A stretch of DNA of 64,000 nucleotides from Eubacteriales bacterium (GCA_045602025.1 JAZSAT010000046.1:8778-72777), one strand, 5' to 3'; positions 1 to 64,000 are shown, counted from the stretch's first letter. Translations and numbers: made by a program. The notes: generated by a model from the sequence alone, not told the origin.

Positions 1-828
1 GCAGTCAACATCAAACCAAAATAAAGACAGCCTTTAAAGGTTCTTCCCTCTTTGTTCATTGCATTCATAGTAGGAAGGAAGATTGTTTTCATACATTCTT
101 CAGCAATATCATCCGTATAACAAGGATTGGGAGCAATGGTTCCCATACCACCGGTATTTAGGCCTGTATCATTATCACCGGCTCTCTTGTGGTCCATGGA
201 TGAAACCATAGGAACCATCGTTTTACCGTCAGTAAAAGCAAGAACAGAGACTTCTGGTCCGGTTAAAAACTCCTCAATAACAACCTGATCACCGCTCTTG
301 CCAAAGACCTTGTCTTCCATCATAGAACGAACTGCATCTTTTGCTTCTTCGCGGGTCTGAGCAATGATAACTCCCTTGCCAAGAGCAAGACCGTCAGCCT
401 TGATAACGGTAGGAATCGGTGCATCTTCGAGGTATTCCAACGCTTTTGACATATCGTTAAACACCTCATAAGCTGCTGTAGGAATACCGTATTTTTTCAT
501 TAAGTTTTTCGAAAAAACCTTGCTGCCTTCGATAATCGCGGCATTTGCTCGGGGACCGAAGCAAGGAATACCTTTTTCTTCAAGAGCATCTACTGCTCCC
601 ATAACCAAAGGGTCGTCAGGAGCAACGACAGCATAGTCGATCTGATTCTCCACTGCAAATTTTGTGATATTTTCAATATCCTTTGCACCAATATCCACGC
701 AGGTAGCGTCCTTTGCAATACCGCCATTACCCGGGAGAGCAAAGATTTTTGTTACCTTGGGACTCATTTTCAGTTTTTTGATGATGGCGTGTTCTCTGCC
801 GCCACCGCCAACTACCATTATTTTCATT
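1..828 (-). CDS. purD: phosphoribosylamine--glycine ligase (PurD); C-terminal part runs off the window edge
   Basis: Reverse translation from the ATG at 826-828 gives MKIMVVGGGGREHAIIKKL..., the canonical PurD N-terminus. GGAGGA RBS upstream. The frame stays open to position 1, so it is absent from the ORF track. Confidence 0.85.
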
Positions 829-840
829 GATATCCTCCAA

Positions 841-2025
841 TTAGTGATGGAACAATCTCATTCCGGTAAATGCCATAACCATGTTATATTTATCACAACA
901 GGAAATAACAATATCATCACGAATGGAACCACCAGGTTCGGCAATATATTTTACGCCGCTGCGATAAGCTCTTTCAATATTATCATCGAAAGGGAAAAAT
1001 GCATCAGAACCGAGAGCAACGCCGTCTTTGGTTGCAAGATATGCCTTTGCCTCTTCATCGGTCAAAGGCTCGGGTTGACAGGTAAAATATTTCTGCCAAT
1101 TGCCGTCAGCGCAAACATCTTCCTCGTTCTTATTGATGTAACCGTCAATTACATTGTCACGGTCCGGTCTTTTAATATCAGCTCTAAAAGGAAGGTTCAA
1201 AACTTTTTCATGCTGACGAAGGAACCAAGTATCTGCCTTCGTTCCGGCAAGACGGGTACAGTGAATTCTGGACTGCTGACCGGCCCCGACACCGATTGCC
1301 TGACCGTCAACTGCATAGCAAACTGAGTTAGACTGAGTATACTTTAGGGTAATCAGTGCAATGATCAGATCGCGAGCTGCGCTTTCCGTCAGGTCTTTAT
1401 TCGCAGTAACGATATTTTCAAGGAGCTTGCGGTTGATCTCAAAATTGTTTCTTCCCTGCTGGAAGGTGATACCAAACACCTGCTTGCGTTCAATGGGATC
1501 CGGAACATAATCGGGATCGATCTTTACAACATTATAAGTGCCTTTTCTCTTTTCTTTCAGAATGGCAAGAGCTTCATCGGTGTAACCGGGAGCGATAACG
1601 CCATCAGAAACTTCCCTTTTGATCATTTTTGCAGTGACTGCATCACAAACATCGGAAAGAGCAACCCAATCACCAAAGGAGCACATTCTGTCAGTACCTC
1701 TTGCTCTTGCATAAGCGATGCCGATGGGGGATTCATCAAGTCCTTCCACATCATCTACAAAATATGCCTTTTTCAAGGTATCGGAAAGAGGCACCGCAAC
1801 GGCAGCGGAAGTAGGACTTACATGCTTGAAGGATGTTGCGGCAGGAAGACCGAGTGCTTCCTTCAATTCCTTTACAAGCTGCCAGGAATTCAGCGCATCC
1901 AGGAAGTTGATATATCCGGGTCTGCCATTAAGGATCTCAATCGGAAGTTCCGTTTCATCGTGCATATAGATCTTAGAGGGCTTTTGATTCGGGTTGCAAC
2001 CGTATTTTAATTCAAACTCTTTCAT
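841..2025 (-). CDS. purH: AICAR formyltransferase, short PurH form without the MGS-like IMP cyclohydrolase domain
   Basis: 394 aa starting MKEFELKYGCNPNQ..., which matches the PurH C-terminal formyltransferase domain. It lies in the pur operon between purO and purD. Confidence 0.8.
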   Translation of the reverse strand: MKEFELKYGCNPNQKPSKIYMHDETELPIEILNGRPGYINFLDALNSWQLVKELKEALGLPAATSFKHVSPTSAAVAVPLSDTLKKAYFVDDVEGLDESPIGIAYARARGTDRMCSFGDWVALSDVCDAVTAKMIKREVSDGVIAPGYTDEALAILKEKRKGTYNVVKIDPDYVPDPIERKQVFGITFQQGRNNFEINRKLLENIVTANKDLTESAARDLIIALITLKYTQSNSVCYAVDGQAIGVGAGQQSRIHCTRLAGTKADTWFLRQHEKVLNLPFRADIKRPDRDNVIDGYINKNEEDVCADGNWQKYFTCQPEPLTDEEAKAYLATKDGVALGSDAFFPFDDNIERAYRSGVKYIAEPGGSIRDDIVISCCDKYNMVMAFTGMRLFHH

Positions 2026-2037
2026 TTTTCTTCCTCT

Positions 2038-2763
2038 TTATTTGTTTTTATTGATAATGATCTCCTCAGCCGCACCGCCATCCAAAGGCACTACGCGTAC
2101 AAAAAGAGAAACCTTATTATCTTCATTCAAATTATCCCAAACAAGGTCCGCAAGTTCCTTTGCGGTATTGGGAAGCGTTACTTCCTCAGGTTCTCCGTAA
2201 AAAGAAGGGATAGGATCTCCGTCGCACTTATAGGTATGGATAAAATGACCGATTCCCTTTTCAGGAGCGGAATAATCATATGTAAAGCGATTACATGCTT
2301 CCGGTCTTCCGTTCGCGCTCTTCAAAATAGACATTTTATAAGAAAAATTGCCATCTTTGTAATTGCAGATCGCAGAAATTCTGGGAGTAAAATTAGGAGC
2401 ATCCGGCTCAAACTCACGGGTAGAAAGTGCCTTTTCAAAAGCAAACAAATCTGAAGGGCTTTCTTTTACAAAGTCAAAGACGGTATTGGTCTGATCACCG
2501 TTGGTAACAATATCGATGTTCCCAAGAGAAAGATAGGGATTATAAATAATAAGGCTTGGATCAACAAGTTTTGACTCATCAAAGGCTTTGGTACGCATAC
2601 CACCGTCAAATCGCTCAAATATACGGTTGCGGCTATTTGCGCTGCGCCCCATAATAAAATATGCAATCATCGCTTTCTTGCCGTCTTCAGACTTACCTAC
2701 AACAATTCCTCTGCCGGGATATGAATTTTCGCAAAGAAGCTTTTTCAAATCAAACAAAGACAT
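2038..2763 (-). CDS. purO: IMP cyclohydrolase, archaeal PurO-type
   Basis: 241 aa with YPGRGIVVGKSEDGKKAMIAYFIMGRSANSRNRIF, a PurO-family signature as I recall it. It sits immediately upstream of the cyclohydrolase-less purH. Confidence 0.7.
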   Translation of the reverse strand: MSLFDLKKLLCENSYPGRGIVVGKSEDGKKAMIAYFIMGRSANSRNRIFERFDGGMRTKAFDESKLVDPSLIIYNPYLSLGNIDIVTNGDQTNTVFDFVKESPSDLFAFEKALSTREFEPDAPNFTPRISAICNYKDGNFSYKMSILKSANGRPEACNRFTYDYSAPEKGIGHFIHTYKCDGDPIPSFYGEPEEVTLPNTAKELADLVWDNLNEDNKVSLFVRVVPLDGGAAEEIIINKNK

Positions 2764-2780
2764 ATTTATTCCTCTTTCTT

Positions 2781-3386
2781 TTATTCAGTTATAATTTTTG
2801 CAGAAACCTTTTCCACTGCCTCGGGAAGGATTTTCCATTCCGCAAGTCGCATTACTCGCTTTTGAAGAGTTTCGGGGGTATCGTTTTCGCGAATAGCAAC
2901 TGCTTTTTGCAGAATGATCTCTCCGCCGTCGGGGATTTCATTAACAAAATGAACCGTTGCTCCGGTGACTTTCACACCGTAAGACAGTGCAGCTTCATGT
3001 ACATGGAGTCCATAAAAGCCTTTTCCGCAAAAAGAAGGGATCAAGGCGGGATGAACATTAATGATTCTCTTCGGAAAGAGAGAAGTAAATTTTTCGCTGA
3101 GGATCGACATAAATCCCGCCAAAACGATCAGATCAATTTGATTTTCTTCAATCAAACTTAAGATTTTTTCTTCAAAAGCCTCTTGAGAACCAAGTTCTTT
3201 TTTGAAGGAGACAGCCGTTTTCACTCCAGCCTTTTTTGCTCTCTCAAGCGCGAAGGCAGCTGGATTGCTTGAAATTACAAGAGAGATCTTACCGCTTTTC
3301 AAGACGCCTTTTTTCTCAGCATCAAGAAGAGCCTGCAAATTAGTACCACCGCCGGAAACCAAGACGGCAATCTTGGCTTTTTTCAT
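2781..3386 (-). CDS. purN: phosphoribosylglycinamide formyltransferase
   Basis: 201 aa, [23 protein letters not shown]...[13 protein letters not shown], typical PurN motifs. Confidence 0.9.
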
Positions 3387-4423
3387 AAAATCACCTTTTC
3401 TTCGGATTTTACAACTTCGCCGATAATGTAAGCATCTTCACCGTTGTTTTTCAAAATCTCAAGAGATTTTTCTACGTCCGATTTTGAAACGACAACACAC
3501 ATACCAACACCCATATTAAAGGTATTGAACATATCTCTTTCAGAAATATTTCCTTCTTTTGCAATCAAATCAAAAATAGGAAGAATGCGAACTGCACTCT
3601 TGTCTACCTTTGCACCGAGGCCGTCGGGAATGCATCTGGGAATATTTTCATAAAAGCCACCGCCAGTGATGTGGGAAATTCCTTTTACTTTTACTTCTTC
3701 GAGAAGCGCAAGAATAGGCTTAACATAAATTTTGGTAGGAGTCAAAAGTGCTTCTCCAACACTCTTGCCACCAAGGGCATCGACAGGCTTCTTGATATCA
3801 GCGTTCTCAACATCAAATACCTTTCGAACCAGAGAAAATCCATTAGAATGAACACCGGTGGAAGGAAGAGCGATGATCACATCCCCTTCTTCCATTTTTT
3901 TGTTGTCAATGATCTTATCTTTATCAACAACACCGGTGCAATATCCTGCAAGGTCATATTCGTCAACAGGATAAAAGCCGGGCATTTCAGCAGTTTCACC
4001 GCCGATCAAAGCAGCGCCTGCCTGTACACAGCCCTCTGCTACGCCTTTTACAATATCCGCAATGCGTTCGGGAACATTCTTTCCGCAAGCAATGTAATCT
4101 AAGAAAAACAGCGGCTTTGCACCGGCGCAGATAACATCATTTGCGCACATAGCAACGCAGTCAATACCAATGGTATCGTGCTTATCCATAATAAACGCGA
4201 TCTTGAGCTTTGTTCCAACGCCATCGGTACCACTTACCAAAACGGGCTTTTTAATTCCTTCAAGATCAAGCTCAAAAAGGCCACCAAAGCCGCCAACATC
4301 CGAACAAACGCCGGGCGTTACCGTTCTGGCAATATGTTTCTTCATAAGCTCTACAGCTTTGTAGCCTGCAGTGATATCAACTCCTGCGGCAGCATAACTA
4401 TCGGATTTAGACTGATTATACAT
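3383..4423 (-). CDS. purM: phosphoribosylformylglycinamidine cyclo-ligase (AIR synthetase)
   Basis: The ORF contains [19 protein letters not shown]...[13 protein letters not shown] chose the start at internal MYNQSK (4423), downstream of the purF stop and behind an RBS-like GGAAAGGAA. Confidence 0.88.
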
Positions 4424-4428
4424 GTTTT

Positions 4429-5856
4429 TTATTCCTTTCCATTCCAACAATATGTACAAAGTTTTGAAGGATCTACATCAATTGCTTTGATGATTCCTTC
4501 CAATGTTTGAAATTCAAGTGAGGAAAAGTGAAGCTTTTCGCAAATGGTATTTCTTAACTTCTTACCTCTTTCGGTTGCAGAATCGCTGTACTCGTCCAAA
4601 TGCTTGAGACCTTCATCGCCTTCAAGCTCCATAACCGTGCTGCGCGCAATCAGCTCCATTTCGCTTCTTGCAGAAGTAAAGCCAAGGTAAGGACAGTTAA
4701 ACATAATGGGAGGACAGGCGGAACGGATATGGACCGATTTCGCACCGTTTGAATACAAAAACTCAACCGTTTCCTTAAGCTGAGTTCCTCTTACAATAGA
4801 ATCATCAACAAATAAAAGACTTTTTCCCTTGATCAATTCGTGAACAGGGATCTGTTTCATTTTTGCAATTTCATTCCGCTCCTTCTGACTCGCAGGAATG
4901 AAGCTTCTCATCCAGGTAGGTGTATATTTGATAAATGCTCTCGCAAAAGGAATTCCGCTTTCCTGCGCATATCCTATTGCATGAGGGGTACCGGAATCAG
5001 GAACACCGCTGACATAATCAAGCTCGGGAAGTGTCCCATTCTTTTTATCGTTTGCGGCAATCACCTGGCCGTTTTTATACCGCATGACCTCAACATTTAC
5101 CCCTTCATAGGTAGATGTGGGATAGCCGTAATAACTCCAAAGAAAGGAGCAGATTTTCATTTGTTCACCAGGTTTTACCAAACACTTTACTTCATCAGAA
5201 GAAATCTCGACAACTTCACCGGGACCAAGCTCGCGATCACTTTCATATCCAAGTTTCTGATAGGCAAAGGACTCAACGGAAACACAGTATCCAAATTCAT
5301 TTTTCCCTATCAAAACAGGAAGTCTTCCTAAAAGGTCACGCGCAGCAATCAAATTACCGTCTTCCTTTAAAAGAAGAATGGTACAAGAACCTTTTATATT
5401 TTCCTGAACAAACCGAATTCCTTTTTCAAAGCTATCCTTTTGACAGATCAGTGAGGCAACAAGCTCAACATGATTGACATTGCCTCCAGTCATTGCGTCA
5501 AAATGACCGCCGTTGCTTTCATCCAAGTATTCTTCAAGAAGTTCATCTGCATTATTAATTGCGCCAATCAGGCAAACCGCGAAAGTGCCGAGTTTAGAAC
5601 GAATCAAGAGAGGCTGAGGATAAAAATCACTAATACAGCCGATTGCACTGGTTCCGCGCATTTCCTCAAAGATATGTTCGAACTTTGTACGAAACGGTGC
5701 ATTTTTTATGCTTTTGATCTCTCTTTGGAGACCGATCTCTGAGTCAAAGGCAGCAATTCCTGCGCGATGCGTGGCAAGATGCGAATGATAATCAGTACCG
5801 AAAAACACATCGGAAAGAGCGTCGTTTTTGCTCACAACTCCAAAAAAGCCACCCAT
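4429..5856 (-). CDS. purF: amidophosphoribosyltransferase-like protein (PurF family) lacking the N-terminal Cys nucleophile
   Basis: 475 aa. The PRTase motifs are present ([13 protein letters not shown]) and so are the Fe-S cysteines ([19 protein letters not shown]). The N-terminus is MGGFFGVV, not MCG..., and an in-frame stop lies 6 codons upstream of the ATG. Confidence 0.8.
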
Positions 5857-5898
5857 CTTATTGCCATCCTTTCATAAAACAAACAATCATATTTAACC

Positions 5899-6396
5899 TC
5901 AATTTGCTGAAAACTCTTCAACGACCTTACGGTCTTTTTCCAAAACCTTTTCTGCATCCAAGCGTCTTTTTTCATCAAGTTTGTTTGCAAGCTTCTCGTC
6001 AGTAACGGCAAGAATCTCTGCGGCAAGAAGAGCCGCATTGGTAGCACCGTCCACCGCAACCGTTGCAACAGGAATACCGGAAGGCATCATAACGGTAGAC
6101 AAAAGTGCGTCAAGTCCGTCAAAATTGGAAGACTTACAAGGAATGCCAATAACAGGCAGAGTCGTATTTGCAGCAATTGCACCGGCAAGATGAGCTGCCA
6201 TACCTGCTGCACAGATCAAAACACCAAAATCAGATTTTCTTGCATTCAACGCAAAGCATCTTGCTTCTTCCGGCGTTCTATGCGCAGAATAAACATGGAT
6301 CTCAAAAGGGATCTCAAAAGATTTCAAGGTGTCAACAGCTTTTCTGACAACAGGAAGATCGCTGTCACTTCCCATTACAATACCAACTTTTTTCAT
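5899..6396 (-). CDS. purE: 5-(carboxyamino)imidazole ribonucleotide mutase / AIR carboxylase catalytic subunit
   Basis: [16 protein letters not shown]...VYSAHRTP...AGMAAHLAG. Start at 6396, behind AGGAGGAATT. Confidence 0.9.
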
Positions 6397-6406
6397 AATT
6401 CCTCCT

Positions 6407-6535
6407 AAAAATATAAAAGGGCGCACTTAACTTATAAGTTAAATACGCCCAGACGGTCGGCTGTCGGGGCAAATGTCCCGAAAATTACTTTTTGCTCCTT
6501 TGTGGTGCTCCACATGATCCGTCAGTAACAAAAAG
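6407..6535 (-). promoter_or_regulatory. ZTP (pfl-motif) riboswitch with intrinsic terminator, leader of the pur operon
   Basis: The minus-strand RNA reads ACUGACGG..GUGGAGCACCAC..GGAGC...(linker)...CGACCGUCUGGGCG. This matches the ZTP consensus ACUGGCG.../CGACCGCCUGGGC with a compensatory G->A / C->U pair in the pseudoknot. The 3' element overlaps terminator hairpin GGGCG..CGCCC (6419-6450), which is followed by UUUUAUAUUUUU. Confidence 0.75.
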
Positions 6536-6548
6536 CTTTTACTTAAAA

Positions 6549-6577
6549 AGTATACCACAGCGCAAAATGTGTGTCAA
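6549..6577 (-). promoter_or_regulatory. sigma-A type promoter for the ZTP riboswitch / pur operon
   Basis: Minus strand: TTGACA (6572-6577), 17 nt spacer, TATACT (6549-6554). Confidence 0.65.
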
Positions 6578-6596
6578 GGCAAAATAGGGCAAATCC

Positions 6597-8102
6597 TTAC
6601 TTAATTGAAGCTCCTTTTTCCTTCTGAATAACATCGTGTGCGCCGCCTTCCACAATACTGGTTGCAGAGACGAGGGTGAGCTTTGCTTTCTGCTGAAGCT
6701 CAGAAATAGAAAGTGCTCCACAATTGCACATTGTGGACTTTACTTTACTCAAAGACAAAGCAACATTATCCTTCAAACTGCCCGCATAAGGAACATAAGA
6801 ATCAACGCCTTCCTCAAAGGAGAGCTTCTTGTCTCCGCCAAGGTCATATCTCTGCCAGTTACGGGCGCGGCTTGAGCCTTCACCCCAATACTCTTTGTAG
6901 TAAGTACCGCCGATATTTACCTTATTTGTGGGGCTTTCGTCAAAACGTGCAAAATATCTGCCAAGCATTACAAAATCAGCACCCATAGCAAGAGCAAGAG
7001 TGATGTGGTGGTCATAAACGATACCGCCATCAGAGCAAACAGGAATATAAATGCCGGTTTCTTTAAAATATTCATCTCTTGCCTTACAAACCTCGATCAA
7101 AGCAGTAGCCTGACCTCTTCCGATCCCCTTGGTTTCGCGGGTAATACAAATGGACCCTCCGCCAATACCAACTTTAATAAAGTCAGCACCGCTTTCTGCG
7201 AGGAAGCGGAAGCCATCGGCGTCAACAACATTACCGGCGCCAACCTTAACAGAATCACCGTAATTTTTGCGGATCCAATCAATAGTGAGCTTCTGCCATT
7301 CGGAAAAGCCTTCAGAAGAGTCAATACAAAGAACATCAGCTCCTGCCTCAATCAGAGCAGGAACACGCTCAGCATAATCACGGGTATTGATACCCGCGCC
7401 GACAACATATCTTTTACTGCTGTCAAGCAGTTCGTTGGGATTTTGCTTATGAGAATCATAGTCTTTTCTAAACACAAAATAGCAAAGCTTTCCTTCATCA
7501 TTGATAATGGGAAGAGAATTTAACTTATTATCCCAAATGATGTCGTTGGCTTCCTTGAGAGTAGTCCCCTCTTTAGCAACGATGAGCTTTTCAAAGGGAG
7601 TCATAAAGTCTTTCACAGGGGTATCAAGACTCATACGGCTTACACGATAATCGCGTCCGGTAACAATACCCAGAAGCTTTCCTTCACTTGTTCCGTCAGA
7701 AGTGATCGCAACGGTAGAATGTCCGTTTTTCTCTTTCAGTTCCACAACATCCTTCAGGGTAGCTTCAAGACTTAAATTGGAATCACTGGTAACGAAGCCG
7801 GCCTTGTAATTTTTCGCTCTTCTTACCATATCTGCTTCATCTGCTACAGACTGTGAGCCGTAAATAAAGGAAACGCCGCCTTCTATCGCAAGAGCAATAG
7901 CGAGACGATCTCCGGAAACGGACTGCATAATTGCAGATACCATCGGAATGTTCATCGTAATCGCAGATTCTTCCCCCTTCTTAAATTTTACAAGGGGTGT
8001 CTTTAAAGAAACATTAGCAGGAACACATTCACTGGAAGAATATCCGGGAATGAGCAAATATTCGTTAAAAGTATGAGAAGGCTCATTGATAAAAACAGCC
8101 AT
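6597..8102 (-). CDS. guaB: IMP dehydrogenase family protein (GuaB-like, with CBS pair)
   Basis: 501 aa. Catalytic-loop-like [13 protein letters not shown], and a C-terminal GGAHD region. Its ATG overlaps the pyrB stop (TAATG). Confidence 0.75.
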
Positions 8103-9193
8103 TATTTTTCCTCCTTAATCGTTGCATTTTTCTCACAATAAATGCAGCGGTAAATTTTCTTTTCCGCATCAATCACACGGAAACGATGGGTCAATTCCTG
8201 TTCGGTAGAGGTGATACAGCGAGGATTCTCACAAACAACACCCGAGATTTTTTCACCGATATCCGCATTATCTACTGCATCTTTTTCATATAAAAGCTTC
8301 AAAATTAAAGCCATACGCATTAATTTTCCATTTAAAACCTGCTTAAAATAACAAGCTCTGGGATCGGCATCAATCGCAACGCTGATCTCATTAACACGAG
8401 GAAGCGGGTGAAGCACACACATATCCTCTTTTGCTTCGTTCATTTTTTCAGGAGTAAGAATGTAGCTGTCCTTCAGTTTCTCATATGTTTCCATATCATC
8501 GAAACGTTCTCTCTGAATTCTGGTCATATACAAAATATCAAGTTTAGGCAAAGCTTCATCCAAAGAGGTGGTTTCAGTATATTGCATTTTGCTGGGATCC
8601 ATAATATCAGCTTTTACATATTCCGGAAGCTTGAGCTGTTCAGGAGAGATCAAAACAACTTTGATGTTTTCATATCTACTAAAGGCTGCAATCAGGGAAT
8701 GAACAGTTCTACCGTACTTCAAGTCACCGCAAAAGCCGATGGTAAGATCAGAAAGTCTTCCTTTTTCACGGAAGATTGTCAAAAGATCAGCCAAAGTCTG
8801 GGTAGGATGGCAATGACCGCCGTCTCCGGCATTAATAACAGGGACGGTAGCATTTCTGGAGGCGACAAAAGGCGCGCCCTCCTGAAAATGTCTCATAGCA
8901 ATAATATCTGCATAGCAGCTAAGCACCTTTGCGGTATCCGCAATGCTTTCGCCTTTTGAAGCCGAAGAGCTGCTTGCTTCGGAAAAGCCAATCACTTCGC
9001 CACCAAGCTCATACATGGCAGCTTCAAAGCTCAATCTTGTTCTGGTAGAAGGCTCGAAAAAAAGCGTAGCAAGCTTTTTACCTTTACAAGACTGGGCATA
9101 TTTTTGAGGATTCTTGCTGATATCACACGCAGTTTTGATCAGGTCGGAAACTTCCTCTAAAGAAAAGTCAACAATATCAATCAAGCTCTTCAT
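8102..9193 (-). CDS. pyrB: aspartate carbamoyltransferase catalytic chain fused to a PyrI-type zinc domain
   Basis: ATCase motifs [17 protein letters not shown] and [11 protein letters not shown]-terminal ~55 aa tail, [13 protein letters not shown]...RCIYCEK, resembles the PyrI Zn domain (E. coli VCPNSNCIS...KCKYCEK). Confidence 0.85.
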
Positions 9194-9834
9194 TATGCTT
9201 TGCCCTCATTGATCCAGCTCTCATCGGAAGGATTGTTACGGAAAGCGATCAGTTTCTTTACATCCTCCGGTTTAATATAGCCTTCATCGGCAGCAACCTG
9301 AGCAATTACATCAAAATTGGTCAAGGAAACATTTTTTACATTTGCTTCTTCCAAGCGTACAAGGCCTTTTTTCATACCATAGGTGAAAATGCTGACAACG
9401 CCAAGAACCTCGGCACCGGCTTCGCGAAGTACGTTTACAACTTCAATTACACTGCCACCGGTAGAGATCAAATCTTCTACAACAACAACCTTCTGACCCT
9501 TTTCAAGTCTTCCCTCGATCTGGTTCTGTCTGCCGTGATCCTTTGCGCCGGAACGAACATAGCCCATAGGAAGCCCCATAAGATGCCCGGTAATAGCTGC
9601 GTGCGCAATACCTGCAGTAGAAGTACCCATAAGCACTTCAACCTCAGGATAGTGCTTGCGAATCGTTTCAGCAAGACCGTTTTCAACATCATTTCTGACT
9701 TCAACGGAAGTAAGTGTTAAACGGTTATCACAGTAAACAGGACTCTTAATTCCGCTTGCCCAAGTAAAAGGTTCTTCAGGACGGAAGAACACTGCTTTGA
9801 TCTTAAGCAAATCTTTTGCAATTAATTTTTCCAT
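9193..9834 (-). CDS. pyrE: orotate phosphoribosyltransferase
   Basis: 213 aa with PRPP-binding motif [13 protein letters not shown]. In the pyr operon. Confidence 0.9.
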
Positions 9835-9845
9835 TTTTATTCACC

Positions 9846-10544
9846 TCAATCAACAAATTCAGCAACACAGCGATTGTACGCAGCAACAGGATCCGCAGCT
9901 GCAGTAATGGGACGACCGACAACAATATAGTCAGAGCCGATCTTTTTCGCCTCAGCGGGAGTCATTACTCTCTTCTGATCTCCAATATCTCCATCGGCAA
10001 AACGGACACCGGGCGTTACAGTCAAAAAGTCTTTACCGCAGGTATCGTGAACCTTGCCTGCTTCCAAGGGAGAGCAAACAACACCGTCAAGACCTGCATT
10101 TTTTGCATTCTTTGCGTAATGCAAAACAACTTCATCAATAGGCTTTTCAATCAAAAGATCCTTTTCCATGCTTTCCTGATCGGTGGAGGTAAGCTGGGTA
10201 ACCGCAATCAGCAAAGGACGGGTGCCGTCTGCACGAGTAAGACCTTCAATTGCAGCCTCCATCATGCGAACCGTTCCGCTTGCATGAAGATTGCAAAGAT
10301 CTACATCAAGACCGGAAAGAACAGCCATGGATTTTTTTACGGTATTGGGAATATCGTGGGACTTCAGATCCAAAAAGATCTTATGTCCTCTTCTTTTGAT
10401 CTCTCTTACAATTTCAGGTCCTTCAGCGTAAAAAAGCTCCATACCGATTTTTACAAAAGGCTTTTTACCCGTAAATTGATCCAAAAATTGAAAAACATCT
10501 TTTGCACTTGCAAAATCACAAGCAATAATTACATCCTTTCCCAT
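9846..10544 (-). CDS. pyrF: orotidine 5'-phosphate decarboxylase
   Basis: 232 aa with KIGMELF...FLDLKSHDIPNT motifs. Confidence 0.9.
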   Translation of the reverse strand: MGKDVIIACDFASAKDVFQFLDQFTGKKPFVKIGMELFYAEGPEIVREIKRRGHKIFLDLKSHDIPNTVKKSMAVLSGLDVDLCNLHASGTVRMMEAAIEGLTRADGTRPLLIAVTQLTSTDQESMEKDLLIEKPIDEVVLHYAKNAKNAGLDGVVCSPLEAGKVHDTCGKDFLTVTPGVRFADGDIGDQKRVMTPAEAKKIGSDYIVVGRPITAAADPVAAYNRCVAEFVD

Positions 10545-11455
10545 TACTGGACACCTCCTATAATTTCACTCAAAGATTCAATTCCATATTTTTCCATAAC
10601 GGATGGCAGATTCAAAATAATATCTCTGCAAGCAAATGGATCAACAAGGTTAGCAGCAACAACTTGAACAGCAGTCGCCCCTGCAAGCATCATTTCAATC
10701 ACAACCTCTGCAGAGGAAACACCGCCCATACCTACTACAGGTACAGAAACAGCATTTGCAACCTGATAAACCATACGAACTGCTACAGGAAAAATAGCAC
10801 TACCGGAAAAACCGCCCATTTTATTTGCAATTAGAGGCTTTCTGTTTTTCAGGTTGATACGCATTCCAAGCAGTGTATTGATCAAGCTGATACCGTCAGC
10901 ACCTGCATTTTCACAAGCCGATGCAATAGAAACGATATCGGTTACATTTGGTGAAAGCTTGATAATGATCGGCTTTTTCGTAACCTTCTTTACTTCCCTG
11001 GTAACTTCAGCCGCCGCCTCGGGACTTGTACCGAAGCTCATGCCGCCGCCGTGAACATTGGGACAGCTGACATTTACTTCGATCCAACCAACCTGATCAC
11101 AAGCATCAATTTTTTGGCAAGTGTAAACATAATCTTCCACAGAAAAACCGCTTACATTCGCCATTACCTTTTTATCAAAACATTTTTTTAATTTTGGAAG
11201 CTCTTCAGAAATTACCTTCTCAACGCCGGGATTCTGAAGACCGACCGCATTGATCATACCGGAAGAGCATTCTGCGATGCGCGGAGTAGGATTGCCGAAG
11301 CGAGGATCCTTGGTCGTACCTTTAAAAGAAAAGGTTCCCAGAATATTGATATCATAAAGTTCAGCAAATTCATAGCCGAATCCAAAGGTTCCGCTGGCAG
11401 GAATCACGGGATTGTCAAGCTTGATCCCACAGAGATCAACATTCATTTTTCCCAT
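10544..11455 (-). CDS. pyrD: dihydroorotate dehydrogenase 1B, catalytic subunit
   Basis: 303 aa with NPVIPASGTFGFG...NVSCPN motifs. Directly follows pyrK. Confidence 0.9.
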   Translation of the reverse strand: MGKMNVDLCGIKLDNPVIPASGTFGFGYEFAELYDINILGTFSFKGTTKDPRFGNPTPRIAECSSGMINAVGLQNPGVEKVISEELPKLKKCFDKKVMANVSGFSVEDYVYTCQKIDACDQVGWIEVNVSCPNVHGGGMSFGTSPEAAAEVTREVKKVTKKPIIIKLSPNVTDIVSIASACENAGADGISLINTLLGMRINLKNRKPLIANKMGGFSGSAIFPVAVRMVYQVANAVSVPVVGMGGVSSAEVVIEMMLAGATAVQVVAANLVDPFACRDIILNLPSVMEKYGIESLSEIIGGVQ

Positions 11456-12177
11456 AAAATTTCCTCCTTCATCAGAACAGGACCTTCCTTACAGATTCGC
11501 TTGTTTCCTGTAACGGTTTTGCAAGAACAGCCCATACAAGCTCCAAAGCCACAGCCCATTCTTTCTTCAAAGCTAAGCTGACCGGAAGTTTGGGAAGTAG
11601 AAAAAATTGCCTTCAGCATCGGTTCCGGACCGCAGGTATAAAAATGTGTATAAGAAAGATCTTTCATAACATCGGTAACAAAACCCTTGATCCCATACGA
11701 GCCGTCAACCGTGGTAACATACACATTGCAGCCAATGTTCTTGAATTCCTGTTCATAAAAGATCTCGCTTTTTGTATTAAAGCCAAGGATAACAGAAACC
11801 TGTTTTCCCTCGGAGATCAATTTTTTTGCCAATAAAAACATAGGCGGTACACCCACGCCGCCTCCGAGAAGGAGAGGCTTCTCGCCGGAAAGCATTGTAT
11901 CATAGCCGTTTCCAAGCCCTGTAAGAACATCCAGTGTTCCCTCTTTCATGCGGCTCATTTGCTCCGTTCCGGCTCCTACGACCTTGTAAATGATCGTAAC
12001 CGATGTTTCATCCAGATCACAGACGGAAATAGGGCGACGGAGGAAATGTCCGTCAAGCTTGATATTAATAAACTGGCCGGGAAATGTGATATCAGAAACA
12101 TCACCAACAAGGCGCATCTGATACACACTTTCCGTCAAAGGAATATTTTGCGCAATGGTAAAAAGTCCTTGTTTCAT
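11443..12177 (-). CDS. pyrK: dihydroorotate dehydrogenase electron transfer subunit
   Basis: 244 aa. FAD/NAD-binding fold and a C-terminal 2Fe-2S motif CGFGACMGCSC. Confidence 0.88.
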   Translation of the reverse strand: MKQGLFTIAQNIPLTESVYQMRLVGDVSDITFPGQFINIKLDGHFLRRPISVCDLDETSVTIIYKVVGAGTEQMSRMKEGTLDVLTGLGNGYDTMLSGEKPLLLGGGVGVPPMFLLAKKLISEGKQVSVILGFNTKSEIFYEQEFKNIGCNVYVTTVDGSYGIKGFVTDVMKDLSYTHFYTCGPEPMLKAIFSTSQTSGQLSFEERMGCGFGACMGCSCKTVTGNKRICKEGPVLMKEEILWEK

Positions 12178-12186
12178 AAAATCCTC

Positions 12187-15100
12187 TTATGCATCAATGG
12201 TGGAAATAGTAAGAGTGGTTTCTTCCAAAACATCCAAGAGAACTCTTACGGTATCCAGTGCTGTAAAGATCGTAACATTGTTTTCGGTAGCAAAAGAACG
12301 AATCTGAGAACCGTCGTTCATCTGGTTGGAATCACCGATGTCGCGGGTATTGATTACATATGCAATGTGACCCTGGCGAAGTGCTTCGGGTATTTCACTG
12401 TTACCGTCTGTGATCTTCTGAAGAACGCGGGTACGAATTCCATTTTCCTTCAAGAACTTTGCCGTACCGGGAGTTGCTTCAATATTAAAACCGAGATTGT
12501 AGAATCTGCGGATCAAGGGAAGTGCCTCTTCCTTATCTTTATCCGCAATGGTCGCAAAGACAGTACCGTAATTCTGAAGTCTTGTTCCGGCAGCCTGAAG
12601 TGCTTTATAAAGAGCACGGTTCAGCTTATCGTCATAACCGATTGCTTCGCCGGTAGATTTCATTTCGGGAGAAAGATATGCATCAAGTCCTCTGATCTTG
12701 CTAAAGGAGAACACAGGAACCTTAACATACCATCTGTCTTTCTCATCAGGGTAAATATCAAATATTCCCTGCTCTTTCAGGCTCTTACCGAGGATTGCTT
12801 CTGTTGCAATGTCGGCAAGGCTGTAACCAGTTGCCTTGGAAAGGAAGGGTACCGTTCTGGAGGAACGGGGATTCACCTCAATAACATACACATCTTCATG
12901 CTCATCCACGATAAACTGAATGTTATAAAGACCAACAATGCCGATACCAAGACCGAGCTTCTTTGCATACTGAAGAATAATACCCTTTACACGGTCGGAA
13001 ATACTGAATGTGGGATATACACTGATAGAGTCGCCGGAGTGAACACCGGTTCTTTCCACAAGCTCCATAACACCGGGAACAAATACATTTCTGCCGTCAC
13101 AGATCGCATCCACTTCAACTTCTTTGCCCTGAATATACTTGTCAACAAGAACAGGCTTATCTTCATCGATCTCAACGGCTGTTTTCAGGTAATGACGAAG
13201 CTGATCCTCGTTGGCAACGATCTGCATTGCTCTGCCGCCCAAAACGAAGCTGGGACGAACAAGAACCGGATAACCGATCTCCTTCGCAGCAGAAAGACCG
13301 TCTTCGATCTTCGTTACCGCTCTGCCCTTAGGCTGAGGAATACCGAGACTGTTCAAAACCTTTTCAAAGCTGTCACGGTTCTCTGCTCTCTCAATGGCGG
13401 CACAATCGGTACCGATGATCTTAACGCCGCGCTGCATCAAGGGTTCGGCAAGATTGATTGCAGTCTGACCGCCAAGAGAAGCAACAACGCCCTCCGGCTT
13501 TTCAAATTCAATGATGTTCATAACATCTTCTGCCGTCAAAGGTTCAAAATAAAGCTTGTCAGCAGTGGTATAGTCAGTGGAAACCGTTTCAGGATTGTTG
13601 TTGATAATGATCGCTTCGTAGCCGCACTTTTTGATCGTGGTAACAGCATGAACGGTAGAATAGTCGAATTCTACGCCCTGACCGATACGGATAGGACCGG
13701 CTCCAAGCACAACGATCTTCTTCTTATCAGTAAGAATTGAAGTGTTTTCACCGGTGTAAGAGGAATAAAAGTAAGGAATATAAGCATTCGTGTGGCAAGT
13801 ATCTACCATGCGATAGCAAGGGAACATGCCGCATTCTTTTCTGAACTGATAAATATCAATTTCCTTGCAGCCCCAAAGGCGGGCAATAAAGGCATCGGAA
13901 AAACCGATTTTCTTCGCAGAAAGAAGTGTTTCTTTATCATTTACATGATTTTTAAGCTTCTCTTCCATTGCGATAATATTGCAGATCGCATCGAGAAAAT
14001 AAGTGGTGATCTGGGTAAGATCATGAAGCTCTCCAACAGGGGTTCCTCTGCGGATCAATTCTGCGACGCAGAAAACCGTATCATCCTTGAACTGAGAAAG
14101 ATAAACTTTAAGTTCCTCATCAGACATAGAGTCAAACTTAGGAAGATATACATGATTTGCGCCGATCTCCAAGGAACGGATGGATTTCAGGAAGCACTCC
14201 TCAAGATTTGAGCCAATTCCCATTACTTCACCGGTTGCCTTCATCTGGGTTCCCAGAGTGTTGGGAGCAGAGGCAAATTTATCAAAGGGGAATCGGGGGA
14301 ATTTTGCAATCACATAGTCAAGACGGGGCTCAAAGGCTGCGTTGGTATTGGCGATAGCAATATCCTCAAGAGCCATACCTACCGCAATCTTTGCAGTAAC
14401 TCTTGCAATTGGATAACCGCTTGCCTTGGACGCCAATGCGGACGAACGGGAAACGCGGGGATTTACCTCGATCAGGTAATACTCGCTGGTTTCGGGGTTC
14501 AATGCAAACTGAACATTACAACCGCCTTCGATCTTCAGCTCACGAATGATTTTGATCGCGCTGTTGTTAAGCATCTTCAGATCATGATCGTTGAGGGTCA
14601 TAATGGGAGCTACAACAATAGAGTCACCGGTATGCACACCGACAGGATCGATATTTTCCATACCACAAATGGTAATTGCATGGTCATTGGAGTCACGCAT
14701 TACCTCGAACTCAATTTCTTTATAGCCTTTTACACTTTTTTCAATCAAAACCTGGTGTACGGGTGAAAGCTTAAACGCGTTGGTTCCGATCTCAACCAGT
14801 TCTTCTTCGTTGTAAGCAAAGCCGCCACCGGTACCGCCGAGAGTAAAGGCGGGACGCAAAACCACAGGATAACCGATTCGCTTTGCAGCTTCTTTTGCTT
14901 CCTGAAGGCTGTAAGTGATCTCAGAGGGGATCGTGGGCTCCCCGATGGATTCACAAAGCTCCTTAAAGAGCTCTCTGTCCTCTGCTCTTTCAATACTTTC
15001 ACTGCTGGTTCCGAGAAGCTCAACGCCGCACTCTTTCAAAATACCTTTTTTCTCAAGCTGCATTGCAAGATTAAGACCGGTTTGTCCACCAATACCGGGA

Positions 15101-15360
15101 ACGATCGCATCAGGACGCTCATAGCGGAGAATCTTGGCAATATACTCCAGGGTCAATGGTTCCATATAAACCTTATCAGCAATGGATGTATCCGTCATAA
15201 TAGTAGCAGGATTGGAGTTGCACAAAACAACCTCATACCCTTCTTCCTTCAGTGCAAGGCAAGCCTGGGTACCTGCGTAGTCAAATTCCGCGGCCTGACC
15301 GATAATGATCGGGCCGGAACCAATGATAAGAATTTTTTTAAGATCTGTACGTTTTGCCAT
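12187..15360 (-). CDS. carB: carbamoyl-phosphate synthase large subunit
   Basis: MAKRTDLKKILIIGSGPIIIGQAAEFDYAGTQA... with a duplicated ATP-grasp half. I chose the start at 15360; the 45-codon upstream extension in the ORF track overlaps pyrC. Confidence 0.92.
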   Translation of the reverse strand: MAKRTDLKKILIIGSGPIIIGQAAEFDYAGTQACLALKEEGYEVVLCNSNPATIMTDTSIADKVYMEPLTLEYIAKILRYERPDAIVPGIGGQTGLNLAMQLEKKGILKECGVELLGTSSESIERAEDRELFKELCESIGEPTIPSEITYSLQEAKEAAKRIGYPVVLRPAFTLGGTGGGFAYNEEELVEIGTNAFKLSPVHQVLIEKSVKGYKEIEFEVMRDSNDHAITICGMENIDPVGVHTGDSIVVAPIMTLNDHDLKMLNNSAIKIIRELKIEGGCNVQFALNPETSEYYLIEVNPRVSRSSALASKASGYPIARVTAKIAVGMALEDIAIANTNAAFEPRLDYVIAKFPRFPFDKFASAPNTLGTQMKATGEVMGIGSNLEECFLKSIRSLEIGANHVYLPKFDSMSDEELKVYLSQFKDDTVFCVAELIRRGTPVGELHDLTQITTYFLDAICNIIAMEEKLKNHVNDKETLLSAKKIGFSDAFIARLWGCKEIDIYQFRKECGMFPCYRMVDTCHTNAYIPYFYSSYTGENTSILTDKKKIVVLGAGPIRIGQGVEFDYSTVHAVTTIKKCGYEAIIINNNPETVSTDYTTADKLYFEPLTAEDVMNIIEFEKPEGVVASLGGQTAINLAEPLMQRGVKIIGTDCAAIERAENRDSFEKVLNSLGIPQPKGRAVTKIEDGLSAAKEIGYPVLVRPSFVLGGRAMQIVANEDQLRHYLKTAVEIDEDKPVLVDKYIQGKEVEVDAICDGRNVFVPGVMELVERTGVHSGDSISVYPTFSISDRVKGIILQYAKKLGLGIGIVGLYNIQFIVDEHEDVYVIEVNPRSSRTVPFLSKATGYSLADIATEAILGKSLKEQGIFDIYPDEKDRWYVKVPVFSFSKIRGLDAYLSPEMKSTGEAIGYDDKLNRALYKALQAAGTRLQNYGTVFATIADKDKEEALPLIRRFYNLGFNIEATPGTAKFLKENGIRTRVLQKITDGNSEIPEALRQGHIAYVINTRDIGDSNQMNDGSQIRSFATENNVTIFTALDTVRVLLDVLEETTLTISTIDA

Positions 15361-15388
15361 TACAATACCTCCGCAAACAACAAAAAAC

Positions 15389-16597
15389 TTATTTAGACTG
15401 ATAAACGATTTTTCCGTTAAAAACAGTAGCAAGACATTTACCGAAAAGCCGGTCACCTTCAAAAGGTGTTGCTTTCCCTTGAGAAAGGAACGCATCGGGG
15501 TCTACGGTAAACTCTTTGTCAAGATCCCATAAAGAAACCTCTTCGCCAATTGGGATACCGAAACGCTTTCTGGGGTTTACTGCCAAAAGATCCAATAGCT
15601 TTTCAAGTGATAAAACATTCTTTTTCACAAGATGTGTGTAAAGAACGGGAAAAGCAGTTTCAAGACCGACAATTCCAAAAGCACTGCCTGCCAGGCCTTT
15701 GCTCTTCTCTTCAAAACTGTGAGGCGCATGATCGGTTGCAATCATATCAATAGTACCGTCAAGAATTCCTTCAAGAAGTGCCTCGCGATCCGCTTTATCT
15801 CGGAGAGGAGGATTCATTTTAAATCTTCCCTCTTCTTTCAGATCGCTGTCGTCGAGCACGAGATAATGCGGTCCCGTTTCGCAGCTCACATCAAGACCCG
15901 CCTTTTTCGCTTCTCGAATCAAAGAAACACTTTCCTTAGCGGAAATGTGACACACATGGTAAGAACAACCGATTTCGGAAACAAGCTTTAAATCGCGCTT
16001 GATCTGCTCGTATTCACTGGCACTGGAGATTCCCTTGTGACCGTTTTTCTTTGCATAAGAACCATCATGGATATAACCGCCGTTTAAAAGGGAGTTCACC
16101 TCACAATGGGCGACGATCATTTTTCCGAGTTTTTTTGCTCTGCGCATTGCTTCCGCCATCAAGTCATCTGACTGAACGCCTCTTCCGTCATCGGAAAAAG
16201 CAATCACATAGTCAGCCATCTCTTCCAGATCGGAAAGGATTTCGCCTTTTTCTCCAACGGTAATAGAGCCATACGGAAAGACCGATATCAAAGCATCCTT
16301 TTTGATCTTTTCAAGCTGAATGTTCAGATGATCTAACGAATCCGGAACGGGATCAAGATTCGGCATCGTACATACAGAGGTATAACCACCGGCGGCAGCA
16401 GAAAGAGAGCCTGATAAAATGGTCTCTTTATAAGAAAAACCCGGCTCACGAAAATGCACATGCACATCGCAAAAGCCGGGAAAGGCGACAACAGTACCAC
16501 TGTCACAAGCGGTCAAAAAAGACCCCTCTACGAGGGAACGAGTCTTGGGGGAAAAGCTTTCAACGAAAGAAAGATCAATTTTTTTCTTCAGATACAT
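15389..16597 (-). CDS. pyrC: dihydroorotase
   Basis: 402 aa with metal ligands DVHVHFREPG and ATDHAPH. Confidence 0.88.
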   Translation of the reverse strand: MYLKKKIDLSFVESFSPKTRSLVEGSFLTACDSGTVVAFPGFCDVHVHFREPGFSYKETILSGSLSAAAGGYTSVCTMPNLDPVPDSLDHLNIQLEKIKKDALISVFPYGSITVGEKGEILSDLEEMADYVIAFSDDGRGVQSDDLMAEAMRRAKKLGKMIVAHCEVNSLLNGGYIHDGSYAKKNGHKGISSASEYEQIKRDLKLVSEIGCSYHVCHISAKESVSLIREAKKAGLDVSCETGPHYLVLDDSDLKEEGRFKMNPPLRDKADREALLEGILDGTIDMIATDHAPHSFEEKSKGLAGSAFGIVGLETAFPVLYTHLVKKNVLSLEKLLDLLAVNPRKRFGIPIGEEVSLWDLDKEFTVDPDAFLSQGKATPFEGDRLFGKCLATVFNGKIVYQSK

Positions 16598-16676
16598 AAC
16601 AAACCCCTTTCTCGTTTTTTGATGCTTTAAACACTAAATTACAAGCACCAAATTACAACAAAATACTATTTGAAAA

Positions 16677-16705
16677 ATTATACTACTAAAAGCGACCTTT
16701 GTCAA
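16677..16705 (-). promoter_or_regulatory. sigma-A type promoter of the pyr operon
   Basis: Minus strand: TTGACA (16700-16705), 17 nt spacer, TATAAT (16677-16682), about 80 nt upstream of the pyrC ATG. Confidence 0.6.
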
Positions 16706-16780
16706 CAGTTTTAGAACCGTCAAAAAGCATAAATTATCAAAAAAGAATGGATATTTTTTGTTTGAAATCGGAAAAAGAAA

Positions 16781-16805
16781 AAGCAAGCCTCGGCGCTTGC
16801 TTTTC
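16781..16805 (-). terminator. intrinsic terminator after radC
   Basis: Minus strand: AAGCAAGCGCCGAGGCUUGCUU followed by a U-rich run. Confidence 0.6.
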
Positions 16806-17550
16806 AATCATTGATCTTTCTTTCCAAAAAAGTTTCATTTTTCTCTTTAATCGTTTGATAGACCGTATAAAAAGCAGATTTTTGAATGCTAGAAAAATGC
16901 CCCTCTGCAATAATAAAATGGTCGATGAGTGTCACATTCATCTGTGCAAGAAAACTTTGAAGTCTGGAAGTGGTATTTAGATCCTCCGCCGAGGCAATCG
17001 GGAGACCTCTCGGATGGTTGTGAGCTACGATAACATATGAAGCATTGTGCTGAAGCGTTTCATCACATACCTTGCGAAATGAGAAAGAAACAGAGTTAAT
17101 ATCCCCTTCGTGAAGGATCACTTTCCCGCGAAAGCCGAGAGAATTATCATAAAAAAGAACAATTACCTGTTCATGATCAACACCTGCAAACTCTAAAACA
17201 AGATCTTGTCCCAAATGATGATAATCAGGAAGCTTCTTTTCCTCTTTAAAGCGGTCACGATAATACCTTTTGGCAACTGCAGGATAGGTTTTAATGAGTT
17301 CTGCAGCGTGTCTTCCGATACCATCTACAGAGCAAAGCTCGTCAACCGTTGCTTCAAAAACGGCAGAAAAACTGCCAAATCTTGTTAACAGATTGTGAGC
17401 CATCACATTTGTATCCCGTCTCGGAATTGCAAAAAATAAAATCAGCTCAAGAATATTATGGTCTTCAAAGCTATCAAGACCTTGCGTCAAAAAGCGTTTC
17501 TTTAATTTTGCTCTGTGACCTGCGTGTGGGTTTTCTTTTTTATCTGTCAT
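16804..17550 (-). CDS. radC: RadC-family JAB/MPN domain protein (UPF0758)
   Basis: 248 aa. HhH-like N-terminus and the JAMM motif VIVAHNHPRG...AS.ED. Confidence 0.85.
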   Translation of the reverse strand: MTDKKENPHAGHRAKLKKRFLTQGLDSFEDHNILELILFFAIPRRDTNVMAHNLLTRFGSFSAVFEATVDELCSVDGIGRHAAELIKTYPAVAKRYYRDRFKEEKKLPDYHHLGQDLVLEFAGVDHEQVIVLFYDNSLGFRGKVILHEGDINSVSFSFRKVCDETLQHNASYVIVAHNHPRGLPIASAEDLNTTSRLQSFLAQMNVTLIDHFIIAEGHFSSIQKSAFYTVYQTIKEKNETFLERKIND

Positions 17551-17675
17551 ACTATTTTCCTTACATAAAATTAATAATTGTGTTTAAAAAAACAGTTGAA
17601 AAACATTGCTAATTGTATTATAATAGGTTCGAAAATTAAGAACTTGACGGCTCACATAAGAAAAAGGAGATTATT

Positions 17676-19229
17676 ATGAGATCCAAAATCATCAGCATAT
17701 TACTTTGCTTAGCGGTTGCTTTTGCTTCCGTCTGGCTTTTAATAAAAGCTCCCACTGAAGTGAAAAGACCAACCGATGAGCCTGAGCATCCGTTAACAGA
17801 AGAAGTGCAAGGACTTGATAACGCAGATGTTTCGAGAGCCTATGTGATCAGTACCGCACATGACGCCGAAAACCTTCTTGATAAATTAGCATACGGCGGC
17901 AAAAACGATTATGAAAATGAATTTTCTGCCTTAGCAACTCGTTTTTCAAAATCTGCCGATTATTTAAAAAATGAGCTTCAGGATTACTACGGCGCAAGTT
18001 ATTTTACCAAAGTATCTGAAATTTTTCAAGATGTTTCTTCAACCCCGTTCTCTTCTTCTGCAGATTTTTCAAGCAGAGTTTCAAAAATATTGGTTGAGCT
18101 TGAAAACGCTTTTCCTGCTGAAATAGCTGAAACATTGAATGAAAACGACCCTAATACTCCAATGTACTACCCTAAATTTGATACTGACCCCAACGGCAAG
18201 ACGACACTTGCACTTCTTGCAATTTATCGGCAGCAGTATCAAAAGAGTACCGGCTCCGTGCTTCTTACCTTCGGCGGCAATATGCGCCCCGGCGACACCC
18301 TTCTTGATGCAGATAAAGAAAACAGCTTTCATACACTTCAAGAAAAGAATAAGCATAATTACCCGCTGTATTCTTTATCTTCCGTTTTATCTACCGATGC
18401 GTCCAGTTTTGCAAATCTCACCGTACCGTTAACAGAAGCTTTCGGTGATGGCGAGTATCACAATGCAGTCAAAGGCCTTCCCTCCTATGCAAAGCTTCTG
18501 GAAAACGGCGGTATCAATGTTGTATCGATCACCGATCCCGACATCAATTCTTTTGGTGAAAAAGGTAAGGAAGATACCAAAAACGCCTTAAAGTCCGAAG
18601 AGCTTCTCTATTCTGACGAAAGCACGATCACCTATCACCAAACCTCCTTAGGAACCATCGCTTACCTTAGCTACGATATTGTTGAAGATGTAAAATCCAA
18701 TAAAAATTTAACTTACTCCGAAATTCCGAAAAGAGATATTGAAACCGCAAAAAATGCCGGTGCAAAGCTTGTTGTTGTACACTTCAATTGGCAAACCAAT
18801 TTAAAGGATTCATGGAATACTTGCACTTCGCAGGTTTTGACAGCAAGAGCTGCTGTCGACAACGGAGCAAACCTTGTCTTAGGTTCACACCCCGGCACGA
18901 TGCAAGCAATTGAGCAATATAACGGTGTTAGTATTGTTTATTCTCCGGGTGACCTTTTCACAAAAGGAAGCGGTAATGAGAATGCCTTCCTTTTCCAACA
19001 AGCATTTTCATTGGACGAAAATCAAAATGCAGTTCCCGGACAGATTCAAGTCTTCCCCATTTCAGGCGCAGGTAGTGAGGAAGGAATTCCGAAGCTTTCT
19101 TTAGATAGCGCAAGTGCTTCTTCGTTTAGCGAGAAAATCCGCTCTTATTCAAGCGCAATCCGAAACGGTGTTGGCAAAAAGCCAAGCTTTGGTCTTGAAC
19201 ATTTAAACTTGATTTCCATACAAAAATAA
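17676..19229 (+). CDS. CapA-family (poly-gamma-glutamate synthesis-like metallophosphatase) membrane-anchored protein
   Basis: 517 aa. N-terminal TM segment, and a C-terminal region with LLTFGGNM...VVVHFNWQTN...LVLGSHPG, typical of CapA/PGA_cap. Confidence 0.65.
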   Translation: MRSKIISILLCLAVAFASVWLLIKAPTEVKRPTDEPEHPLTEEVQGLDNADVSRAYVISTAHDAENLLDKLAYGGKNDYENEFSALATRFSKSADYLKNELQDYYGASYFTKVSEIFQDVSSTPFSSSADFSSRVSKILVELENAFPAEIAETLNENDPNTPMYYPKFDTDPNGKTTLALLAIYRQQYQKSTGSVLLTFGGNMRPGDTLLDADKENSFHTLQEKNKHNYPLYSLSSVLSTDASSFANLTVPLTEAFGDGEYHNAVKGLPSYAKLLENGGINVVSITDPDINSFGEKGKEDTKNALKSEELLYSDESTITYHQTSLGTIAYLSYDIVEDVKSNKNLTYSEIPKRDIETAKNAGAKLVVVHFNWQTNLKDSWNTCTSQVLTARAAVDNGANLVLGSHPGTMQAIEQYNGVSIVYSPGDLFTKGSGNENAFLFQQAFSLDENQNAVPGQIQVFPISGAGSEEGIPKLSLDSASASSFSEKIRSYSSAIRNGVGKKPSFGLEHLNLISIQK

Positions 19230-19230
19230 C

Positions 19231-19268
19231 AAAAAAGAGGTTGCAAACGCAACCTCTTTTTTCTTTTT
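19231..19268. terminator. bidirectional intrinsic terminator
   Basis: GAGGTTGC-AAAC-GCAACCTC hairpin flanked by an A-run and a T-run, between convergent genes. Confidence 0.7.
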
Positions 19269-19273
19269 AATCA

Positions 19274-20149
19274 TTAAGAAAGGTCTATCCACAGAGCGGG
19301 TCTTGTGGAAATATAAAGTTCAGTTACTTTGTGGAAGGCACCCTCATAGAGATCACCGTCATCAGCGATCAATGCTGCCATATCCTGCTGAAAGCTGGGA
19401 GAACGCAACCACCAAGCAGTATTGTTAAAGGGATCGGAATAAGCAAAATGTAATTTCGCTGTTTCGGTAGCGGAAGTCTTTCTGGCAAGATTATCTTCAA
19501 AATAACGGTCAGCTTCCTCAATGGAAAGAAGGAAAACCTGGTCGAGCGTATCGTTGCCACCCTCGGTGCCATATTTGGGATTATCGTCATTTTTTACATA
19601 AGTTATAGGAATGATCCATTTTTCTTCTTCAGTAAAGCAATCCTTAATAAATCCGTCATTCAACCAGCTGCGAATAAAGCATTCCTCCCAAGTAATGGGA
19701 ACCGCTTTCTTGTGGTAGCGAACACATTCGATCGCATATTTGGTAAGAAGAAGAAGTCTGCCATCTTCTTTTTTGTCAAGAACAATCCATTCAACAGGTT
19801 CTTTACCGTTGTTGTAGTTATCGTCCTGATCAAAATGACCAAAAATAACAGTATCTCCAACCTTTGCATCGTGAATGGAATTATAAAACTCCTCACCGTA
19901 AAGAGATGTATAAAGCTCTTTTCTTTTTTTCTCTGCATCAGATCCCTTGGCAGTTCTTAACGCAGCAATGCCCTCTTTTTTATCTCCGCTGTCAAGAATC
20001 TCCATCGCTTCTTCATATGTATATGTTTTTTCAATATACTCAGGATCATCATTATTAAGAAAATGGAACAGCAAAAAAACGCCGCCTGTAACTACAGCAA
20101 GCCCTACTATTACAGAGACTGCAATAATTGCAATTTTCTTTTTACTCAT
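19274..20149 (-). CDS. membrane-anchored hypothetical protein (DUF6273-like C-terminal domain, WWLRSP motif)
   Basis: 291 aa. N-terminal TM segment (IAIIAVSVIVGLAVVTGGVFLLF). The motifs EWIVLDK...LLLLTKY and AWWLRSP are as I recall for DUF6273. Confidence 0.5.
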   Translation of the reverse strand: MSKKKIAIIAVSVIVGLAVVTGGVFLLFHFLNNDDPEYIEKTYTYEEAMEILDSGDKKEGIAALRTAKGSDAEKKRKELYTSLYGEEFYNSIHDAKVGDTVIFGHFDQDDNYNNGKEPVEWIVLDKKEDGRLLLLTKYAIECVRYHKKAVPITWEECFIRSWLNDGFIKDCFTEEEKWIIPITYVKNDDNPKYGTEGGNDTLDQVFLLSIEEADRYFEDNLARKTSATETAKLHFAYSDPFNNTAWWLRSPSFQQDMAALIADDGDLYEGAFHKVTELYISTRPALWIDLS

Positions 20150-20220
20150 ATATACACCCCTTTCTTTGCATCATTATAAATTAAAACTGAATTTTTAGTA
20201 TGAATTTTTTGTAAATTCCA

Positions 20221-20252
20221 AAAAAAATCCACCCGTTTGGGTGGATTTTTTT
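20221..20252 (-). terminator. intrinsic terminator after gdhA
   Basis: ATCCACCC-GTTT-GGGTGGAT hairpin with flanking A and T runs. Confidence 0.7.
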
Positions 20253-20279
20253 AGTGTTTTTATACAATTTTTTTAAAAA

Positions 20280-21629
20280 TCAGACAACACCTTGGCTCAT
20301 CATTGCTTCCGCAACCTTCTTGAAGCCTGCAATATTAGCTCCGGCAACCAAGTTGTATCCAAGGCCGTACTGCTCTGCTGCTGCAGCAGAAGAATCGTGA
20401 ATGTCCTTCATAATCTGCTTCAGCTTTGCATCAACTTCATCAGCAGTCCAACTGTAACGCTCGGAGTTCTGGCACATTTCGAGACCGGAAACTGCAACAC
20501 CGCCTGCATTTACTGCCTTGGAAGGAGCAACAACCTTTACATTCTCCTGAAGATACTTCAAGGTATCATTGGGAGTAGGCATATTTGAAACCTCAAAATA
20601 GTATTTGGTTCCGTTAGCAACGATCTTTTCTGCATCCTCCTGAAGAACCTCATTCTGCGTTGCGCAAGGCATAGCAATATCGCACTTTACGCCCCAAGGC
20701 TTTTCACCGGGGAAGAAGGTAGCATTGGGGAATGCTTTTACATAGTCTTCAACCTGACCGTGTCTGGAGGAACGGATCTCAAGAAGCTTATCAAGCTTTT
20801 CTTCGGTGGTAACACCGTCGGGATCATAAACATAACCGGAACGGCCGGAAATGGTTACAACCTTTGCACCGAGCTCAGCAGCTTTCTTGCAAACGCCCCA
20901 TGTTACATTACCGTAACCGGAGCAGCAAATTGTTTTACCCTTAATGCTATCGCCAAAACGCTTCAGAACTTCAAGTCCGTAGTAGATCGCGCCGTAACCG
21001 GTAGCTTCGGGACGAATAAGGCTTCCGCCGTAGCTAAGACCCTTACCGGTCAAAACACCGTTTTCAAAGGAACCGCGGATTCTCTTATACTGACCATAAA
21101 GGAAGCCGATCTCTCTTGCTCCAACACCGATATCGCCGGCGGGAACGTCAATGTCACAACCAATGTAGCGGTAAAGTTCGGTCATAAAGCTCTGGCAGAA
21201 ACGCATGATCTCATTGTCGCTCTTACCCTTAGGATCAAAGTCAGAACCACCTTTTGCACCGCCTAAAGGAAGGGTGGTAAGGCTATTCTTAAAGGTCTGC
21301 TCAAAGCCCAAGAATTTCAGCATACCGCTGTAAACAGTGGGATGGAAGCGAAGTCCTCCCTTGTAAGGACCGATCGCAGAGTTAAATTGGATACGGTAGC
21401 CGCGGTTTACACGGATCTTACCTTCGTCATCAAGCCACGGTACTCTGAAAATAAACTGTCTCTCAGGCTCAACAAGTCTTTCAAGCAAGGCAAATTCTTC
21501 ATACTCGGGGTGCTTATCGATCACTTTTTCAAGAGAGTGAAGAACTTCTTCAACTGTCTGAACAAATTCAGGTTCAGCAGCATTTTTCTTTTTTACATCT
21601 TCCAAGACTCTTTCAATATACGCGTTCAT
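20280..21629 (-). CDS. gdhA: NADP-specific glutamate dehydrogenase
   Basis: MNAYIERVLEDVKKKN...GGAKGGSDFDPKGKS (Glu/Leu/Phe/Val dehydrogenase active-site motif). I chose the start at 21629. Confidence 0.9.
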   Translation of the reverse strand: MNAYIERVLEDVKKKNAAEPEFVQTVEEVLHSLEKVIDKHPEYEEFALLERLVEPERQFIFRVPWLDDEGKIRVNRGYRIQFNSAIGPYKGGLRFHPTVYSGMLKFLGFEQTFKNSLTTLPLGGAKGGSDFDPKGKSDNEIMRFCQSFMTELYRYIGCDIDVPAGDIGVGAREIGFLYGQYKRIRGSFENGVLTGKGLSYGGSLIRPEATGYGAIYYGLEVLKRFGDSIKGKTICCSGYGNVTWGVCKKAAELGAKVVTISGRSGYVYDPDGVTTEEKLDKLLEIRSSRHGQVEDYVKAFPNATFFPGEKPWGVKCDIAMPCATQNEVLQEDAEKIVANGTKYYFEVSNMPTPNDTLKYLQENVKVVAPSKAVNAGGVAVSGLEMCQNSERYSWTADEVDAKLKQIMKDIHDSSAAAAEQYGLGYNLVAGANIAGFKKVAEAMMSQGVV

Positions 21630-21933
21630 CTTTCTTCCTCGTTTCATAAAAAATAATTTCATTCATTATAGCAAAAGTACTAAATTATGTCAAGAACAAA
21701 AAAGCTTTAATTCTGATTTTTTTTAACTAAAAAATAAGTTTTCGCTAATTATATTTATTATTTTTTTGATTTTCTAAATTATTTTCATCAAAATCATTGT
21801 ATTTTTCGATGAAATGAATATTGGCTTTCTGTAAAACAAAAGCAAAACGACGATTATTTTCAGAATCTCTTGAAGTAAGAAAGATTTTTCGTTATAATAT
21901 CAGCATATGAAAACAAATGATTCAGGTGAAAAA

Positions 21934-22659
21934 ATGAATTCCTTTTACGAAAGAACACAAGCATTACTTGGAAAAAACAGTGTAGAACAACTGAAAGAAT
22001 CTCATGTTTTGGTTTTTGGTTTAGGCGGGGTTGGCGGACATGCAACAGAAACTCTTTGCCGCGCAGGTATTGGCGCGCTCTCTTTAGTTGATTTTGAAAC
22101 ATACGATCTTTCCAACTGCAACCGTCAGATCTTCGCAACACAAAACACCATTGGTAAAGAAAAAACCGAAGCTGCAAAAGAGAGACTTCTATCCATTAAC
22201 CCTGAATGTAAAATTACTACATATTCCCTCTTTTTTTGCAAGGATGAAGCACCGATGGAATTGTTTGAGAATGTCGATTACATTTTAGATGCAATTGACA
22301 CAGTTTCTTCCAAAATGCTTATTATTGAAATCGCAAAGAAATTAAACATTCCCGTTATTTCCTGTATGGGAACCGGCAACAAGTTAGATCCTACCGCCTT
22401 CCGTATCAGCGACATCAAAAAAACAAAGGTTTGTCCTTTGGCAAGAGTGGTTCGAAATGAATGTAAAAAGCGCGGTATCCAAAACCTGAAGGTTCTTTAC
22501 TCAGAGGAAGTGCCGACCAAGGCTTTTGTTGATACAGAATCCAAACGGAACGCCCCGGGAAGCGTCAGTTTTGTACCCGGTGTTGCCGGTATGATTATGG
22601 CAGGAGAAATTGTAAAGGATTTAATAAAAACATGTTTATCATCGGAACAGACAAATTAA
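21934..22659 (+). CDS. tcdA: tRNA threonylcarbamoyladenosine dehydratase (ThiF/E1-like)
   Basis: VLVFGLGGVGGHATETLCRAGIGALSLVDFE...NRQ, an E1-like Rossmann fold. The TTGAAG-17-TATAAT promoter at 21871-21899 favours the 21934 ATG. Confidence 0.75.
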   Translation: MNSFYERTQALLGKNSVEQLKESHVLVFGLGGVGGHATETLCRAGIGALSLVDFETYDLSNCNRQIFATQNTIGKEKTEAAKERLLSINPECKITTYSLFFCKDEAPMELFENVDYILDAIDTVSSKMLIIEIAKKLNIPVISCMGTGNKLDPTAFRISDIKKTKVCPLARVVRNECKKRGIQNLKVLYSEEVPTKAFVDTESKRNAPGSVSFVPGVAGMIMAGEIVKDLIKTCLSSEQTN

Positions 22660-24509
22660 GTGTTTCTTTTGGTGAAAAAGTTCTTTTGGATCAAGTCTCT
22701 TTTTCAGTTAATCAAGGAGAAAAAGTCAGTATCGTCGGCGTAAACGGAGCAGGAAAAAGTACGCTGATGCGGCTTCTATACAGCAAAGACCTACCATACA
22801 CAGGCAACATCTTTGTTGCAAAAGGAAAAACCATCGGGCACCTGGAGCAGCAAAGCCGTATTGATCCCGAGATGACCGTTTATGATGCTGCACTTTCTGT
22901 ATTCAAAACACTTTCAAAAGACGAAGAACGCCTTGAGATCCTCTCACAGGAATTAAAAGAAAACTACAGTGAAGAGAAAATCCGACAATTTACATCTCTT
23001 CAGCAAAAATTCGAAAGAGAAGGTGGCTACGAGTACAAAAGCCGTGCACGCGGAACCTTGATCAGTATGGGCTTTGAAGAAGAAAAGCTTAGCCTTAAGA
23101 TCTCTGCTCTATCCGGAGGTCAAAAAACAATTCTTCAGTTATCACTTTTAATTCTTGAGGAGCCTGATATCCTTCTTTTAGACGAGCCTACTAACCACCT
23201 GGATATCAAGGCTTTGGAATGGCTCGAAGAAAGACTGAAAAAAATCAAAAGCACCGTACTTTTGATTTCTCATGACCGCTTGTTTTTAGACAGAGTAACG
23301 AATAAAACGCTCGAGATTGAAAACACACATGCCAAGCTTTACTCAGTTCCCTACACAAAGTACCGTGAACAAAAAAAGATAGAGCGCGAAATTCAGGACC
23401 GACATTACAAAAACCAACAAAAAGAAATCAGTCGGATCGAAGCCTTCATTGCGCAGCAAAAAAAATGGAACCGAGAGCGAAACATCATTGCCGCAGAATC
23501 CAGAATGAAGGCTCTTGACCGTATGGTTAAGGTGGAAAAAACAGAAGCGCTTCCCGATTCCCTTACCTTTCGTTTTTCCAGTTCATTGGAATCCGGCGAG
23601 GATGTTATCAGTGCGAAAAACTTAAGCAAAGCTTACGGCAATACAAAGCTATTCACCGATCTTTCCTTTGAAATCAAAAAACGGGACCGATATGTTATCA
23701 TTGGTGCCAACGGAAGCGGAAAATCCACTCTTCTTCAGATCCTTGCAGGAAATCTTTCTCCTGACAGCGGGAGCTTCCGCTTTGGTTACAATGTCCGCAT
23801 GGGATATTATGATCAGTATCAACATCTGAATGAGAACAGTACTGTTTTAGAAGAGATCTGGAGTGAAAGTGAACTGAACCACACGGAAATCAGGAATCTT
23901 TTGGCAACTTTTCTTTTCAAGGGCGATGATGTCTTCAAGGAAACCTCTGTTTTGTCCGGTGGAGAAAGAGCCAGACTTGTTCTTGCAAAATTAATGCAGA
24001 AAAAAGTAAATCTTTTGCTGCTTGATGAACCAACGAACCACTTGGATATCGAATCAAGAGAAGCACTTGAAGATGCAATTTTAGCCTTCGAAGGAACGGT
24101 GATTGCTGTTTCTCACGACCGTTATTTCATCCAAAAAATCGCAACGCGACTCCTCTCTTTCGGCGGAAACGGAAATACCTTTGAATATAACGGTAAATAC
24201 GAAGATTATAAAGAATACTTATTTAAAAGCGATACCCAAACACAAAAAGCTGTTTCAGAAAAGAATTCAGGAAAAAACGATTGGGAGATCAAAAAGAAAC
24301 AGAAGCAAGAGGAGCGAAAACGTCTTTCTCGCATAAAAAAAATCGAAGAAGAGATTGAAAGCAGCGAAAACAGGATCCGTGAAATTGATAAAGAAGCGGA
24401 AAATGTGTCGACAGACTATGTCGCTCTCCAAGCTTTGTATGAAGAAAAAAACGCGCTGGAAGAAAAATGCATTCTTCTATTAGAGGAATGGGAAAATTTA
24501 GATTCATAA
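22632..24509 (+). CDS. ABC-F family ATPase (two ABC domains, no TM domain, coiled-coil C-terminus)
   Basis: Two Walker A motifs (GVNGAGKST, GANGSGKST) and two LSGG signatures. The C-terminal tail is rich in K and E. Confidence 0.85.
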   Translation: MFIIGTDKLSVSFGEKVLLDQVSFSVNQGEKVSIVGVNGAGKSTLMRLLYSKDLPYTGNIFVAKGKTIGHLEQQSRIDPEMTVYDAALSVFKTLSKDEERLEILSQELKENYSEEKIRQFTSLQQKFEREGGYEYKSRARGTLISMGFEEEKLSLKISALSGGQKTILQLSLLILEEPDILLLDEPTNHLDIKALEWLEERLKKIKSTVLLISHDRLFLDRVTNKTLEIENTHAKLYSVPYTKYREQKKIEREIQDRHYKNQQKEISRIEAFIAQQKKWNRERNIIAAESRMKALDRMVKVEKTEALPDSLTFRFSSSLESGEDVISAKNLSKAYGNTKLFTDLSFEIKKRDRYVIIGANGSGKSTLLQILAGNLSPDSGSFRFGYNVRMGYYDQYQHLNENSTVLEEIWSESELNHTEIRNLLATFLFKGDDVFKETSVLSGGERARLVLAKLMQKKVNLLLLDEPTNHLDIESREALEDAILAFEGTVIAVSHDRYFIQKIATRLLSFGGNGNTFEYNGKYEDYKEYLFKSDTQTQKAVSEKNSGKNDWEIKKKQKQEERKRLSRIKKIEEEIESSENRIREIDKEAENVSTDYVALQALYEEKNALEEKCILLLEEWENLDS

Positions 24510-24567
24510 AAACATAAAATACACTGCCAACGAATACATTTAAGTGAATTGTATTAGGAGGCAGTGT

Positions 24568-25074
24568 ATGTTTATTTATTCTGTAAAAGGTCAAAATTTA
24601 AAAGTTGTTTTTTCAATCGTTGCTTCAGTTTTAGCCATTGTTTTCGTTTTTGTATTGGTACCGCCAAATCAAAGCTTAATGGATTCTGACACTTTACCAG
24701 TCGGAAAGAAAATTGATGGGAGCGGTTTTAAAAACATTTCTACAAATGAAGAGCGAATTTCCTTTTTAAAAAAGTACGGTTGGGAAACAGAACCGGAAGC
24801 AAGAGAAGTCATCGACATAACAATTCCAATTCATTTCGACCCGATTTATGAAAAGTACAATCAATTACAACTGGATGAAGGCCTTGATCTAAAAAAATAT
24901 CGAGGAAAAACAGTAAAGAAATATACTTATCTTGTTACAAATTATGAATACGACGGCATTGTTCTTGCAAATCTTCTCATTTACAATAATAATGTAATCG
25001 GAGGCGACATCTGTTCAGCCGCTGTCGATGGCTTTCTACATGGTTTTACCAAAGGAAATGATTTCCTGACTTGA
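24568..25074 (+). CDS. DUF4830-like membrane-anchored protein
   Basis: Start at MFIYSV behind AGGAGG. One TM segment, then FLKKYGWETEPEA...KYNQLQ...GLDLKKYRGK, typical of DUF4830. Confidence 0.55.
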   Translation: MFIYSVKGQNLKVVFSIVASVLAIVFVFVLVPPNQSLMDSDTLPVGKKIDGSGFKNISTNEERISFLKKYGWETEPEAREVIDITIPIHFDPIYEKYNQLQLDEGLDLKKYRGKTVKKYTYLVTNYEYDGIVLANLLIYNNNVIGGDICSAAVDGFLHGFTKGNDFLT

Positions 25075-25233
25075 ACCGAACCTTTATGAAATACTAAATA
25101 AAAAAAGAAAGTGTAACTCAAGTGGTAAAACTTCAAAGATTTTTCGTTTCGTTCTTTATCGGGCTCATCAGTGCAACCATTATGGGATTTTTCCTCGTTC
25201 TTATTTTAAAAAGCATTGAAAGCATTCTATAAA

Positions 25234-25263
25234 ATGACCGCGTTTGAAATCAAACGCGGTCAT
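25234..25263. terminator. bidirectional intrinsic terminator
   Basis: ATGACCGCGTTTG-AAAT-CAAACGCGGTCAT perfect hairpin between convergent genes. Confidence 0.7.
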
Positions 25264-25267
25264 AATT

Positions 25268-27913
25268 TTATTTACTGATCTTTCTTTGAATCAATTTCAC
25301 AAGCTCAACCAGCGGAATGATCAAAATAGAAAGGCCAAGGCCGATTGCATATTCATCAAATCCAATTACACTAAACTCAAAGAGTTTTGCAAGAAAAGGA
25401 ATCTCAATTACAGCAGTGGTGAGAAGCAAAGCAACTGCACCGGCAAGCCAAAGCCACTTATTCTGCTTCTTCATAGAGAAAATGGATCCTCTGCGAGAAC
25501 GAAGGTTAAAGGACTGGAAGATCTCCGACATGGAAAGTGTCAAAAATGCCATCGTAGTACCGTGTTCAGCACCGCCCATCTTTTTACCGATAAAGTAAGC
25601 AATCAGCGTTAGAATTGCAACAAATGCACCCTGATAGAAGATATCGAAGCCAACGCCACCTGCGAAAATGCCTTCCTTGGAATTGCGGGGCTTCTTTTTC
25701 ATAGAATCAGGTTCGCCGTGCTCCATACCGAGAGCAAGGGCGGGAAGACTGTCGGTAATCAGGTTGATCCAAAGAAGATGTACGGGATGAAGCAAAGTAA
25801 AGCCAACCATAGAGGCAACAAAAACACCGATTACTTCACTGAGGTTGGAGGAAAGAAGGAACTGGATTGCTTTCTGAATATTGGCGTAAATTTTTCTGCC
25901 TTCTTCTACTGCGGCAACAATGGTTGCAAAGTTATCATCCGCAAGGATCATATCGGCAACATTTTTTGTTACATCAGTACCTGTAATACCCATGCCGATA
26001 CCGATGTCGGCTGTCTTGATACTAGGTGCGTCATTAACACCGTCGCCGGTCATGGCAGTTACCATACCTTTTCTCTTCCAAGCGGCAACGATACGGACCT
26101 TATGCTCGGGCTGAACACGGGCATAAACGCTGTATTTTTCGACAAAATCATCCAGTTCTTCATCAGACATACTGTCGAGGTCGGAACCACGAACTGCCTG
26201 AGATGCATCCACAAGGATTCCAAGCTCCTTGCCGATTGCAACTGCAGTATCAATGTGGTCACCGGTAATCATTACAACGCGAATGCTGGCTTCTCTGCAA
26301 GCATCAACAGCAGCTTTTACTTCGGGACGGACAGGGTCGATCATACCGCAAAGTCCGAGGAAAACAAGATCCTTTTCAAGAGTTTCGGAATCTTCTTTTT
26401 CAGGTTTTGCTTCGAGGTTTTGATAAGCACAAGCAAGCACACGCAGTGCCTGATCTGCCATTTTTTTGTTTTCTGCAAGGATTTCCGATCTCTTTTCCTC
26501 AGTCAAGGGCAAGATACCGTCTTCCGACAAATAGCTTGTACATCTGCGCAAAAGCTCATCGGGAGCACCTTTTGTAAACTGCAAAAACTCTTTTCCTGCG
26601 GCATGAACCGTAGTCATCATCTTTCTGCCCGAATCAAAAGGAACTTCAGCAACACGGGGATATTTTTCTTTCAGTTCGTTTTTATCATAACCGGACTGGA
26701 AAGCAAAGTTAACCAAGGCACACTCAGTAGGCTCACCGATCGCAGTGCCCTTTTCCAGGTCATACTCAGCATCGGAAGCAAGTGCCATGCCACGCGCAAG
26801 AAGGGATTCATCAACAGAATAGGACTTAACAACGGTCATCTTATTCTGAGTTAAGGTACCGGTTTTATCGGAACAAATTACCTGAGCACAGCCAAGAGTT
26901 TCTACAGCAGTCAATTTACGGATAACTGCTTTTCTCTTAGACATTTTTGTGACACCGATGGAAAGCACGATAGTAACAACCGCAGCAAGTCCTTCGGGAA
27001 TCGCTGCAACAGCAAGGCTGATAGCTGCCATAAAGGATTCAAGGATCGTCTCAAGTCCGAAACGAGCACTGTCGGGACTGAAAATGGAGCGGAAAATACC
27101 CACTGCAAAAATAATAACACTGATACCAAGAACAAGCCAAGTGAGAATTTTGGAAAGGTCGGAAAGCTTTCTCTGCAAAGGGGTCTCTTCATCCTTTGCC
27201 TGTGTCAGCGCGCCTGCGATCTTACCCATCTCCGTATCCATACCAATACCGCAAACAACCGCTTTACCTCTGCCGTAAACCACTGTGCTACCCATATAAC
27301 ACATATTCTTACGGTCGCCGAGAGGAATGCTGTCTGTTTCGGAAACAAGAACATGATCAACCTTATCAACAGGAACGGATTCACCGGTCAAAGCAGCTTC
27401 TTCGATTTTTAGAGAAGCGGATTCCAAAATACGGCAGTCAGCCGGAACAGAATCTCCGGCTTCAAGAAGGATTACATCGCCGGGGACAAGATCTTCGCTC
27501 TTAACGCTGGTCATTTTGCCGTCACGAAGAACCCGTGAGGTAGCTGCGGTCATCGTTTTCAAAGCTTCGATCGCCTGTTCTGCTTTGCTTTCCTGAACAA
27601 CGCCGAGTACAGCATTCAAAACAACAACGAACAGAATAATAAATACCTCCGCAAAGGATTCATTATGATCATACATAGCATTGTTGATGACGGTGGTAAT
27701 TGCCGAAATGGTTGCAGCGGCGAGAAGAACCAAGATCATTGGGTTCATCAGTTCTTTGATAAACTTCTGAAAAATGGTTTCCTTTTTGCCTTCAGCAAGC
27801 TTATTCTTGCCATACTTTTCCTGTCTCGACGAGACTTCAGTCGAGGAGAGGCCTTCGGAAGAAGTTTTCAGATCTTCAAGGACCTCTTTTGATTCCTTCA
27901 AAAATGCGCTCAT
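25268..27913 (-). CDS. P-type (P2-like) cation-transporting ATPase; Ca2+/Mn2+ exporter candidate
   Basis: P-type motifs CSDKTGTLT, TGDGVNDAP and PEGL. About 10 TM segments. I chose the start at MSAFLKESKE (27913). Confidence 0.85.
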   Translation of the reverse strand: MSAFLKESKEVLEDLKTSSEGLSSTEVSSRQEKYGKNKLAEGKKETIFQKFIKELMNPMILVLLAAATISAITTVINNAMYDHNESFAEVFIILFVVVLNAVLGVVQESKAEQAIEALKTMTAATSRVLRDGKMTSVKSEDLVPGDVILLEAGDSVPADCRILESASLKIEEAALTGESVPVDKVDHVLVSETDSIPLGDRKNMCYMGSTVVYGRGKAVVCGIGMDTEMGKIAGALTQAKDEETPLQRKLSDLSKILTWLVLGISVIIFAVGIFRSIFSPDSARFGLETILESFMAAISLAVAAIPEGLAAVVTIVLSIGVTKMSKRKAVIRKLTAVETLGCAQVICSDKTGTLTQNKMTVVKSYSVDESLLARGMALASDAEYDLEKGTAIGEPTECALVNFAFQSGYDKNELKEKYPRVAEVPFDSGRKMMTTVHAAGKEFLQFTKGAPDELLRRCTSYLSEDGILPLTEEKRSEILAENKKMADQALRVLACAYQNLEAKPEKEDSETLEKDLVFLGLCGMIDPVRPEVKAAVDACREASIRVVMITGDHIDTAVAIGKELGILVDASQAVRGSDLDSMSDEELDDFVEKYSVYARVQPEHKVRIVAAWKRKGMVTAMTGDGVNDAPSIKTADIGIGMGITGTDVTKNVADMILADDNFATIVAAVEEGRKIYANIQKAIQFLLSSNLSEVIGVFVASMVGFTLLHPVHLLWINLITDSLPALALGMEHGEPDSMKKKPRNSKEGIFAGGVGFDIFYQGAFVAILTLIAYFIGKKMGGAEHGTTMAFLTLSMSEIFQSFNLRSRRGSIFSMKKQNKWLWLAGAVALLLTTAVIEIPFLAKLFEFSVIGFDEYAIGLGLSILIIPLVELVKLIQRKISK

Positions 27914-27924
27914 ACTTTTGATAT

Positions 27925-28080
27925 TCCTTTCAAAAATAAAAAACTCGGTACCACTGTACCGAGAAATACTCATGTACAAGTGATCCTGCACAAGAGTCTG
28001 GTTATTTAAGATATGCCAAACCTTAACAGGTCGGAATGTTGACAGATCACGCTTTCGCGCTAACTACTCCCTCTTTGAGA
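27925..28080 (-). promoter_or_regulatory. yybP-ykoY (Mn2+) riboswitch with terminator, leader of the P-type ATPase
   Basis: Minus-strand RNA: AAAGAGGGAGUAGUUAGCGCGAAAGCGU...GUCAACAU...GGUUUGGCAUAUC...AACCAGACUCUU. It carries the conserved GGAGUAG, UUGGCAUA and CCAGAC elements. It is followed by hairpin CUCGGUAC-AGUG-GUACCGAG (27944-27963) and UUUUUUAUUUUU. Confidence 0.7.
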
Positions 28081-28082
28081 GA

Positions 28083-28111
28083 ATTATAACAAAGAAGAGA
28101 TTCTTTGTCAA
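28083..28111 (-). promoter_or_regulatory. sigma-A type promoter for the Mn riboswitch / ATPase
   Basis: Minus strand: TTGACA (28106-28111), 17 nt spacer, TATAAT (28083-28088). Both hexamers are perfect consensus. Confidence 0.75.
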
Positions 28112-28142
28112 GAAAAAGAAATCGCAGAAAAACTGCGATTTC
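28112..28142 (-). terminator. intrinsic terminator after rsmG
   Basis: GAAATCGCAG-loop-CTGCGATTTC hairpin followed by a U-run on the minus strand. Confidence 0.7.
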
Positions 28143-28156
28143 TTTTCCAAACTACA

Positions 28157-28948
28157 CTATAAACTCTTTTTCGCCATTTGTGCCCATTTTCTCGGATAAA
28201 TAGTATTTGTTTTTTTCTTTTTTTCAATTTTAACAAGATAACGATCCGCTTCGGAAAAAAACTTTATCTTTTCTTTTTCTTCTTCGGAAAAATCCATATC
28301 AAAAGCGAAGGAAAGATCGAAATTAATCTTTTTCACTTCAAGAAGTGCCCCACCGAGCATAGGAATTGCTTTTTTGCTTTCCTCTACTTCCTGAAGTGTC
28401 CGAGCACCTTTTAAAGCATAAAAAGTGCCGCCGACCTTCAAAAAAGGCAAGCATAGCTCACACAAAACAGGAAGTCTTGCAACCGCCCTGGAAAGAGAAA
28501 GATCAAACACCTCACGGTACTTGCCGCCTTTTCCGGCAAGCTCTTCTCCTCTCCCCCAAACAGGATCAATTTTTTCAAGCGAAAGTAGTTCTGCATTTTC
28601 CCTGAGAGCTGTAATCTTCTTCTCGGTGCTGTCGATCATTGTTATAAATTTTTTTGGATTCACGCAACCAATAGGAAGGCCCGGAAAACCGCCACCGCAA
28701 CCAATATCACAAAGCCTTTCAGCTTTTTCAAGCTGAATTATAAACTCTTCATCACAAAGAAGAGCCAGGGAGTCTATGATATGCTTCAAGGTTACATCAA
28801 TCGGAGATGTTAAGGAAGTAATATTGATCTTTTCGTTGGTTTTCACAACACAGTCATAAAGAAGAGAAAAACGGTCAAGCGTTTCCTTGTGAAAGGATAG
28901 CTTAAATGCACCTTGAATCAAATCAAGATATTTTGTTTCCAGCGGCAT
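28157..28948 (-). CDS. rsmG: 16S rRNA (guanine527-N7)-methyltransferase
   Basis: SAM motif CDIGCGGGFPGLPIG. It lies directly downstream of mnmG. Confidence 0.88.
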   Translation of the reverse strand: MPLETKYLDLIQGAFKLSFHKETLDRFSLLYDCVVKTNEKINITSLTSPIDVTLKHIIDSLALLCDEEFIIQLEKAERLCDIGCGGGFPGLPIGCVNPKKFITMIDSTEKKITALRENAELLSLEKIDPVWGRGEELAGKGGKYREVFDLSLSRAVARLPVLCELCLPFLKVGGTFYALKGARTLQEVEESKKAIPMLGGALLEVKKINFDLSFAFDMDFSEEEKEKIKFFSEADRYLVKIEKKKKTNTIYPRKWAQMAKKSL

Positions 28949-28950
28949 AA

Positions 28951-30837
28951 TTACCTCTCATTCATATTCAGATAAATCAAAAGAACCGTGATATCAGCAG
29001 GCGAAACACCTGAGATTCTTGAAGCTCTGCCGATATTTTCAGGTCTGATCTGAGAAAGCTTTTGACGAGCTTCCAGCCTCAATCCACCGATTTTATGATA
29101 ATCAATATCGGAGGGCAATTCCTTGGATTCCAACTTCCAGAACTGTTCTGCTTGCATTTTTTGACGCTTGATATAGCCTGCATATTTGATTTCAATTTCA
29201 GCTTTTCTGAAAACATCCTCTGAAAAATCAGGTCTCTTTTCATCAATCAATTTTAAATTCTCATATGTAATGCCGGGTCTTCGAAGCAAATCGCCGAGCT
29301 TTACCCCTACACTGACAGGCTGGCTGTCGAGAGAGGTTAAAAGATCATTGAGTTTTTGAGAAGGAGAAAAGAAAGTCTTCTCCGCTCTTTCGATCTCAGA
29401 ATCAATTTCTTCGAACTCTTTTTTCTTTAATAGATATTTTTCTTCGCTGATAAGACCGAATTTTCTGCCATATTCAATTAGGCGACGGTCCGCATTATCC
29501 TGTCTTAAAAGAAGCCTATATTCGCAGCGACTGGTCATCATTCGATACGGCTCATTGGTTCCCTTGGTAACAAGGTCATCGATCAACGTGCCGATGTAAC
29601 TGGATTCCCGTGTCAGAATAAAAGGATCTTCTCCAAGACAGCGAAGCGCAGCATTAATGCCAGCAATAAGCCCCTGACAGGCAGCCTCCTCATAGCCGCT
29701 GGTACCGTTGAACTGTCCCGCACCGAAAAGGCCGGGGTGCTCCTTAAATTCAAGTGTTTGCTTCAATTGAGTTGGATCAATACAATCATATTCGATTGCA
29801 TAAGCCGTTCTCATTACCTCGGCATTTTCAAGTCCTCGGATAGAACGGATCACCTCATTTTGAACATCCTCAGGCAAAGAGGAAGACAATCCCTGTACAT
29901 AGATTTCCTTGGTATCCTTCCCCATTGGCTCTAAAAACAGCTGATGTCTTTCTTTGTCGGGAAAGCGCATCACCTTGTCTTCAATACTCGGGCAATATCT
30001 TGGGCCTGTGCTTTTGATCTGACCGGAATAAAGGGGCGATCTGTCAATATTCTTCCGAATAATGTCGTGTGTTTTTTCATTGGTGTATACGACATAGCAC
30101 TTTTTCTGATTCATTTCAGAAAAAGCCACCTTATCCGTATCAAAAGAAAAACAGACAGGATCCGCATCTCCCTCCTGAATCTCACAAAGGTCATAATCAA
30201 TACTATCCGCGTGAATTCTGGCAGGCGTACCTGTTTTAAATCTGCGGAAAGAAATCCCCATTTTTTCAAGAGAAGAGGTAAGAAAATCTGCAGGATAAAA
30301 ATTATCAGGTCCCGCAGCGTAACTGATAGCACCTACAACAATATTAGATTTTAAATAGGTACCTGCACAAATAACAACGCTCTTGCAGCGATAAGAGGCT
30401 CCGAAACGCGTAATAACACAGTATTCCTCGTCATGCTTTTGGACTTCGCAAATTTCTGCTTGGATCAAACGAAGATTCTCAGTATTCTCACAGCAGATCT
30501 TCATATAGTGATGATAAGCTCTTCTGTCAGATTGCTGGCGGAGCGAATGAACAGCAGGCCCTTTGCCCAAATTCAGCATTCGGCTTTGTAGGGCATTGGC
30601 ATCTGCGGCTTTTCCCATTTCACCGCCCAAAGCATCGATCTCAAATACAAGATGACCCTTGCCGGTGCCGCCAATAGAAGGGTTACAAGGCATATTGCCC
30701 ACTGCTTCCAAAGACAGTGTAAACAAATTGGTCTTAACCCCCATTCTTGCAGCAGCAAGAGCTGCTTCAAGGCCTGCATGACCGGCTCCGATCACAGCAA
30801 CATCGCAAAAGCCGGCGTCAAAAATCTTATGTTCCAA
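28951..30837 (-). CDS. mnmG: tRNA uridine 5-carboxymethylaminomethyl modification enzyme MnmG (GidA)
   Basis: 628 aa. FAD motif DVAVIGAGHAGLEAALAAARMG, and the family motif TGPRYCPSIEDK. Confidence 0.93.
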   Translation of the reverse strand: MEHKIFDAGFCDVAVIGAGHAGLEAALAAARMGVKTNLFTLSLEAVGNMPCNPSIGGTGKGHLVFEIDALGGEMGKAADANALQSRMLNLGKGPAVHSLRQQSDRRAYHHYMKICCENTENLRLIQAEICEVQKHDEEYCVITRFGASYRCKSVVICAGTYLKSNIVVGAISYAAGPDNFYPADFLTSSLEKMGISFRRFKTGTPARIHADSIDYDLCEIQEGDADPVCFSFDTDKVAFSEMNQKKCYVVYTNEKTHDIIRKNIDRSPLYSGQIKSTGPRYCPSIEDKVMRFPDKERHQLFLEPMGKDTKEIYVQGLSSSLPEDVQNEVIRSIRGLENAEVMRTAYAIEYDCIDPTQLKQTLEFKEHPGLFGAGQFNGTSGYEEAACQGLIAGINAALRCLGEDPFILTRESSYIGTLIDDLVTKGTNEPYRMMTSRCEYRLLLRQDNADRRLIEYGRKFGLISEEKYLLKKKEFEEIDSEIERAEKTFFSPSQKLNDLLTSLDSQPVSVGVKLGDLLRRPGITYENLKLIDEKRPDFSEDVFRKAEIEIKYAGYIKRQKMQAEQFWKLESKELPSDIDYHKIGGLRLEARQKLSQIRPENIGRASRISGVSPADITVLLIYLNMNER

Positions 30838-30847
30838 AATTTACTCC

Positions 30848-32230
30848 TTATTTTCCAACACAAAACCGTGAGAAAACCTGATCTAAAATCATGTCACCTG
30901 CGCTTTTTCCATCGACCTCAAGTAAGGCAGACAGGGCTTCCTCTAAAGTCAGAGAAGCAACATCTTTTTCTCCGCTAGAGATCTGTTTGAAGGCAAGTTC
31001 CAAAAGCTCCTTCACCTTCTGCACTTCCGCTTTTTGACGCGCATTGATCAGAATACTTCCTTCTCGAAGCGCATCCGCATCCGTTATAAACATCTTTTCT
31101 ACTGCACCAAGAATATTTGGAACAGATTCTTCATTCCGGTAATCCAAATCAAATGTCAGATCGAAATTGGGAATTTGTGATGTATCAAGCTTTTGGTCCA
31201 AATCGCTTTTTGTAAAGACGCTGACAATCTTCTTATCCGAATTCTCTTTCAACTGAGAAAGAATAATCACATCATCCGAATCAAAAGGTCTCGAGAGATC
31301 AAAGAGCGCAAAAATCAGCTCTGCTTCCTCTAAAACACTAAGTGCCTTCTCGATGCCGATTTCTTCTACCTTATCAGAAGCATCGGAACGTACTCCTGCT
31401 GTATCGGCAAGATTTAAGAGAATGTCGCCTGCCTTTACCGGGTACTCGATCACATCCCTAGTCGTACCGGGAATCTCTGTTACAATTGCCTTGTTCTCAC
31501 CAAGAAGTGCATTGAAAAATGTACTTTTCCCAACATTTGGTTTTCCTACAATTACAGAAGGAATACCGGCGTTGATCGCTCTACCCATCTTGAATGTAAC
31601 AAGCAAGCGATCACAAGAATTAATACATTCTTGAATCAAAGAAAGCATTTCTCCATCCGACAAGGCCTGTAGATCCTCTTCCGGATAGTCAAGATACGCC
31701 CAAAGAGAAGAAGATACGGAGAGAATCTGTTCTGATAACGCACTGATTTTCTCAGACAATTTACCACGGCTCGTCTTAGAAGAAAGCTTTACAGCAGCTT
31801 CTGTTTTCGCATCCAAGAGATCGGCAATTCCTTCTGCTGAAGTCAGCGAAAGCTTTCCGTTCAAAAAAGCTCTTCTCGAAAACTCACCGGCTTTTGCAGG
31901 AACAGCACCTGCTGATATTACGGAAGAAAGCACCATTGCTGTAACGATCTCGCCCCCATGGCAAGCAATTTCAGCAACATTCTCTCCCGTAAAGGAATTG
32001 GGCGCAGAAAACAATGTCAAAAGACCGTCATCAATAATCTCTTTTCCATCAAAAGAGATTATATCACCGTAAGTTTGAAAACGGCTTTTGATCTCGCTGA
32101 ATTTTTTTGAACTCCGGGGACAAAAAACCTTTTCTGCAACAGAAAAAGCTTCCGGACCTGAAATACGGATCAGCGAAACGCCTCCCTTTCCTTTTGGAGT
32201 TGAAATCGCTGCAATCGTAGAAAAAATCAT
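30848..32230 (-). CDS. mnmE: tRNA modification GTPase MnmE (TrmE)
   Basis: 460 aa. G1 motif GKPNVGKST, G3 motif DTAG, and the C-terminal CVGK. Confidence 0.93.
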   Translation of the reverse strand: MIFSTIAAISTPKGKGGVSLIRISGPEAFSVAEKVFCPRSSKKFSEIKSRFQTYGDIISFDGKEIIDDGLLTLFSAPNSFTGENVAEIACHGGEIVTAMVLSSVISAGAVPAKAGEFSRRAFLNGKLSLTSAEGIADLLDAKTEAAVKLSSKTSRGKLSEKISALSEQILSVSSSLWAYLDYPEEDLQALSDGEMLSLIQECINSCDRLLVTFKMGRAINAGIPSVIVGKPNVGKSTFFNALLGENKAIVTEIPGTTRDVIEYPVKAGDILLNLADTAGVRSDASDKVEEIGIEKALSVLEEAELIFALFDLSRPFDSDDVIILSQLKENSDKKIVSVFTKSDLDQKLDTSQIPNFDLTFDLDYRNEESVPNILGAVEKMFITDADALREGSILINARQKAEVQKVKELLELAFKQISSGEKDVASLTLEEALSALLEVDGKSAGDMILDQVFSRFCVGK

Positions 32231-32278
32231 ACTTTGCCTTTCCGAATAAAAATAAGCGGCGGAAATCCGCCGCTTATT

Positions 32279-33076
32279 TTACAAATTCACCATTTCGGTA
32301 TCTTCCACATCGGCGAGATTAATATCTTCGATGCTCTTTGCTTTTACAATCGTACGAGGCTCTCTAACCGGATTATATTCATATACAACCTTCGGTTTTT
32401 CCTCGGTTTGCTCGGACTTGCTCTTAGGTCTTGTGTCTCTCTTGGGACCGCCAATCGGAGACATCACAACTCTGCGCTCATCACCGGAGCCGATGGAATG
32501 GGTTGTAACACCGCCAACCTCCTGAGCCTGAGAATGAATAATTCTTCTTTCGTAGGGACTCATAGGTTCAAAGGTTACATTTCTTCCGCTTTTCTTTACT
32601 CTGCCAGCGGTTTTGCGAGCCAAAGCACGCAAGGTATTCTCTCTCTTAGCTCTATAGTTCTCAATGTCGATAGACACTCTGACATAATCATCGCCATGTC
32701 GGTTGGTCACAAGGCTGAGCAAATACTGCAGAGAGTCAAGTACTTCGCCATGATGACCGATCAAAACGCCAAGGTCTTCTCCGACAAGAGAGTATGAAAG
32801 TTCACCGTTCTCCTTTTCTTCACAGTGGATGGTTGCCTCGATCTTTGCGTTGCGAATCAAAGTCTGCAAGAAATCATCTGTAGCATCCTTGATCGAGAGT
32901 GCATATCGAACAACGATTTTAGCATCGGAGGAACCGATACCGAGGAAACCTTTCTTAGGCTCTTCCAAAACAGTATAGTCGAGTTCTTCCGGTTTCTTTC
33001 CTAATTCCTGTGAAGCAAGGGCAAGGGCTTCTTCAATGCTTTTGGCCGAAAAAGTAGATTCTTTCATCAATGCCAC
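32279..33076 (-). CDS. jag: Jag/KhpB RNA-binding protein (Jag_N-KH-R3H)
   Basis: 265 aa. R3H-like element PMSPYERRIIH. Conserved position after yidC. Confidence 0.85.
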   Translation of the reverse strand: MALMKESTFSAKSIEEALALASQELGKKPEELDYTVLEEPKKGFLGIGSSDAKIVVRYALSIKDATDDFLQTLIRNAKIEATIHCEEKENGELSYSLVGEDLGVLIGHHGEVLDSLQYLLSLVTNRHGDDYVRVSIDIENYRAKRENTLRALARKTAGRVKKSGRNVTFEPMSPYERRIIHSQAQEVGGVTTHSIGSGDERRVVMSPIGGPKRDTRPKSKSEQTEEKPKVVYEYNPVREPRTIVKAKSIEDINLADVEDTEMVNL

Positions 33077-33090
33077 TTCCTTCCTGAAAT

Positions 33091-34326
33091 TTATTTTTCT
33101 TCGTCTTTCAAAGGAGCTTTTTCAATGATGTTCTTTTCATCAGACTCCTTCTTTTCCTTTAAAACCTTCTTTTCAGAGGTTGTAGAAACAGATTCATATT
33201 CATCGTCATCATCATAAACGAGCGATTTTTTCTTCTTACCGGTGGTAGCAGTATTACCCTTTTTCTTCTTCTGTTTTCCACCGTAAAGTCTTTCCGCTTC
33301 TCTCATCTCTTCGGGAGTGATCTCCTTAATAGGATAGATCTTGGAAAGTATGATCTGTTGAACAGGGCTTAAAATATTGGACATCATCCAATAAATACCA
33401 ACCGCTGCAGGAACCATAAATGAAATATACAAGCTAAATAAGGGCATGAAGATATTCATCATGCGCATTTGGCTTTTCATTTCAGCGGACTGCTCGGGCT
33501 GATAAGTAAACTTTCTCGTCAATGCCTGACCGAAATAAGAAGTAATCAGTGTCAAAACAGGAACAAGCAAAAGCATTTTTTTGCCGATTGCTTTATCCTT
33601 CAGCAAATCAAAACTGGGAGTCGTTCCAAGATCAAAGTCAGGGAATGCTTCCAGATTGGGAATCGAATCCATTACTTTATCAACTGAGATCTCATCGTCC
33701 TCAACGCGCTCGGAAAATGCTTTTTCAAAAGCCTTCTCGTTGTTCATAATGTAATTGATTACAACGATTTCGGAATTGTACTGATATTCACCCTTTTCAA
33801 GAGCTTTCTCAAAATCTTTATCCTTATGCTTATTGTTGACCTTCAAAATAGTTGCGATCTTTCTGTCGGCTTCTTTCCGGTCTGCATCCTCCTCATAGAC
33901 CATCTCCGCAACGGTAGACTGAACCTCAGAAACAGTGTCCTTGGGAAGTCCTGCGGTATAGGTCAAGGGCATTCTTACAACAGCGTATACTGCCAAAAGA
34001 ACGATCATCTGCAAAATCATGGGAAGACATCCACCGAGAGGACTGAAGTTTTCCTTCTGGTACATCTCCTGAATCTCGGTATTCATCTTCAGCTGAGTAG
34101 CACGGTCTGTCCTACCTGCATATTTCTTGCGAATTACATTTTCCTTCGGACGGAGAGCTGCCTGCTTTTGAGAGTTTTTCTGCTGCTTGATACCAAAGGG
34201 GAAAAGTACGATTTTCAGAACAACAGAAAAAGCTAAAATTGCGAGTAAATAGCTTCCGGTAAAAGAATAGAACCACTGGATCAACCATCCGAAAGGAACT
34301 CTGATAATATCAAATAATTGTGACAA
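33091..34326 (-). CDS. yidC: membrane protein insertase YidC/SpoIIIJ family
   Basis: Multi-TM protein with a K-rich C-terminal tail. I chose the TTG start at 34326, 9 nt after AAAGGAGGG and just past the yidD stop. Confidence 0.8.
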   Translation of the reverse strand: MSQLFDIIRVPFGWLIQWFYSFTGSYLLAILAFSVVLKIVLFPFGIKQQKNSQKQAALRPKENVIRKKYAGRTDRATQLKMNTEIQEMYQKENFSPLGGCLPMILQMIVLLAVYAVVRMPLTYTAGLPKDTVSEVQSTVAEMVYEEDADRKEADRKIATILKVNNKHKDKDFEKALEKGEYQYNSEIVVINYIMNNEKAFEKAFSERVEDDEISVDKVMDSIPNLEAFPDFDLGTTPSFDLLKDKAIGKKMLLLVPVLTLITSYFGQALTRKFTYQPEQSAEMKSQMRMMNIFMPLFSLYISFMVPAAVGIYWMMSNILSPVQQIILSKIYPIKEITPEEMREAERLYGGKQKKKKGNTATTGKKKKSLVYDDDDEYESVSTTSEKKVLKEKKESDEKNIIEKAPLKDEEK

Positions 34327-34327
34327 T

Positions 34328-34564
34328 TTATTTTTCCCTCCTTTTTGGGAAATCATCGGGAACGGGATCAAAGCCACCTTTCCCGAAGGGATTGCAACGC
34401 AAAATGCGCCATACGGTCAAAACCGTGCCCTTAAAAAAGCCATGCTTTTGATAAGCAGTAATGGCATAACTTGAGCACGTCGGATGAAATCGACAGCATG
34501 GACCGAACAGCGGCGAAATTATTTTTTGATACAACTTAATAAAAAAAATACAAATATGTTTCAA
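34328..34564 (-). CDS. yidD: membrane protein insertion efficiency factor YidD
   Basis: 78 aa containing [11 protein letters not shown], the YidD signature. Confidence 0.88.
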
Positions 34565-34926
34565 TTTGGTTTTTCCTCAGAAAAAAGCTCAAGCTTTGAA
34601 AACGCTCTCTCCATATCCAAAAGAACATCCCCCATTTTTTTCTTTTCTTCCATGATTGCCGAACGAGCGACGATCACAATCAGATAAGGTTTTTGAAACA
34701 CACGGTCCCTGGTAGAAGCATAATAAGCTTCCCGAATCAGTCTTCTTGCCCGAGAACGCATAACAGCATTACCAATCTTTTTAGAAGTGGTAATGCCAAG
34801 ACGGGTTTTGTTGGTTTTGAAATTTCTGAGAACATAAACAACAATGTTTTTTTCAGAGACTTTTTTTCCTTTGGCATACACCTTGGAAAAAAGATGATTT
34901 TCTTTGATTGCTTCAATTCTCGCCAT
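34561..34926 (-). CDS. rnpA: ribonuclease P protein component
   Basis: 121 aa, basic, with the RNR-type motif [18 protein letters not shown]. Downstream of rpmH. Confidence 0.9.
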
Positions 34927-34960
34927 AACACCAAATCCGTTTCAAACGGTTAAGATATAG

Positions 34961-35009
34961 AAAAAACCACCGGTGTTCACAGAGATCTCCGAATAACGGT
35001 GGTTTTTTT
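34961..35009 (-). terminator. hairpin / attenuating terminator between rpmH and rnpA
   Basis: AAAAAACCACCG...CGGTGGTTTTTT inverted repeat with about a 24 nt loop. Confidence 0.45.
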
Positions 35010-35030
35010 ACTAAATCTCTCACGCAAGAA

Positions 35031-35165
35031 TTAATAGGTGAGTCTTGCTCTCATTTTTGCTCTGCGTCTTTTGAGCACCTTTCTTCCGTTTGCAGTCTTC
35101 ATTCTCTTGCGGAAACCATGCTCCATCTTTCTCTGACGCTTTTTGGGCTGATAAGTTCTGATCAT
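35031..35165 (-). CDS. rpmH: 50S ribosomal protein L34
   Basis: Hand translation gives [44 protein letters not shown]. Preceded by AAGGAGGTG. Below the size cutoff of the ORF track. Confidence 0.95.
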
Positions 35166-35208
35166 GTTTTGCACCTCCTTAGCCTAATGCGAAATTTTCA
35201 ACTAAATG

Positions 35209-35237
35209 ATTATAAAACAAAATGTTTGCAAAGTCAA
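35209..35237 (-). promoter_or_regulatory. sigma-A type promoter of rpmH
   Basis: Minus strand: TTGACT (35232-35237), 17 nt spacer, TATAAT (35209-35214). Confidence 0.65.
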
Positions 35238-35263
35238 TAGTTTTCCGAAAAATTAAACCAAAA

Positions 35264-36103
35264 TCAAGCATTTCTAAGTTTATGAAAATGCAAAAGTGCT
35301 GCACCAATCACAGTGCCAAAGTGAGCATTCTCCGGAAAAATAAAATTCATGTCAAACATTTTTCCCAAAGTACCAAAAACACTTCTTGCTTTTTTCATAG
35401 AAGAAAGCTTTCCGGTAAGCACAACATTTTTGATATTGAATCCACGGGCGGCAAATACACTGATCATACCAATGGTTTCAAAAACAAGATTGATAATTCC
35501 AAGTGCAAGATCTTCCCGTGTAGCAAGGTCAGAAAGCTTTCCGAAATTGGAAGCAGTAGTATCAAGATCCAAGGTCGGGCTAAGACTCTTTTTGGAAATA
35601 TCGGAAATACGAAGATCGATTTTTGAAATATCTCCATTTTCGGCCAAAGCCTCAAGATTATCCATATCGCGGATCCCAAGCATGGTTTCGGAAAGGCCAA
35701 AAAGTGTTCCGCCGCCAACACCTGTACCGCCAAGGTACTTCATATGATCCCCTTTTACATGAACAAGCGCAGTTCCGGTACCCATGCTGACGACAATTGC
35801 CTCTTCAAGCTCAGCAAGATACTGTCCTCCAAGACCGATACAGTCAAACTCTCGAACATGATGAGTAGGAATCCCATAAAGATCTTCATTGATATAGCTG
35901 CTTCCCGCACCGGTAACCATTACACATTCAACATCGGAAAGAGCAATTTTATGAAGAGAAGTAAATTTACCAAAAGCGCCGTAAATGGAAGAAACAGGAT
36001 CATCCGCCTTTACTGAAAGAGGCGCTATTAAATTGTTTTCTCCACGGAAACCGCAAATTTTTGTTGTGCTTCCGCCAATGTCAATACCAAGAATAATTCC
36101 CAC
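35264..36103 (-). CDS. coaW: type II pantothenate kinase (CoaW-like, ASKHA fold)
   Basis: 279 aa, ILGIDIGGSTTK...GGTGVGGGT...GTVIGA. This is an acetate/sugar kinase fold that resembles the Staphylococcus-type PanK. Confidence 0.65.
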   Translation of the reverse strand: MGIILGIDIGGSTTKICGFRGENNLIAPLSVKADDPVSSIYGAFGKFTSLHKIALSDVECVMVTGAGSSYINEDLYGIPTHHVREFDCIGLGGQYLAELEEAIVVSMGTGTALVHVKGDHMKYLGGTGVGGGTLFGLSETMLGIRDMDNLEALAENGDISKIDLRISDISKKSLSPTLDLDTTASNFGKLSDLATREDLALGIINLVFETIGMISVFAARGFNIKNVVLTGKLSSMKKARSVFGTLGKMFDMNFIFPENAHFGTVIGAALLHFHKLRNA

Positions 36104-36229
36104 GATTTTTCACCTCTTAAAATTCTTTTATAATTGTAGCACAAAAACACGATTCAGTCAAGGAAAGACGCGTATTTCTATAGACAAAAAGAGGTTCTGA
36201 GATTATAATAATTCACGGAGCGTGAAAAA

Positions 36230-37132
36230 ATGATTGAATTCGACAAATGCAACCTCTGCCCAAGAAACTGCGCGGTAAACAGAGATCAAACACTCGGCTA
36301 TTGCAGGGCAGAAAAAAATCTGAATATTGCAAAGGTTATGCTGCACCAATGGGAAGAGCCCGGAATCTGCTATCAAAACGGCAGCGGTGCCATCTTTTTC
36401 ACCGGTTGTCAGATGCACTGCGTTTTCTGCCAAAACCACAGTATTTCTGAAAGATCAAACGGAAAAAACTTGACTGTAGAGGAGCTTTCCGATGTTTTTC
36501 TTTCATTGCAAGATAAAGGAGCCTGTAACATTAACCTTGTTTCCCCAACTCCTTATGCAAACGAGATTGTGAAGGCTCTTGAAATTGCAAAAACAAAGGG
36601 ACTGAATATTCCGGTGGTTTTTAATTCAGGCGGATACGAAAAAGAAGAAACACTCAAACTGTTTTCAGGGCTTGTTGACATTTATCTTCCCGATTTCAAG
36701 TTTTTTTCTCCGAATGTTTCAAAAAGATACGCAAAGGCCGAAAACTATTCCGAATACTGTAAAAAAGCCATTTTGGAAATGTACCGCCAAACAGGAGAGG
36801 TCCTCTGGGAAAACGGACATTTAAAAAAAGGCTTGATGATTCGCCATATGGTGCTTCCTAAAAACACAGATGACTCTTTGAATATCATCCGATGCATCAA
36901 GGAAATTTTACCTACCGACAAAATCATTCTTTCCGTTTTGAGGCAATACACACCAATGCAAAGCTCCATAGATTTTCCTGAAATTTCAAGGCCGATCACA
37001 ACACTCGAATATCAAAAAGTAGTTAACTTTGCGCAAAAGAATGGTTTTACAAATCTATATACACAAAAAAAAGACAGCATCGGCGAAAAATTTATTCCCG
37101 ATTTTTCTGTTTTCTACTATGAAAACAATTGA
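36230..37132 (+). CDS. radical SAM protein (PflX-like putative activase)
   Basis: 300 aa. N-terminal CNLCPRNC cluster plus the radical SAM motif CQMHCVFCQN. Confidence 0.75.
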   Translation: MIEFDKCNLCPRNCAVNRDQTLGYCRAEKNLNIAKVMLHQWEEPGICYQNGSGAIFFTGCQMHCVFCQNHSISERSNGKNLTVEELSDVFLSLQDKGACNINLVSPTPYANEIVKALEIAKTKGLNIPVVFNSGGYEKEETLKLFSGLVDIYLPDFKFFSPNVSKRYAKAENYSEYCKKAILEMYRQTGEVLWENGHLKKGLMIRHMVLPKNTDDSLNIIRCIKEILPTDKIILSVLRQYTPMQSSIDFPEISRPITTLEYQKVVNFAQKNGFTNLYTQKKDSIGEKFIPDFSVFYYENN

Positions 37133-37187
37133 CAAAGAATAGAACAAATGATAAAATTTCCCCATATTCGTTCCTTAGGAGGCACTT

Positions 37188-38159
37188 ATGAATATTGGTA
37201 TTTTTGGCTACGGTAACCTTGGAAAAGGCGTTGAAAAAGCCATTTTAAAAAACGATGATGCAACGCTTGTCGGAATCTTTACAAGAAGAGATCCCAAAAG
37301 CGTCAAATCCATTACAGGAGCACCTGTTTTTTCTGCGAATGAAATGGAAAAATTCAAGGACAAGATCGATGTGATGATCCTTTGCGGCGGAAGTGCGACC
37401 GACCTTGTGCACCAGACGCCCGAGGTTGTTAAACACTTTCATATTGTGGACAGTTTTGATACCCATGCAAAAATTCCCGAACACTTCGATAATGTAAATT
37501 CTGCGGCAAAATCAAGCGGAAAAATCGGCGTGATCTCCTGCGGCTGGGATCCCGGTATGTTCTCGATCCAAAGGGTATACGCGCAAGCAATACTCCCCGA
37601 TGGAAACGATTATACATTTTGGGGAAAAGGTGTTAGCCAAGGACACTCTGATGCCATTCGTCGCATTGAGGGCGTACTTGATGCAAGGCAGTATACCGTC
37701 CCTGTACCCGCAGCCCTGGATAAGGTACGCAGCGGTTCAAACCCTTCCCTTTCCACAAGAGAAAAGCACACAAGGGAGTGCTTTGTTGTAGCAAAAGAGG
37801 GCGCAGACCTTGATCGAATTGAAAAAGAAATCAAGGAAATGCCTAACTATTTTTCCGATTACGATACCACTGTTACTTTCATTTCAAAAGAAGAATTGAT
37901 GCGAGACCATGCCAATCTTCCCCACGGTGGATTTGTGATCCGCACCGGTGAAACTTCCGATGGCAATAAGCAAATGATCGAATATCGCTTAAAGCTTGAT
38001 TCCAATCCGGAATTTACAGGCAGTGTCCTTTTAGCCTGTGCAAGAGCAGCCCTGAAGCTTTCTGCCGACGGACTTTCCGGAGCAAAGACTATTTTGGATC
38101 TTCCTCCTTCTTACCTCTCTTCCGTTTCACCTGAAGAATTAAGAAAGCATAGCGTATAA
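37188..38159 (+). CDS. ddh: meso-diaminopimelate D-dehydrogenase
   Basis: 323 aa, MNIGIFGYGNLGKGVE...WDPGMFS...GVSQGHSDA, typical Ddh motifs. Confidence 0.85.
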   Translation: MNIGIFGYGNLGKGVEKAILKNDDATLVGIFTRRDPKSVKSITGAPVFSANEMEKFKDKIDVMILCGGSATDLVHQTPEVVKHFHIVDSFDTHAKIPEHFDNVNSAAKSSGKIGVISCGWDPGMFSIQRVYAQAILPDGNDYTFWGKGVSQGHSDAIRRIEGVLDARQYTVPVPAALDKVRSGSNPSLSTREKHTRECFVVAKEGADLDRIEKEIKEMPNYFSDYDTTVTFISKEELMRDHANLPHGGFVIRTGETSDGNKQMIEYRLKLDSNPEFTGSVLLACARAALKLSADGLSGAKTILDLPPSYLSSVSPEELRKHSV

Positions 38160-38161
38160 CA

Positions 38162-38193
38162 AAAAACATCTGCAGAAATCTGCAGATGTTTTT
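38162..38193. terminator. bidirectional intrinsic terminator
   Basis: AAAAACATCTGCAG-AAAT-CTGCAGATGTTTTT. Confidence 0.75.
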
Positions 38194-38195
38194 CT

Positions 38196-38969
38196 TTATT
38201 TTCGATTCTTGTAGTAAATCAGGCCAAGCCCCTTTAAAAGGAGCTTTTCATCCTCAATGATATGATATCGGCTGAAAGGACAGATAACTTTCCCAAGTCC
38301 TCCGGTGGATACAACCGTTTTCGGAACAGAACCGAGTTCATCCGAGAAGCGATCCAAAATTCCATCGATCGCACCGGCTGTGCCGTAGATAATTCCGGAA
38401 CGCATACTTTCGACGGTGGAAGAGGAAATCGCTTTTTTAGGAGCAGAAATATCGATTTTCGGCAAAAGCGAGGTGCCCTCGGTAAGAGCCTGTAAAGAAA
38501 TTTTCACTCCCGGAAGAATCGCACCGCCAATATACTTGCCATCCTGATTCACACAAGTTAGGGTCGTTGCAGTACCCATATCAATGATCACACACGGGAG
38601 CGGATAAATTTCTTTCGCTGCAACTGCGGTTGCCACAAGATCGGAAGCAATCGTGCCCGGATCATCAATACAGATATGAAGACCGGTTTTTACACCGGCA
38701 CCCACTACAAGAGCTTCTTTTTCGATCAAAAGTTTTACCGCTTCCCTCATCACCTCCGTAACAGGAGGAACAACAGAAGAAATAATCGCACCCTCAAACT
38801 GCATTTCAGAAAGCTTTACAAGATCAAAGATTTGTTTTATCTTTGCTGCATAACTAAAAGATGTTTCTCTGGTATCAGTAGGAATACTCAATAAATTTGA
38901 TATATTCTTATTTTCATCCACACAGCCAAAGGTCGTATGTGTGTTTCCGACATTAATTGCGAGGATCAT
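38196..38969 (-). CDS. coaX: type III pantothenate kinase
   Basis: 257 aa, MILAINVGNTHTTFG...IIDMGTATT..., the CoaX/Baf signature. Confidence 0.88.
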   Translation of the reverse strand: MILAINVGNTHTTFGCVDENKNISNLLSIPTDTRETSFSYAAKIKQIFDLVKLSEMQFEGAIISSVVPPVTEVMREAVKLLIEKEALVVGAGVKTGLHICIDDPGTIASDLVATAVAAKEIYPLPCVIIDMGTATTLTCVNQDGKYIGGAILPGVKISLQALTEGTSLLPKIDISAPKKAISSSTVESMRSGIIYGTAGAIDGILDRFSDELGSVPKTVVSTGGLGKVICPFSRYHIIEDEKLLLKGLGLIYYKNRK

Positions 38970-39589
38970 ACGGCTTCGTTATTATTTTGGATCACACCAC
39001 TCTTTTGGATTACCTGAACAACTCTCACAATTGCAGGACTGATAACAACATTCACGATCAATTCAAACACAAAATTAAGACCTACAAAGAATACGATCAT
39101 AAAGCCAAGCATACTCATTCCTTGCTCCGCAGAAGAAGTTTTCACATAATCCGAAAAAAACAGAACGCATCCCAAAAGAAAAATGCCTGTATTTACCAAG
39201 GGACAAACAACAGCGCTTACAAAAACTGCAAGGTACTGATTGATTTTTGCAAGAAGCTTATAAACAAGACCTGCAAAAAAACCGGCCAAAATCCCCTTTA
39301 CCATTACCGTAATGATCGTTCCGGGTAGGCTGAGAGAGAACCAAAAAGCAGCATCCGCTGTTGTGAAAAAAATCAGCCCGGAAACTGCACCCAGCCAAGC
39401 ACCTGCCAAAGGACCGTATAAAGCGGAACCAAACACAACGGGAATCAGGGTAAGTGATATGGAAGCAAGTGCGCCAATTTTGATAAAACCACCAAAATAA
39501 GACAGTACCGCAACCAAAGCGGTTAAGATCGCAATCACAGCAAGCTTTTGAATTTTCGCTTGCAGCATTGCTTGTTTTGTTTTTGCCAT
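38966..39589 (-). CDS. ECF transporter S component (PanT-like candidate, given coupling to coaX)
   Basis: 207 aa with about 6 TM segments. It overlaps coaX by 4 nt. AAGGAGG RBS. Confidence 0.6.
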   Translation of the reverse strand: MAKTKQAMLQAKIQKLAVIAILTALVAVLSYFGGFIKIGALASISLTLIPVVFGSALYGPLAGAWLGAVSGLIFFTTADAAFWFSLSLPGTIITVMVKGILAGFFAGLVYKLLAKINQYLAVFVSAVVCPLVNTGIFLLGCVLFFSDYVKTSSAEQGMSMLGFMIVFFVGLNFVFELIVNVVISPAIVRVVQVIQKSGVIQNNNEAV

Positions 39590-39680
39590 AATAAAAACCT
39601 CCTTGCTACTGTCTCGGTCAACCGAGTATAGTGCAAAAGAATTCTATCACTCATTTTTCAAAAAATCAATACAAAAAATT

Positions 39681-39705
39681 AAAAAGGCGGAAAACCGCCT
39701 TTTTT
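39681..39705 (-). terminator. intrinsic terminator after the histidine phosphatase gene
   Basis: AAAAAGGCGG-AAAA-CCGCCTTTTT. Confidence 0.7.
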
Positions 39706-40432
39706 AATGTCTTTCAGGAGAATCATATGTTTCGCAGAATCTGCCAGCAAAAGCAGGTTCCTCCCCAGCGATGGAAAGATGAGAAATGTCGCCGTAAGAA
39801 AGACAACGAAAAATCGCTTTTCCCTCTTCTCTCTCCTCCGTTACAAGCGTGGTTACAGAAGTAGGTGCCGCACAAAAATGCTGCAAAAACACATAGGGAG
39901 AAAAGCCGGTCAGGAGGGAAAGAAGAATTGCTTGAAAACCGAAGTGGCAAAACAGGACAATGGTATCCTTGTTGGGGCGCACCGCACGAAAGATCTGAGA
40001 ATCACCTTCTCTTTCATAACCATGCTTCTTCAAAAGCGCATCAAATTCTCTTCTGACCCATTCATACTCTTCCAGCATATTGTTATTGGAAAACAACGGA
40101 TCCTCAAGCCATCTTTCATTATCATGCAAAAGCTTTCTTTTTTTGAAGAAGGAAGGCTTATAGTCCCAAGCGTTTGTTCTGAAATGTCTGTGAGGACAGT
40201 AAACTCTTGCTTTAAATTCTCTCATCCAAGGAAGCGTTTCAAATTCAAATCCGCACTCCTTTTGAGAAGCAAGGCATGTATCCTGTGCTCTTCCCATTGG
40301 AGAGCAGTATACAGCATCAAACTTTTTGCCTTTCAAAAACTTTGCAAGACACTCTGCTTCTACTTTCCCCTTTTCGGTTATGGTATTGTTCGCATAATCA
40401 GGATCGCCGTGACGAATAATTAAAAGTTTCAT
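39704..40432 (-). CDS. histidine phosphatase (phosphoglycerate mutase) family protein
   Basis: 242 aa starting MKLLIIRHGDPDY, the RHG catalytic motif. Confidence 0.8.
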   Translation of the reverse strand: MKLLIIRHGDPDYANNTITEKGKVEAECLAKFLKGKKFDAVYCSPMGRAQDTCLASQKECGFEFETLPWMREFKARVYCPHRHFRTNAWDYKPSFFKKRKLLHDNERWLEDPLFSNNNMLEEYEWVRREFDALLKKHGYEREGDSQIFRAVRPNKDTIVLFCHFGFQAILLSLLTGFSPYVFLQHFCAAPTSVTTLVTEEREEGKAIFRCLSYGDISHLSIAGEEPAFAGRFCETYDSPERH

Positions 40433-42021
40433 ACATTACCCTCCATTTTTAAAAAGAATGCTTCTACCGCTTTCATTCCATCCATTGCAGATGACATAAT
40501 TCCGCCTGCATATCCGGCTCCTTCACCAATGGGATAAAAGCCGGTAACCGAGCTTTGAAAATCTTCGCCGCGAAGGATGCGAACAGGCGATGTCGCTCGG
40601 GATTCAACGCCGGTCAATACCGCATCGTACACGGAAAAGCCTTCAAAAATCTTCCCCATTTTTGCAATCCCCTCTCTAAGAGGTTCACACAAATCAGCCG
40701 GCAACACAAAATCAAGAGAGCTTGGTGCCGTTCCGATGGAATAGCTGGGGATAACCTCACCAAAAGTGGTACTTTCCTTTCGACTCAGAAAATCTCCCAC
40801 CAATTGACAAGGTGCTTTAAAATTCCCGCCGCCTGCCAAAAAAGCTTTTTCCTCAAGCTTTCTCTGAAAAACAAAGCCCGAAAAAATATCCTCAGGAAGC
40901 TCTTCAGGAAGCACATTTAAAAGAAGCGCGGAATTCGCATTTTCCCTATCTCTTGCAAAATAACTCATTCCGTTGGTAACAACACTACCCTCTTCACTGG
41001 TCGCAGGGACCACCACACCTCCCGGACACATACAGAAGGTGTAAAGGTTTTTACCAAAGGAGGTTGGAACGGCAAGCTTATAATCTGCCGCAGGAAGTTT
41101 GCCGCGAAAAAAAGCTCCGTATTGTGTTTGGTCAATCTTCTTTTGCAAATGCTCAACACGAACACCAACGGAAAAGATCTTCTTTTCCATAGAAATTCCG
41201 ATCTCTCTTAAGTGTCGAAAAGTTTCTCTTGCACTGTGACCAATTCCGAGAAAAACAGTATCACACAAAAATTCCTTTTTCTGTCCTTTTTCTAAAAAGA
41301 TTGCACCAACAACCTTTTTATTCTTTACAACAGGAGCAATAAACTCCGTTTCGAAAAGAACCTCTCCACCAAGAGAAATGATCTCTTCGCGGATAGAGCG
41401 AACCACTTTGCGAAGACGGTCGGTACCGATATGGGGTTTGTTTAAATAAAGAATTTCCTCCGGCGCACCGAAACGGACAAACTCTTCCAAAACAAATCTT
41501 CCCCTGAAGTTTTTATCCTTCAAAAGCGTATTGAGTTTGCCGTCGGAAAAGGTGCCGGCACCGCCTTCACCAAACTGAACATTCGATGCCGGGTCTAATC
41601 TTCCGGATTGAAAGAAAAGCTCAACATCCCTTTCTCTGTCTTCAATCCTTTTTCCCTTTTCAAGAACGATCGGACAAAGGCCCGCTCTTGCAAGCAGGAG
41701 TGCAGCAAACATTCCCGACGGACCAAAGCCGACAACAACAGGACGGTACTCTGACTTTTTTAAGTTTGGTATTAAATAAGAAAATTCTTTCTCGACTCTT
41801 TTGCATTTTTCGGAAGGAGAAACAAGTGCTCCATCTCTTAAGAAAACATCTACCGTATAGTGAAAAACGATCTTTGATTTTCTCGCATCAAGGGATTTTC
41901 TGTAAAGCCGGATTTTGTTGATACAAGAGGGGGAAATGCCAAGCTCACGAGCTGCTTTTTTATATAATAAAGACTCCTCTTCCTCCGGAAAAAGTGTGAG
42001 CGAAGAAATGCGGTAAAACAC
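40429..42021 (-). CDS. FAD-dependent oxidoreductase (COG2509-like)
   Basis: Dinucleotide motif VVVGFGPSGMFAALLLARAG. I chose the GTG start at 42021, behind AAGGAGG. The longer ORF-track N-terminus is read-through of the antisense tRNA-Leu. Confidence 0.75.
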   Translation of the reverse strand: MFYRISSLTLFPEEEESLLYKKAARELGISPSCINKIRLYRKSLDARKSKIVFHYTVDVFLRDGALVSPSEKCKRVEKEFSYLIPNLKKSEYRPVVVGFGPSGMFAALLLARAGLCPIVLEKGKRIEDRERDVELFFQSGRLDPASNVQFGEGGAGTFSDGKLNTLLKDKNFRGRFVLEEFVRFGAPEEILYLNKPHIGTDRLRKVVRSIREEIISLGGEVLFETEFIAPVVKNKKVVGAIFLEKGQKKEFLCDTVFLGIGHSARETFRHLREIGISMEKKIFSVGVRVEHLQKKIDQTQYGAFFRGKLPAADYKLAVPTSFGKNLYTFCMCPGGVVVPATSEEGSVVTNGMSYFARDRENANSALLLNVLPEELPEDIFSGFVFQRKLEEKAFLAGGGNFKAPCQLVGDFLSRKESTTFGEVIPSYSIGTAPSSLDFVLPADLCEPLREGIAKMGKIFEGFSVYDAVLTGVESRATSPVRILRGEDFQSSVTGFYPIGEGAGYAGGIMSSAMDGMKAVEAFFLKMEGNV

Positions 42022-42073
42022 TCTTTTTCCTCCTTGACAAAAGACTGATAATCTATTAAAATAATAAAAACTT

Positions 42074-42158
42074 GCGGGTATGGCGGAATTGGCAGACGCG
42101 CCAGATTTAGGATCTGGTGGGGATCCTCGTGCAGGTTCAAGTCCTGTTACCCGCACCA
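42074..42158 (+). tRNA. tRNA-Leu (anticodon UAG)
   Basis: GCGGGTA acceptor pairs with TACCCGC. Anticodon arm CCAGA-TTTAGGA-TCTGG. Long variable arm, T-loop TTCAAGT, encoded CCA. Confidence 0.9.
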
Positions 42159-42160
42159 AG

Positions 42161-42192
42161 ATTCCAAGAACAAACCGTTCTTGGAATTTTTT
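42161..42192 (+). terminator. intrinsic terminator after tRNA-Leu
   Basis: ATTCCAAGAAC-AAACC-GTTCTTGGAAT followed by TTTTT. Confidence 0.8.
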
Positions 42193-42195
42193 ATA

Positions 42196-42741
42196 TCAAT
42201 TCAAACGGTCTGGCATCTTATAATCCCGAAACAAGCCTTCATATATAAGCTCGGTCCCGGGGAAATCCAAGAAATCGGAAGGCTCTGTAAATCTGCGAAG
42301 GTTTTCAGATCCGGGAATCTTGAATTTTTGAAAAATGCTTTTGATAAAATCGGAACAATAATATTTGTTATTTCTTTTTTTCTCAATTCGGATCGCTGCA
42401 AGACAGAGCCCGATAAAATCATAACCGAATTCTTTCTTGCTTTCGTACATTTCTTCAAGAACACTTTTTATGCTCTCATAAATCTCATCGGAAACCGCCA
42501 AAGAAAGAACAGCACATTTCGTATTTGGAAACCGTTTATAAACACCGATATTTCGGTGCTCTTTTACAAAGCCACCCCAAAAAGGATTATAGGCCTGTCT
42601 TCTTCCAAAGGAATACATTGGCTCAAGATCCTCTGTTAAAGAAATGGATATATGGCTGAAACGAGTTCGAGTGCAGACACGGATCACACGGGAAACAAAA
42701 GTAGATGTGTAGGTTAAAACCAAGTAGATATTTCTTGACAA
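42196..42741 (-). CDS. hypothetical protein, possible permuted papain-like (YiiX/NlpC-P60-type) hydrolase
   Basis: A His-containing motif (RFSHISIS) lies upstream of a Cys motif (KYYCSDF). I chose the TTG start at 42741, 7 nt after GGAGG. The family assignment is by eye only. Confidence 0.4.
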   Translation of the reverse strand: MSRNIYLVLTYTSTFVSRVIRVCTRTRFSHISISLTEDLEPMYSFGRRQAYNPFWGGFVKEHRNIGVYKRFPNTKCAVLSLAVSDEIYESIKSVLEEMYESKKEFGYDFIGLCLAAIRIEKKRNNKYYCSDFIKSIFQKFKIPGSENLRRFTEPSDFLDFPGTELIYEGLFRDYKMPDRLN

Positions 42742-42852
42742 ATCGGTGCCTCCTCTCAATTGTATGTATCGATTAAGTATAGCATTAAACACGGATATGA
42801 GTCAAGGAATTTTGACCGCTTTTAATACTTTTTCTAAAAAAAGGAGTTTTCA

Positions 42853-43443
42853 ATGGATTTTTCTTTTAATGCGTTGGGACTTTCCCACAAATTTATTTCT
42901 GAGCATGTGGATAAAGGAAACTTTTGCATTGACGGTACTGCAGGCCGAGGAAGAGACACGCTTTTTCTTTCCAATCTTGTAGGGGAAGCCGGTAAAGTGC
43001 TCTCTTTTGACATTCAGCAGGAAGCCATCGACAGTACTCGGGAATTGCTGGAAAATGAGAAAAAGAAAAATGTCACCTTGATTTTGGACTGTCACAGTAA
43101 AATGGATCAATATGCAGAAAAAAACACTGCAGATGCGATCATGTTCAATTTTGGTTGGCTCCCCGGAGGCGATCACAATATTTTTTCCGTTGGCGAAACC
43201 TCAGTTTTGGCAATCAAAAAAGGGCTTGATATTTTAAAACCGGGAGGTGTAATGACCCTTTGTATCTATTGCGGGAAAGAAACTGGTTTCGATGAAAAAA
43301 GGACACTTCTTGACTTTGTTTCCACCTTAGATCAAAAGAAGTATTCTGTCTTGCTGAACGATTTTATAAATCGCGGTGGTAATCCGCCCATTGCTATATT
43401 TATTTTAAAAGAGAAAACCGCACTTGACAACACAAGCACCTGA
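42853..43443 (+). CDS. mnmM: class I SAM-dependent methyltransferase, YtqB/MnmM family
   Basis: 196 aa, CIDGTAGRGRDTLFL...SFDIQ..A, typical of the YtqB family. Confidence 0.7.
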   Translation: MDFSFNALGLSHKFISEHVDKGNFCIDGTAGRGRDTLFLSNLVGEAGKVLSFDIQQEAIDSTRELLENEKKKNVTLILDCHSKMDQYAEKNTADAIMFNFGWLPGGDHNIFSVGETSVLAIKKGLDILKPGGVMTLCIYCGKETGFDEKRTLLDFVSTLDQKKYSVLLNDFINRGGNPPIAIFILKEKTALDNTST

Positions 43444-43479
43444 TGCGATAATATTTTTATCCTAAAAAGGAGTTTAAAT

Positions 43480-44049
43480 ATGGACATCACAAAAGCAATT
43501 GAAAACAGGCGTTCTATACGAAAATTCAAGCAAACCTCTCTTGATAAAAATACCCTGATGGAAGTAATCCGCCTTGGAAGACTTTATTCCTCCGCAATGA
43601 ACGCTCAACCGATCCGCTTTGCGCTAATCACAAAAAAAGAAAACAAGGATACGGTCTTTTCTTCACTGAAATGGGCAATGCGCCTTCATCCTTACAAAAT
43701 AGAGGAGGATGAAAGACCTATGGCTTATATCCTTCTGCTCGGCAAGGAAGAAGAATCTGCGTTTTTTGATTTTGATGCCGGAAGTGCTGCGGCAACGGTT
43801 ATGCTGGCTGCAACAGGATTTGAGATCGAAAACTGCTGCCTGAAAATACCAAGTCCAAAAGACGTTGCAAAGCATTTTGATTTCGGTGAATATATTCCCT
43901 ATTATGCAATTGCACTCGGCAAAGGAAAGGTAAAAAGCTCTATTATCGACGCCGACGATTCCATTTTTTATTATTTGGATGAGAATGAAAATTTTGTAGT
44001 ACCGAAAAGAACAGAAAAAGATGTTTTGATCTATTCTGATACGGAGTAA
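43480..44049 (+). CDS. nitroreductase family protein
   Basis: 189 aa starting MDITKAIENRRSIRKF, the nitroreductase N-terminal signature. Confidence 0.8.
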   Translation: MDITKAIENRRSIRKFKQTSLDKNTLMEVIRLGRLYSSAMNAQPIRFALITKKENKDTVFSSLKWAMRLHPYKIEEDERPMAYILLLGKEEESAFFDFDAGSAAATVMLAATGFEIENCCLKIPSPKDVAKHFDFGEYIPYYAIALGKGKVKSSIIDADDSIFYYLDENENFVVPKRTEKDVLIYSDTE

Positions 44050-44053
44050 AAAT

Positions 44054-44656
44054 ATGAAAGAATACACAATTGTTCGAAAACCCGAGACTCTTGATTGGAC
44101 TAAAATCCCGAAACTCAAAATTGATACTCCCTTATTTTCGGGAGATGATGTTTTTATCAATGCATTCGGTCAGATCTGTTATGACTCCGATGCACTCTAT
44201 GTTCATTTGTTTTGTGATGAAAAAGAGATCCGTGCCGAGCTCACCGGACTTCTTGACGAGGTTTGTAATGATAGCTGCATGGAGTTTTTCTTCTGCCCGA
44301 TAGAAGGAGATACACGATATTTTAATATCGAAAGCAACTTAAACGGTGCTATTTTCCTTGGGTTCGGAACAGATGTACATACCCTTGTTCGCCTGATTCC
44401 CGAGGAGCCCTCCATTAAGCCCATTGCTCAAAAAACAGAAGACGGTTGGGAGCTTTTTTATACGGTGCCTTTTGAATTTATCAGAAGGTTTTTCCCCGAT
44501 TTTTCCCCAAAATCCGGAACCTGCATTCGTGCAAATTGCTATAAATGCGGGGATCTGACAAGCCGTCCCCATTATTATACTTGGAACGAAACTCCTCCTC
44601 TTCCCAATGCTGCATTCCACAATCCAAGTGGCTTTGGGAAAATGATCTTCGAATAA
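44054..44656 (+). CDS. carbohydrate-binding family 9-like (DOMON-like) protein
   Basis: 200 aa. The pattern of LDW.KIP...D..ALYV....E and YYTWNE is as I recall for CBM9-like proteins. Confidence 0.5.
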   Translation: MKEYTIVRKPETLDWTKIPKLKIDTPLFSGDDVFINAFGQICYDSDALYVHLFCDEKEIRAELTGLLDEVCNDSCMEFFFCPIEGDTRYFNIESNLNGAIFLGFGTDVHTLVRLIPEEPSIKPIAQKTEDGWELFYTVPFEFIRRFFPDFSPKSGTCIRANCYKCGDLTSRPHYYTWNETPPLPNAAFHNPSGFGKMIFE

Positions 44657-44657
44657 G

Positions 44658-44683
44658 AAAAACCCGCCAAAAGGCGGGTTTTC
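44658..44683. terminator. bidirectional intrinsic terminator
   Basis: AAAACCCGCC-AAAA-GGCGGGTTTT. Confidence 0.75.
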
Positions 44684-45481
44684 TTATTCTACATTGACTC
44701 CTTTTGCAAAAAAACGAGTGTTTAACATGTGCCCCAAAACAGCAAACATAAAATAACAGCCTACTGAAATAACTACAATTAGCTTTGCAATCGAAGGATC
44801 CATGGCAAAAAGATCGTTTGTAGTAAAAATCTCCATAAAACCGGGATCGAGCAATGCGCAGAGGACCATAACAAAAAGAACCGAAATCTGACTTGCAAGA
44901 TAAAGGCAAAAACCGATCAAAACGGAGAATAATACCTTACCGGAAATGCGGCGGTGTCCTAAAATGATTCCCATAAAGCCCCACTGTAAAACAGCGACCA
45001 ACTCCAAAAAAAGGATCAAGAGAAGCATGAAAACAAGAGCATAAAGATCAATATCGAAAAACAAAATGATCGGTTCTAAAAATGCCTTAAGAAGCTGAGC
45101 TGTTTCTTTGTTCAGGTAAATAACACCGATTGTCAAAAGTATGACAACAAAGCTTGATAACAACGAAACATAGGCAGTGACGGCTTTAGACAAGTAAAGT
45201 GTTGATCTTGAAACAGGTAAAGTATGCGTTAAATAGGATTCGTCACCGTAAAAGCTTGAGCGAAATGTGACCCAAGTGCGCATCAGACAGTTGATCAAAA
45301 TGCTGAACATCATAGAGATTGCAGTACCGCTTGCGATTGAGGAGAGAACGGTAAACAGCAAGGAATTTCCCGTTTCCTTAAAAATTCTTGATAAAATACC
45401 AAAGAAAAGGGCAAGAATGAAAAAGACGGACAAAAATTTAAACATCTTTTTTATATCATATTTTAAAAGTTTCTTCAGCAT
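44684..45481 (-). CDS. ABC-2-type transporter permease (YtrC/D-like)
   Basis: 265 aa with about 6 TM segments. It overlaps the upstream ABC ATPase gene. Confidence 0.65.
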   Translation of the reverse strand: MLKKLLKYDIKKMFKFLSVFFILALFFGILSRIFKETGNSLLFTVLSSIASGTAISMMFSILINCLMRTWVTFRSSFYGDESYLTHTLPVSRSTLYLSKAVTAYVSLLSSFVVILLTIGVIYLNKETAQLLKAFLEPIILFFDIDLYALVFMLLLILFLELVAVLQWGFMGIILGHRRISGKVLFSVLIGFCLYLASQISVLFVMVLCALLDPGFMEIFTTNDLFAMDPSIAKLIVVISVGCYFMFAVLGHMLNTRFFAKGVNVE

Positions 45482-46170
45482 TTAAACATCCTCCTAAAGA
45501 TCTCATCAACAGACGCCCCTTCCTTTTCACGAAGCTCATCAGCTGAAGAGGTTAAAACGATTTTGCCGGAATCAATAAAAATCACATCATCCAAAATGCG
45601 TTCAATATCGCTGATCAAGTGGGTGGAGATCAAAACAGTAGCACCTTGAGTAAAGTTTTTCAGGATCGTATCCAATATATAATCCCTCGTAGCAGGATCC
45701 ACTCCGCCGAGAGGTTCATCAAGGATGTAAAGTTTTGCACTGCGGCTAATCACGAGAGCAAGCTGTACTTTTTCCTGCATTCCTTTGCTCATTTTACTAA
45801 GCTTCATCTTCGGATCAAGACCCAAATCCTTCAAGAGAGAAAGGGCTTTTTCACAGTCAAAATCCTGATAAAAATCGGAAAAATACATAAGAGCCTGCAT
45901 CACCGTCATCGTTTTATCAAGATAGGTTCTTTCAGGAAGATATGAGATGAATGCTTTACTTTCGACACCAATGGGATTTCCAAGCATTTTAATTTCTCCG
46001 GAAGTGGGTGTCAGAAGATCATTGATCAGCTTGATCAGTGTTGTTTTACCAGCACCGTTTTTACCGAGGATCCCAATGATCCTACCGGCAGGAATCTTCA
46101 AATTTATGTCGGAAAGTACCGTTTTATCTCCGTATTTTTTAGAAACTCCGATCAATTCCAAAAGCTCCAT
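45475..46170 (-). CDS. ABC transporter ATP-binding protein
   Basis: Walker A GKNGAGKTT, signature MSKGMQ, Walker B LYILDEP. Confidence 0.88.
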   Translation of the reverse strand: MELLELIGVSKKYGDKTVLSDINLKIPAGRIIGILGKNGAGKTTLIKLINDLLTPTSGEIKMLGNPIGVESKAFISYLPERTYLDKTMTVMQALMYFSDFYQDFDCEKALSLLKDLGLDPKMKLSKMSKGMQEKVQLALVISRSAKLYILDEPLGGVDPATRDYILDTILKNFTQGATVLISTHLISDIERILDDVIFIDSGKIVLTSSADELREKEGASVDEIFRRMFKC

Positions 46171-46529
46171 TAGGCATCCCCCTCACTTTTATTCAGATAA
46201 GAAAACACATCTGCCATTTCATACCCGATCTCTTTCATGTTTTGCATATACTTTTCAGTCAGCTTTGTTGCGTATTTTCTTTTGCAGGATTCGATCAATT
46301 CACAGTCTGATGTAACAAATCTTCCGCTCGTTCTTTCCGCAAAAACCAGCCCCTCACCTTCCAGCTCAGTAAGTGCCTTTTTCAGAGTGTTTGGATTGAC
46401 GGAAAAAAAGATAGACCACTCACGAACGGAAGGAAGCCTTTGACCCGGCAAAAGCTTTTCGGAAATGATCAGTATGCGGATCTGTTCCATAAGCTGCAAA
46501 TAGATCGGACTGTTATTCTGAAAATTCAT
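46170..46529 (-). CDS. GntR-family (YtrA-subfamily) transcriptional regulator
   Basis: MNFQNNSPIYLQL...LPSVREWS...NPNTLKKA. Short, about 120 aa, which is typical of YtrA. First gene of the ABC operon. Confidence 0.85.
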   Translation of the reverse strand: MNFQNNSPIYLQLMEQIRILIISEKLLPGQRLPSVREWSIFFSVNPNTLKKALTELEGEGLVFAERTSGRFVTSDCELIESCKRKYATKLTEKYMQNMKEIGYEMADVFSYLNKSEGDA

Positions 46530-46637
46530 TTTTCCCTCCATCTGTATTATTGTCTTAATACAATATTACACTTTTTCAGACCATTGTCAAGTGTTTTTCT
46601 AAAAAAAGATCGGAAACCTTGCGGCTCCGACCTTTTT

Positions 46638-47489
46638 TTATTTTACCGAAATTGTTTTTCCGTCACAAACGACCTCAACAAAAAGAGGTTTTTCAAGACC
46701 TTTTTCATTGGGAGAATGGAAAGTTAAATAAAGACTTCCTTCTTTTTCGAAGATCATACCGTGACCGCCGTCTGAATCAATGATAGGAGGAAGGTGGGTA
46801 AAAGATTTTTCAATGCTTCCCTCTTCAAACTTTACAAGAAGCTCAGCATACTTTCCTTTTACAAAAGAAGACCAAATCATAAAGAGCTCCCCTTCTTTTG
46901 TTTCATACATAAAAGGTCCATCCGTTACATAATGATCATGCTTTCCTACCTTATCCACCCAAGAACAGGAGGATGCTGCAAAAATTGTAACCGGCTCGGA
47001 AACAATCCTTGAAAGATCATCCGAAAGGCGCGCGTAGCAAATCGTTCCGTCGATAATTTTGGTATGTTCTCTGCAGAAAATAATGTAGGGGTTTTTTTCC
47101 TTATCAATGTAAAGGGTTCCGTCGAGACATTCCCATTCTTTCGGTGTAACCGGGCCGTTGCTGTGTGGCACGAAGGGTCCGAGAGGGCTGCTTGACTTTA
47201 AAATATAGGTTCCTCTTAAATCGTTTTCCTGGGTAAAGGTAGCAAACATATAATATGAACCGCAAAACTTGTGCACCTCAGGTGCCCAGTTTGCGCCACG
47301 GTTCATACCAAATTCAGAGGAACAAAAGCATTCAACCGGATCGCTCCAAATTTCAAGGTCTTTTGATGTATAAACATCAAAACCGTCCGACTCCATTGCA
47401 TAATTCTTCGCGCGAGAACCATACAAATAATACAATCCGTTATCTTCTAAAACATAAGGATCGCGGATATTGATCTCATAGCTCTTCAT
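46638..47489 (-). CDS. glycoside hydrolase family 43 protein
   Basis: 283 aa, IRDPYVLEDNGLYYLYGS...WAPEVH...DG, the GH43 five-bladed propeller signatures. Confidence 0.75.
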   Translation of the reverse strand: MKSYEINIRDPYVLEDNGLYYLYGSRAKNYAMESDGFDVYTSKDLEIWSDPVECFCSSEFGMNRGANWAPEVHKFCGSYYMFATFTQENDLRGTYILKSSSPLGPFVPHSNGPVTPKEWECLDGTLYIDKEKNPYIIFCREHTKIIDGTICYARLSDDLSRIVSEPVTIFAASSCSWVDKVGKHDHYVTDGPFMYETKEGELFMIWSSFVKGKYAELLVKFEEGSIEKSFTHLPPIIDSDGGHGMIFEKEGSLYLTFHSPNEKGLEKPLFVEVVCDGKTISVK

Positions 47490-47504
47490 TATAATCCTCC
47501 AAAT

Positions 47505-47975
47505 TTATAAAGCTGATTTGCAAACATCTACCCATTTTTCAAAATGAATGATGTTTTCGAGTTCTTCAAGGCTAAGCTTAATCGCGCTGTTCGAGCTGCC
47601 GCAAGCAGGATAAACAGTTTCAAAGGCTTTCAAGGAAACATCCAGATATACCGTTACATTTTCGCGAATTCCAAAGGGACAAACGCCGCCAACCGCATGA
47701 CCGATCAAAGGCTCAACATCTTCAAAGGGAATCATTTTTGCCTTCATGTGAAATTCCCCCTTGAATTTTGCGTTATCAATTCTTGCATTGCCGGAAGTAA
47801 TAATCAGAATAGGCTTCTCATCCACAATAAAAGAAAGGGACTTTGCTATCTCCTCTCCCGTGCAACCGATTGCCTTTGCAGCCTCTTCCACAGTAGCGGA
47901 AGAAACATCAAACACCATGATTTTCTCATCGAGATCAAATTTTTTCAAATAATCTCTTGCTTTTTCAAATGCCAT
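47505..47975 (-). CDS. YbaK/EbsC-type aminoacyl-tRNA editing domain protein
   Basis: I chose the start at MAFEKARDYL. It contains KSL.F......ILIITSG and GHAVGGVCPFG. Confidence 0.7.
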   Translation of the reverse strand: MAFEKARDYLKKFDLDEKIMVFDVSSATVEEAAKAIGCTGEEIAKSLSFIVDEKPILIITSGNARIDNAKFKGEFHMKAKMIPFEDVEPLIGHAVGGVCPFGIRENVTVYLDVSLKAFETVYPACGSSNSAIKLSLEELENIIHFEKWVDVCKSAL

Positions 47976-47988
47976 AAAAACTCCTAAG

Positions 47989-48393
47989 CTACTTTTCAAG
48001 GGTATCTTCTTTTCCGCGGTATACGACAAATTTGCAGAAGAGAAACTCCAATACAAAATTGGAAAGCATCGTTATAATGAGAATAATAAAATCATTGATA
48101 CCCAACCCTTCCGCCAAATCACCGAGATAGGTCGACAACGGGGTGAAAACAAGGTAAAAGCCAAACACTTTCGCCATAGCAACAGGAACATTTGCTGCAG
48201 ATTTAAAGGTATATCTACGGTTTAAAGTAAAATTCCATAAAATAGAAAGCACGAGAGAGATCAGATATGGGATCCAGTAATCTTTAATAAAAATTTCAAG
48301 CAGCGCGAAGGTTGCGATTTGGATCACACCGGCGGAAACGGAAAACAAAGTAAACTTTACCGCTTGCCACATCTGCTTTTTCTTTTCGTTCAT
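47989..48393 (-). CDS. GtrA-family membrane protein
   Basis: Start at MNEKKKQMWQAVKF. Four TM segments and the motif NFTLNRRYTFKS. Confidence 0.75.
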   Translation of the reverse strand: MNEKKKQMWQAVKFTLFSVSAGVIQIATFALLEIFIKDYWIPYLISLVLSILWNFTLNRRYTFKSAANVPVAMAKVFGFYLVFTPLSTYLGDLAEGLGINDFIILIITMLSNFVLEFLFCKFVVYRGKEDTLEK

Positions 48394-48436
48394 TTTAAAT
48401 TCCTCACTAACATTAGATTTAATTACAAAGTAATTG

Positions 48437-48583
48437 TTATTTCCTGTCGTTAAAGTAAATAATGAAGCCACCCATAATAACAACAGCAGCTAAAATTCCA
48501 AATTCCAATGTTTCATAAAAAATACCCATCACTACGAAGGACACAATCAATGTAACAAGCATTGCGATCAAGGCTTTTTTCAT
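48437..48583 (-). CDS. small hydrophobic protein (48 aa, 2 TM)
   Basis: Hand translation gives MKKALIAMLVTLIVSFVVMGIFYETLEFGILAAVVIMGGFIIYFNDRK*. Preceded by AAGGAG. Confidence 0.45.
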   Translation of the reverse strand: MKKALIAMLVTLIVSFVVMGIFYETLEFGILAAVVIMGGFIIYFNDRK

Positions 48584-48631
48584 AAATGACTCCTTAAATA
48601 AAACAATGATAAGAGAAACGAGAATAGGCGA

Positions 48632-48973
48632 TCAATCTAAAACAACGGACTTTTTATTGCCGTTCTTTTTTCTCGGATATTCTCTGATACGGATGATAAA
48701 ATCAAGGTTCAGTGCTTCATCTTTGCCGTCTTTTTCCAAAAGAACAGAACTGTCAAGCACTTCTTTTATAATGCCGATATACTGCGTACCGTCATAAGAA
48801 TAAACGATGCATTCTTTATCTATAAATCTTTTTGCAAGTTCTTTCATTTGACCGTTGCCTCCCAAATTCTTTTTATTCAATATTTTTCTAATAATTGTGG
48901 CCTTTTTTCTTTTGCGAAACATGATAAAAATGATAATCCAAAGAAAAATGATTGGTATATAAGCAGGATTCAT
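48632..48973 (-). CDS. hypothetical membrane-anchored protein
   Basis: Start at MNPAYIPIIFLWIIIFIMF behind AGAGGTG. One N-terminal TM segment and a soluble C-terminal part of about 70 aa. Confidence 0.5.
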   Translation of the reverse strand: MNPAYIPIIFLWIIIFIMFRKRKKATIIRKILNKKNLGGNGQMKELAKRFIDKECIVYSYDGTQYIGIIKEVLDSSVLLEKDGKDEALNLDFIIRIREYPRKKNGNKKSVVLD

Positions 48974-49285
48974 TTTATCACCTCTGAAAGAATTCGTTTG
49001 CTTGCTCATTATATAACAAAGTTCTGCTTTTTTCAATAAAAAATATAAAATCTTAAACACCCGTCAAACGAGTGACTCGCAAAAGGGCAATCAAACTGTG
49101 TGTTCGAACCCCTGCATATTTTTAATGAATTATTTTCTTGCGGGAAATATGAAAACCTCCTGACGGATTATGAAATTTTCTACTATCGCAGAAAGCGAAA
49201 TAAAACTCGTTCCTTTGTATGCCGTAAGCATATTTTACATTTGCGAAGCAATATTTCTCCCATCAGCAAGGTAGATTTCATTGAA

Positions 49286-49315
49286 AAAAGACCTTGTCAA
49301 AAGACAAGGTCTTTT
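49286..49315 (-). terminator. intrinsic terminator
   Basis: AAAAGACCTTGTC-AAAA-GACAAGGTCTTTT, downstream of the 70-aa ORF. Confidence 0.7.
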
Positions 49316-49359
49316 CGCTGCTGTTCCGAACCATTTAGATGCCACTTTAAAAAGCAAGA

Positions 49360-49572
49360 TTATTTCAAAACAGTCATTAAAATCATACAAATCGCCATAA
49401 GCACACTGACAATACTTGTTGCATAAAGGTAGGGATTCAATTTATTTCCTAAGGTTTCTACCGTGTCATCCTTGCTTTTCTTTAGCAGATATATCATTCT
49501 AATAAACATTGCAATATCTATCGTTAGGAACACTCCCGCAAAAATAAGAGGAATCAATACATCCAAATCCAT
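49360..49572 (-). CDS. small membrane protein (70 aa, 2 TM)
   Basis: MDLDVLIPLIFAGVFLTIDIAMFIRMIYLL...SIVSVLMAICMILMTVLK, with AAGGAG upstream. Confidence 0.5.
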   Translation of the reverse strand: MDLDVLIPLIFAGVFLTIDIAMFIRMIYLLKKSKDDTVETLGNKLNPYLYATSIVSVLMAICMILMTVLK

Positions 49573-49834
49573 TAATTTATCTCCTTATAAAATCTTAATA
49601 ATCGTGAATTTATTTTAACTTGAAACTATTAAAAATGCAAGATTTATCTCCACTCGGTCATTGATTCCACCTTGAAGGAGGTTTTGGTGATATTTCGCCG
49701 CAGTCGTATTTTACTTCTACACTATTCACTATTACTTATTACCTTCCAAAAATCCTCGTAGATAAGAGAAAAGTGAAGAGTGAAAAAGTAATAGTGAAAA
49801 AGTAAAAATCCCAGTGCTTTCGCACGAGGATTTT

Positions 49835-49919
49835 TGGTGGGGGAAGGTGGATTCGGACCACCGAAGTCAGTGACAACAGATTTACAGTCTGCCCCCTTTG
49901 GCCGCTCGGGAATTCCCCC
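49835..49919 (-). tRNA. tRNA-Tyr (anticodon GUA)
   Basis: The reverse complement is GGGGGAATTCCCGAGCGGCCAAAGGGGGCAGACTGTAAATCTGT...GGTGGTCCGAATCCACCTTCCCCCACCA. It forms a cloverleaf with a long variable arm. Confidence 0.9.
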
Positions 49920-49941
49920 ATATCGTATTTTATTGTGTCGC

Positions 49942-50017
49942 TGGAGCTGGTGAAGGGACTTGAACCCCCAACCTGCTGATTACAAATCAGCTGCTCTGCC
50001 AATTGAGCTACACCAGC
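49942..50017 (-). tRNA. tRNA-Thr (anticodon UGU)
   Basis: The reverse complement is GCTGGTGTAGCTCAATTGGCAGAGCAGCTGATTTGTAATCAGCAGGTTGGGGGTTCAAGTCCCTTCACCAGCTCCA. Confidence 0.9.
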
Positions 50018-50040
50018 GTAACTCACCGGCGACGACTGAT

Positions 50041-50069
50041 ATACTAACATATTCCACGGAGTTTGTCAA
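50041..50069 (-). promoter_or_regulatory. sigma-A type promoter for tRNA-Thr/tRNA-Tyr
   Basis: Minus strand: TTGACA (50064-50069), 17 nt spacer, TAGTAT (50041-50046), about 23 nt upstream of tRNA-Thr. Confidence 0.6.
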
Positions 50070-50132
50070 GATATTTTTTTAAAAATTGCAATAATATTTT
50101 TTTCATTTTTTACAAAAAATGAGGAAGTTCTC

Positions 50133-50162
50133 TTGAAATACTCACTCTTGCCGTGGTATAAT
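50133..50162 (+). promoter_or_regulatory. promoter of the three-gene TerB/ATPase/helicase operon
   Basis: TTGAAA (50133-50138), 18 nt spacer, extended -10 TGGTATAAT (TATAAT at 50157-50162). Confidence 0.55.
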
Positions 50163-50200
50163 AATATAATACCTAAATTACACGCGGAAAGGAGATCATT

Positions 50201-51793
50201 TTGAAAAAAGACGAATACTGGTCTATTGACCGATTACTTCCCAAAATTCAATCCTCCTTTAGCGAAAAGCAAAATAAAAATGTACCTTTATCTTCTTTAG
50301 AATCCAAGGAGTCTGACAAGCATTACGAAAAGATCGTTTGCCCCAAAAACTCGCGCGTGATCCGCCATTATAAATTGACAAAGCCCGAATTTCCCAAAAA
50401 CAACTTGATTCTTGAAGTTCCAACGGAAGAAAAAAAGACCTTTGTCCCCTGCTCGCTTTTTTCTCCTACAATGTTATCACTGAACAAAGAGCAGAGAGCT
50501 TACTTTTTCTTTTTCTGCTCTGCAGTTGAAAAGAGACACAAGGTAGAAACAAGCTTTTCCTATATTGTTCTTTATCTCTGCAGAATGTTAAGAAAAATCG
50601 AGCTTTTAAGAAGCATCCCCGATGATATTTTTTGGCTTTGGGAAAATTACCGTCAGGATTTCCCTCTTGCCGACAAGCTTTTTGCCGATACGGTCAGTGA
50701 TTTTTGTTTCTATAAGGGCATCATCATTCCTTTTGAAAAAGTAGGAAGCATTGTATGCAAAAAGGATTTTCTGATCCGACCTTTTCTTCTTGATCCTTAT
50801 ATTTTTGACTATCTCTTTGCCGAGGATCACAAATTAACACCTACAGAGATCAATTTTCTGATTCGCATTCTATCGGGCGACGGTTTTCGGAAAACCAAGG
50901 CTTACCGTGCAAACGCCACCTACGCGATGGCAACGGAAGAAGCAATGAACAAAGCCTTTACAAGAGGGCTTTTTAACAAAAAAAGCTTAAATGAAAGCCT
51001 TTTTTCCATTCAGATCCCCTCTCAGGTTCACACAATAAGAAAGCTTTTTTCCGCTTTGCCCGCTGCTGAAGCACCTCAGATCGAGATCAATTTATGCTAT
51101 CTGCCTCTCCTTCACGACAACAACATTCACGACCGTTGTGATGAGATCCTGAAATACCTCGACAACAGGATCCGCGCCATCTTAAAAATAAAAAATGCAC
51201 TTTCACGCATTCACATCTCTATCGAGCACCGTGTTTTTTTAGAAGAGATACTGAATGAGTTTCAGCATCTTGCGCCGCAAGCGCAAAACGATATCACCTT
51301 CGAAAAGGCAACGCCAAGAGCTTCGCTTCCGAAAAGGAAGATCGAAGTGGATACCGAGAAAGCAGCTCAAATTGAAGAGGATTCCTGGCTTTTAACGCAA
51401 AAGCTTACAGAATCTTATTCAGAGGAAGGGATAGAAAGCATCACCATCGGAGGTGATGCAGAACCCGACTTTGACGAAGTTATTGAAAAAAATCTTTCCA
51501 AGAGCATTCGATCGGGCACAGATCCCGAAAGCGGTGAATTTTGGGAGTTTGCCGCCCTTCTTTCTCCGGAAGAGGATTTGTTTATGTCTTATTCCGTAAA
51601 CCTTGGAAAGGACAGAGCAAGAGAATACGCCCTTTCCATCGGTATGTTTTACGAAGGTATGGTGAGCACCTGTAATGAAAAAGCTCTGGATGCCACAGGA
51701 GATAATGTAATGACTCCCTTTGGGGAAATTTTCCCCGAATATTTATCCGAATTAAAGGAAGTTTTCCCCGAAATGAAAGGAGAAACAAAATGA
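50201..51793 (+). CDS. TerB-N / TerB-C domain protein (Shango SngA-like)
   Basis: 530 aa, TTG start 6 nt after AAGGAG. FVPCSLFSPTMLSLNKEQRAYFFFF...SFSYIVLYLCRML fits the TerB-N pattern as I recall it (FVP..Y.PTY..M...Q..Y.YWR....SYIF.Y.YE). The C-terminus (EFWEFAALLSPEE...CNEKALDATGDNVM) is TerB-C-like. No TM segment. Confidence 0.6.
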   Translation: MKKDEYWSIDRLLPKIQSSFSEKQNKNVPLSSLESKESDKHYEKIVCPKNSRVIRHYKLTKPEFPKNNLILEVPTEEKKTFVPCSLFSPTMLSLNKEQRAYFFFFCSAVEKRHKVETSFSYIVLYLCRMLRKIELLRSIPDDIFWLWENYRQDFPLADKLFADTVSDFCFYKGIIIPFEKVGSIVCKKDFLIRPFLLDPYIFDYLFAEDHKLTPTEINFLIRILSGDGFRKTKAYRANATYAMATEEAMNKAFTRGLFNKKSLNESLFSIQIPSQVHTIRKLFSALPAAEAPQIEINLCYLPLLHDNNIHDRCDEILKYLDNRIRAILKIKNALSRIHISIEHRVFLEEILNEFQHLAPQAQNDITFEKATPRASLPKRKIEVDTEKAAQIEEDSWLLTQKLTESYSEEGIESITIGGDAEPDFDEVIEKNLSKSIRSGTDPESGEFWEFAALLSPEEDLFMSYSVNLGKDRAREYALSIGMFYEGMVSTCNEKALDATGDNVMTPFGEIFPEYLSELKEVFPEMKGETK

Positions 51794-53127
51794 GTGAAGA
51801 TAAAAGAATCAAAATTCCAAAAAGGATTCTCGGCACTCTTCTTAACTCTGCAGGTGCAGGTGTAGTTCCGAGACAAGGCCTTGAATATATTGCTATCGGC
51901 AGAGAAAAAGAGATTGAAGCTTTGATCCGCGATCTGGATAACATCGCTCTTGGCATGGGTGCTTTTCGTTTTCTTGTAGGAAAATACGGTAGCGGTAAAA
52001 GCTTTTTGATGGGTCTTGTTCGCGCAAACGCCCAGGAAAAAGGTTTTGTGATCGCAGATTCCGACCTTTCTCCCGAAAGAAGATTTCACGGTACCGGTGG
52101 GCAAGGACTTGCCACATTCCGTGAGCTGATCCGCAACCTTTCCACAAAATCATCTCCCGACGGGAATGCTCTTCCTTCCATTCTCGGTGCTTGGTTCTCT
52201 TCTCTTCAGATGAAGGGTATCAGTGAAATGGGCTTTTCTCCCAATTCCGAGGAATTAAACAAGTTTGTGGAAAAAGAAGTTTTTCTTGTTTCCCGCACGC
52301 TTCAGGGAAATGTAAACGGATTTGATTTTGCAAAAGTATTGTATGCATACTTTACCGCTTATGTAGCGGGAGATGATGCACTTTTAGAAGATGCTCTGCG
52401 GTGGCTTAGAGGAGAATTCAGCGGGAAGCTGCAAGCACGAAGCTCCCTTCTTCACATTAATTCTGTAATTGATGATCAAAACTGGTACGATTATTTAAAG
52501 CTCTACGCAGTCTTCTTCCGACAGATCGGCTATAAGGGCTTTGTCCTTCTCATTGACGAATGTGTAAATCTTTATAAGATCCTCAACCGTATTTCAAGAG
52601 AAAACAACTATGAAAAAATCCTTTCCATGTTTAATGACACAATGCAGGGAAAGGCTGAGGGGCTAGGCATTTTTCTGGGTGCAACCCCGCAAATGATCGA
52701 AGACCCAAGGCGCGGCCTCTACAGCTACGAAGCACTAAAAAGCAGACTGATCCCTGGGAAATTTATTCCGGACGGAAAACAGAATCTTCTTTCCCCCTTG
52801 ATCTACCTGCAAAGGCTTTCCGACAATGAGATCTTTGCCCTTTGCAAGCGTCTTCTTCTGCTTCATTCCTCTTATTACAATTACTCTCCCAAGATCTGTG
52901 ATGAGGATATTCTTTCTTTTTTAAATGTTGCTCTTGAAAAAATGGGAGCAAATGAAATGATAACCCCCCGTGAAGTTACCAGAGATTTTCTGAATATTCT
53001 TGATATTCTCTTCACAGATGAAAACACTGTTTTTTCTGACCTTGTCGTAAAAACCACCTTTGAAACCTCGGATATCGAGGAAGAGGATGAGGAGGATTTT
53101 TTCAACTTAAGTGAGATCCGTTTATGA
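51790..53127 (+). CDS. P-loop ATPase, DUF2791 / BrxC-BrxD-like (Shango SngB-like)
   Basis: 445 aa. ATGA overlap with the upstream gene. GVVPRQGLEYIAIGREKEI precedes Walker A GKYGSGKS (51979-52002). Walker B is FVLLIDE. Confidence 0.7.
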   Translation: MSEDKRIKIPKRILGTLLNSAGAGVVPRQGLEYIAIGREKEIEALIRDLDNIALGMGAFRFLVGKYGSGKSFLMGLVRANAQEKGFVIADSDLSPERRFHGTGGQGLATFRELIRNLSTKSSPDGNALPSILGAWFSSLQMKGISEMGFSPNSEELNKFVEKEVFLVSRTLQGNVNGFDFAKVLYAYFTAYVAGDDALLEDALRWLRGEFSGKLQARSSLLHINSVIDDQNWYDYLKLYAVFFRQIGYKGFVLLIDECVNLYKILNRISRENNYEKILSMFNDTMQGKAEGLGIFLGATPQMIEDPRRGLYSYEALKSRLIPGKFIPDGKQNLLSPLIYLQRLSDNEIFALCKRLLLLHSSYYNYSPKICDEDILSFLNVALEKMGANEMITPREVTRDFLNILDILFTDENTVFSDLVVKTTFETSDIEEEDEEDFFNLSEIRL

Positions 53128-55319
53128 CAGAAAATCTGAATGAAAAGGCAAAAAAAGCATTTGCTCTTTTTTCGCCTTTTATCAAAAACTATATTTACCA
53201 AAACGGTTGGAATGAGCTAAGAGAGGTTCAGATCAAAGCAGCGGAAAAGATCTTCTTTACCGAGGATCATCTTCTTATTTCCTCCGAAACGGCCTCAGGA
53301 AAAACAGAGGCTGCCCTCTTTCCCATTCTTTCTATGATGGAAAAGGAATCGTATGAAAACTTTTCCGTACTATACATTTCGCCCTTGAAATCCTTGATCA
53401 ACGATCAATTTTCAAGAATGGAATATCTCTTAAATGAAAGTGGAATGCCTGTTTACCGCTGGCACGGGGATGTTTCCAAAAGCCATAAGGACGCTTTTTT
53501 GAAAAAGCCCGGCGGACTGATCCAGATCACGCCGGAATCCTTGGAAAGCATGCTGATGAACCGCGCCAATGATATTCCTCGTCTTTTCGGAGGTGTGAAA
53601 TTCATCATCATTGATGAGATCCACGCGCTGATGGGATCTGACCGAGGCGGACAGATCCTATGCCAAATGGAACGAATTGAAAAGCTGATCTCCTTTGAAC
53701 CCCGAAGGATCGGTCTTTCCGCTACCGTAGGAAAGCCGGAGGAATGCGGTGCGTGGCTGAAGGGCAAAAGCGAAAGATTATGCAGCATTGTTCAGATCAA
53801 GTCAAAGGATTATTCCTGGAAGCTTGGTCTTGAGCATTTTTACATTACGGAGGAGAGCGAAGAAAAAGGCTTTACTCCCGCCGACACCTTTATATATACC
53901 GCTACAAAGGGTGAAAAATGTATTGTGTTTTCCGACTCACGCGAAGAAACGGAATACATCACTGCAACCTTGCGTCAGCTTGCAAAAAAGAAAGGTGAAG
54001 AAGACCGCTTTTATATTCACCACGGAAACCTTTCCGCCGCGATCCGTGAAGAGGTGGAGGACAGTCTCCGCTCCGATGATAAAAACATCACTGCGTGCGC
54101 AACGGTAACACTTGAGCTTGGAATTGACATAGGCCGATTAAAACGGATCATCAATCAAGGCGCGCCAAACTCTGTTTCCGGATTTTTACAAAGGCTTGGC
54201 AGAAGCGGCCGAAGAGGTGCCCCCCCTGAAATGCTTATGGTATTTCGAGAAGATGAGACCTTGCCCAACGCCCCCATTTATCAATTGATCCCGTGGGAGC
54301 TTCTGCAAGGCATTGCAATTATCGAACTTTACAGAAAAGAAAGATGGATCGAGCCTGCAGGAGATAAAAAAATGCCTGCAAGTCTGATTTTCCATCAAAC
54401 GCTCTCCGTCCTCGCCTCCAAGGGAAGCCTTACTGCTCAAAGATTGGCAAAGGAAGTCCTTTCCCTTTCCCCATTTTCCAATTTCACAAAAGAACAGTAC
54501 AGGGATCTTCTGATCCATATGCTGAAAAACGACTATCTTGAATTAACCGATGAGAAAGAATTGATTGTAGGTCTCAAGGGTGAAAGAATGCTTTCCAGCT
54601 TTAAATTCTACGCGGTCTTTAAAGACAGTGAGGACTTTACCGTTCGTCATGGGTCGGAAGAGATCGGAAGCATTACCTCTACCCCTCCCATCGGTGAGAG
54701 ATTTGCTCTTGCAGGAAGAGTTTGGTCTGTAGAAGAAATCGATGTTTCCAAAAAGCTGATCTATGTTACTCCCGTAGAAGGAAAAATGAAGATTTCCTGG
54801 CCCGGTGACAACGGATTTATTCATACAAAAATTCTTGAAAAAATGCAAGAAGTCCTTTCTTCCGACGAAGCATACCCCTATCTTTTACCAAAGGCTGCAA
54901 AAAGATTGGAGGAAGCACGGCGGCTTGCGAAGAAAACAGGTGCCTGTGAAAAGCCGATCATAAGCCTTGGCGGAAACAGTTTTGTGTTCTTTCCTTGGCT
55001 TGGTACAAAAGCTTTTCAGGCATTAAAAAGACTTCTGCAAAAAGAAGCTTCTCCTCTTGACCTGTTTGATATACAAAGCGGACTCTGCTACTACATTACA
55101 TTTAAATCAGAAAATTCAACTCCGGAATTGATTCTATCAAAGCTGAAAGAAAAGCTATCGGTCGAGAAGCTTAACCCGGAAAGCCTTGTAACCAAAACCG
55201 AGTACCCTTCCTATGACAAATTTGATCCCTGTCTTCCCCACGGACTACTGATCGAATCCTTTGCGAAAAACAGGCTTGATCTTCAGGAGGTCAGGAATAA
55301 ATTTGAAAAGAGGTTATAA
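53124..55319 (+). CDS. Lhr-like DEAD/DEAH-box SF2 helicase (Shango SngC-like)
   Basis: 731 aa. ATGA overlap with the ATPase gene. Motif I ETASGKTEAA, motif II IIDEIH, motif III LSATVG, motif VI QRLGRSGRR. The C-terminal ~300 aa look like a winged-helix / DEAD-associated region. Confidence 0.8.
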   Translation: MTENLNEKAKKAFALFSPFIKNYIYQNGWNELREVQIKAAEKIFFTEDHLLISSETASGKTEAALFPILSMMEKESYENFSVLYISPLKSLINDQFSRMEYLLNESGMPVYRWHGDVSKSHKDAFLKKPGGLIQITPESLESMLMNRANDIPRLFGGVKFIIIDEIHALMGSDRGGQILCQMERIEKLISFEPRRIGLSATVGKPEECGAWLKGKSERLCSIVQIKSKDYSWKLGLEHFYITEESEEKGFTPADTFIYTATKGEKCIVFSDSREETEYITATLRQLAKKKGEEDRFYIHHGNLSAAIREEVEDSLRSDDKNITACATVTLELGIDIGRLKRIINQGAPNSVSGFLQRLGRSGRRGAPPEMLMVFREDETLPNAPIYQLIPWELLQGIAIIELYRKERWIEPAGDKKMPASLIFHQTLSVLASKGSLTAQRLAKEVLSLSPFSNFTKEQYRDLLIHMLKNDYLELTDEKELIVGLKGERMLSSFKFYAVFKDSEDFTVRHGSEEIGSITSTPPIGERFALAGRVWSVEEIDVSKKLIYVTPVEGKMKISWPGDNGFIHTKILEKMQEVLSSDEAYPYLLPKAAKRLEEARRLAKKTGACEKPIISLGGNSFVFFPWLGTKAFQALKRLLQKEASPLDLFDIQSGLCYYITFKSENSTPELILSKLKEKLSVEKLNPESLVTKTEYPSYDKFDPCLPHGLLIESFAKNRLDLQEVRNKFEKRL

Positions 55320-55322
55320 AGA

Positions 55323-55356
55323 AAAAAGCATTTGCCGAAATCGGCAAATGCTTTTT
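55323..55356. terminator. bidirectional intrinsic terminator
   Basis: AAAAAGCATTTGCCG-AAA-TCGGCAAATGCTTTTT. Confidence 0.8.
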
Positions 55357-55357
55357 C

Positions 55358-56035
55358 TTATAGGGTTGTATTTCCGCCGTAGCTGACAGCTCCCGCATCG
55401 ATTACTCCTTCCATTTTTGAAATTTCTTCGATCAGGGAAAGGGTTTCATCGGTAAGCCTTGTTTCAAGAGAAAGCTCTACGGTATCGCCCGAAACAGATT
55501 TTGATCTCACTTGTACCCTTTCAAGAGAGGCAATGGCATCTTCCACTGTATCACCGAAGCCTACGCGATATCGGATCACAAGAAGATACGAATTATTTGT
55601 CCTCTTTTTTGAAAAAAAGTAAAATGCAAGATACAAAATACCAAGACATAAATTTGTAATAAGAGAAATATAAACAAGTCCCGCTCCTGCCATGATACCC
55701 ACGCTGATCGCCCAAAACATAAACACGGTGTCAGTCGGATCCTTAACCGCAGTACGGAAGCGCACAATAGAAAGTGCTCCAACCATACCGAGGGAAAGAG
55801 CAAGATTCGTAGTCACGGTCATAATTACAACACTGGTTACCATAGACAAAAGCAAAAGAGAAAATGTAAAATTTTTATTCAGAGAAACACCTTGGTAAGT
55901 AATACGGTAGACCATAATCACATAAAGTGAGAGAAAAAAAGATACCAAAAGACCCGTGGCAATACGATCGCCTGTCATCGTCGATTGAAATTCATTTTCA
56001 AAGGTGGTACGAAAAAAATCAAAAACAATATTCAT
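55358..56035 (-). CDS. DUF4956-like membrane protein
   Basis: 225 aa. Four TM segments in the N-terminal half and a soluble C-terminal half. Downstream partner of the VTC-domain gene. Confidence 0.55.
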   Translation of the reverse strand: MNIVFDFFRTTFENEFQSTMTGDRIATGLLVSFFLSLYVIMVYRITYQGVSLNKNFTFSLLLLSMVTSVVIMTVTTNLALSLGMVGALSIVRFRTAVKDPTDTVFMFWAISVGIMAGAGLVYISLITNLCLGILYLAFYFFSKKRTNNSYLLVIRYRVGFGDTVEDAIASLERVQVRSKSVSGDTVELSLETRLTDETLSLIEEISKMEGVIDAGAVSYGGNTTL

Positions 56036-56044
56036 ATATTCTCC

Positions 56045-56722
56045 TTAGTACAAAACCTCTCTGCAAAGGCAAAATTTCGAAATGGCGCATGGGATTTTGG
56101 GTATATCATAAAGTAGCTTTGAAAGATACGGCGGAAAATCAGAATCATACTTAATTTCAAGGATTGCTTTTCCACTCTCTATAGCAGGAACGGAGAAAGT
56201 TTTTTCATCAAGCTCATTTCTGAAAGCGGATGCCGAAACCCAGGTGTCGATTGTAATACGAACATTCCCAAAAGGATGCAAAAACGCACTTCGGTAATAG
56301 TCTACAAACAAAAGAGGTCTGAAGCCTTCCGAAAGAATTTTGTTTGAGATCTCTTCTTCCAAGGCACCGCCTGCTGAGAAAACATCCGGCTTTCTTTTAA
56401 TCAAAGCACAAGCCTTCGCAAGCGAAATGGTTTCAAAGGCTTTAAAAGACTTTTTTCCGATCTTTTCTTTTTTTTCGAGGCGGATATAAGAAAGGTCTCT
56501 ATTATAAAAACGAATGCGATATTTTGCGCGCTTTTCAAGCCCGTTTATCTTATCAAAATAAGCGGAGGACAAAGGGTCCTCAAAATAAAGACTTCGGATA
56601 TGATAGGCACCCCTATCGGGAGTGTGGTCATCCTTTCTCAAAGCAATGTGAAAGCGGCTATTCAAACGATGTGCATCGGCTGAATTGATATAAAATTTCA
56701 GCTCGTTTCTTGCTCCTATCAT
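56045..56722 (-). CDS. VTC-domain (polyphosphate-polymerase-like / triphosphate tunnel) protein
   Basis: Start at MIGARNELKFYI. It contains YHIRSLYFED and KYRIRFY...IRLEKKEK, alternating basic beta-strands of the CYTH/VTC type. TTGACA-17-TAGAAT promoter at 56754-56782. Confidence 0.6.
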   Translation of the reverse strand: MIGARNELKFYINSADAHRLNSRFHIALRKDDHTPDRGAYHIRSLYFEDPLSSAYFDKINGLEKRAKYRIRFYNRDLSYIRLEKKEKIGKKSFKAFETISLAKACALIKRKPDVFSAGGALEEEISNKILSEGFRPLLFVDYYRSAFLHPFGNVRITIDTWVSASAFRNELDEKTFSVPAIESGKAILEIKYDSDFPPYLSKLLYDIPKIPCAISKFCLCREVLY

Positions 56723-56795
56723 AATCACCGCTTTCTTTTCATATTCTGTAAAAAACATTCTAACAAACACCACCCTGTTTGTCAACAAAGGAGAT

Positions 56796-57308
56796 ATGAT
56801 GAAAAAAAGCCTAATCGTCTCATGTTTTGTTCTTCTTACTCTTTTATTCTTATTTTGCAGCTGCAAAAAAGCAGATAACGCCCCCTCTGTAAAAATTGAC
56901 ACTGAAAAAAGATATTTGGTCTCGATAAAAATCGACGACTTTGAAGGCAAAGGCGAGATCTTTTATGACAAAAACAAAAATCTTCATTTACTTCACACCG
57001 ATCCAACTTCACCTCTTTTTTCAATGGAAGAAATCTTTGGCGAAAAAAGCGTAAAAACCCGTTTCAAGGATTTGGAATATGAACAGGATCTTTTTATCAG
57101 CGGTACCGCAATCCTGAAAAACATTTTTGATCTTTTAGGAAGTGAAAATGGAAAAAAAGTCAGCGGAAAAGGAGAAATAAAGACAGAATTTGCAGACGAA
57201 AACTATCGTTTTACTCTCTATTCCGAAAAAGAAACGACCGAAGAGCAAAAAATAATCGGTAGCGGTTGGAACAGTAATTTTGCAATCATTTTCATTCCGG
57301 CCGCATAA
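56796..57308 (+). CDS. hypothetical lipoprotein
   Basis: Signal peptide MMKKSLIVSCFVLLTLLFLFCSC with a lipobox-like LFCSC. RBS AAAGGAG. Confidence 0.6.
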   Translation: MMKKSLIVSCFVLLTLLFLFCSCKKADNAPSVKIDTEKRYLVSIKIDDFEGKGEIFYDKNKNLHLLHTDPTSPLFSMEEIFGEKSVKTRFKDLEYEQDLFISGTAILKNIFDLLGSENGKKVSGKGEIKTEFADENYRFTLYSEKETTEEQKIIGSGWNSNFAIIFIPAA

Positions 57309-57391
57309 AATATCAATGGCGGAATAAAAGCAAAAACGCATGGCAACAATAAAAACAAACAAAAAGCATAATGCGTTTAGGAGTGAAAAAA

Positions 57392-57736
57392 TTGAATGTA
57401 AAAAGAGGAGATATTTATTATGCAGATCTGAGTCCGGTTATCGGCTCGGAGCAAGGAGGAGTCCGACCCGTTGTTATTGTACAAAATGATGTGGGAAACA
57501 AACACAGTCCGACCGTAATCGCAGCAGCCATTACAAGCAAAACGACAAAAACGAAGCTTCCCACTCACATAGAAGTATACGCCGAACAAAACGGACTTTG
57601 CAAAAACTCGGTCATACTCCTGGAACAAATACGTACAATAGATAAGAAAAGACTCAAAGAAAAAATGGGTCACCTGAAAGACGAAACGATGGCAGAGGTA
57701 AACAAAGCGATCAACATCAGTTTCGGTTTATCCTAA
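57392..57736 (+). CDS. mazF: MazF/PemK/EndoA-family endoribonuclease toxin
   Basis: (L)[35 protein letters not shown]...TVIAAAITS, a canonical MazF. I chose the TTG start at 57392, behind AGGAGTG. No antitoxin ORF is adjacent. Confidence 0.85.
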
Positions 57737-57742
57737 CAATCT

Positions 57743-57778
57743 CACCCTGATCAAAAGCCCTTGATCAGGGTGTTTTTT
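57743..57778 (+). terminator. intrinsic terminator after mazF
   Basis: CACCCTGATCAA-AAGCCC-TTGATCAGGGTG followed by TTTTTT. Confidence 0.8.
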
Positions 57779-57789
57779 GAAAAGAAAGG

Positions 57790-57818
57790 TTGACAAAATC
57801 TGTTTGATATCTTATAAT
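57790..57818 (+). promoter_or_regulatory. sigma-A type promoter of the HTH-glmM operon
   Basis: TTGACA (57790-57795), 17 nt spacer, TATAAT (57813-57818). Confidence 0.7.
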
Positions 57819-57901
57819 ATTTATGTCAAAAAAATGTGTTTTTTGATTTTTTGCAACCTGAAGTTGCATTTTAGCTACTCCAAAATAAGAAGGAGAAAAT
57901 T

Positions 57902-59515
57902 ATGACAATTGGTAAAAAAATAACAAAACTTCGCACCGAACACGGTATCTCGCAGGAACAGCTTGCGGAAAAGATTAATGTTTCTCGTCAGTCTGTTTCC
58001 AAGTGGGAAATGGATCAAGCACTTCCTCAGATCGACAAGGTACTTCTTCTGTGTGAGCTTTTTAACATTTCAACCGACACCCTTCTTCATGAAGATGCCC
58101 CTCTCCCCATTCTTGAAGAAAACAAAAAGAATAAATACTTCGGCACCGACGGCTTTCGCGGTGAAGCCAACAAAAACCTTACTTCCATGCACGCATACAA
58201 AGTAGGACGCTTTTTGGGTTGGTACCTATCCTCTTCTCATTCAGGAAGATCTAAAAATGAAAGGCCCAGAATCGTTATCGGAAAAGATACGAGAAGATCC
58301 AGTTATATGCTGGAATACTCCATCGCAGCCGGCATTACTGCCTCCGGTGCCGATGTTTATATGCTCCATGTTACGACTACCCCCAGCGTTTCATATGTAA
58401 CCAGAACAGATAATTTTGATTGCGGTGTTATGATCACCGCCTCCCATAATCCCTACTATGACAACGGTATCAAGGTAATCAACCGCTACGGTGAAAAGCT
58501 TGAGGACAAGGTTACCGCTTTGATTGAAGCTTACCTTGACGGCAACATGAAGGCCCTCGGTCTGAATACACCGGATCTTCCCTTTGCGACCAAAGAACAT
58601 ATTGGCTGTATTGTTGACTATGTAGCCGGCAGAAACCGCTATGTTGCATATTTGATCTCCCTCGCAAGCCACTCCTACAGAAAGCTCAGAATCGGTCTTG
58701 ACTGTGCAAACGGTGCCTCCTGGATGATTGCAAGAAATGTGTTTAATGCGCTGGGTGCGCAAACCTATGTGATCGGTGATGATCCCGATGGACTAAATGT
58801 AAATTTGGACTGCGGCTCCACCCACATGGAAAAGCTTTGCGAGCTTGTGAAGGAAGAGCACCTTGATTTTGGTTTTGCTTTTGACGGCGACTGCGACCGC
58901 TGTATCGCAGTAGATGAAAACGGAAATGTGGTAGACGGCGACAAGATGATGTATATTCTCTCCAAACGCCTGAAAACCAGAGAAATGCTGAATAAAGACA
59001 CCCTTGTGGCAACCGTTATGACAAATAGCGGCTTAATTGCAAGTCTTGACAAGATCGGCGTAAAAATGGAGCAAACTGCTGTAGGTGACCGTTTTGTCTA
59101 TGAATGCATGCAGAAAAACGACTATTCTCTCGGTGGAGAACAGTCAGGTCACATCATCCTCAAAAAATACGCAACCACCGGCGACGGTCTTCTTACCGCT
59201 ATTATGCTTGCAGAAGAAATCTGCGACTCCAAATCTACGCTTTCCAAGCTCTGTGCAGATGTTATTTTGTATCCTCAGCGTACCATCAATGTAAGAGTAA
59301 AAGATAAAAATGCAGTATTATCCGATGAAACGGTTTTGGCTGAAACAAAAAAAGTAGAAAGCCTGATCAACGGAAAAGGGAGAGTACTGCTCCGTCAGAG
59401 CGGTACCGAGCCTGTTGTGCGTGTTATGATCGAGTGTGAGGACAAAGATCTTTGCGTTGCCTACGCTCAGCAAATTGCAGACAAGATTCTCGAGGGAGGA
59501 CACGGCATTGAGTAA
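57902..59515 (+). CDS. glmM: XRE-family HTH domain fused to phosphoglucosamine mutase
   Basis: Residues 1-65 are a Cro/C1-type HTH (KLRTEHGISQEQLAEKINVSRQSVSKWE). From residue ~78 a complete GlmM follows: YFGTDGFRG, ITASHNP, FDGDCDR, GGEQSGH, RQSGTEP. It is a single uninterrupted ORF. Confidence 0.8.
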   Translation: MTIGKKITKLRTEHGISQEQLAEKINVSRQSVSKWEMDQALPQIDKVLLLCELFNISTDTLLHEDAPLPILEENKKNKYFGTDGFRGEANKNLTSMHAYKVGRFLGWYLSSSHSGRSKNERPRIVIGKDTRRSSYMLEYSIAAGITASGADVYMLHVTTTPSVSYVTRTDNFDCGVMITASHNPYYDNGIKVINRYGEKLEDKVTALIEAYLDGNMKALGLNTPDLPFATKEHIGCIVDYVAGRNRYVAYLISLASHSYRKLRIGLDCANGASWMIARNVFNALGAQTYVIGDDPDGLNVNLDCGSTHMEKLCELVKEEHLDFGFAFDGDCDRCIAVDENGNVVDGDKMMYILSKRLKTREMLNKDTLVATVMTNSGLIASLDKIGVKMEQTAVGDRFVYECMQKNDYSLGGEQSGHIILKKYATTGDGLLTAIMLAEEICDSKSTLSKLCADVILYPQRTINVRVKDKNAVLSDETVLAETKKVESLINGKGRVLLRQSGTEPVVRVMIECEDKDLCVAYAQQIADKILEGGHGIE

Positions 59516-60170
59516 AAAAGTAAAAACCTCAGATCTTTTCGAATCTGTTCCCGAGCACCTGAAGCCTTTTTTTGATCAAACTACATATCCTTGGGAGCTT
59601 CTTCCGGAAATTAAAAACATTGTCAAAACCTTCCTTGAAAACGGACTGGAGGGCTATACCGTTTATGCTGAAGGCATTTTAATCGGAGAAAATGTAAAAA
59701 TCCACCCAAATGCCGTTATCGAAGCACCTGCCATTATCGGTGCAGGCACGGAGCTTCGCCCCGGTGCTTTTCTGAGAGGAAATGTTATTTGCGGCGAGGG
59801 CTGCGTGATCGGTAACTCCACAGAGCTGAAAAACTGTATTCTCATGGACCGTGTTCAGGTTCCTCATTACAACTATGTAGGTGACTCTATTTTGGGCTAC
59901 CGCGCTCATATGGGCGCAGGTTCCATTTGTTCCAATTTAAAAAGCGATGGAAAAAATGTTGTGATCCGCGGTGAAAAGAGCATTGAAACCGGTCTCAGAA
60001 AAATCGGTGGCATCCTCGCTGATTATGCTGATATCGGTTGCGGCAGTGTTTTAAATCCCGGTACTGTTATCGGCAAGAACACATCCGTATATCCTCTTAC
60101 CTCTCTCAGAGGTGTCTATCCGGAAAACAGCATTGTAAAAGACACAAAAACGGTTGTACCGCGTAAATGA
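59508..60170 (+). CDS. left-handed beta-helix (hexapeptide-repeat) acyltransferase, GlmU C-terminal-like
   Basis: Hexapeptide repeats (IGENVKIHPNAVIEAPAIIGAGTELRPGAFLRGNVICGEGCVIGN...). I chose the TTG start at 59508, 7 nt after GGAGGA. It overlaps the glmM stop. Confidence 0.65.
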   Translation: MSKKVKTSDLFESVPEHLKPFFDQTTYPWELLPEIKNIVKTFLENGLEGYTVYAEGILIGENVKIHPNAVIEAPAIIGAGTELRPGAFLRGNVICGEGCVIGNSTELKNCILMDRVQVPHYNYVGDSILGYRAHMGAGSICSNLKSDGKNVVIRGEKSIETGLRKIGGILADYADIGCGSVLNPGTVIGKNTSVYPLTSLRGVYPENSIVKDTKTVVPRK

Positions 60171-60173
60171 ATA

Positions 60174-60212
60174 AAAAAAGCAGCAGATCAAATTTGATCT
60201 GTTGCTTTTTTT
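60174..60212. terminator. bidirectional intrinsic terminator
   Basis: AAAAAAGCAGCAGATCA-AAT-TTGATCTGTTGCTTTTTT. Confidence 0.75.
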
Positions 60213-60897
60213 AGTATAAAATAATCTGCTTTTTCAAAAATATCTCTTTATAATGATTGATCTCATCATCAGAAAATAAACTATCCTTAAAATCAAGAAT
60301 TACACTTTTTATATATCGTAAATTTGAAATAAATGCTGCAAGTTCTTCTCCTGAGTGGTCATTGATCCCTTTCAAAACCGGGATCAGGATCCGATACGGA
60401 TAAGCCCGCTTTTCCAAAAACGAAATTGTCTCAAGTGTATGCCTCACATCCGGAAGAAAAACATCGGAGGAAAAATCTTTTTCCGACGAAAAAAGTCGCA
60501 AAATATAAAGGTCAACATACCCATCGAGAAGATCATATGCAAATGAGGGACACATTCCGCAAGTATAGATTTGAAGAGTCATTCCCATATCTTTTATTTC
60601 CTTTGCAACATCCTTGCAGAAAAAAGGATCGGAAAGCGGCTCTTGTCCAAGGAAAGTGATGCCAAGATTTTTCGTATAGCAAAGCATTTTTTCTTCCCTA
60701 AGATAAGCGGCGAGCTCTTTCTCTGAATAAGTTTCTTTTTCAAGGCTGTCTTCGGTAAAATCGTGTTCAGGCAAAAAGGAATAGCAACTGCATAGCTGAT
60801 GACAAGCACCAACACAATCCGAAAAGACGACACCTGTTCTTGTGCCATCGCCTAAATCGGTGCGGTAATGCAAAAAACCTGCAATACGCTTTTTCAA
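60211..60897 (-). CDS. glycyl-radical-enzyme-activase-like protein with a non-canonical Cys motif
   Basis: I chose the TTG start at 60897, 7 nt after GGAGG. The architecture follows PFL-AE (GDGTRTGVVF, GITFLGQEPL, VDLYILRL, ILIPVLKGIND). In place of CxxxCxxC it has DCVGACHQLCSC. Confidence 0.5.
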   Translation of the reverse strand: MKKRIAGFLHYRTDLGDGTRTGVVFSDCVGACHQLCSCYSFLPEHDFTEDSLEKETYSEKELAAYLREEKMLCYTKNLGITFLGQEPLSDPFFCKDVAKEIKDMGMTLQIYTCGMCPSFAYDLLDGYVDLYILRLFSSEKDFSSDVFLPDVRHTLETISFLEKRAYPYRILIPVLKGINDHSGEELAAFISNLRYIKSVILDFKDSLFSDDEINHYKEIFLKKQIILY

Positions 60898-60954
60898 CAA
60901 ATCACCTCCTTTTTCTCTATCATAACAAAAAGACAGCAATAAGTAAAGTTTCAT

Positions 60955-60983
60955 GTATATTCTTCTTTCCGGGCTCATATGTT
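60955..60983 (+). promoter_or_regulatory. possible sigma-E-type sporulation promoter of spoIVA
   Basis: GTATATT, 14 nt spacer, CATATGTT. This resembles the mother-cell sigma-E consensus (kmATATT-N14-CATACAmT). It lies about 35 nt upstream of the spoIVA ATG. Confidence 0.4.
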
Positions 60984-61017
60984 TTACCAAAACGAGTACC
61001 ATCAAAGGAGAGGGAAA

Positions 61018-62499
61018 ATGACAGAGAACACCAGCATTTATCAAGACATCGCCAAAAGAACCGGTGGAGATATTTACATCGGTGTTGTTGGCCCTGTCAG
61101 AACGGGAAAATCCACCTTTATCAAGCGATTTATGGAAAATGTAGTCTTACCGAAAATGGAAGAAACTGCAGAAAAATCGAGAGCGATCGATGAGATGCCG
61201 CAAAGCGGTAACGGAAAAAATGTAATGACTACGGAACCGAAATTTGTTCCGGAACGAGGGGTTCGGATTGAAACCGAGGAAGGCCTTGGTTTTCAAGTGA
61301 AGCTTATTGACTGCGTCGGCTTTCCTGTTCCGGGAGCAAGCGGCCTTGAGGAAGACGGCAAATCGCGTATGGTCAATACCCCCTGGTCTGCCGAAGCACT
61401 CCCCTTTGAAGAAGCGGCAAGTGTCGGCACAAAAAAAGTAATAGAAGAACACGCAACGGTCGGCGTTGTTATCACCACCGACGGAAGTTTTGGCGAGATT
61501 CCGAGAGAGTCATATCTCAAAGCAGAAGAAGATATCATTCAAAGAATGAAAAAAACAAAAAAGCCTTTCGTTGTAGTCTTAAATTCGGCACATCCCGAAA
61601 CCGATGAAACAAAGTCTCTTTCAAAGCTTTTGGAAGAAAAATATAAGGTTAGTGTTTTACCGAAGAATTGTTTCTCTATGGAGGAAGAGGATTTTCTCCA
61701 AATTATCGGAAAAATTGTATTAGAATTTCCGATCCGTGAAATCGGCTTAAAGCTCCCGGCTTGGATCCTAAACTTGGAAGAAGGAAAAGAGACAAAAACG
61801 AAAATTTTAGCTGATTGGGAATTAAAAATGCAGGGAATCGCAAAAACCGGAGAGATCTTTGACTGCATTGATTCCTTTTCGGAGAACGAAATTTTTGAAG
61901 CAGTACAGATAGAAAATTCGGATCTTGGCAATGGAGAAATACAGATCAAAATTTCCATTGACAAAAAATACTTTTACAAGATCTTAACAGATGCTTGTGA
62001 CACAAAAATTGAAAGCGAAGAAGAGCTTGTAAAAATGTTTTGTATGCTTGCGGATCAAAAAAAGAATTATGATAAGATCGCAAAAGCACTTGAAGAGGTA
62101 AACGAAAGCGGATACGGCATCGTTACTCCCGAAATTGAAGATCTTAGATTGGAGGAGCCGGAAATCGTCAAGCAGCCCGGTGGGTATGGCGTAAAGCTGA
62201 AGGCAAGCGCACCCTCCATTCATATGATCCGTGCAAATATTCAAGCTGAAATTTCACCAATCGTCGGAAGCGAGAGGCAGTCAGAAGATATTGTCAAATT
62301 TCTTTTAGAAGAATTTGAAGAAGATCCAACCAAGATCTGGCAGTCCAATATGTTTGGAAAATCCCTTTATGAGCTTGTAAACGAGGGACTGAACACCAAA
62401 CTGAACCATATGCCGCAGGAAGCAAGAGCAAAGCTTGCGGAAACCCTCCAAAAAATCATCAATGAAGGTAGCGGCGGTCTTATTTGTATCATTCTGTAA
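61018..62499 (+). CDS. spoIVA: stage IV sporulation protein A (spore coat morphogenetic ATPase)
   Basis: MTENTSIYQDIAKRTGGDIYIGVVGPVRTGKSTFIKRFME..., 493 aa. The N-terminus and Walker A are highly conserved SpoIVA features. Confidence 0.93.
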   Translation: MTENTSIYQDIAKRTGGDIYIGVVGPVRTGKSTFIKRFMENVVLPKMEETAEKSRAIDEMPQSGNGKNVMTTEPKFVPERGVRIETEEGLGFQVKLIDCVGFPVPGASGLEEDGKSRMVNTPWSAEALPFEEAASVGTKKVIEEHATVGVVITTDGSFGEIPRESYLKAEEDIIQRMKKTKKPFVVVLNSAHPETDETKSLSKLLEEKYKVSVLPKNCFSMEEEDFLQIIGKIVLEFPIREIGLKLPAWILNLEEGKETKTKILADWELKMQGIAKTGEIFDCIDSFSENEIFEAVQIENSDLGNGEIQIKISIDKKYFYKILTDACDTKIESEEELVKMFCMLADQKKNYDKIAKALEEVNESGYGIVTPEIEDLRLEEPEIVKQPGGYGVKLKASAPSIHMIRANIQAEISPIVGSERQSEDIVKFLLEEFEEDPTKIWQSNMFGKSLYELVNEGLNTKLNHMPQEARAKLAETLQKIINEGSGGLICIIL

Positions 62500-62506
62500 A
62501 AAATAG

Positions 62507-62537
62507 AAAAAACAGGGCAATGCCCTGTTTTTTTCTT
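62507..62537. terminator. bidirectional intrinsic terminator
   Basis: AAAAAACAGGGCA-A-TGCCCTGTTTTTTT. Confidence 0.8.
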
Positions 62538-62584
62538 TGATAAAATCCTTGAAAAATATCAAATTGAATGATATAATAAATTGA

Positions 62585-63121
62585 TTAATTGTCTGCACAG
62601 CATATCGGCTTAAAATAGGAACGGGGATGCTTGCAAACAGGACAGATTTCCGGTGCGCTTTCTGATGAGTGTCTTTGCCCGCAATTTTGGCAGATCCACC
62701 ATATTTTTTCGCCCTTGGAAAACACCGCGCCGTTTTCTACCATATAGCCTTGCTTTTCAAATCGCTCACGGTGTTCGTTTTCGATCTGTCCGACCATTTC
62801 AAATGTTGCCGCAATGGAGTCGAACCCTTCCTCCCTTGCCACCTTTGCAAAGCCGGGGTACATTTCACAGCTTTCATGTTTTTCGGATGCCGCAGCTGCA
62901 AACAGGTTTTTATCTGTTGTGTTCAAACAATTCAATAGCTCAAGATATATTTCAGCATGTGCTTTTTCATTATCTGATGTTTCTTTAAAAATTGCTGAAA
63001 TATTCTCAAAGCCATCCTTCTTTGCTCTTTTTGCAAAGAATTCATACAGAATTGCAGCTTGTGCTTCTCCACTGATCGCACTTCGTAAATTTTGTTCCGT
63101 TTTACTCCCGATTAGTTCCAT
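62585..63121 (-). CDS. rbr: rubrerythrin
   Basis: Start at MELIGSKTEQNLRSAISGEAQA. Ferritin-like di-iron motifs (E..H), plus a C-terminal rubredoxin-type CQNCG...CPVC. Confidence 0.88.
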   Translation of the reverse strand: MELIGSKTEQNLRSAISGEAQAAILYEFFAKRAKKDGFENISAIFKETSDNEKAHAEIYLELLNCLNTTDKNLFAAAASEKHESCEMYPGFAKVAREEGFDSIAATFEMVGQIENEHRERFEKQGYMVENGAVFSKGEKIWWICQNCGQRHSSESAPEICPVCKHPRSYFKPICCADN

Positions 63122-63184
63122 AATTAACCTCCTGTTTTTTCTTATTTTACACAAACAGTTATTAAATTATTCAAAGGAATATTT

Positions 63185-64000
63185 ATGAATCTATACTCAT
63201 CAAAAGAAATGACCGATCTTTTGGAAAGACATGATTTCTTCTTTAAAAAGAATTTAGGTCAAAACTTTTTAATGAATGAAAGCATTGCTTATAAGATTGC
63301 TTTTGCATCCAGAGAAACGCTTCCCGAAGATGCAAAAACCTTAGCACTTGAGATCGGACCGGGCGCAGGCTCCCTTACCTTACAGCTATCTAAGTTATTC
63401 GACAATGTGCTTGCTTTGGAGATCGATCCTCACCTGATCGGTGTTCTTGAAGAAAGCCTCTCAGAACAGAAAAATGTTCTCGTGATCCAAACTGACGCCC
63501 TAATGTTTGATTTGGAAAAAATATCGGAAATGTACCCCGATCATCAGATCGCTGTTTGCTCCAATCTCCCCTACTACATAACAAGCGAAATCATTATGAG
63601 GCTGCTCGAGAGTTCCCTTCCCATTGCCTCTATTACCGTTTTGATTCAAAAAGAAGCCGCTTCCCGTCTAACATCAAAACCCGGAGAGGACAATTTCGGT
63701 GCCATCACCGCTTCCGTTTCATATTATGCGAAAGCGGAAAAGCTTTTTTTGGTGGGTCCCGGCAATTTTATACCTCGTCCAAAGGTTGATTCTTCTGTTC
63801 TGAGGCTAATCCCACATAAAACTCCCCCAATTGAAGTAAATGACCGAAAACTACTGTTTCGCCTGATACGCGCAGCATTCTCCAATCGGAGAAAAATGCT
63901 ATCAAACACACTCTTCCCCCTTTTCACTGACTGTCTGTCAAAAGAAGAAATTGCCCACACCTTCAGTCAAATCGGAATTGATCCCACAAGGCGCGGCGAG
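63185..64000 (+). CDS. rsmA: 16S rRNA (adenine1518/1519-N6)-dimethyltransferase; 3' end off window
   Basis: Hand translation gives MNLYSSKEMTDLLERHDFFFKKNLGQNFLMNE...LEIGPGAGSLT...NLPYYITS. The frame is open to the window end, so it is absent from the ORF track. Confidence 0.9.
   Translation, partial: MNLYSSKEMTDLLERHDFFFKKNLGQNFLMNESIAYKIAFASRETLPEDAKTLALEIGPGAGSLTLQLSKLFDNVLALEIDPHLIGVLEESLSEQKNVLVIQTDALMFDLEKISEMYPDHQIAVCSNLPYYITSEIIMRLLESSLPIASITVLIQKEAASRLTSKPGEDNFGAITASVSYYAKAEKLFLVGPGNFIPRPKVDSSVLRLIPHKTPPIEVNDRKLLFRLIRAAFSNRRKMLSNTLFPLFTDCLSKEEIAHTFSQIGIDPTRRGE

Follow-up and report, generated by a model that had tools for sequence, protein, structure and literature searches.

A predicted Shango-type sngABC operon retained at one chromosomal site in uncultured gut Clostridia

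The window analysed here, a stretch of 64,000 nucleotides from an Eubacteriales bacterium, contains three genes that a preliminary description had put forward as a candidate Shango-type defence system and as a clearly accessory module. The locus raises the question of whether these genes make up such a system, and whether they behave as an accessory one. Profile matches place the trio among the Shango-type SngABC operons, an already known kind of system. The explanation that best accounts for the locus as a whole, and that we consider probable, is an intact and putatively expressed SngABC surveillance complex that was acquired once and has been vertically inherited since. The host had been taken for a Clostridia-type spore former, in agreement with the presence of SpoIVA in the window and with relatives labelled as Clostridia, Eubacteriales or Ruminococcaceae metagenome-assembled genomes (MAGs).

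Operon layout and expression signals

The features of the locus are collected in Table 1. The genes sngA, sngB and sngC are adjacent and co-oriented, and ATGA start/stop overlaps of 4 nt were found at 51790-51793 and 53124-53127, which bears out the translational coupling claimed for the three reading frames.

Table 1. Features of the sngABC locus, in positions counted from the first nucleotide of the window.
Feature	Position	Strand	Length	Description
sngA	50201-51793	+	530 aa	SngA, divergent TerB_N + TerB_C protein (predicted)
sngB	51790-53127	+	445 aa	BrxC_BrxD (DUF2791) P-loop ATPase (predicted)
sngC	53124-55319	+	731 aa	SF2 helicase, four-domain Lhr-core architecture (predicted)
Sigma-A-type promoter	50133-50162	+		-35 TTGAAA 50133-50138, 18-nt spacer, extended -10 TGgTATAAT 50154-50162
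RBS AGGAG	50190-50194	+		6 nt 5' of the sngA TTG start; read from sequence
Bidirectional intrinsic terminator	55323-55356	.		GCATTTGCCG-AAAT-CGGCAAATGC, with an A-run and a T-run on either side
tRNA-Tyr(GTA) + tRNA-Thr(TGT)	49835-50017	-		ARAGORN and Rfam; linked neighbour, not an operon component
tRNA promoter -35 TTGACA	50069-50064	-		Promoter scan; within the tRNA/sngA intergenic region

The extended -10 promoter and the strong terminator that had been ascribed to the operon were also recovered. In the promoter scan the operon promoter was the top-scoring site of the region (11/12, plus TG), and in the upstream alignment the TTG of its -35 element and the TGnTATAAT sequence were kept in 11 lineages despite saturated synonymous sites. 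An A/G-GGA block was kept at the RBS position in all 11 aligned upstream regions, and a TTTGTCAAG block (tRNA neighbour) was conserved in the upstream region as well. The sngA start codon is TTG at 50201, with ATG at the aligned position in most orthologs. The tRNA-Tyr/tRNA-Thr pair is transcribed divergently from sngABC.

The terminator arms (55323-55338 and 55341-55356, 16 nt each) are 100% complementary, and the hairpin has a folding energy of -23.3 kcal/mol (z = -7.66), with none of 200 shuffled sequences folding as well. It is common to sngC on the plus strand and the convergent DUF4956 gene on the minus strand, and a near-identical hairpin was found 3' of the DUF4956 gene in the related locus L004. 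A consensus scan of the region did not pick up the terminator, probably as a result of stem extension by the A and T runs on either side. Taken together, one constitutive-looking promoter and translational coupling suggest stoichiometric assembly of the three products into one complex.

The three proteins and their assignment

The proteins gave near-full-length matches to the PADLOC profiles SngA (2.1e-18), SngB (1.1e-160) and SngC (1.9e-236), as anticipated for a Shango-type trio. These matches beat those to the BREX profiles BrxD and BrxHI and identify the genes as SngABC. Among the Pfam families expected from the preliminary description, BrxC_BrxD, DEAD, Helicase_C and TerB_C were matched, and TerB_N stayed below threshold in the window copy.

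The assignment of the second gene to the DUF2791/BrxC-BrxD ATPases agreed with its Pfam BrxC_BrxD match (1.3e-140) and with the presence of both motifs noted earlier, Walker A GKYGSGKS at residues 64-71 (K70) and Walker B VLLIDE at 252 (D256/E257), which are intact in 8 lineages. SngB scored 533.5 bits with its own PADLOC profile against 141 bits with BrxD, and its 143.9 bits with the NCBIfam BrxD equivalog lie under the cut-off of 350. The protein is 70-88% identical across the clade, a conservation that exceeds that of SpoIVA, and has a dN/dS of 0.023.

SngC was matched by Pfam DEAD (4.4e-27) and Helicase_C (1.2e-18), and by PADLOC SngC with 785 bits as compared to 451 bits for BrxHI. All helicase motifs listed for the third gene were present, i.e. 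motif I (ASGKT 57-61, K60), II (DEIH 164), III (SAT 199) and VI (QRLGRSGR 356), and they are intact in 8 lineages. The AF2 model (pLDDT 87, pTM 0.85) comprises the domains RecA1 and RecA2, a winged helix and domain 4. Its top match in Foldseek was Lhr (PDB 5v9x; E 2.3e-27, TM 0.72 across the full length), followed by MrfA (6znp; TM 0.55-0.57, mainly over the helicase core). By its modeled fold SngC is Lhr-like, as had been proposed. The fold search of the model indicated no hidden nuclease or extra domain, and Pfam and structure searches detected no nuclease, methylase or other effector domain in sngA, sngB or sngC, consistent with the earlier statement that no obvious effector is encoded.

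The homology to BREX proteins invites the reading that SngB and SngC correspond to BrxD and BrxHI, as accessory genes of a type 2 BREX (Pgl) system, the core of which is located elsewhere or has been lost. We find this very improbable. The secondary PADLOC matches are indeed strong (BrxD 2e-41, BrxHI 2.1e-135) and the Pfam family matched by SngB bears the name BrxC_BrxD, but both Sng profiles scored far higher, the BrxD equivalog cut-off was not reached, and the neighbours checked, both in the window and at the syntenic loci, included no PglX, PglZ, BrxC/PglY or PglW genes. Moreover, SngB and SngC are accompanied by a TerB_N/TerB_C protein, a defining component of Shango but not of BREX.

The TerB-N/TerB-C assignment of the first gene held for the C-terminal domain, with Pfam TerB_C just above threshold (27.8 bits, cut-off 26.3). 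TerB_N was below Pfam detection in the window copy, and this part of the claim is supported by orthologs and profile searches. Within the clade TerB_N was found in 13/33 members and TerB_C in 31/33, and the SngA ortholog of L001 reached 28.4 bits with TerB_N (cut-off 25). The PADLOC SngA match covers profile positions 74-526 of 528, and a search with a clade profile reached 1,229 representatives, with TerB_N present in 9 of the 10 distant matches sampled. Pairwise similarity between the window SngA and a canonical TerB_N/TerB_C protein was not significant (E 0.15). On this basis SngA is a very divergent TerB_N + TerB_C protein. It is the fastest-evolving component (39-66% identity versus 70-88% in its partners; dN/dS 0.067), with residues ~301-360 as its most conserved stretch. 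No PDB analogue was found for its AF2 model (pLDDT 80.7), so its activity cannot be read from the structure.

For defence proteins with TerB domains, a role in membrane surveillance has been speculated on in the literature. Applied to this locus, SngA would sense membrane perturbation on phage entry by TerB-like amphitropic binding and unleash the ATPase and the helicase, leading to host arrest (e.g. by ATP depletion or genome unwinding) and not to action on phage nucleic acid. Apart from the published speculation, the lack of an effector domain in sngABC speaks for such a scheme. Nevertheless, we judge it quite unlikely, since SngA has TerB_N and TerB_C only and gave no Pfam match to the TerB domain proper (PF05099), and since no transmembrane or strongly hydrophobic segment occurs in the three proteins (maximum KD19 1.26); SngA is predicted to be soluble. 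Furthermore, the nucleic-acid-translocating Lhr core of SngC is complete, an indication that the substrate is DNA or RNA.

Several other assignments were tried and rejected. Ligase-associated Lhr (TIGR04121) scored 196.6 bits against a cut-off of 850, with no ligase or phosphoesterase gene nearby. For the MrfAB repair system there was no DUF1998 match in Pfam and no exonuclease gene in the operon. A Ter tellurite-resistance operon was dismissed with no PF05099 match, no Ter genes nearby, and TerB_C and weakly TerB_N as the only related domains.

Inheritance and role of the locus

In 9 species-level lineages (the window, L001, L002, L003, L015, L018, L019, L023 and L026) the trio is found at one and the same site, with tRNA-Thr/Tyr on one side and DUF4956-VTC on the other. 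In a tenth lineage (L020) it has been relocated with the tRNA pair still attached. Immediately upstream of sngA, the pair was found in L001, L002, L003, L015, L018, L020, L021, L023 and L026. Prevalence can be estimated roughly, at 9/11 informative loci, with cluster counts suggesting about 60-90%.

These lineages are well separated, with SpoIVA identities of 63-82% across those sharing the synteny and SngA identities as low as 39%. The divergence of the trio tracks that of the flanking genes (Mantel r = 0.78, p = 0.002), and the neighbour-joining trees are congruent. For the same genome pair the trio gave dS 1.1-1.3 and dN/dS 0.02-0.07, and the flanks dS 0.9-1.6 and dN/dS 0.015-0.08; the dN/dS of the trio is indistinguishable from that of GlmM and DUF4956. 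The locus exhibited no GC anomaly; no flanking repeats, integrase, phage or IMG/VR matches were found at it, and neither defence genes nor mobile elements were seen among the neighbours checked. Integrases usually target the 3' ends of tRNA genes, and the trio is located on their 5' (promoter) side. Stable synteny, housekeeping-like selection and the lack of defence or mobile neighbours are atypical for defence systems and would suit a cellular, repair-type role just as well.

The label "clearly accessory" is hence unsupported in this clade, and the patchy distribution in islands or mobile elements that is typical, albeit not defining, of Shango was not observed there. According to the preliminary description, universal core conservation of the trio would argue for a housekeeping function. 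Within the clade conservation largely follows that pattern, but it is not universal, as the related genome L006 lacks the trio at the corresponding position. In the wider family 696 plasmid records were found, and conjugative plasmids often carry trios homologous to this one. Since conservation is not universal and the family is mobile elsewhere, the defence reading is not refuted. The trio is unusual only in its clade-wide retention at one chromosomal spot, where it evolves slowly like housekeeping genes.

The same observations could be taken to mean that the trio of this clade serves chromosomal DNA or RNA maintenance and not, or not only, phage defence, for example in damage repair or in the resolution of R-loops or replication-transcription conflicts, by analogy with the Lhr and MrfA helicases. 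Near-core synteny among lineages as divergent as judged by SpoIVA, a SngB more conserved than SpoIVA, dN/dS values like those of GlmM and DUF4956, a conserved and constitutive-looking promoter and the absence of a mobile-element or defence-island context would all speak for such a role. In addition, among solved structures SngC is closest to Lhr (5v9x) and MrfA (6znp), both of which are reported DNA-repair helicases. On the other hand, Shango profiles top all other models for all three proteins, the ligase-associated Lhr model failed, there is no DUF1998 domain or MrfB-like partner, and the SngC family groups with defence helicases. The frequent occurrence of homologous trios on conjugative plasmids is typical of defence cargo, and absence at the position in at least one related genome together with relocation in another lineage implies that the trio is dispensable. 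The low identity of SngA relative to its partners is also what would be expected for a phage-facing subunit. All in all, we consider a maintenance role unlikely.

Under the preferred reading as a surveillance complex, we infer from homology and operon structure that SngA, SngB and SngC would form one complex surveying cytoplasmic nucleic acids, in which the rapidly diverging SngA may sense a phage cue or serve as adaptor for it, and ATP use by SngB may load or license the complex. Lhr translocates 3'-to-5' and is active on both DNA and RNA:DNA hybrids, and SngC, presumed to be a translocase of the same polarity on the same substrates, would act on intermediates of phage replication or recombination by unwinding or stripping them. 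No dedicated nuclease or toxin would be needed for phage yield to fall in this way, in keeping with the modest protection (10-100-fold) that has been reported for Shango. As to its history, the operon would have been acquired a single time beside the tRNA-Thr/Tyr promoter region in an uncultured gut Clostridia clade. From then on it would have been passed down vertically, with strong purifying selection acting on it, and would represent an immune locus that is fixed and near-core, not a mobile island.

Relation to known systems

The whole four-domain Lhr-core fold of Mycobacterium smegmatis Lhr (PDB 5v9x) is common to SngC, with sequence identities to Lhr and to MrfA/YprA (6znp) of about 19-22% only. 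Unlike these helicases, SngC has neither a DUF1998 domain nor the Lhr C-terminal extension, and it is encoded beside SngA and SngB instead of repair partners. BrxD and BrxHI, reportedly an accessory module in type 2 BREX, form an ATPase/helicase pair homologous to SngB and SngC. In the window the homologous pair is joined to a TerB_N/TerB_C protein, and genes for PglX, PglZ and BrxC are absent among the neighbours checked. SngC is grouped in the literature with the defence-system helicases BrxHI, DruE and DpdJ.

The closest annotated example found is on the Clostridium estertheticum plasmid pCF002-344 (NZ_CP086238.1; L027), with a TerB_N protein (533 aa), an ATP-binding protein (443 aa) and a DEAD/DEAH helicase (744 aa) in this order. 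Its SngB and SngC are 51-52% and 44% identical to those of the window. TerB_N (85 bits) and TerB_C (59 bits) are both clear in its SngA, which exhibited no significant BLASTP similarity to the window SngA. A relaxase gene and IS110 transposase genes flank the plasmid-borne trio, after which comes a gene for a UvrA-like double-ABC ATPase.

Phage resistance by Shango has been shown only for the homologs from E. coli (about 10-fold protection) and P. aeruginosa (10-100-fold), and papers up to 2025 still describe its mechanism as unknown. The systems of E. coli and P. aeruginosa PA14 (Millman et al. 2022; Johnson et al. 2023) have the same three components in the same order as the window, and likewise no recognisable effector. 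The window operon differs from them in its host, an uncultured gut Clostridia spore former, and in a SngA divergent enough for TerB_N to miss the Pfam threshold. The hotspot that houses Shango in P. aeruginosa is variable and has many interchangeable occupants, of which Shango is one, whereas most of the lineages examined in the clade carry the trio of the window type at a single site, where its divergence follows that of the neighbouring genes.

Identity and layout of the operon

The best PADLOC-DB profiles for the three proteins, each aligned over nearly the full length, were those of SngA (2.1e-18), SngB (1.1e-160) and SngC (1.9e-236), with BREX models clearly behind as runners-up (BrxD, 2e-41; BrxHI, 2.1e-135). 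In Pfam, the BrxC_BrxD model covered gene 2 from end to end (1.3e-140), gene 3 matched DEAD and Helicase_C, and TerB_C was the sole match of gene 1, at 27.8 bits barely over the gathering score of 26.3. These results agree with the Shango-type identity proposed in the preliminary description and, judged by sequence, the trio is a Shango system in every defining feature that can be read there. No NCBIfam model was passed by any of the three proteins (BrxD, 143.9 vs 350; ligase-associated Lhr, 196.6 vs a cut-off of 850). Membership in a BREX fragment was rejected on the BrxD score and the higher-scoring Sng profiles, and membership in the ligase-associated Lhr family on the score of its own model; the defining features of MrfAB and of the Ter operon were likewise lacking, and both assignments were rejected.

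The arrangement of three ORFs with ATGA overlaps at both gene junctions is present as originally claimed, and so are the operon's own promoter and strong terminator. The promoter matches 11 of 12 consensus positions in addition to the TG extension, and an alignment of upstream regions showed that its elements (-35 TTG, TGnTATAAT) and the RBS are kept across eleven lineages; in the window the RBS is an AGGAG upstream of the TTG start of sngA. The terminator, which is common to sngC and the convergent DUF4956 gene, has arms of 16 nt that are 100% complementary and folds with -23.3 kcal/mol (z = -7.7). It was found by reading and folding the sequence, as the consensus terminator scan listed none downstream of gene 3. 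The catalytic motifs previously named, including K70 and K60, were each located at the residue assigned to them, and the Walker and helicase motifs are unbroken in eight lineages. The operon is translationally coupled; among its products the P-loop ATPase is intact, the Lhr-core translocase is complete, and the TerB_N/TerB_C protein is soluble and evolves fast.

Features of the operon and of the surrounding window (window coordinates)
Feature	Position	Strand	Description
sngA (gene 1)	50201-51793	+	ORF, 530 aa, TTG start
sngB (gene 2)	51790-53127	+	ORF, 445 aa
sngC (gene 3)	53124-55319	+	ORF, 731 aa
Operon promoter	TTGAAA 50133-50138; TGgTATAAT ending 50162		18-nt spacer; best sigma-70-type site regionally
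Terminator	after sngC		GCATTTGCCG-AAAT-CGGCAAATGC; perfect hairpin, A-run and T-run on either side
475-aa ORF	4429-5856	-	no Pfam match at E <= 1e-5
MnmG/GidA	28951-30837	-	~20 kb from the trio
460-aa ORF	30848-32230	-	adjoins MnmG/GidA
Sub-threshold Rfam matches	49195-49316	opposite strands	intergenic, upstream of the tRNA pair
DUF4956-VTC gene pair	55358-56740	-	DUF4956 membrane protein and VTC-domain protein
PemK/MazF-type toxin gene	57371-57736	+	
HTH_3-PGM_PMM gene	57902-59515	+	phosphoglucosamine-mutase-type enzyme (PGM_PMM domains I-IV) with N-terminal Xre-type HTH_3, residues 9-60

When 47-58.5 kb of the window was scanned with Rfam, the two tRNAs alone were above threshold and the rest was sub-threshold noise. 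The matches to RsaE and Gut-1 upstream of the tRNA pair (32 and 30.9 bits, vs gathering scores of 79 and 50, respectively) are probably due to chance.

The claim that no effector is encoded stands, since no effector domain was found in the three proteins; transmembrane-like segments were also absent from SngA, SngB and SngC. A hidden effector or nuclease in SngC residues 540-731, a stretch for which Pfam gives no domain, was considered and rejected on the basis of the fold. The SngC model (pLDDT 87, pTM 0.85) superposes on the Lhr core of Mycobacterium smegmatis (5v9x; E 2.3e-27, TM 0.72), with MrfA as the second-best structural match, and because the superposition runs from end to end, the C-terminal third is assigned to the Lhr winged-helix domain and domain 4.

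SngA, a divergent TerB_N/TerB_C protein

SngA is the fastest-evolving component of the trio, with identities to the window copy from 66 down to 39%. Of the two domains earlier ascribed to it, TerB_C was confirmed directly, and TerB_N gave no Pfam match in the window copy at E <= 0.1 and was recovered through orthologs and a clade profile. When the clade was scanned member by member, TerB_C was found in 31 of 33 proteins and TerB_N in 13, and a 66% identical ortholog (locus L001) passed the TerB_N threshold (28.4 vs 25 bits). An exhaustive search with a profile built solely from clade members retrieved 1,229 representative proteins, mostly of 520-640 aa and aligned over positions ~75-520, and ten sampled matches contained TerB_N in nine cases and TerB_C in eight. 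Together, these scans and searches indicate that the window SngA is a genuine yet strongly divergent family member. When a canonical TerB_N/TerB_C protein, that of C. estertheticum, was the target, BLASTP with the window SngA was not significant (E 0.15), and hhalign with the clade profile aligned the C-terminal TerB_C motif alone (E 0.013).

In the SngA model (mean pLDDT 80.7), residues ~40-360 and 445-525 are predicted confidently. Foldseek returned no analogue among solved structures, all matches having E > 1, and PDB sequence searches with SngA and SngB gave no relatives; we know of no solved structure of a TerB_N or TerB_C domain. The best-conserved stretch, residues ~301-360 (mean column conservation 0.73-0.80 vs 0.36-0.69 elsewhere), is modeled as two helices (H307-327 and H341-357) that form a hairpin. 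It separates the TerB_N-like part of SngA from the TerB_C part and may be where SngB or SngC makes contact.

Gene context and inheritance across the clade

Context look-ups around homologs with 66, 55, 50, 48, 45 and 39% SngA identity gave the same neighbourhood: a divergent tRNA-Tyr/tRNA-Thr pair, sngABC, the convergent DUF4956 gene, VTC, a hypothetical gene and PemK, followed by HTH-GlmM and a hexapeptide transferase in some lineages, another hypothetical gene and SpoIVA (one contig, L019, stops short of the tRNA side). Close SngA clusters number only ~47, and the few with source names are Clostridia MAGs. Two extra DUF4956-bearing contigs, picked as apparently lacking an SngA counterpart, both carry the trio, so matching clusters on the length of their contigs had understated the co-occurrence of SngA and DUF4956; one of these arrangements was found again in over 20 contigs, which come from different samples. 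The trio is relocated in one lineage (L020/L021), where the downstream context differs and the tRNA pair is still directly upstream. A tmRNA gene lies ~3 kb downstream of this relocated trio (L020, 18258-18605; L021, 12594-12941), with two hypothetical genes and one for an ECF-type sigma factor in between.

Identity to the window was 88/80/78/72/74/70% for SngB, 79/72/68/65/56/59% for SngC, 79/72/67/67/68/61% for DUF4956 and 82/75/66/66/67/63% for SpoIVA, a core sporulation protein that SngB exceeds in every comparison. The trio thus diverges in step with its flanks. Their matrices of pairwise identity are correlated (Mantel r = 0.78, p = 0.002), and their neighbour-joining trees are broadly congruent. 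In the comparison with GCA_045604665.1, which is the closest genome (contigs L014 and L004), sngA exhibits a dS of 1.28 and a dN/dS of 0.067, and sngB 1.10 and 0.023, with the flanking genes at dS 0.87-1.6 and dN/dS 0.015-0.083. The trio's single non-routine aspect is this long-term vertical retention at a fixed site adjacent to tRNA genes, constrained like housekeeping genes, which contradicts the accessory status inferred in the preliminary description.

An origin of the window locus from a mobile element (tRNA-integrated island, prophage or plasmid) was rejected, as there are no flanking direct repeats around the trio, no integrase at the locus, no GC anomaly across it and no relatives of the trio in phage genomes or IMG/VR. 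Integrases usually use the 3' end of tRNA genes, and the trio is on the 5' side of the tRNA genes here.

Presence at the tRNA-Thr/Tyr site holds for most loci checked, a clear exception being L006, a related genome that is basal in the flank tree (DUF4956 62% and PemK 87% identical). In this genome PemK, VTC, DUF4956 and the hypothetical gene are all retained and lead into housekeeping genes including asparaginyl-tRNA synthetase, and there is no trio within 10 kb. L005, whose contig ends 210 nt past DUF4956, is probably also without it. L004 breaks right past the terminator, and the trio of that assembly is on the other contig, L014. The L004 end (6940-7095) extends 120 nt beyond the shared terminator, contains a second hairpin and differs from the sngC 3' end, and L014 is a separate 3.9-kb contig stopping within sngC; the junction may reflect a break in the assembly, a small inserted segment or heterogeneity among strains. 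The 83 DUF4956 clusters at >= 58% identity, vs about 45-47 for SngA or SngC, suggest that roughly 60-90% of the clade carries the trio, short contigs allowed for. Outside the clade, relatives of SngB were counted on 696 plasmid records (542 conjugative), and the Shango family is clearly mobile there.

The main rival to a role in defence is a cellular maintenance role gained by the trio within the clade. It draws on the housekeeping-like evolution of the trio, and we consider it improbable in view of the Shango profile matches, the plasmid distribution of the homologs, the trio being dispensable in L006 and SngA diverging rapidly.

Among the neighbouring genes, the PemK/MazF-type gene is the best conserved (85-98% identity clade-wide, dN/dS 0.015), with no recognisable antitoxin evident; the 170-aa ORF upstream of it has no Pfam match and is poorly conserved (28-55%). 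The HTH_3-PGM_PMM fusion is kept in L001, L002, L004 and L023, and this gene and the next, a hexapeptide transferase, are missing at that position in L003, L015, L018, L019 and L026. The two genes of the DUF4956-VTC pair, possibly polyphosphate-related, also lie side by side in distant MAGs of Bacilli and Oscillospiraceae (L007-L013; 42-46% and 33-36% identity). The 460-aa ORF may be MnmE, and together with MnmG/GidA it would point to a part of the chromosome near the origin. The remaining large ORFs are housekeeping genes (CarB, P-type ATPase, ABC-F, IMPDH, GDH, SpoIVA), and the 475-aa ORF lies amid such well-annotated genes.

Proposed mechanism and relation to known systems

In papers up to 2025, what TerB-type proteins do in defence is called unclear, the sole proposal being membrane surveillance. 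We infer that SngA, SngB and SngC would form one cytoplasmic three-protein complex, in which SngA may serve as a sensor or an adaptor and SngB as an ATP-dependent loader or switch. SngC would act by unwinding intermediates of phage replication or recombination, and interference would thus be non-destructive.

It is doubtful, in our estimate, that the trio, long fixed at one site in a family-level clade of gut Clostridia and divergently abutting the tRNA-Thr/Tyr promoter, was recruited to core nucleic-acid surveillance or, failing that, became an unusually stable constitutive 'innate' immune locus; domestication to the core surveillance function is in itself unlikely. On this reading SngA, diverged beyond pairwise recognition, would perhaps recognise an endogenous instead of a phage cue.

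Shango is a validated defence system, and the locus leaves the gap regarding its trigger, target and effector unchanged. It offers a compact, well-delimited Firmicutes case with defined promoter, terminator and catalytic residues, suited to tests in Gram-positive hosts. The more than 10 orthologous operons at one locus, with SngA identities of 39-85%, form a useful series that could map constrained (e.g. the 301-360 hairpin) against variable SngA surfaces, serve co-evolution analysis of the SngA-SngB-SngC interfaces, and bear on why a defence system is kept in the manner of a core gene. Should a cellular role underlie the stable inheritance, the locus would exemplify a transition from defence to housekeeping, or the reverse.

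The trio belongs to an already known system, which standard defence-finding tools would flag automatically. Protection by Shango amounts to ~10-fold in E. coli and to 10-100-fold in P. aeruginosa, and SngC clusters with BrxHI, DruE and DpdJ, helicases of other defence systems. In the plasmid version, a UvrA-like double-ABC ATPase of 848 aa with a UvrA DNA-binding domain (9596-12142 of C. estertheticum plasmid pCF002-344) is encoded 17 nt past the trio on the same strand and may be a fourth, associated gene. The trio of this plasmid, the nearest annotated example, is flanked by a relaxase gene on one side and IS110 transposase genes on the other.
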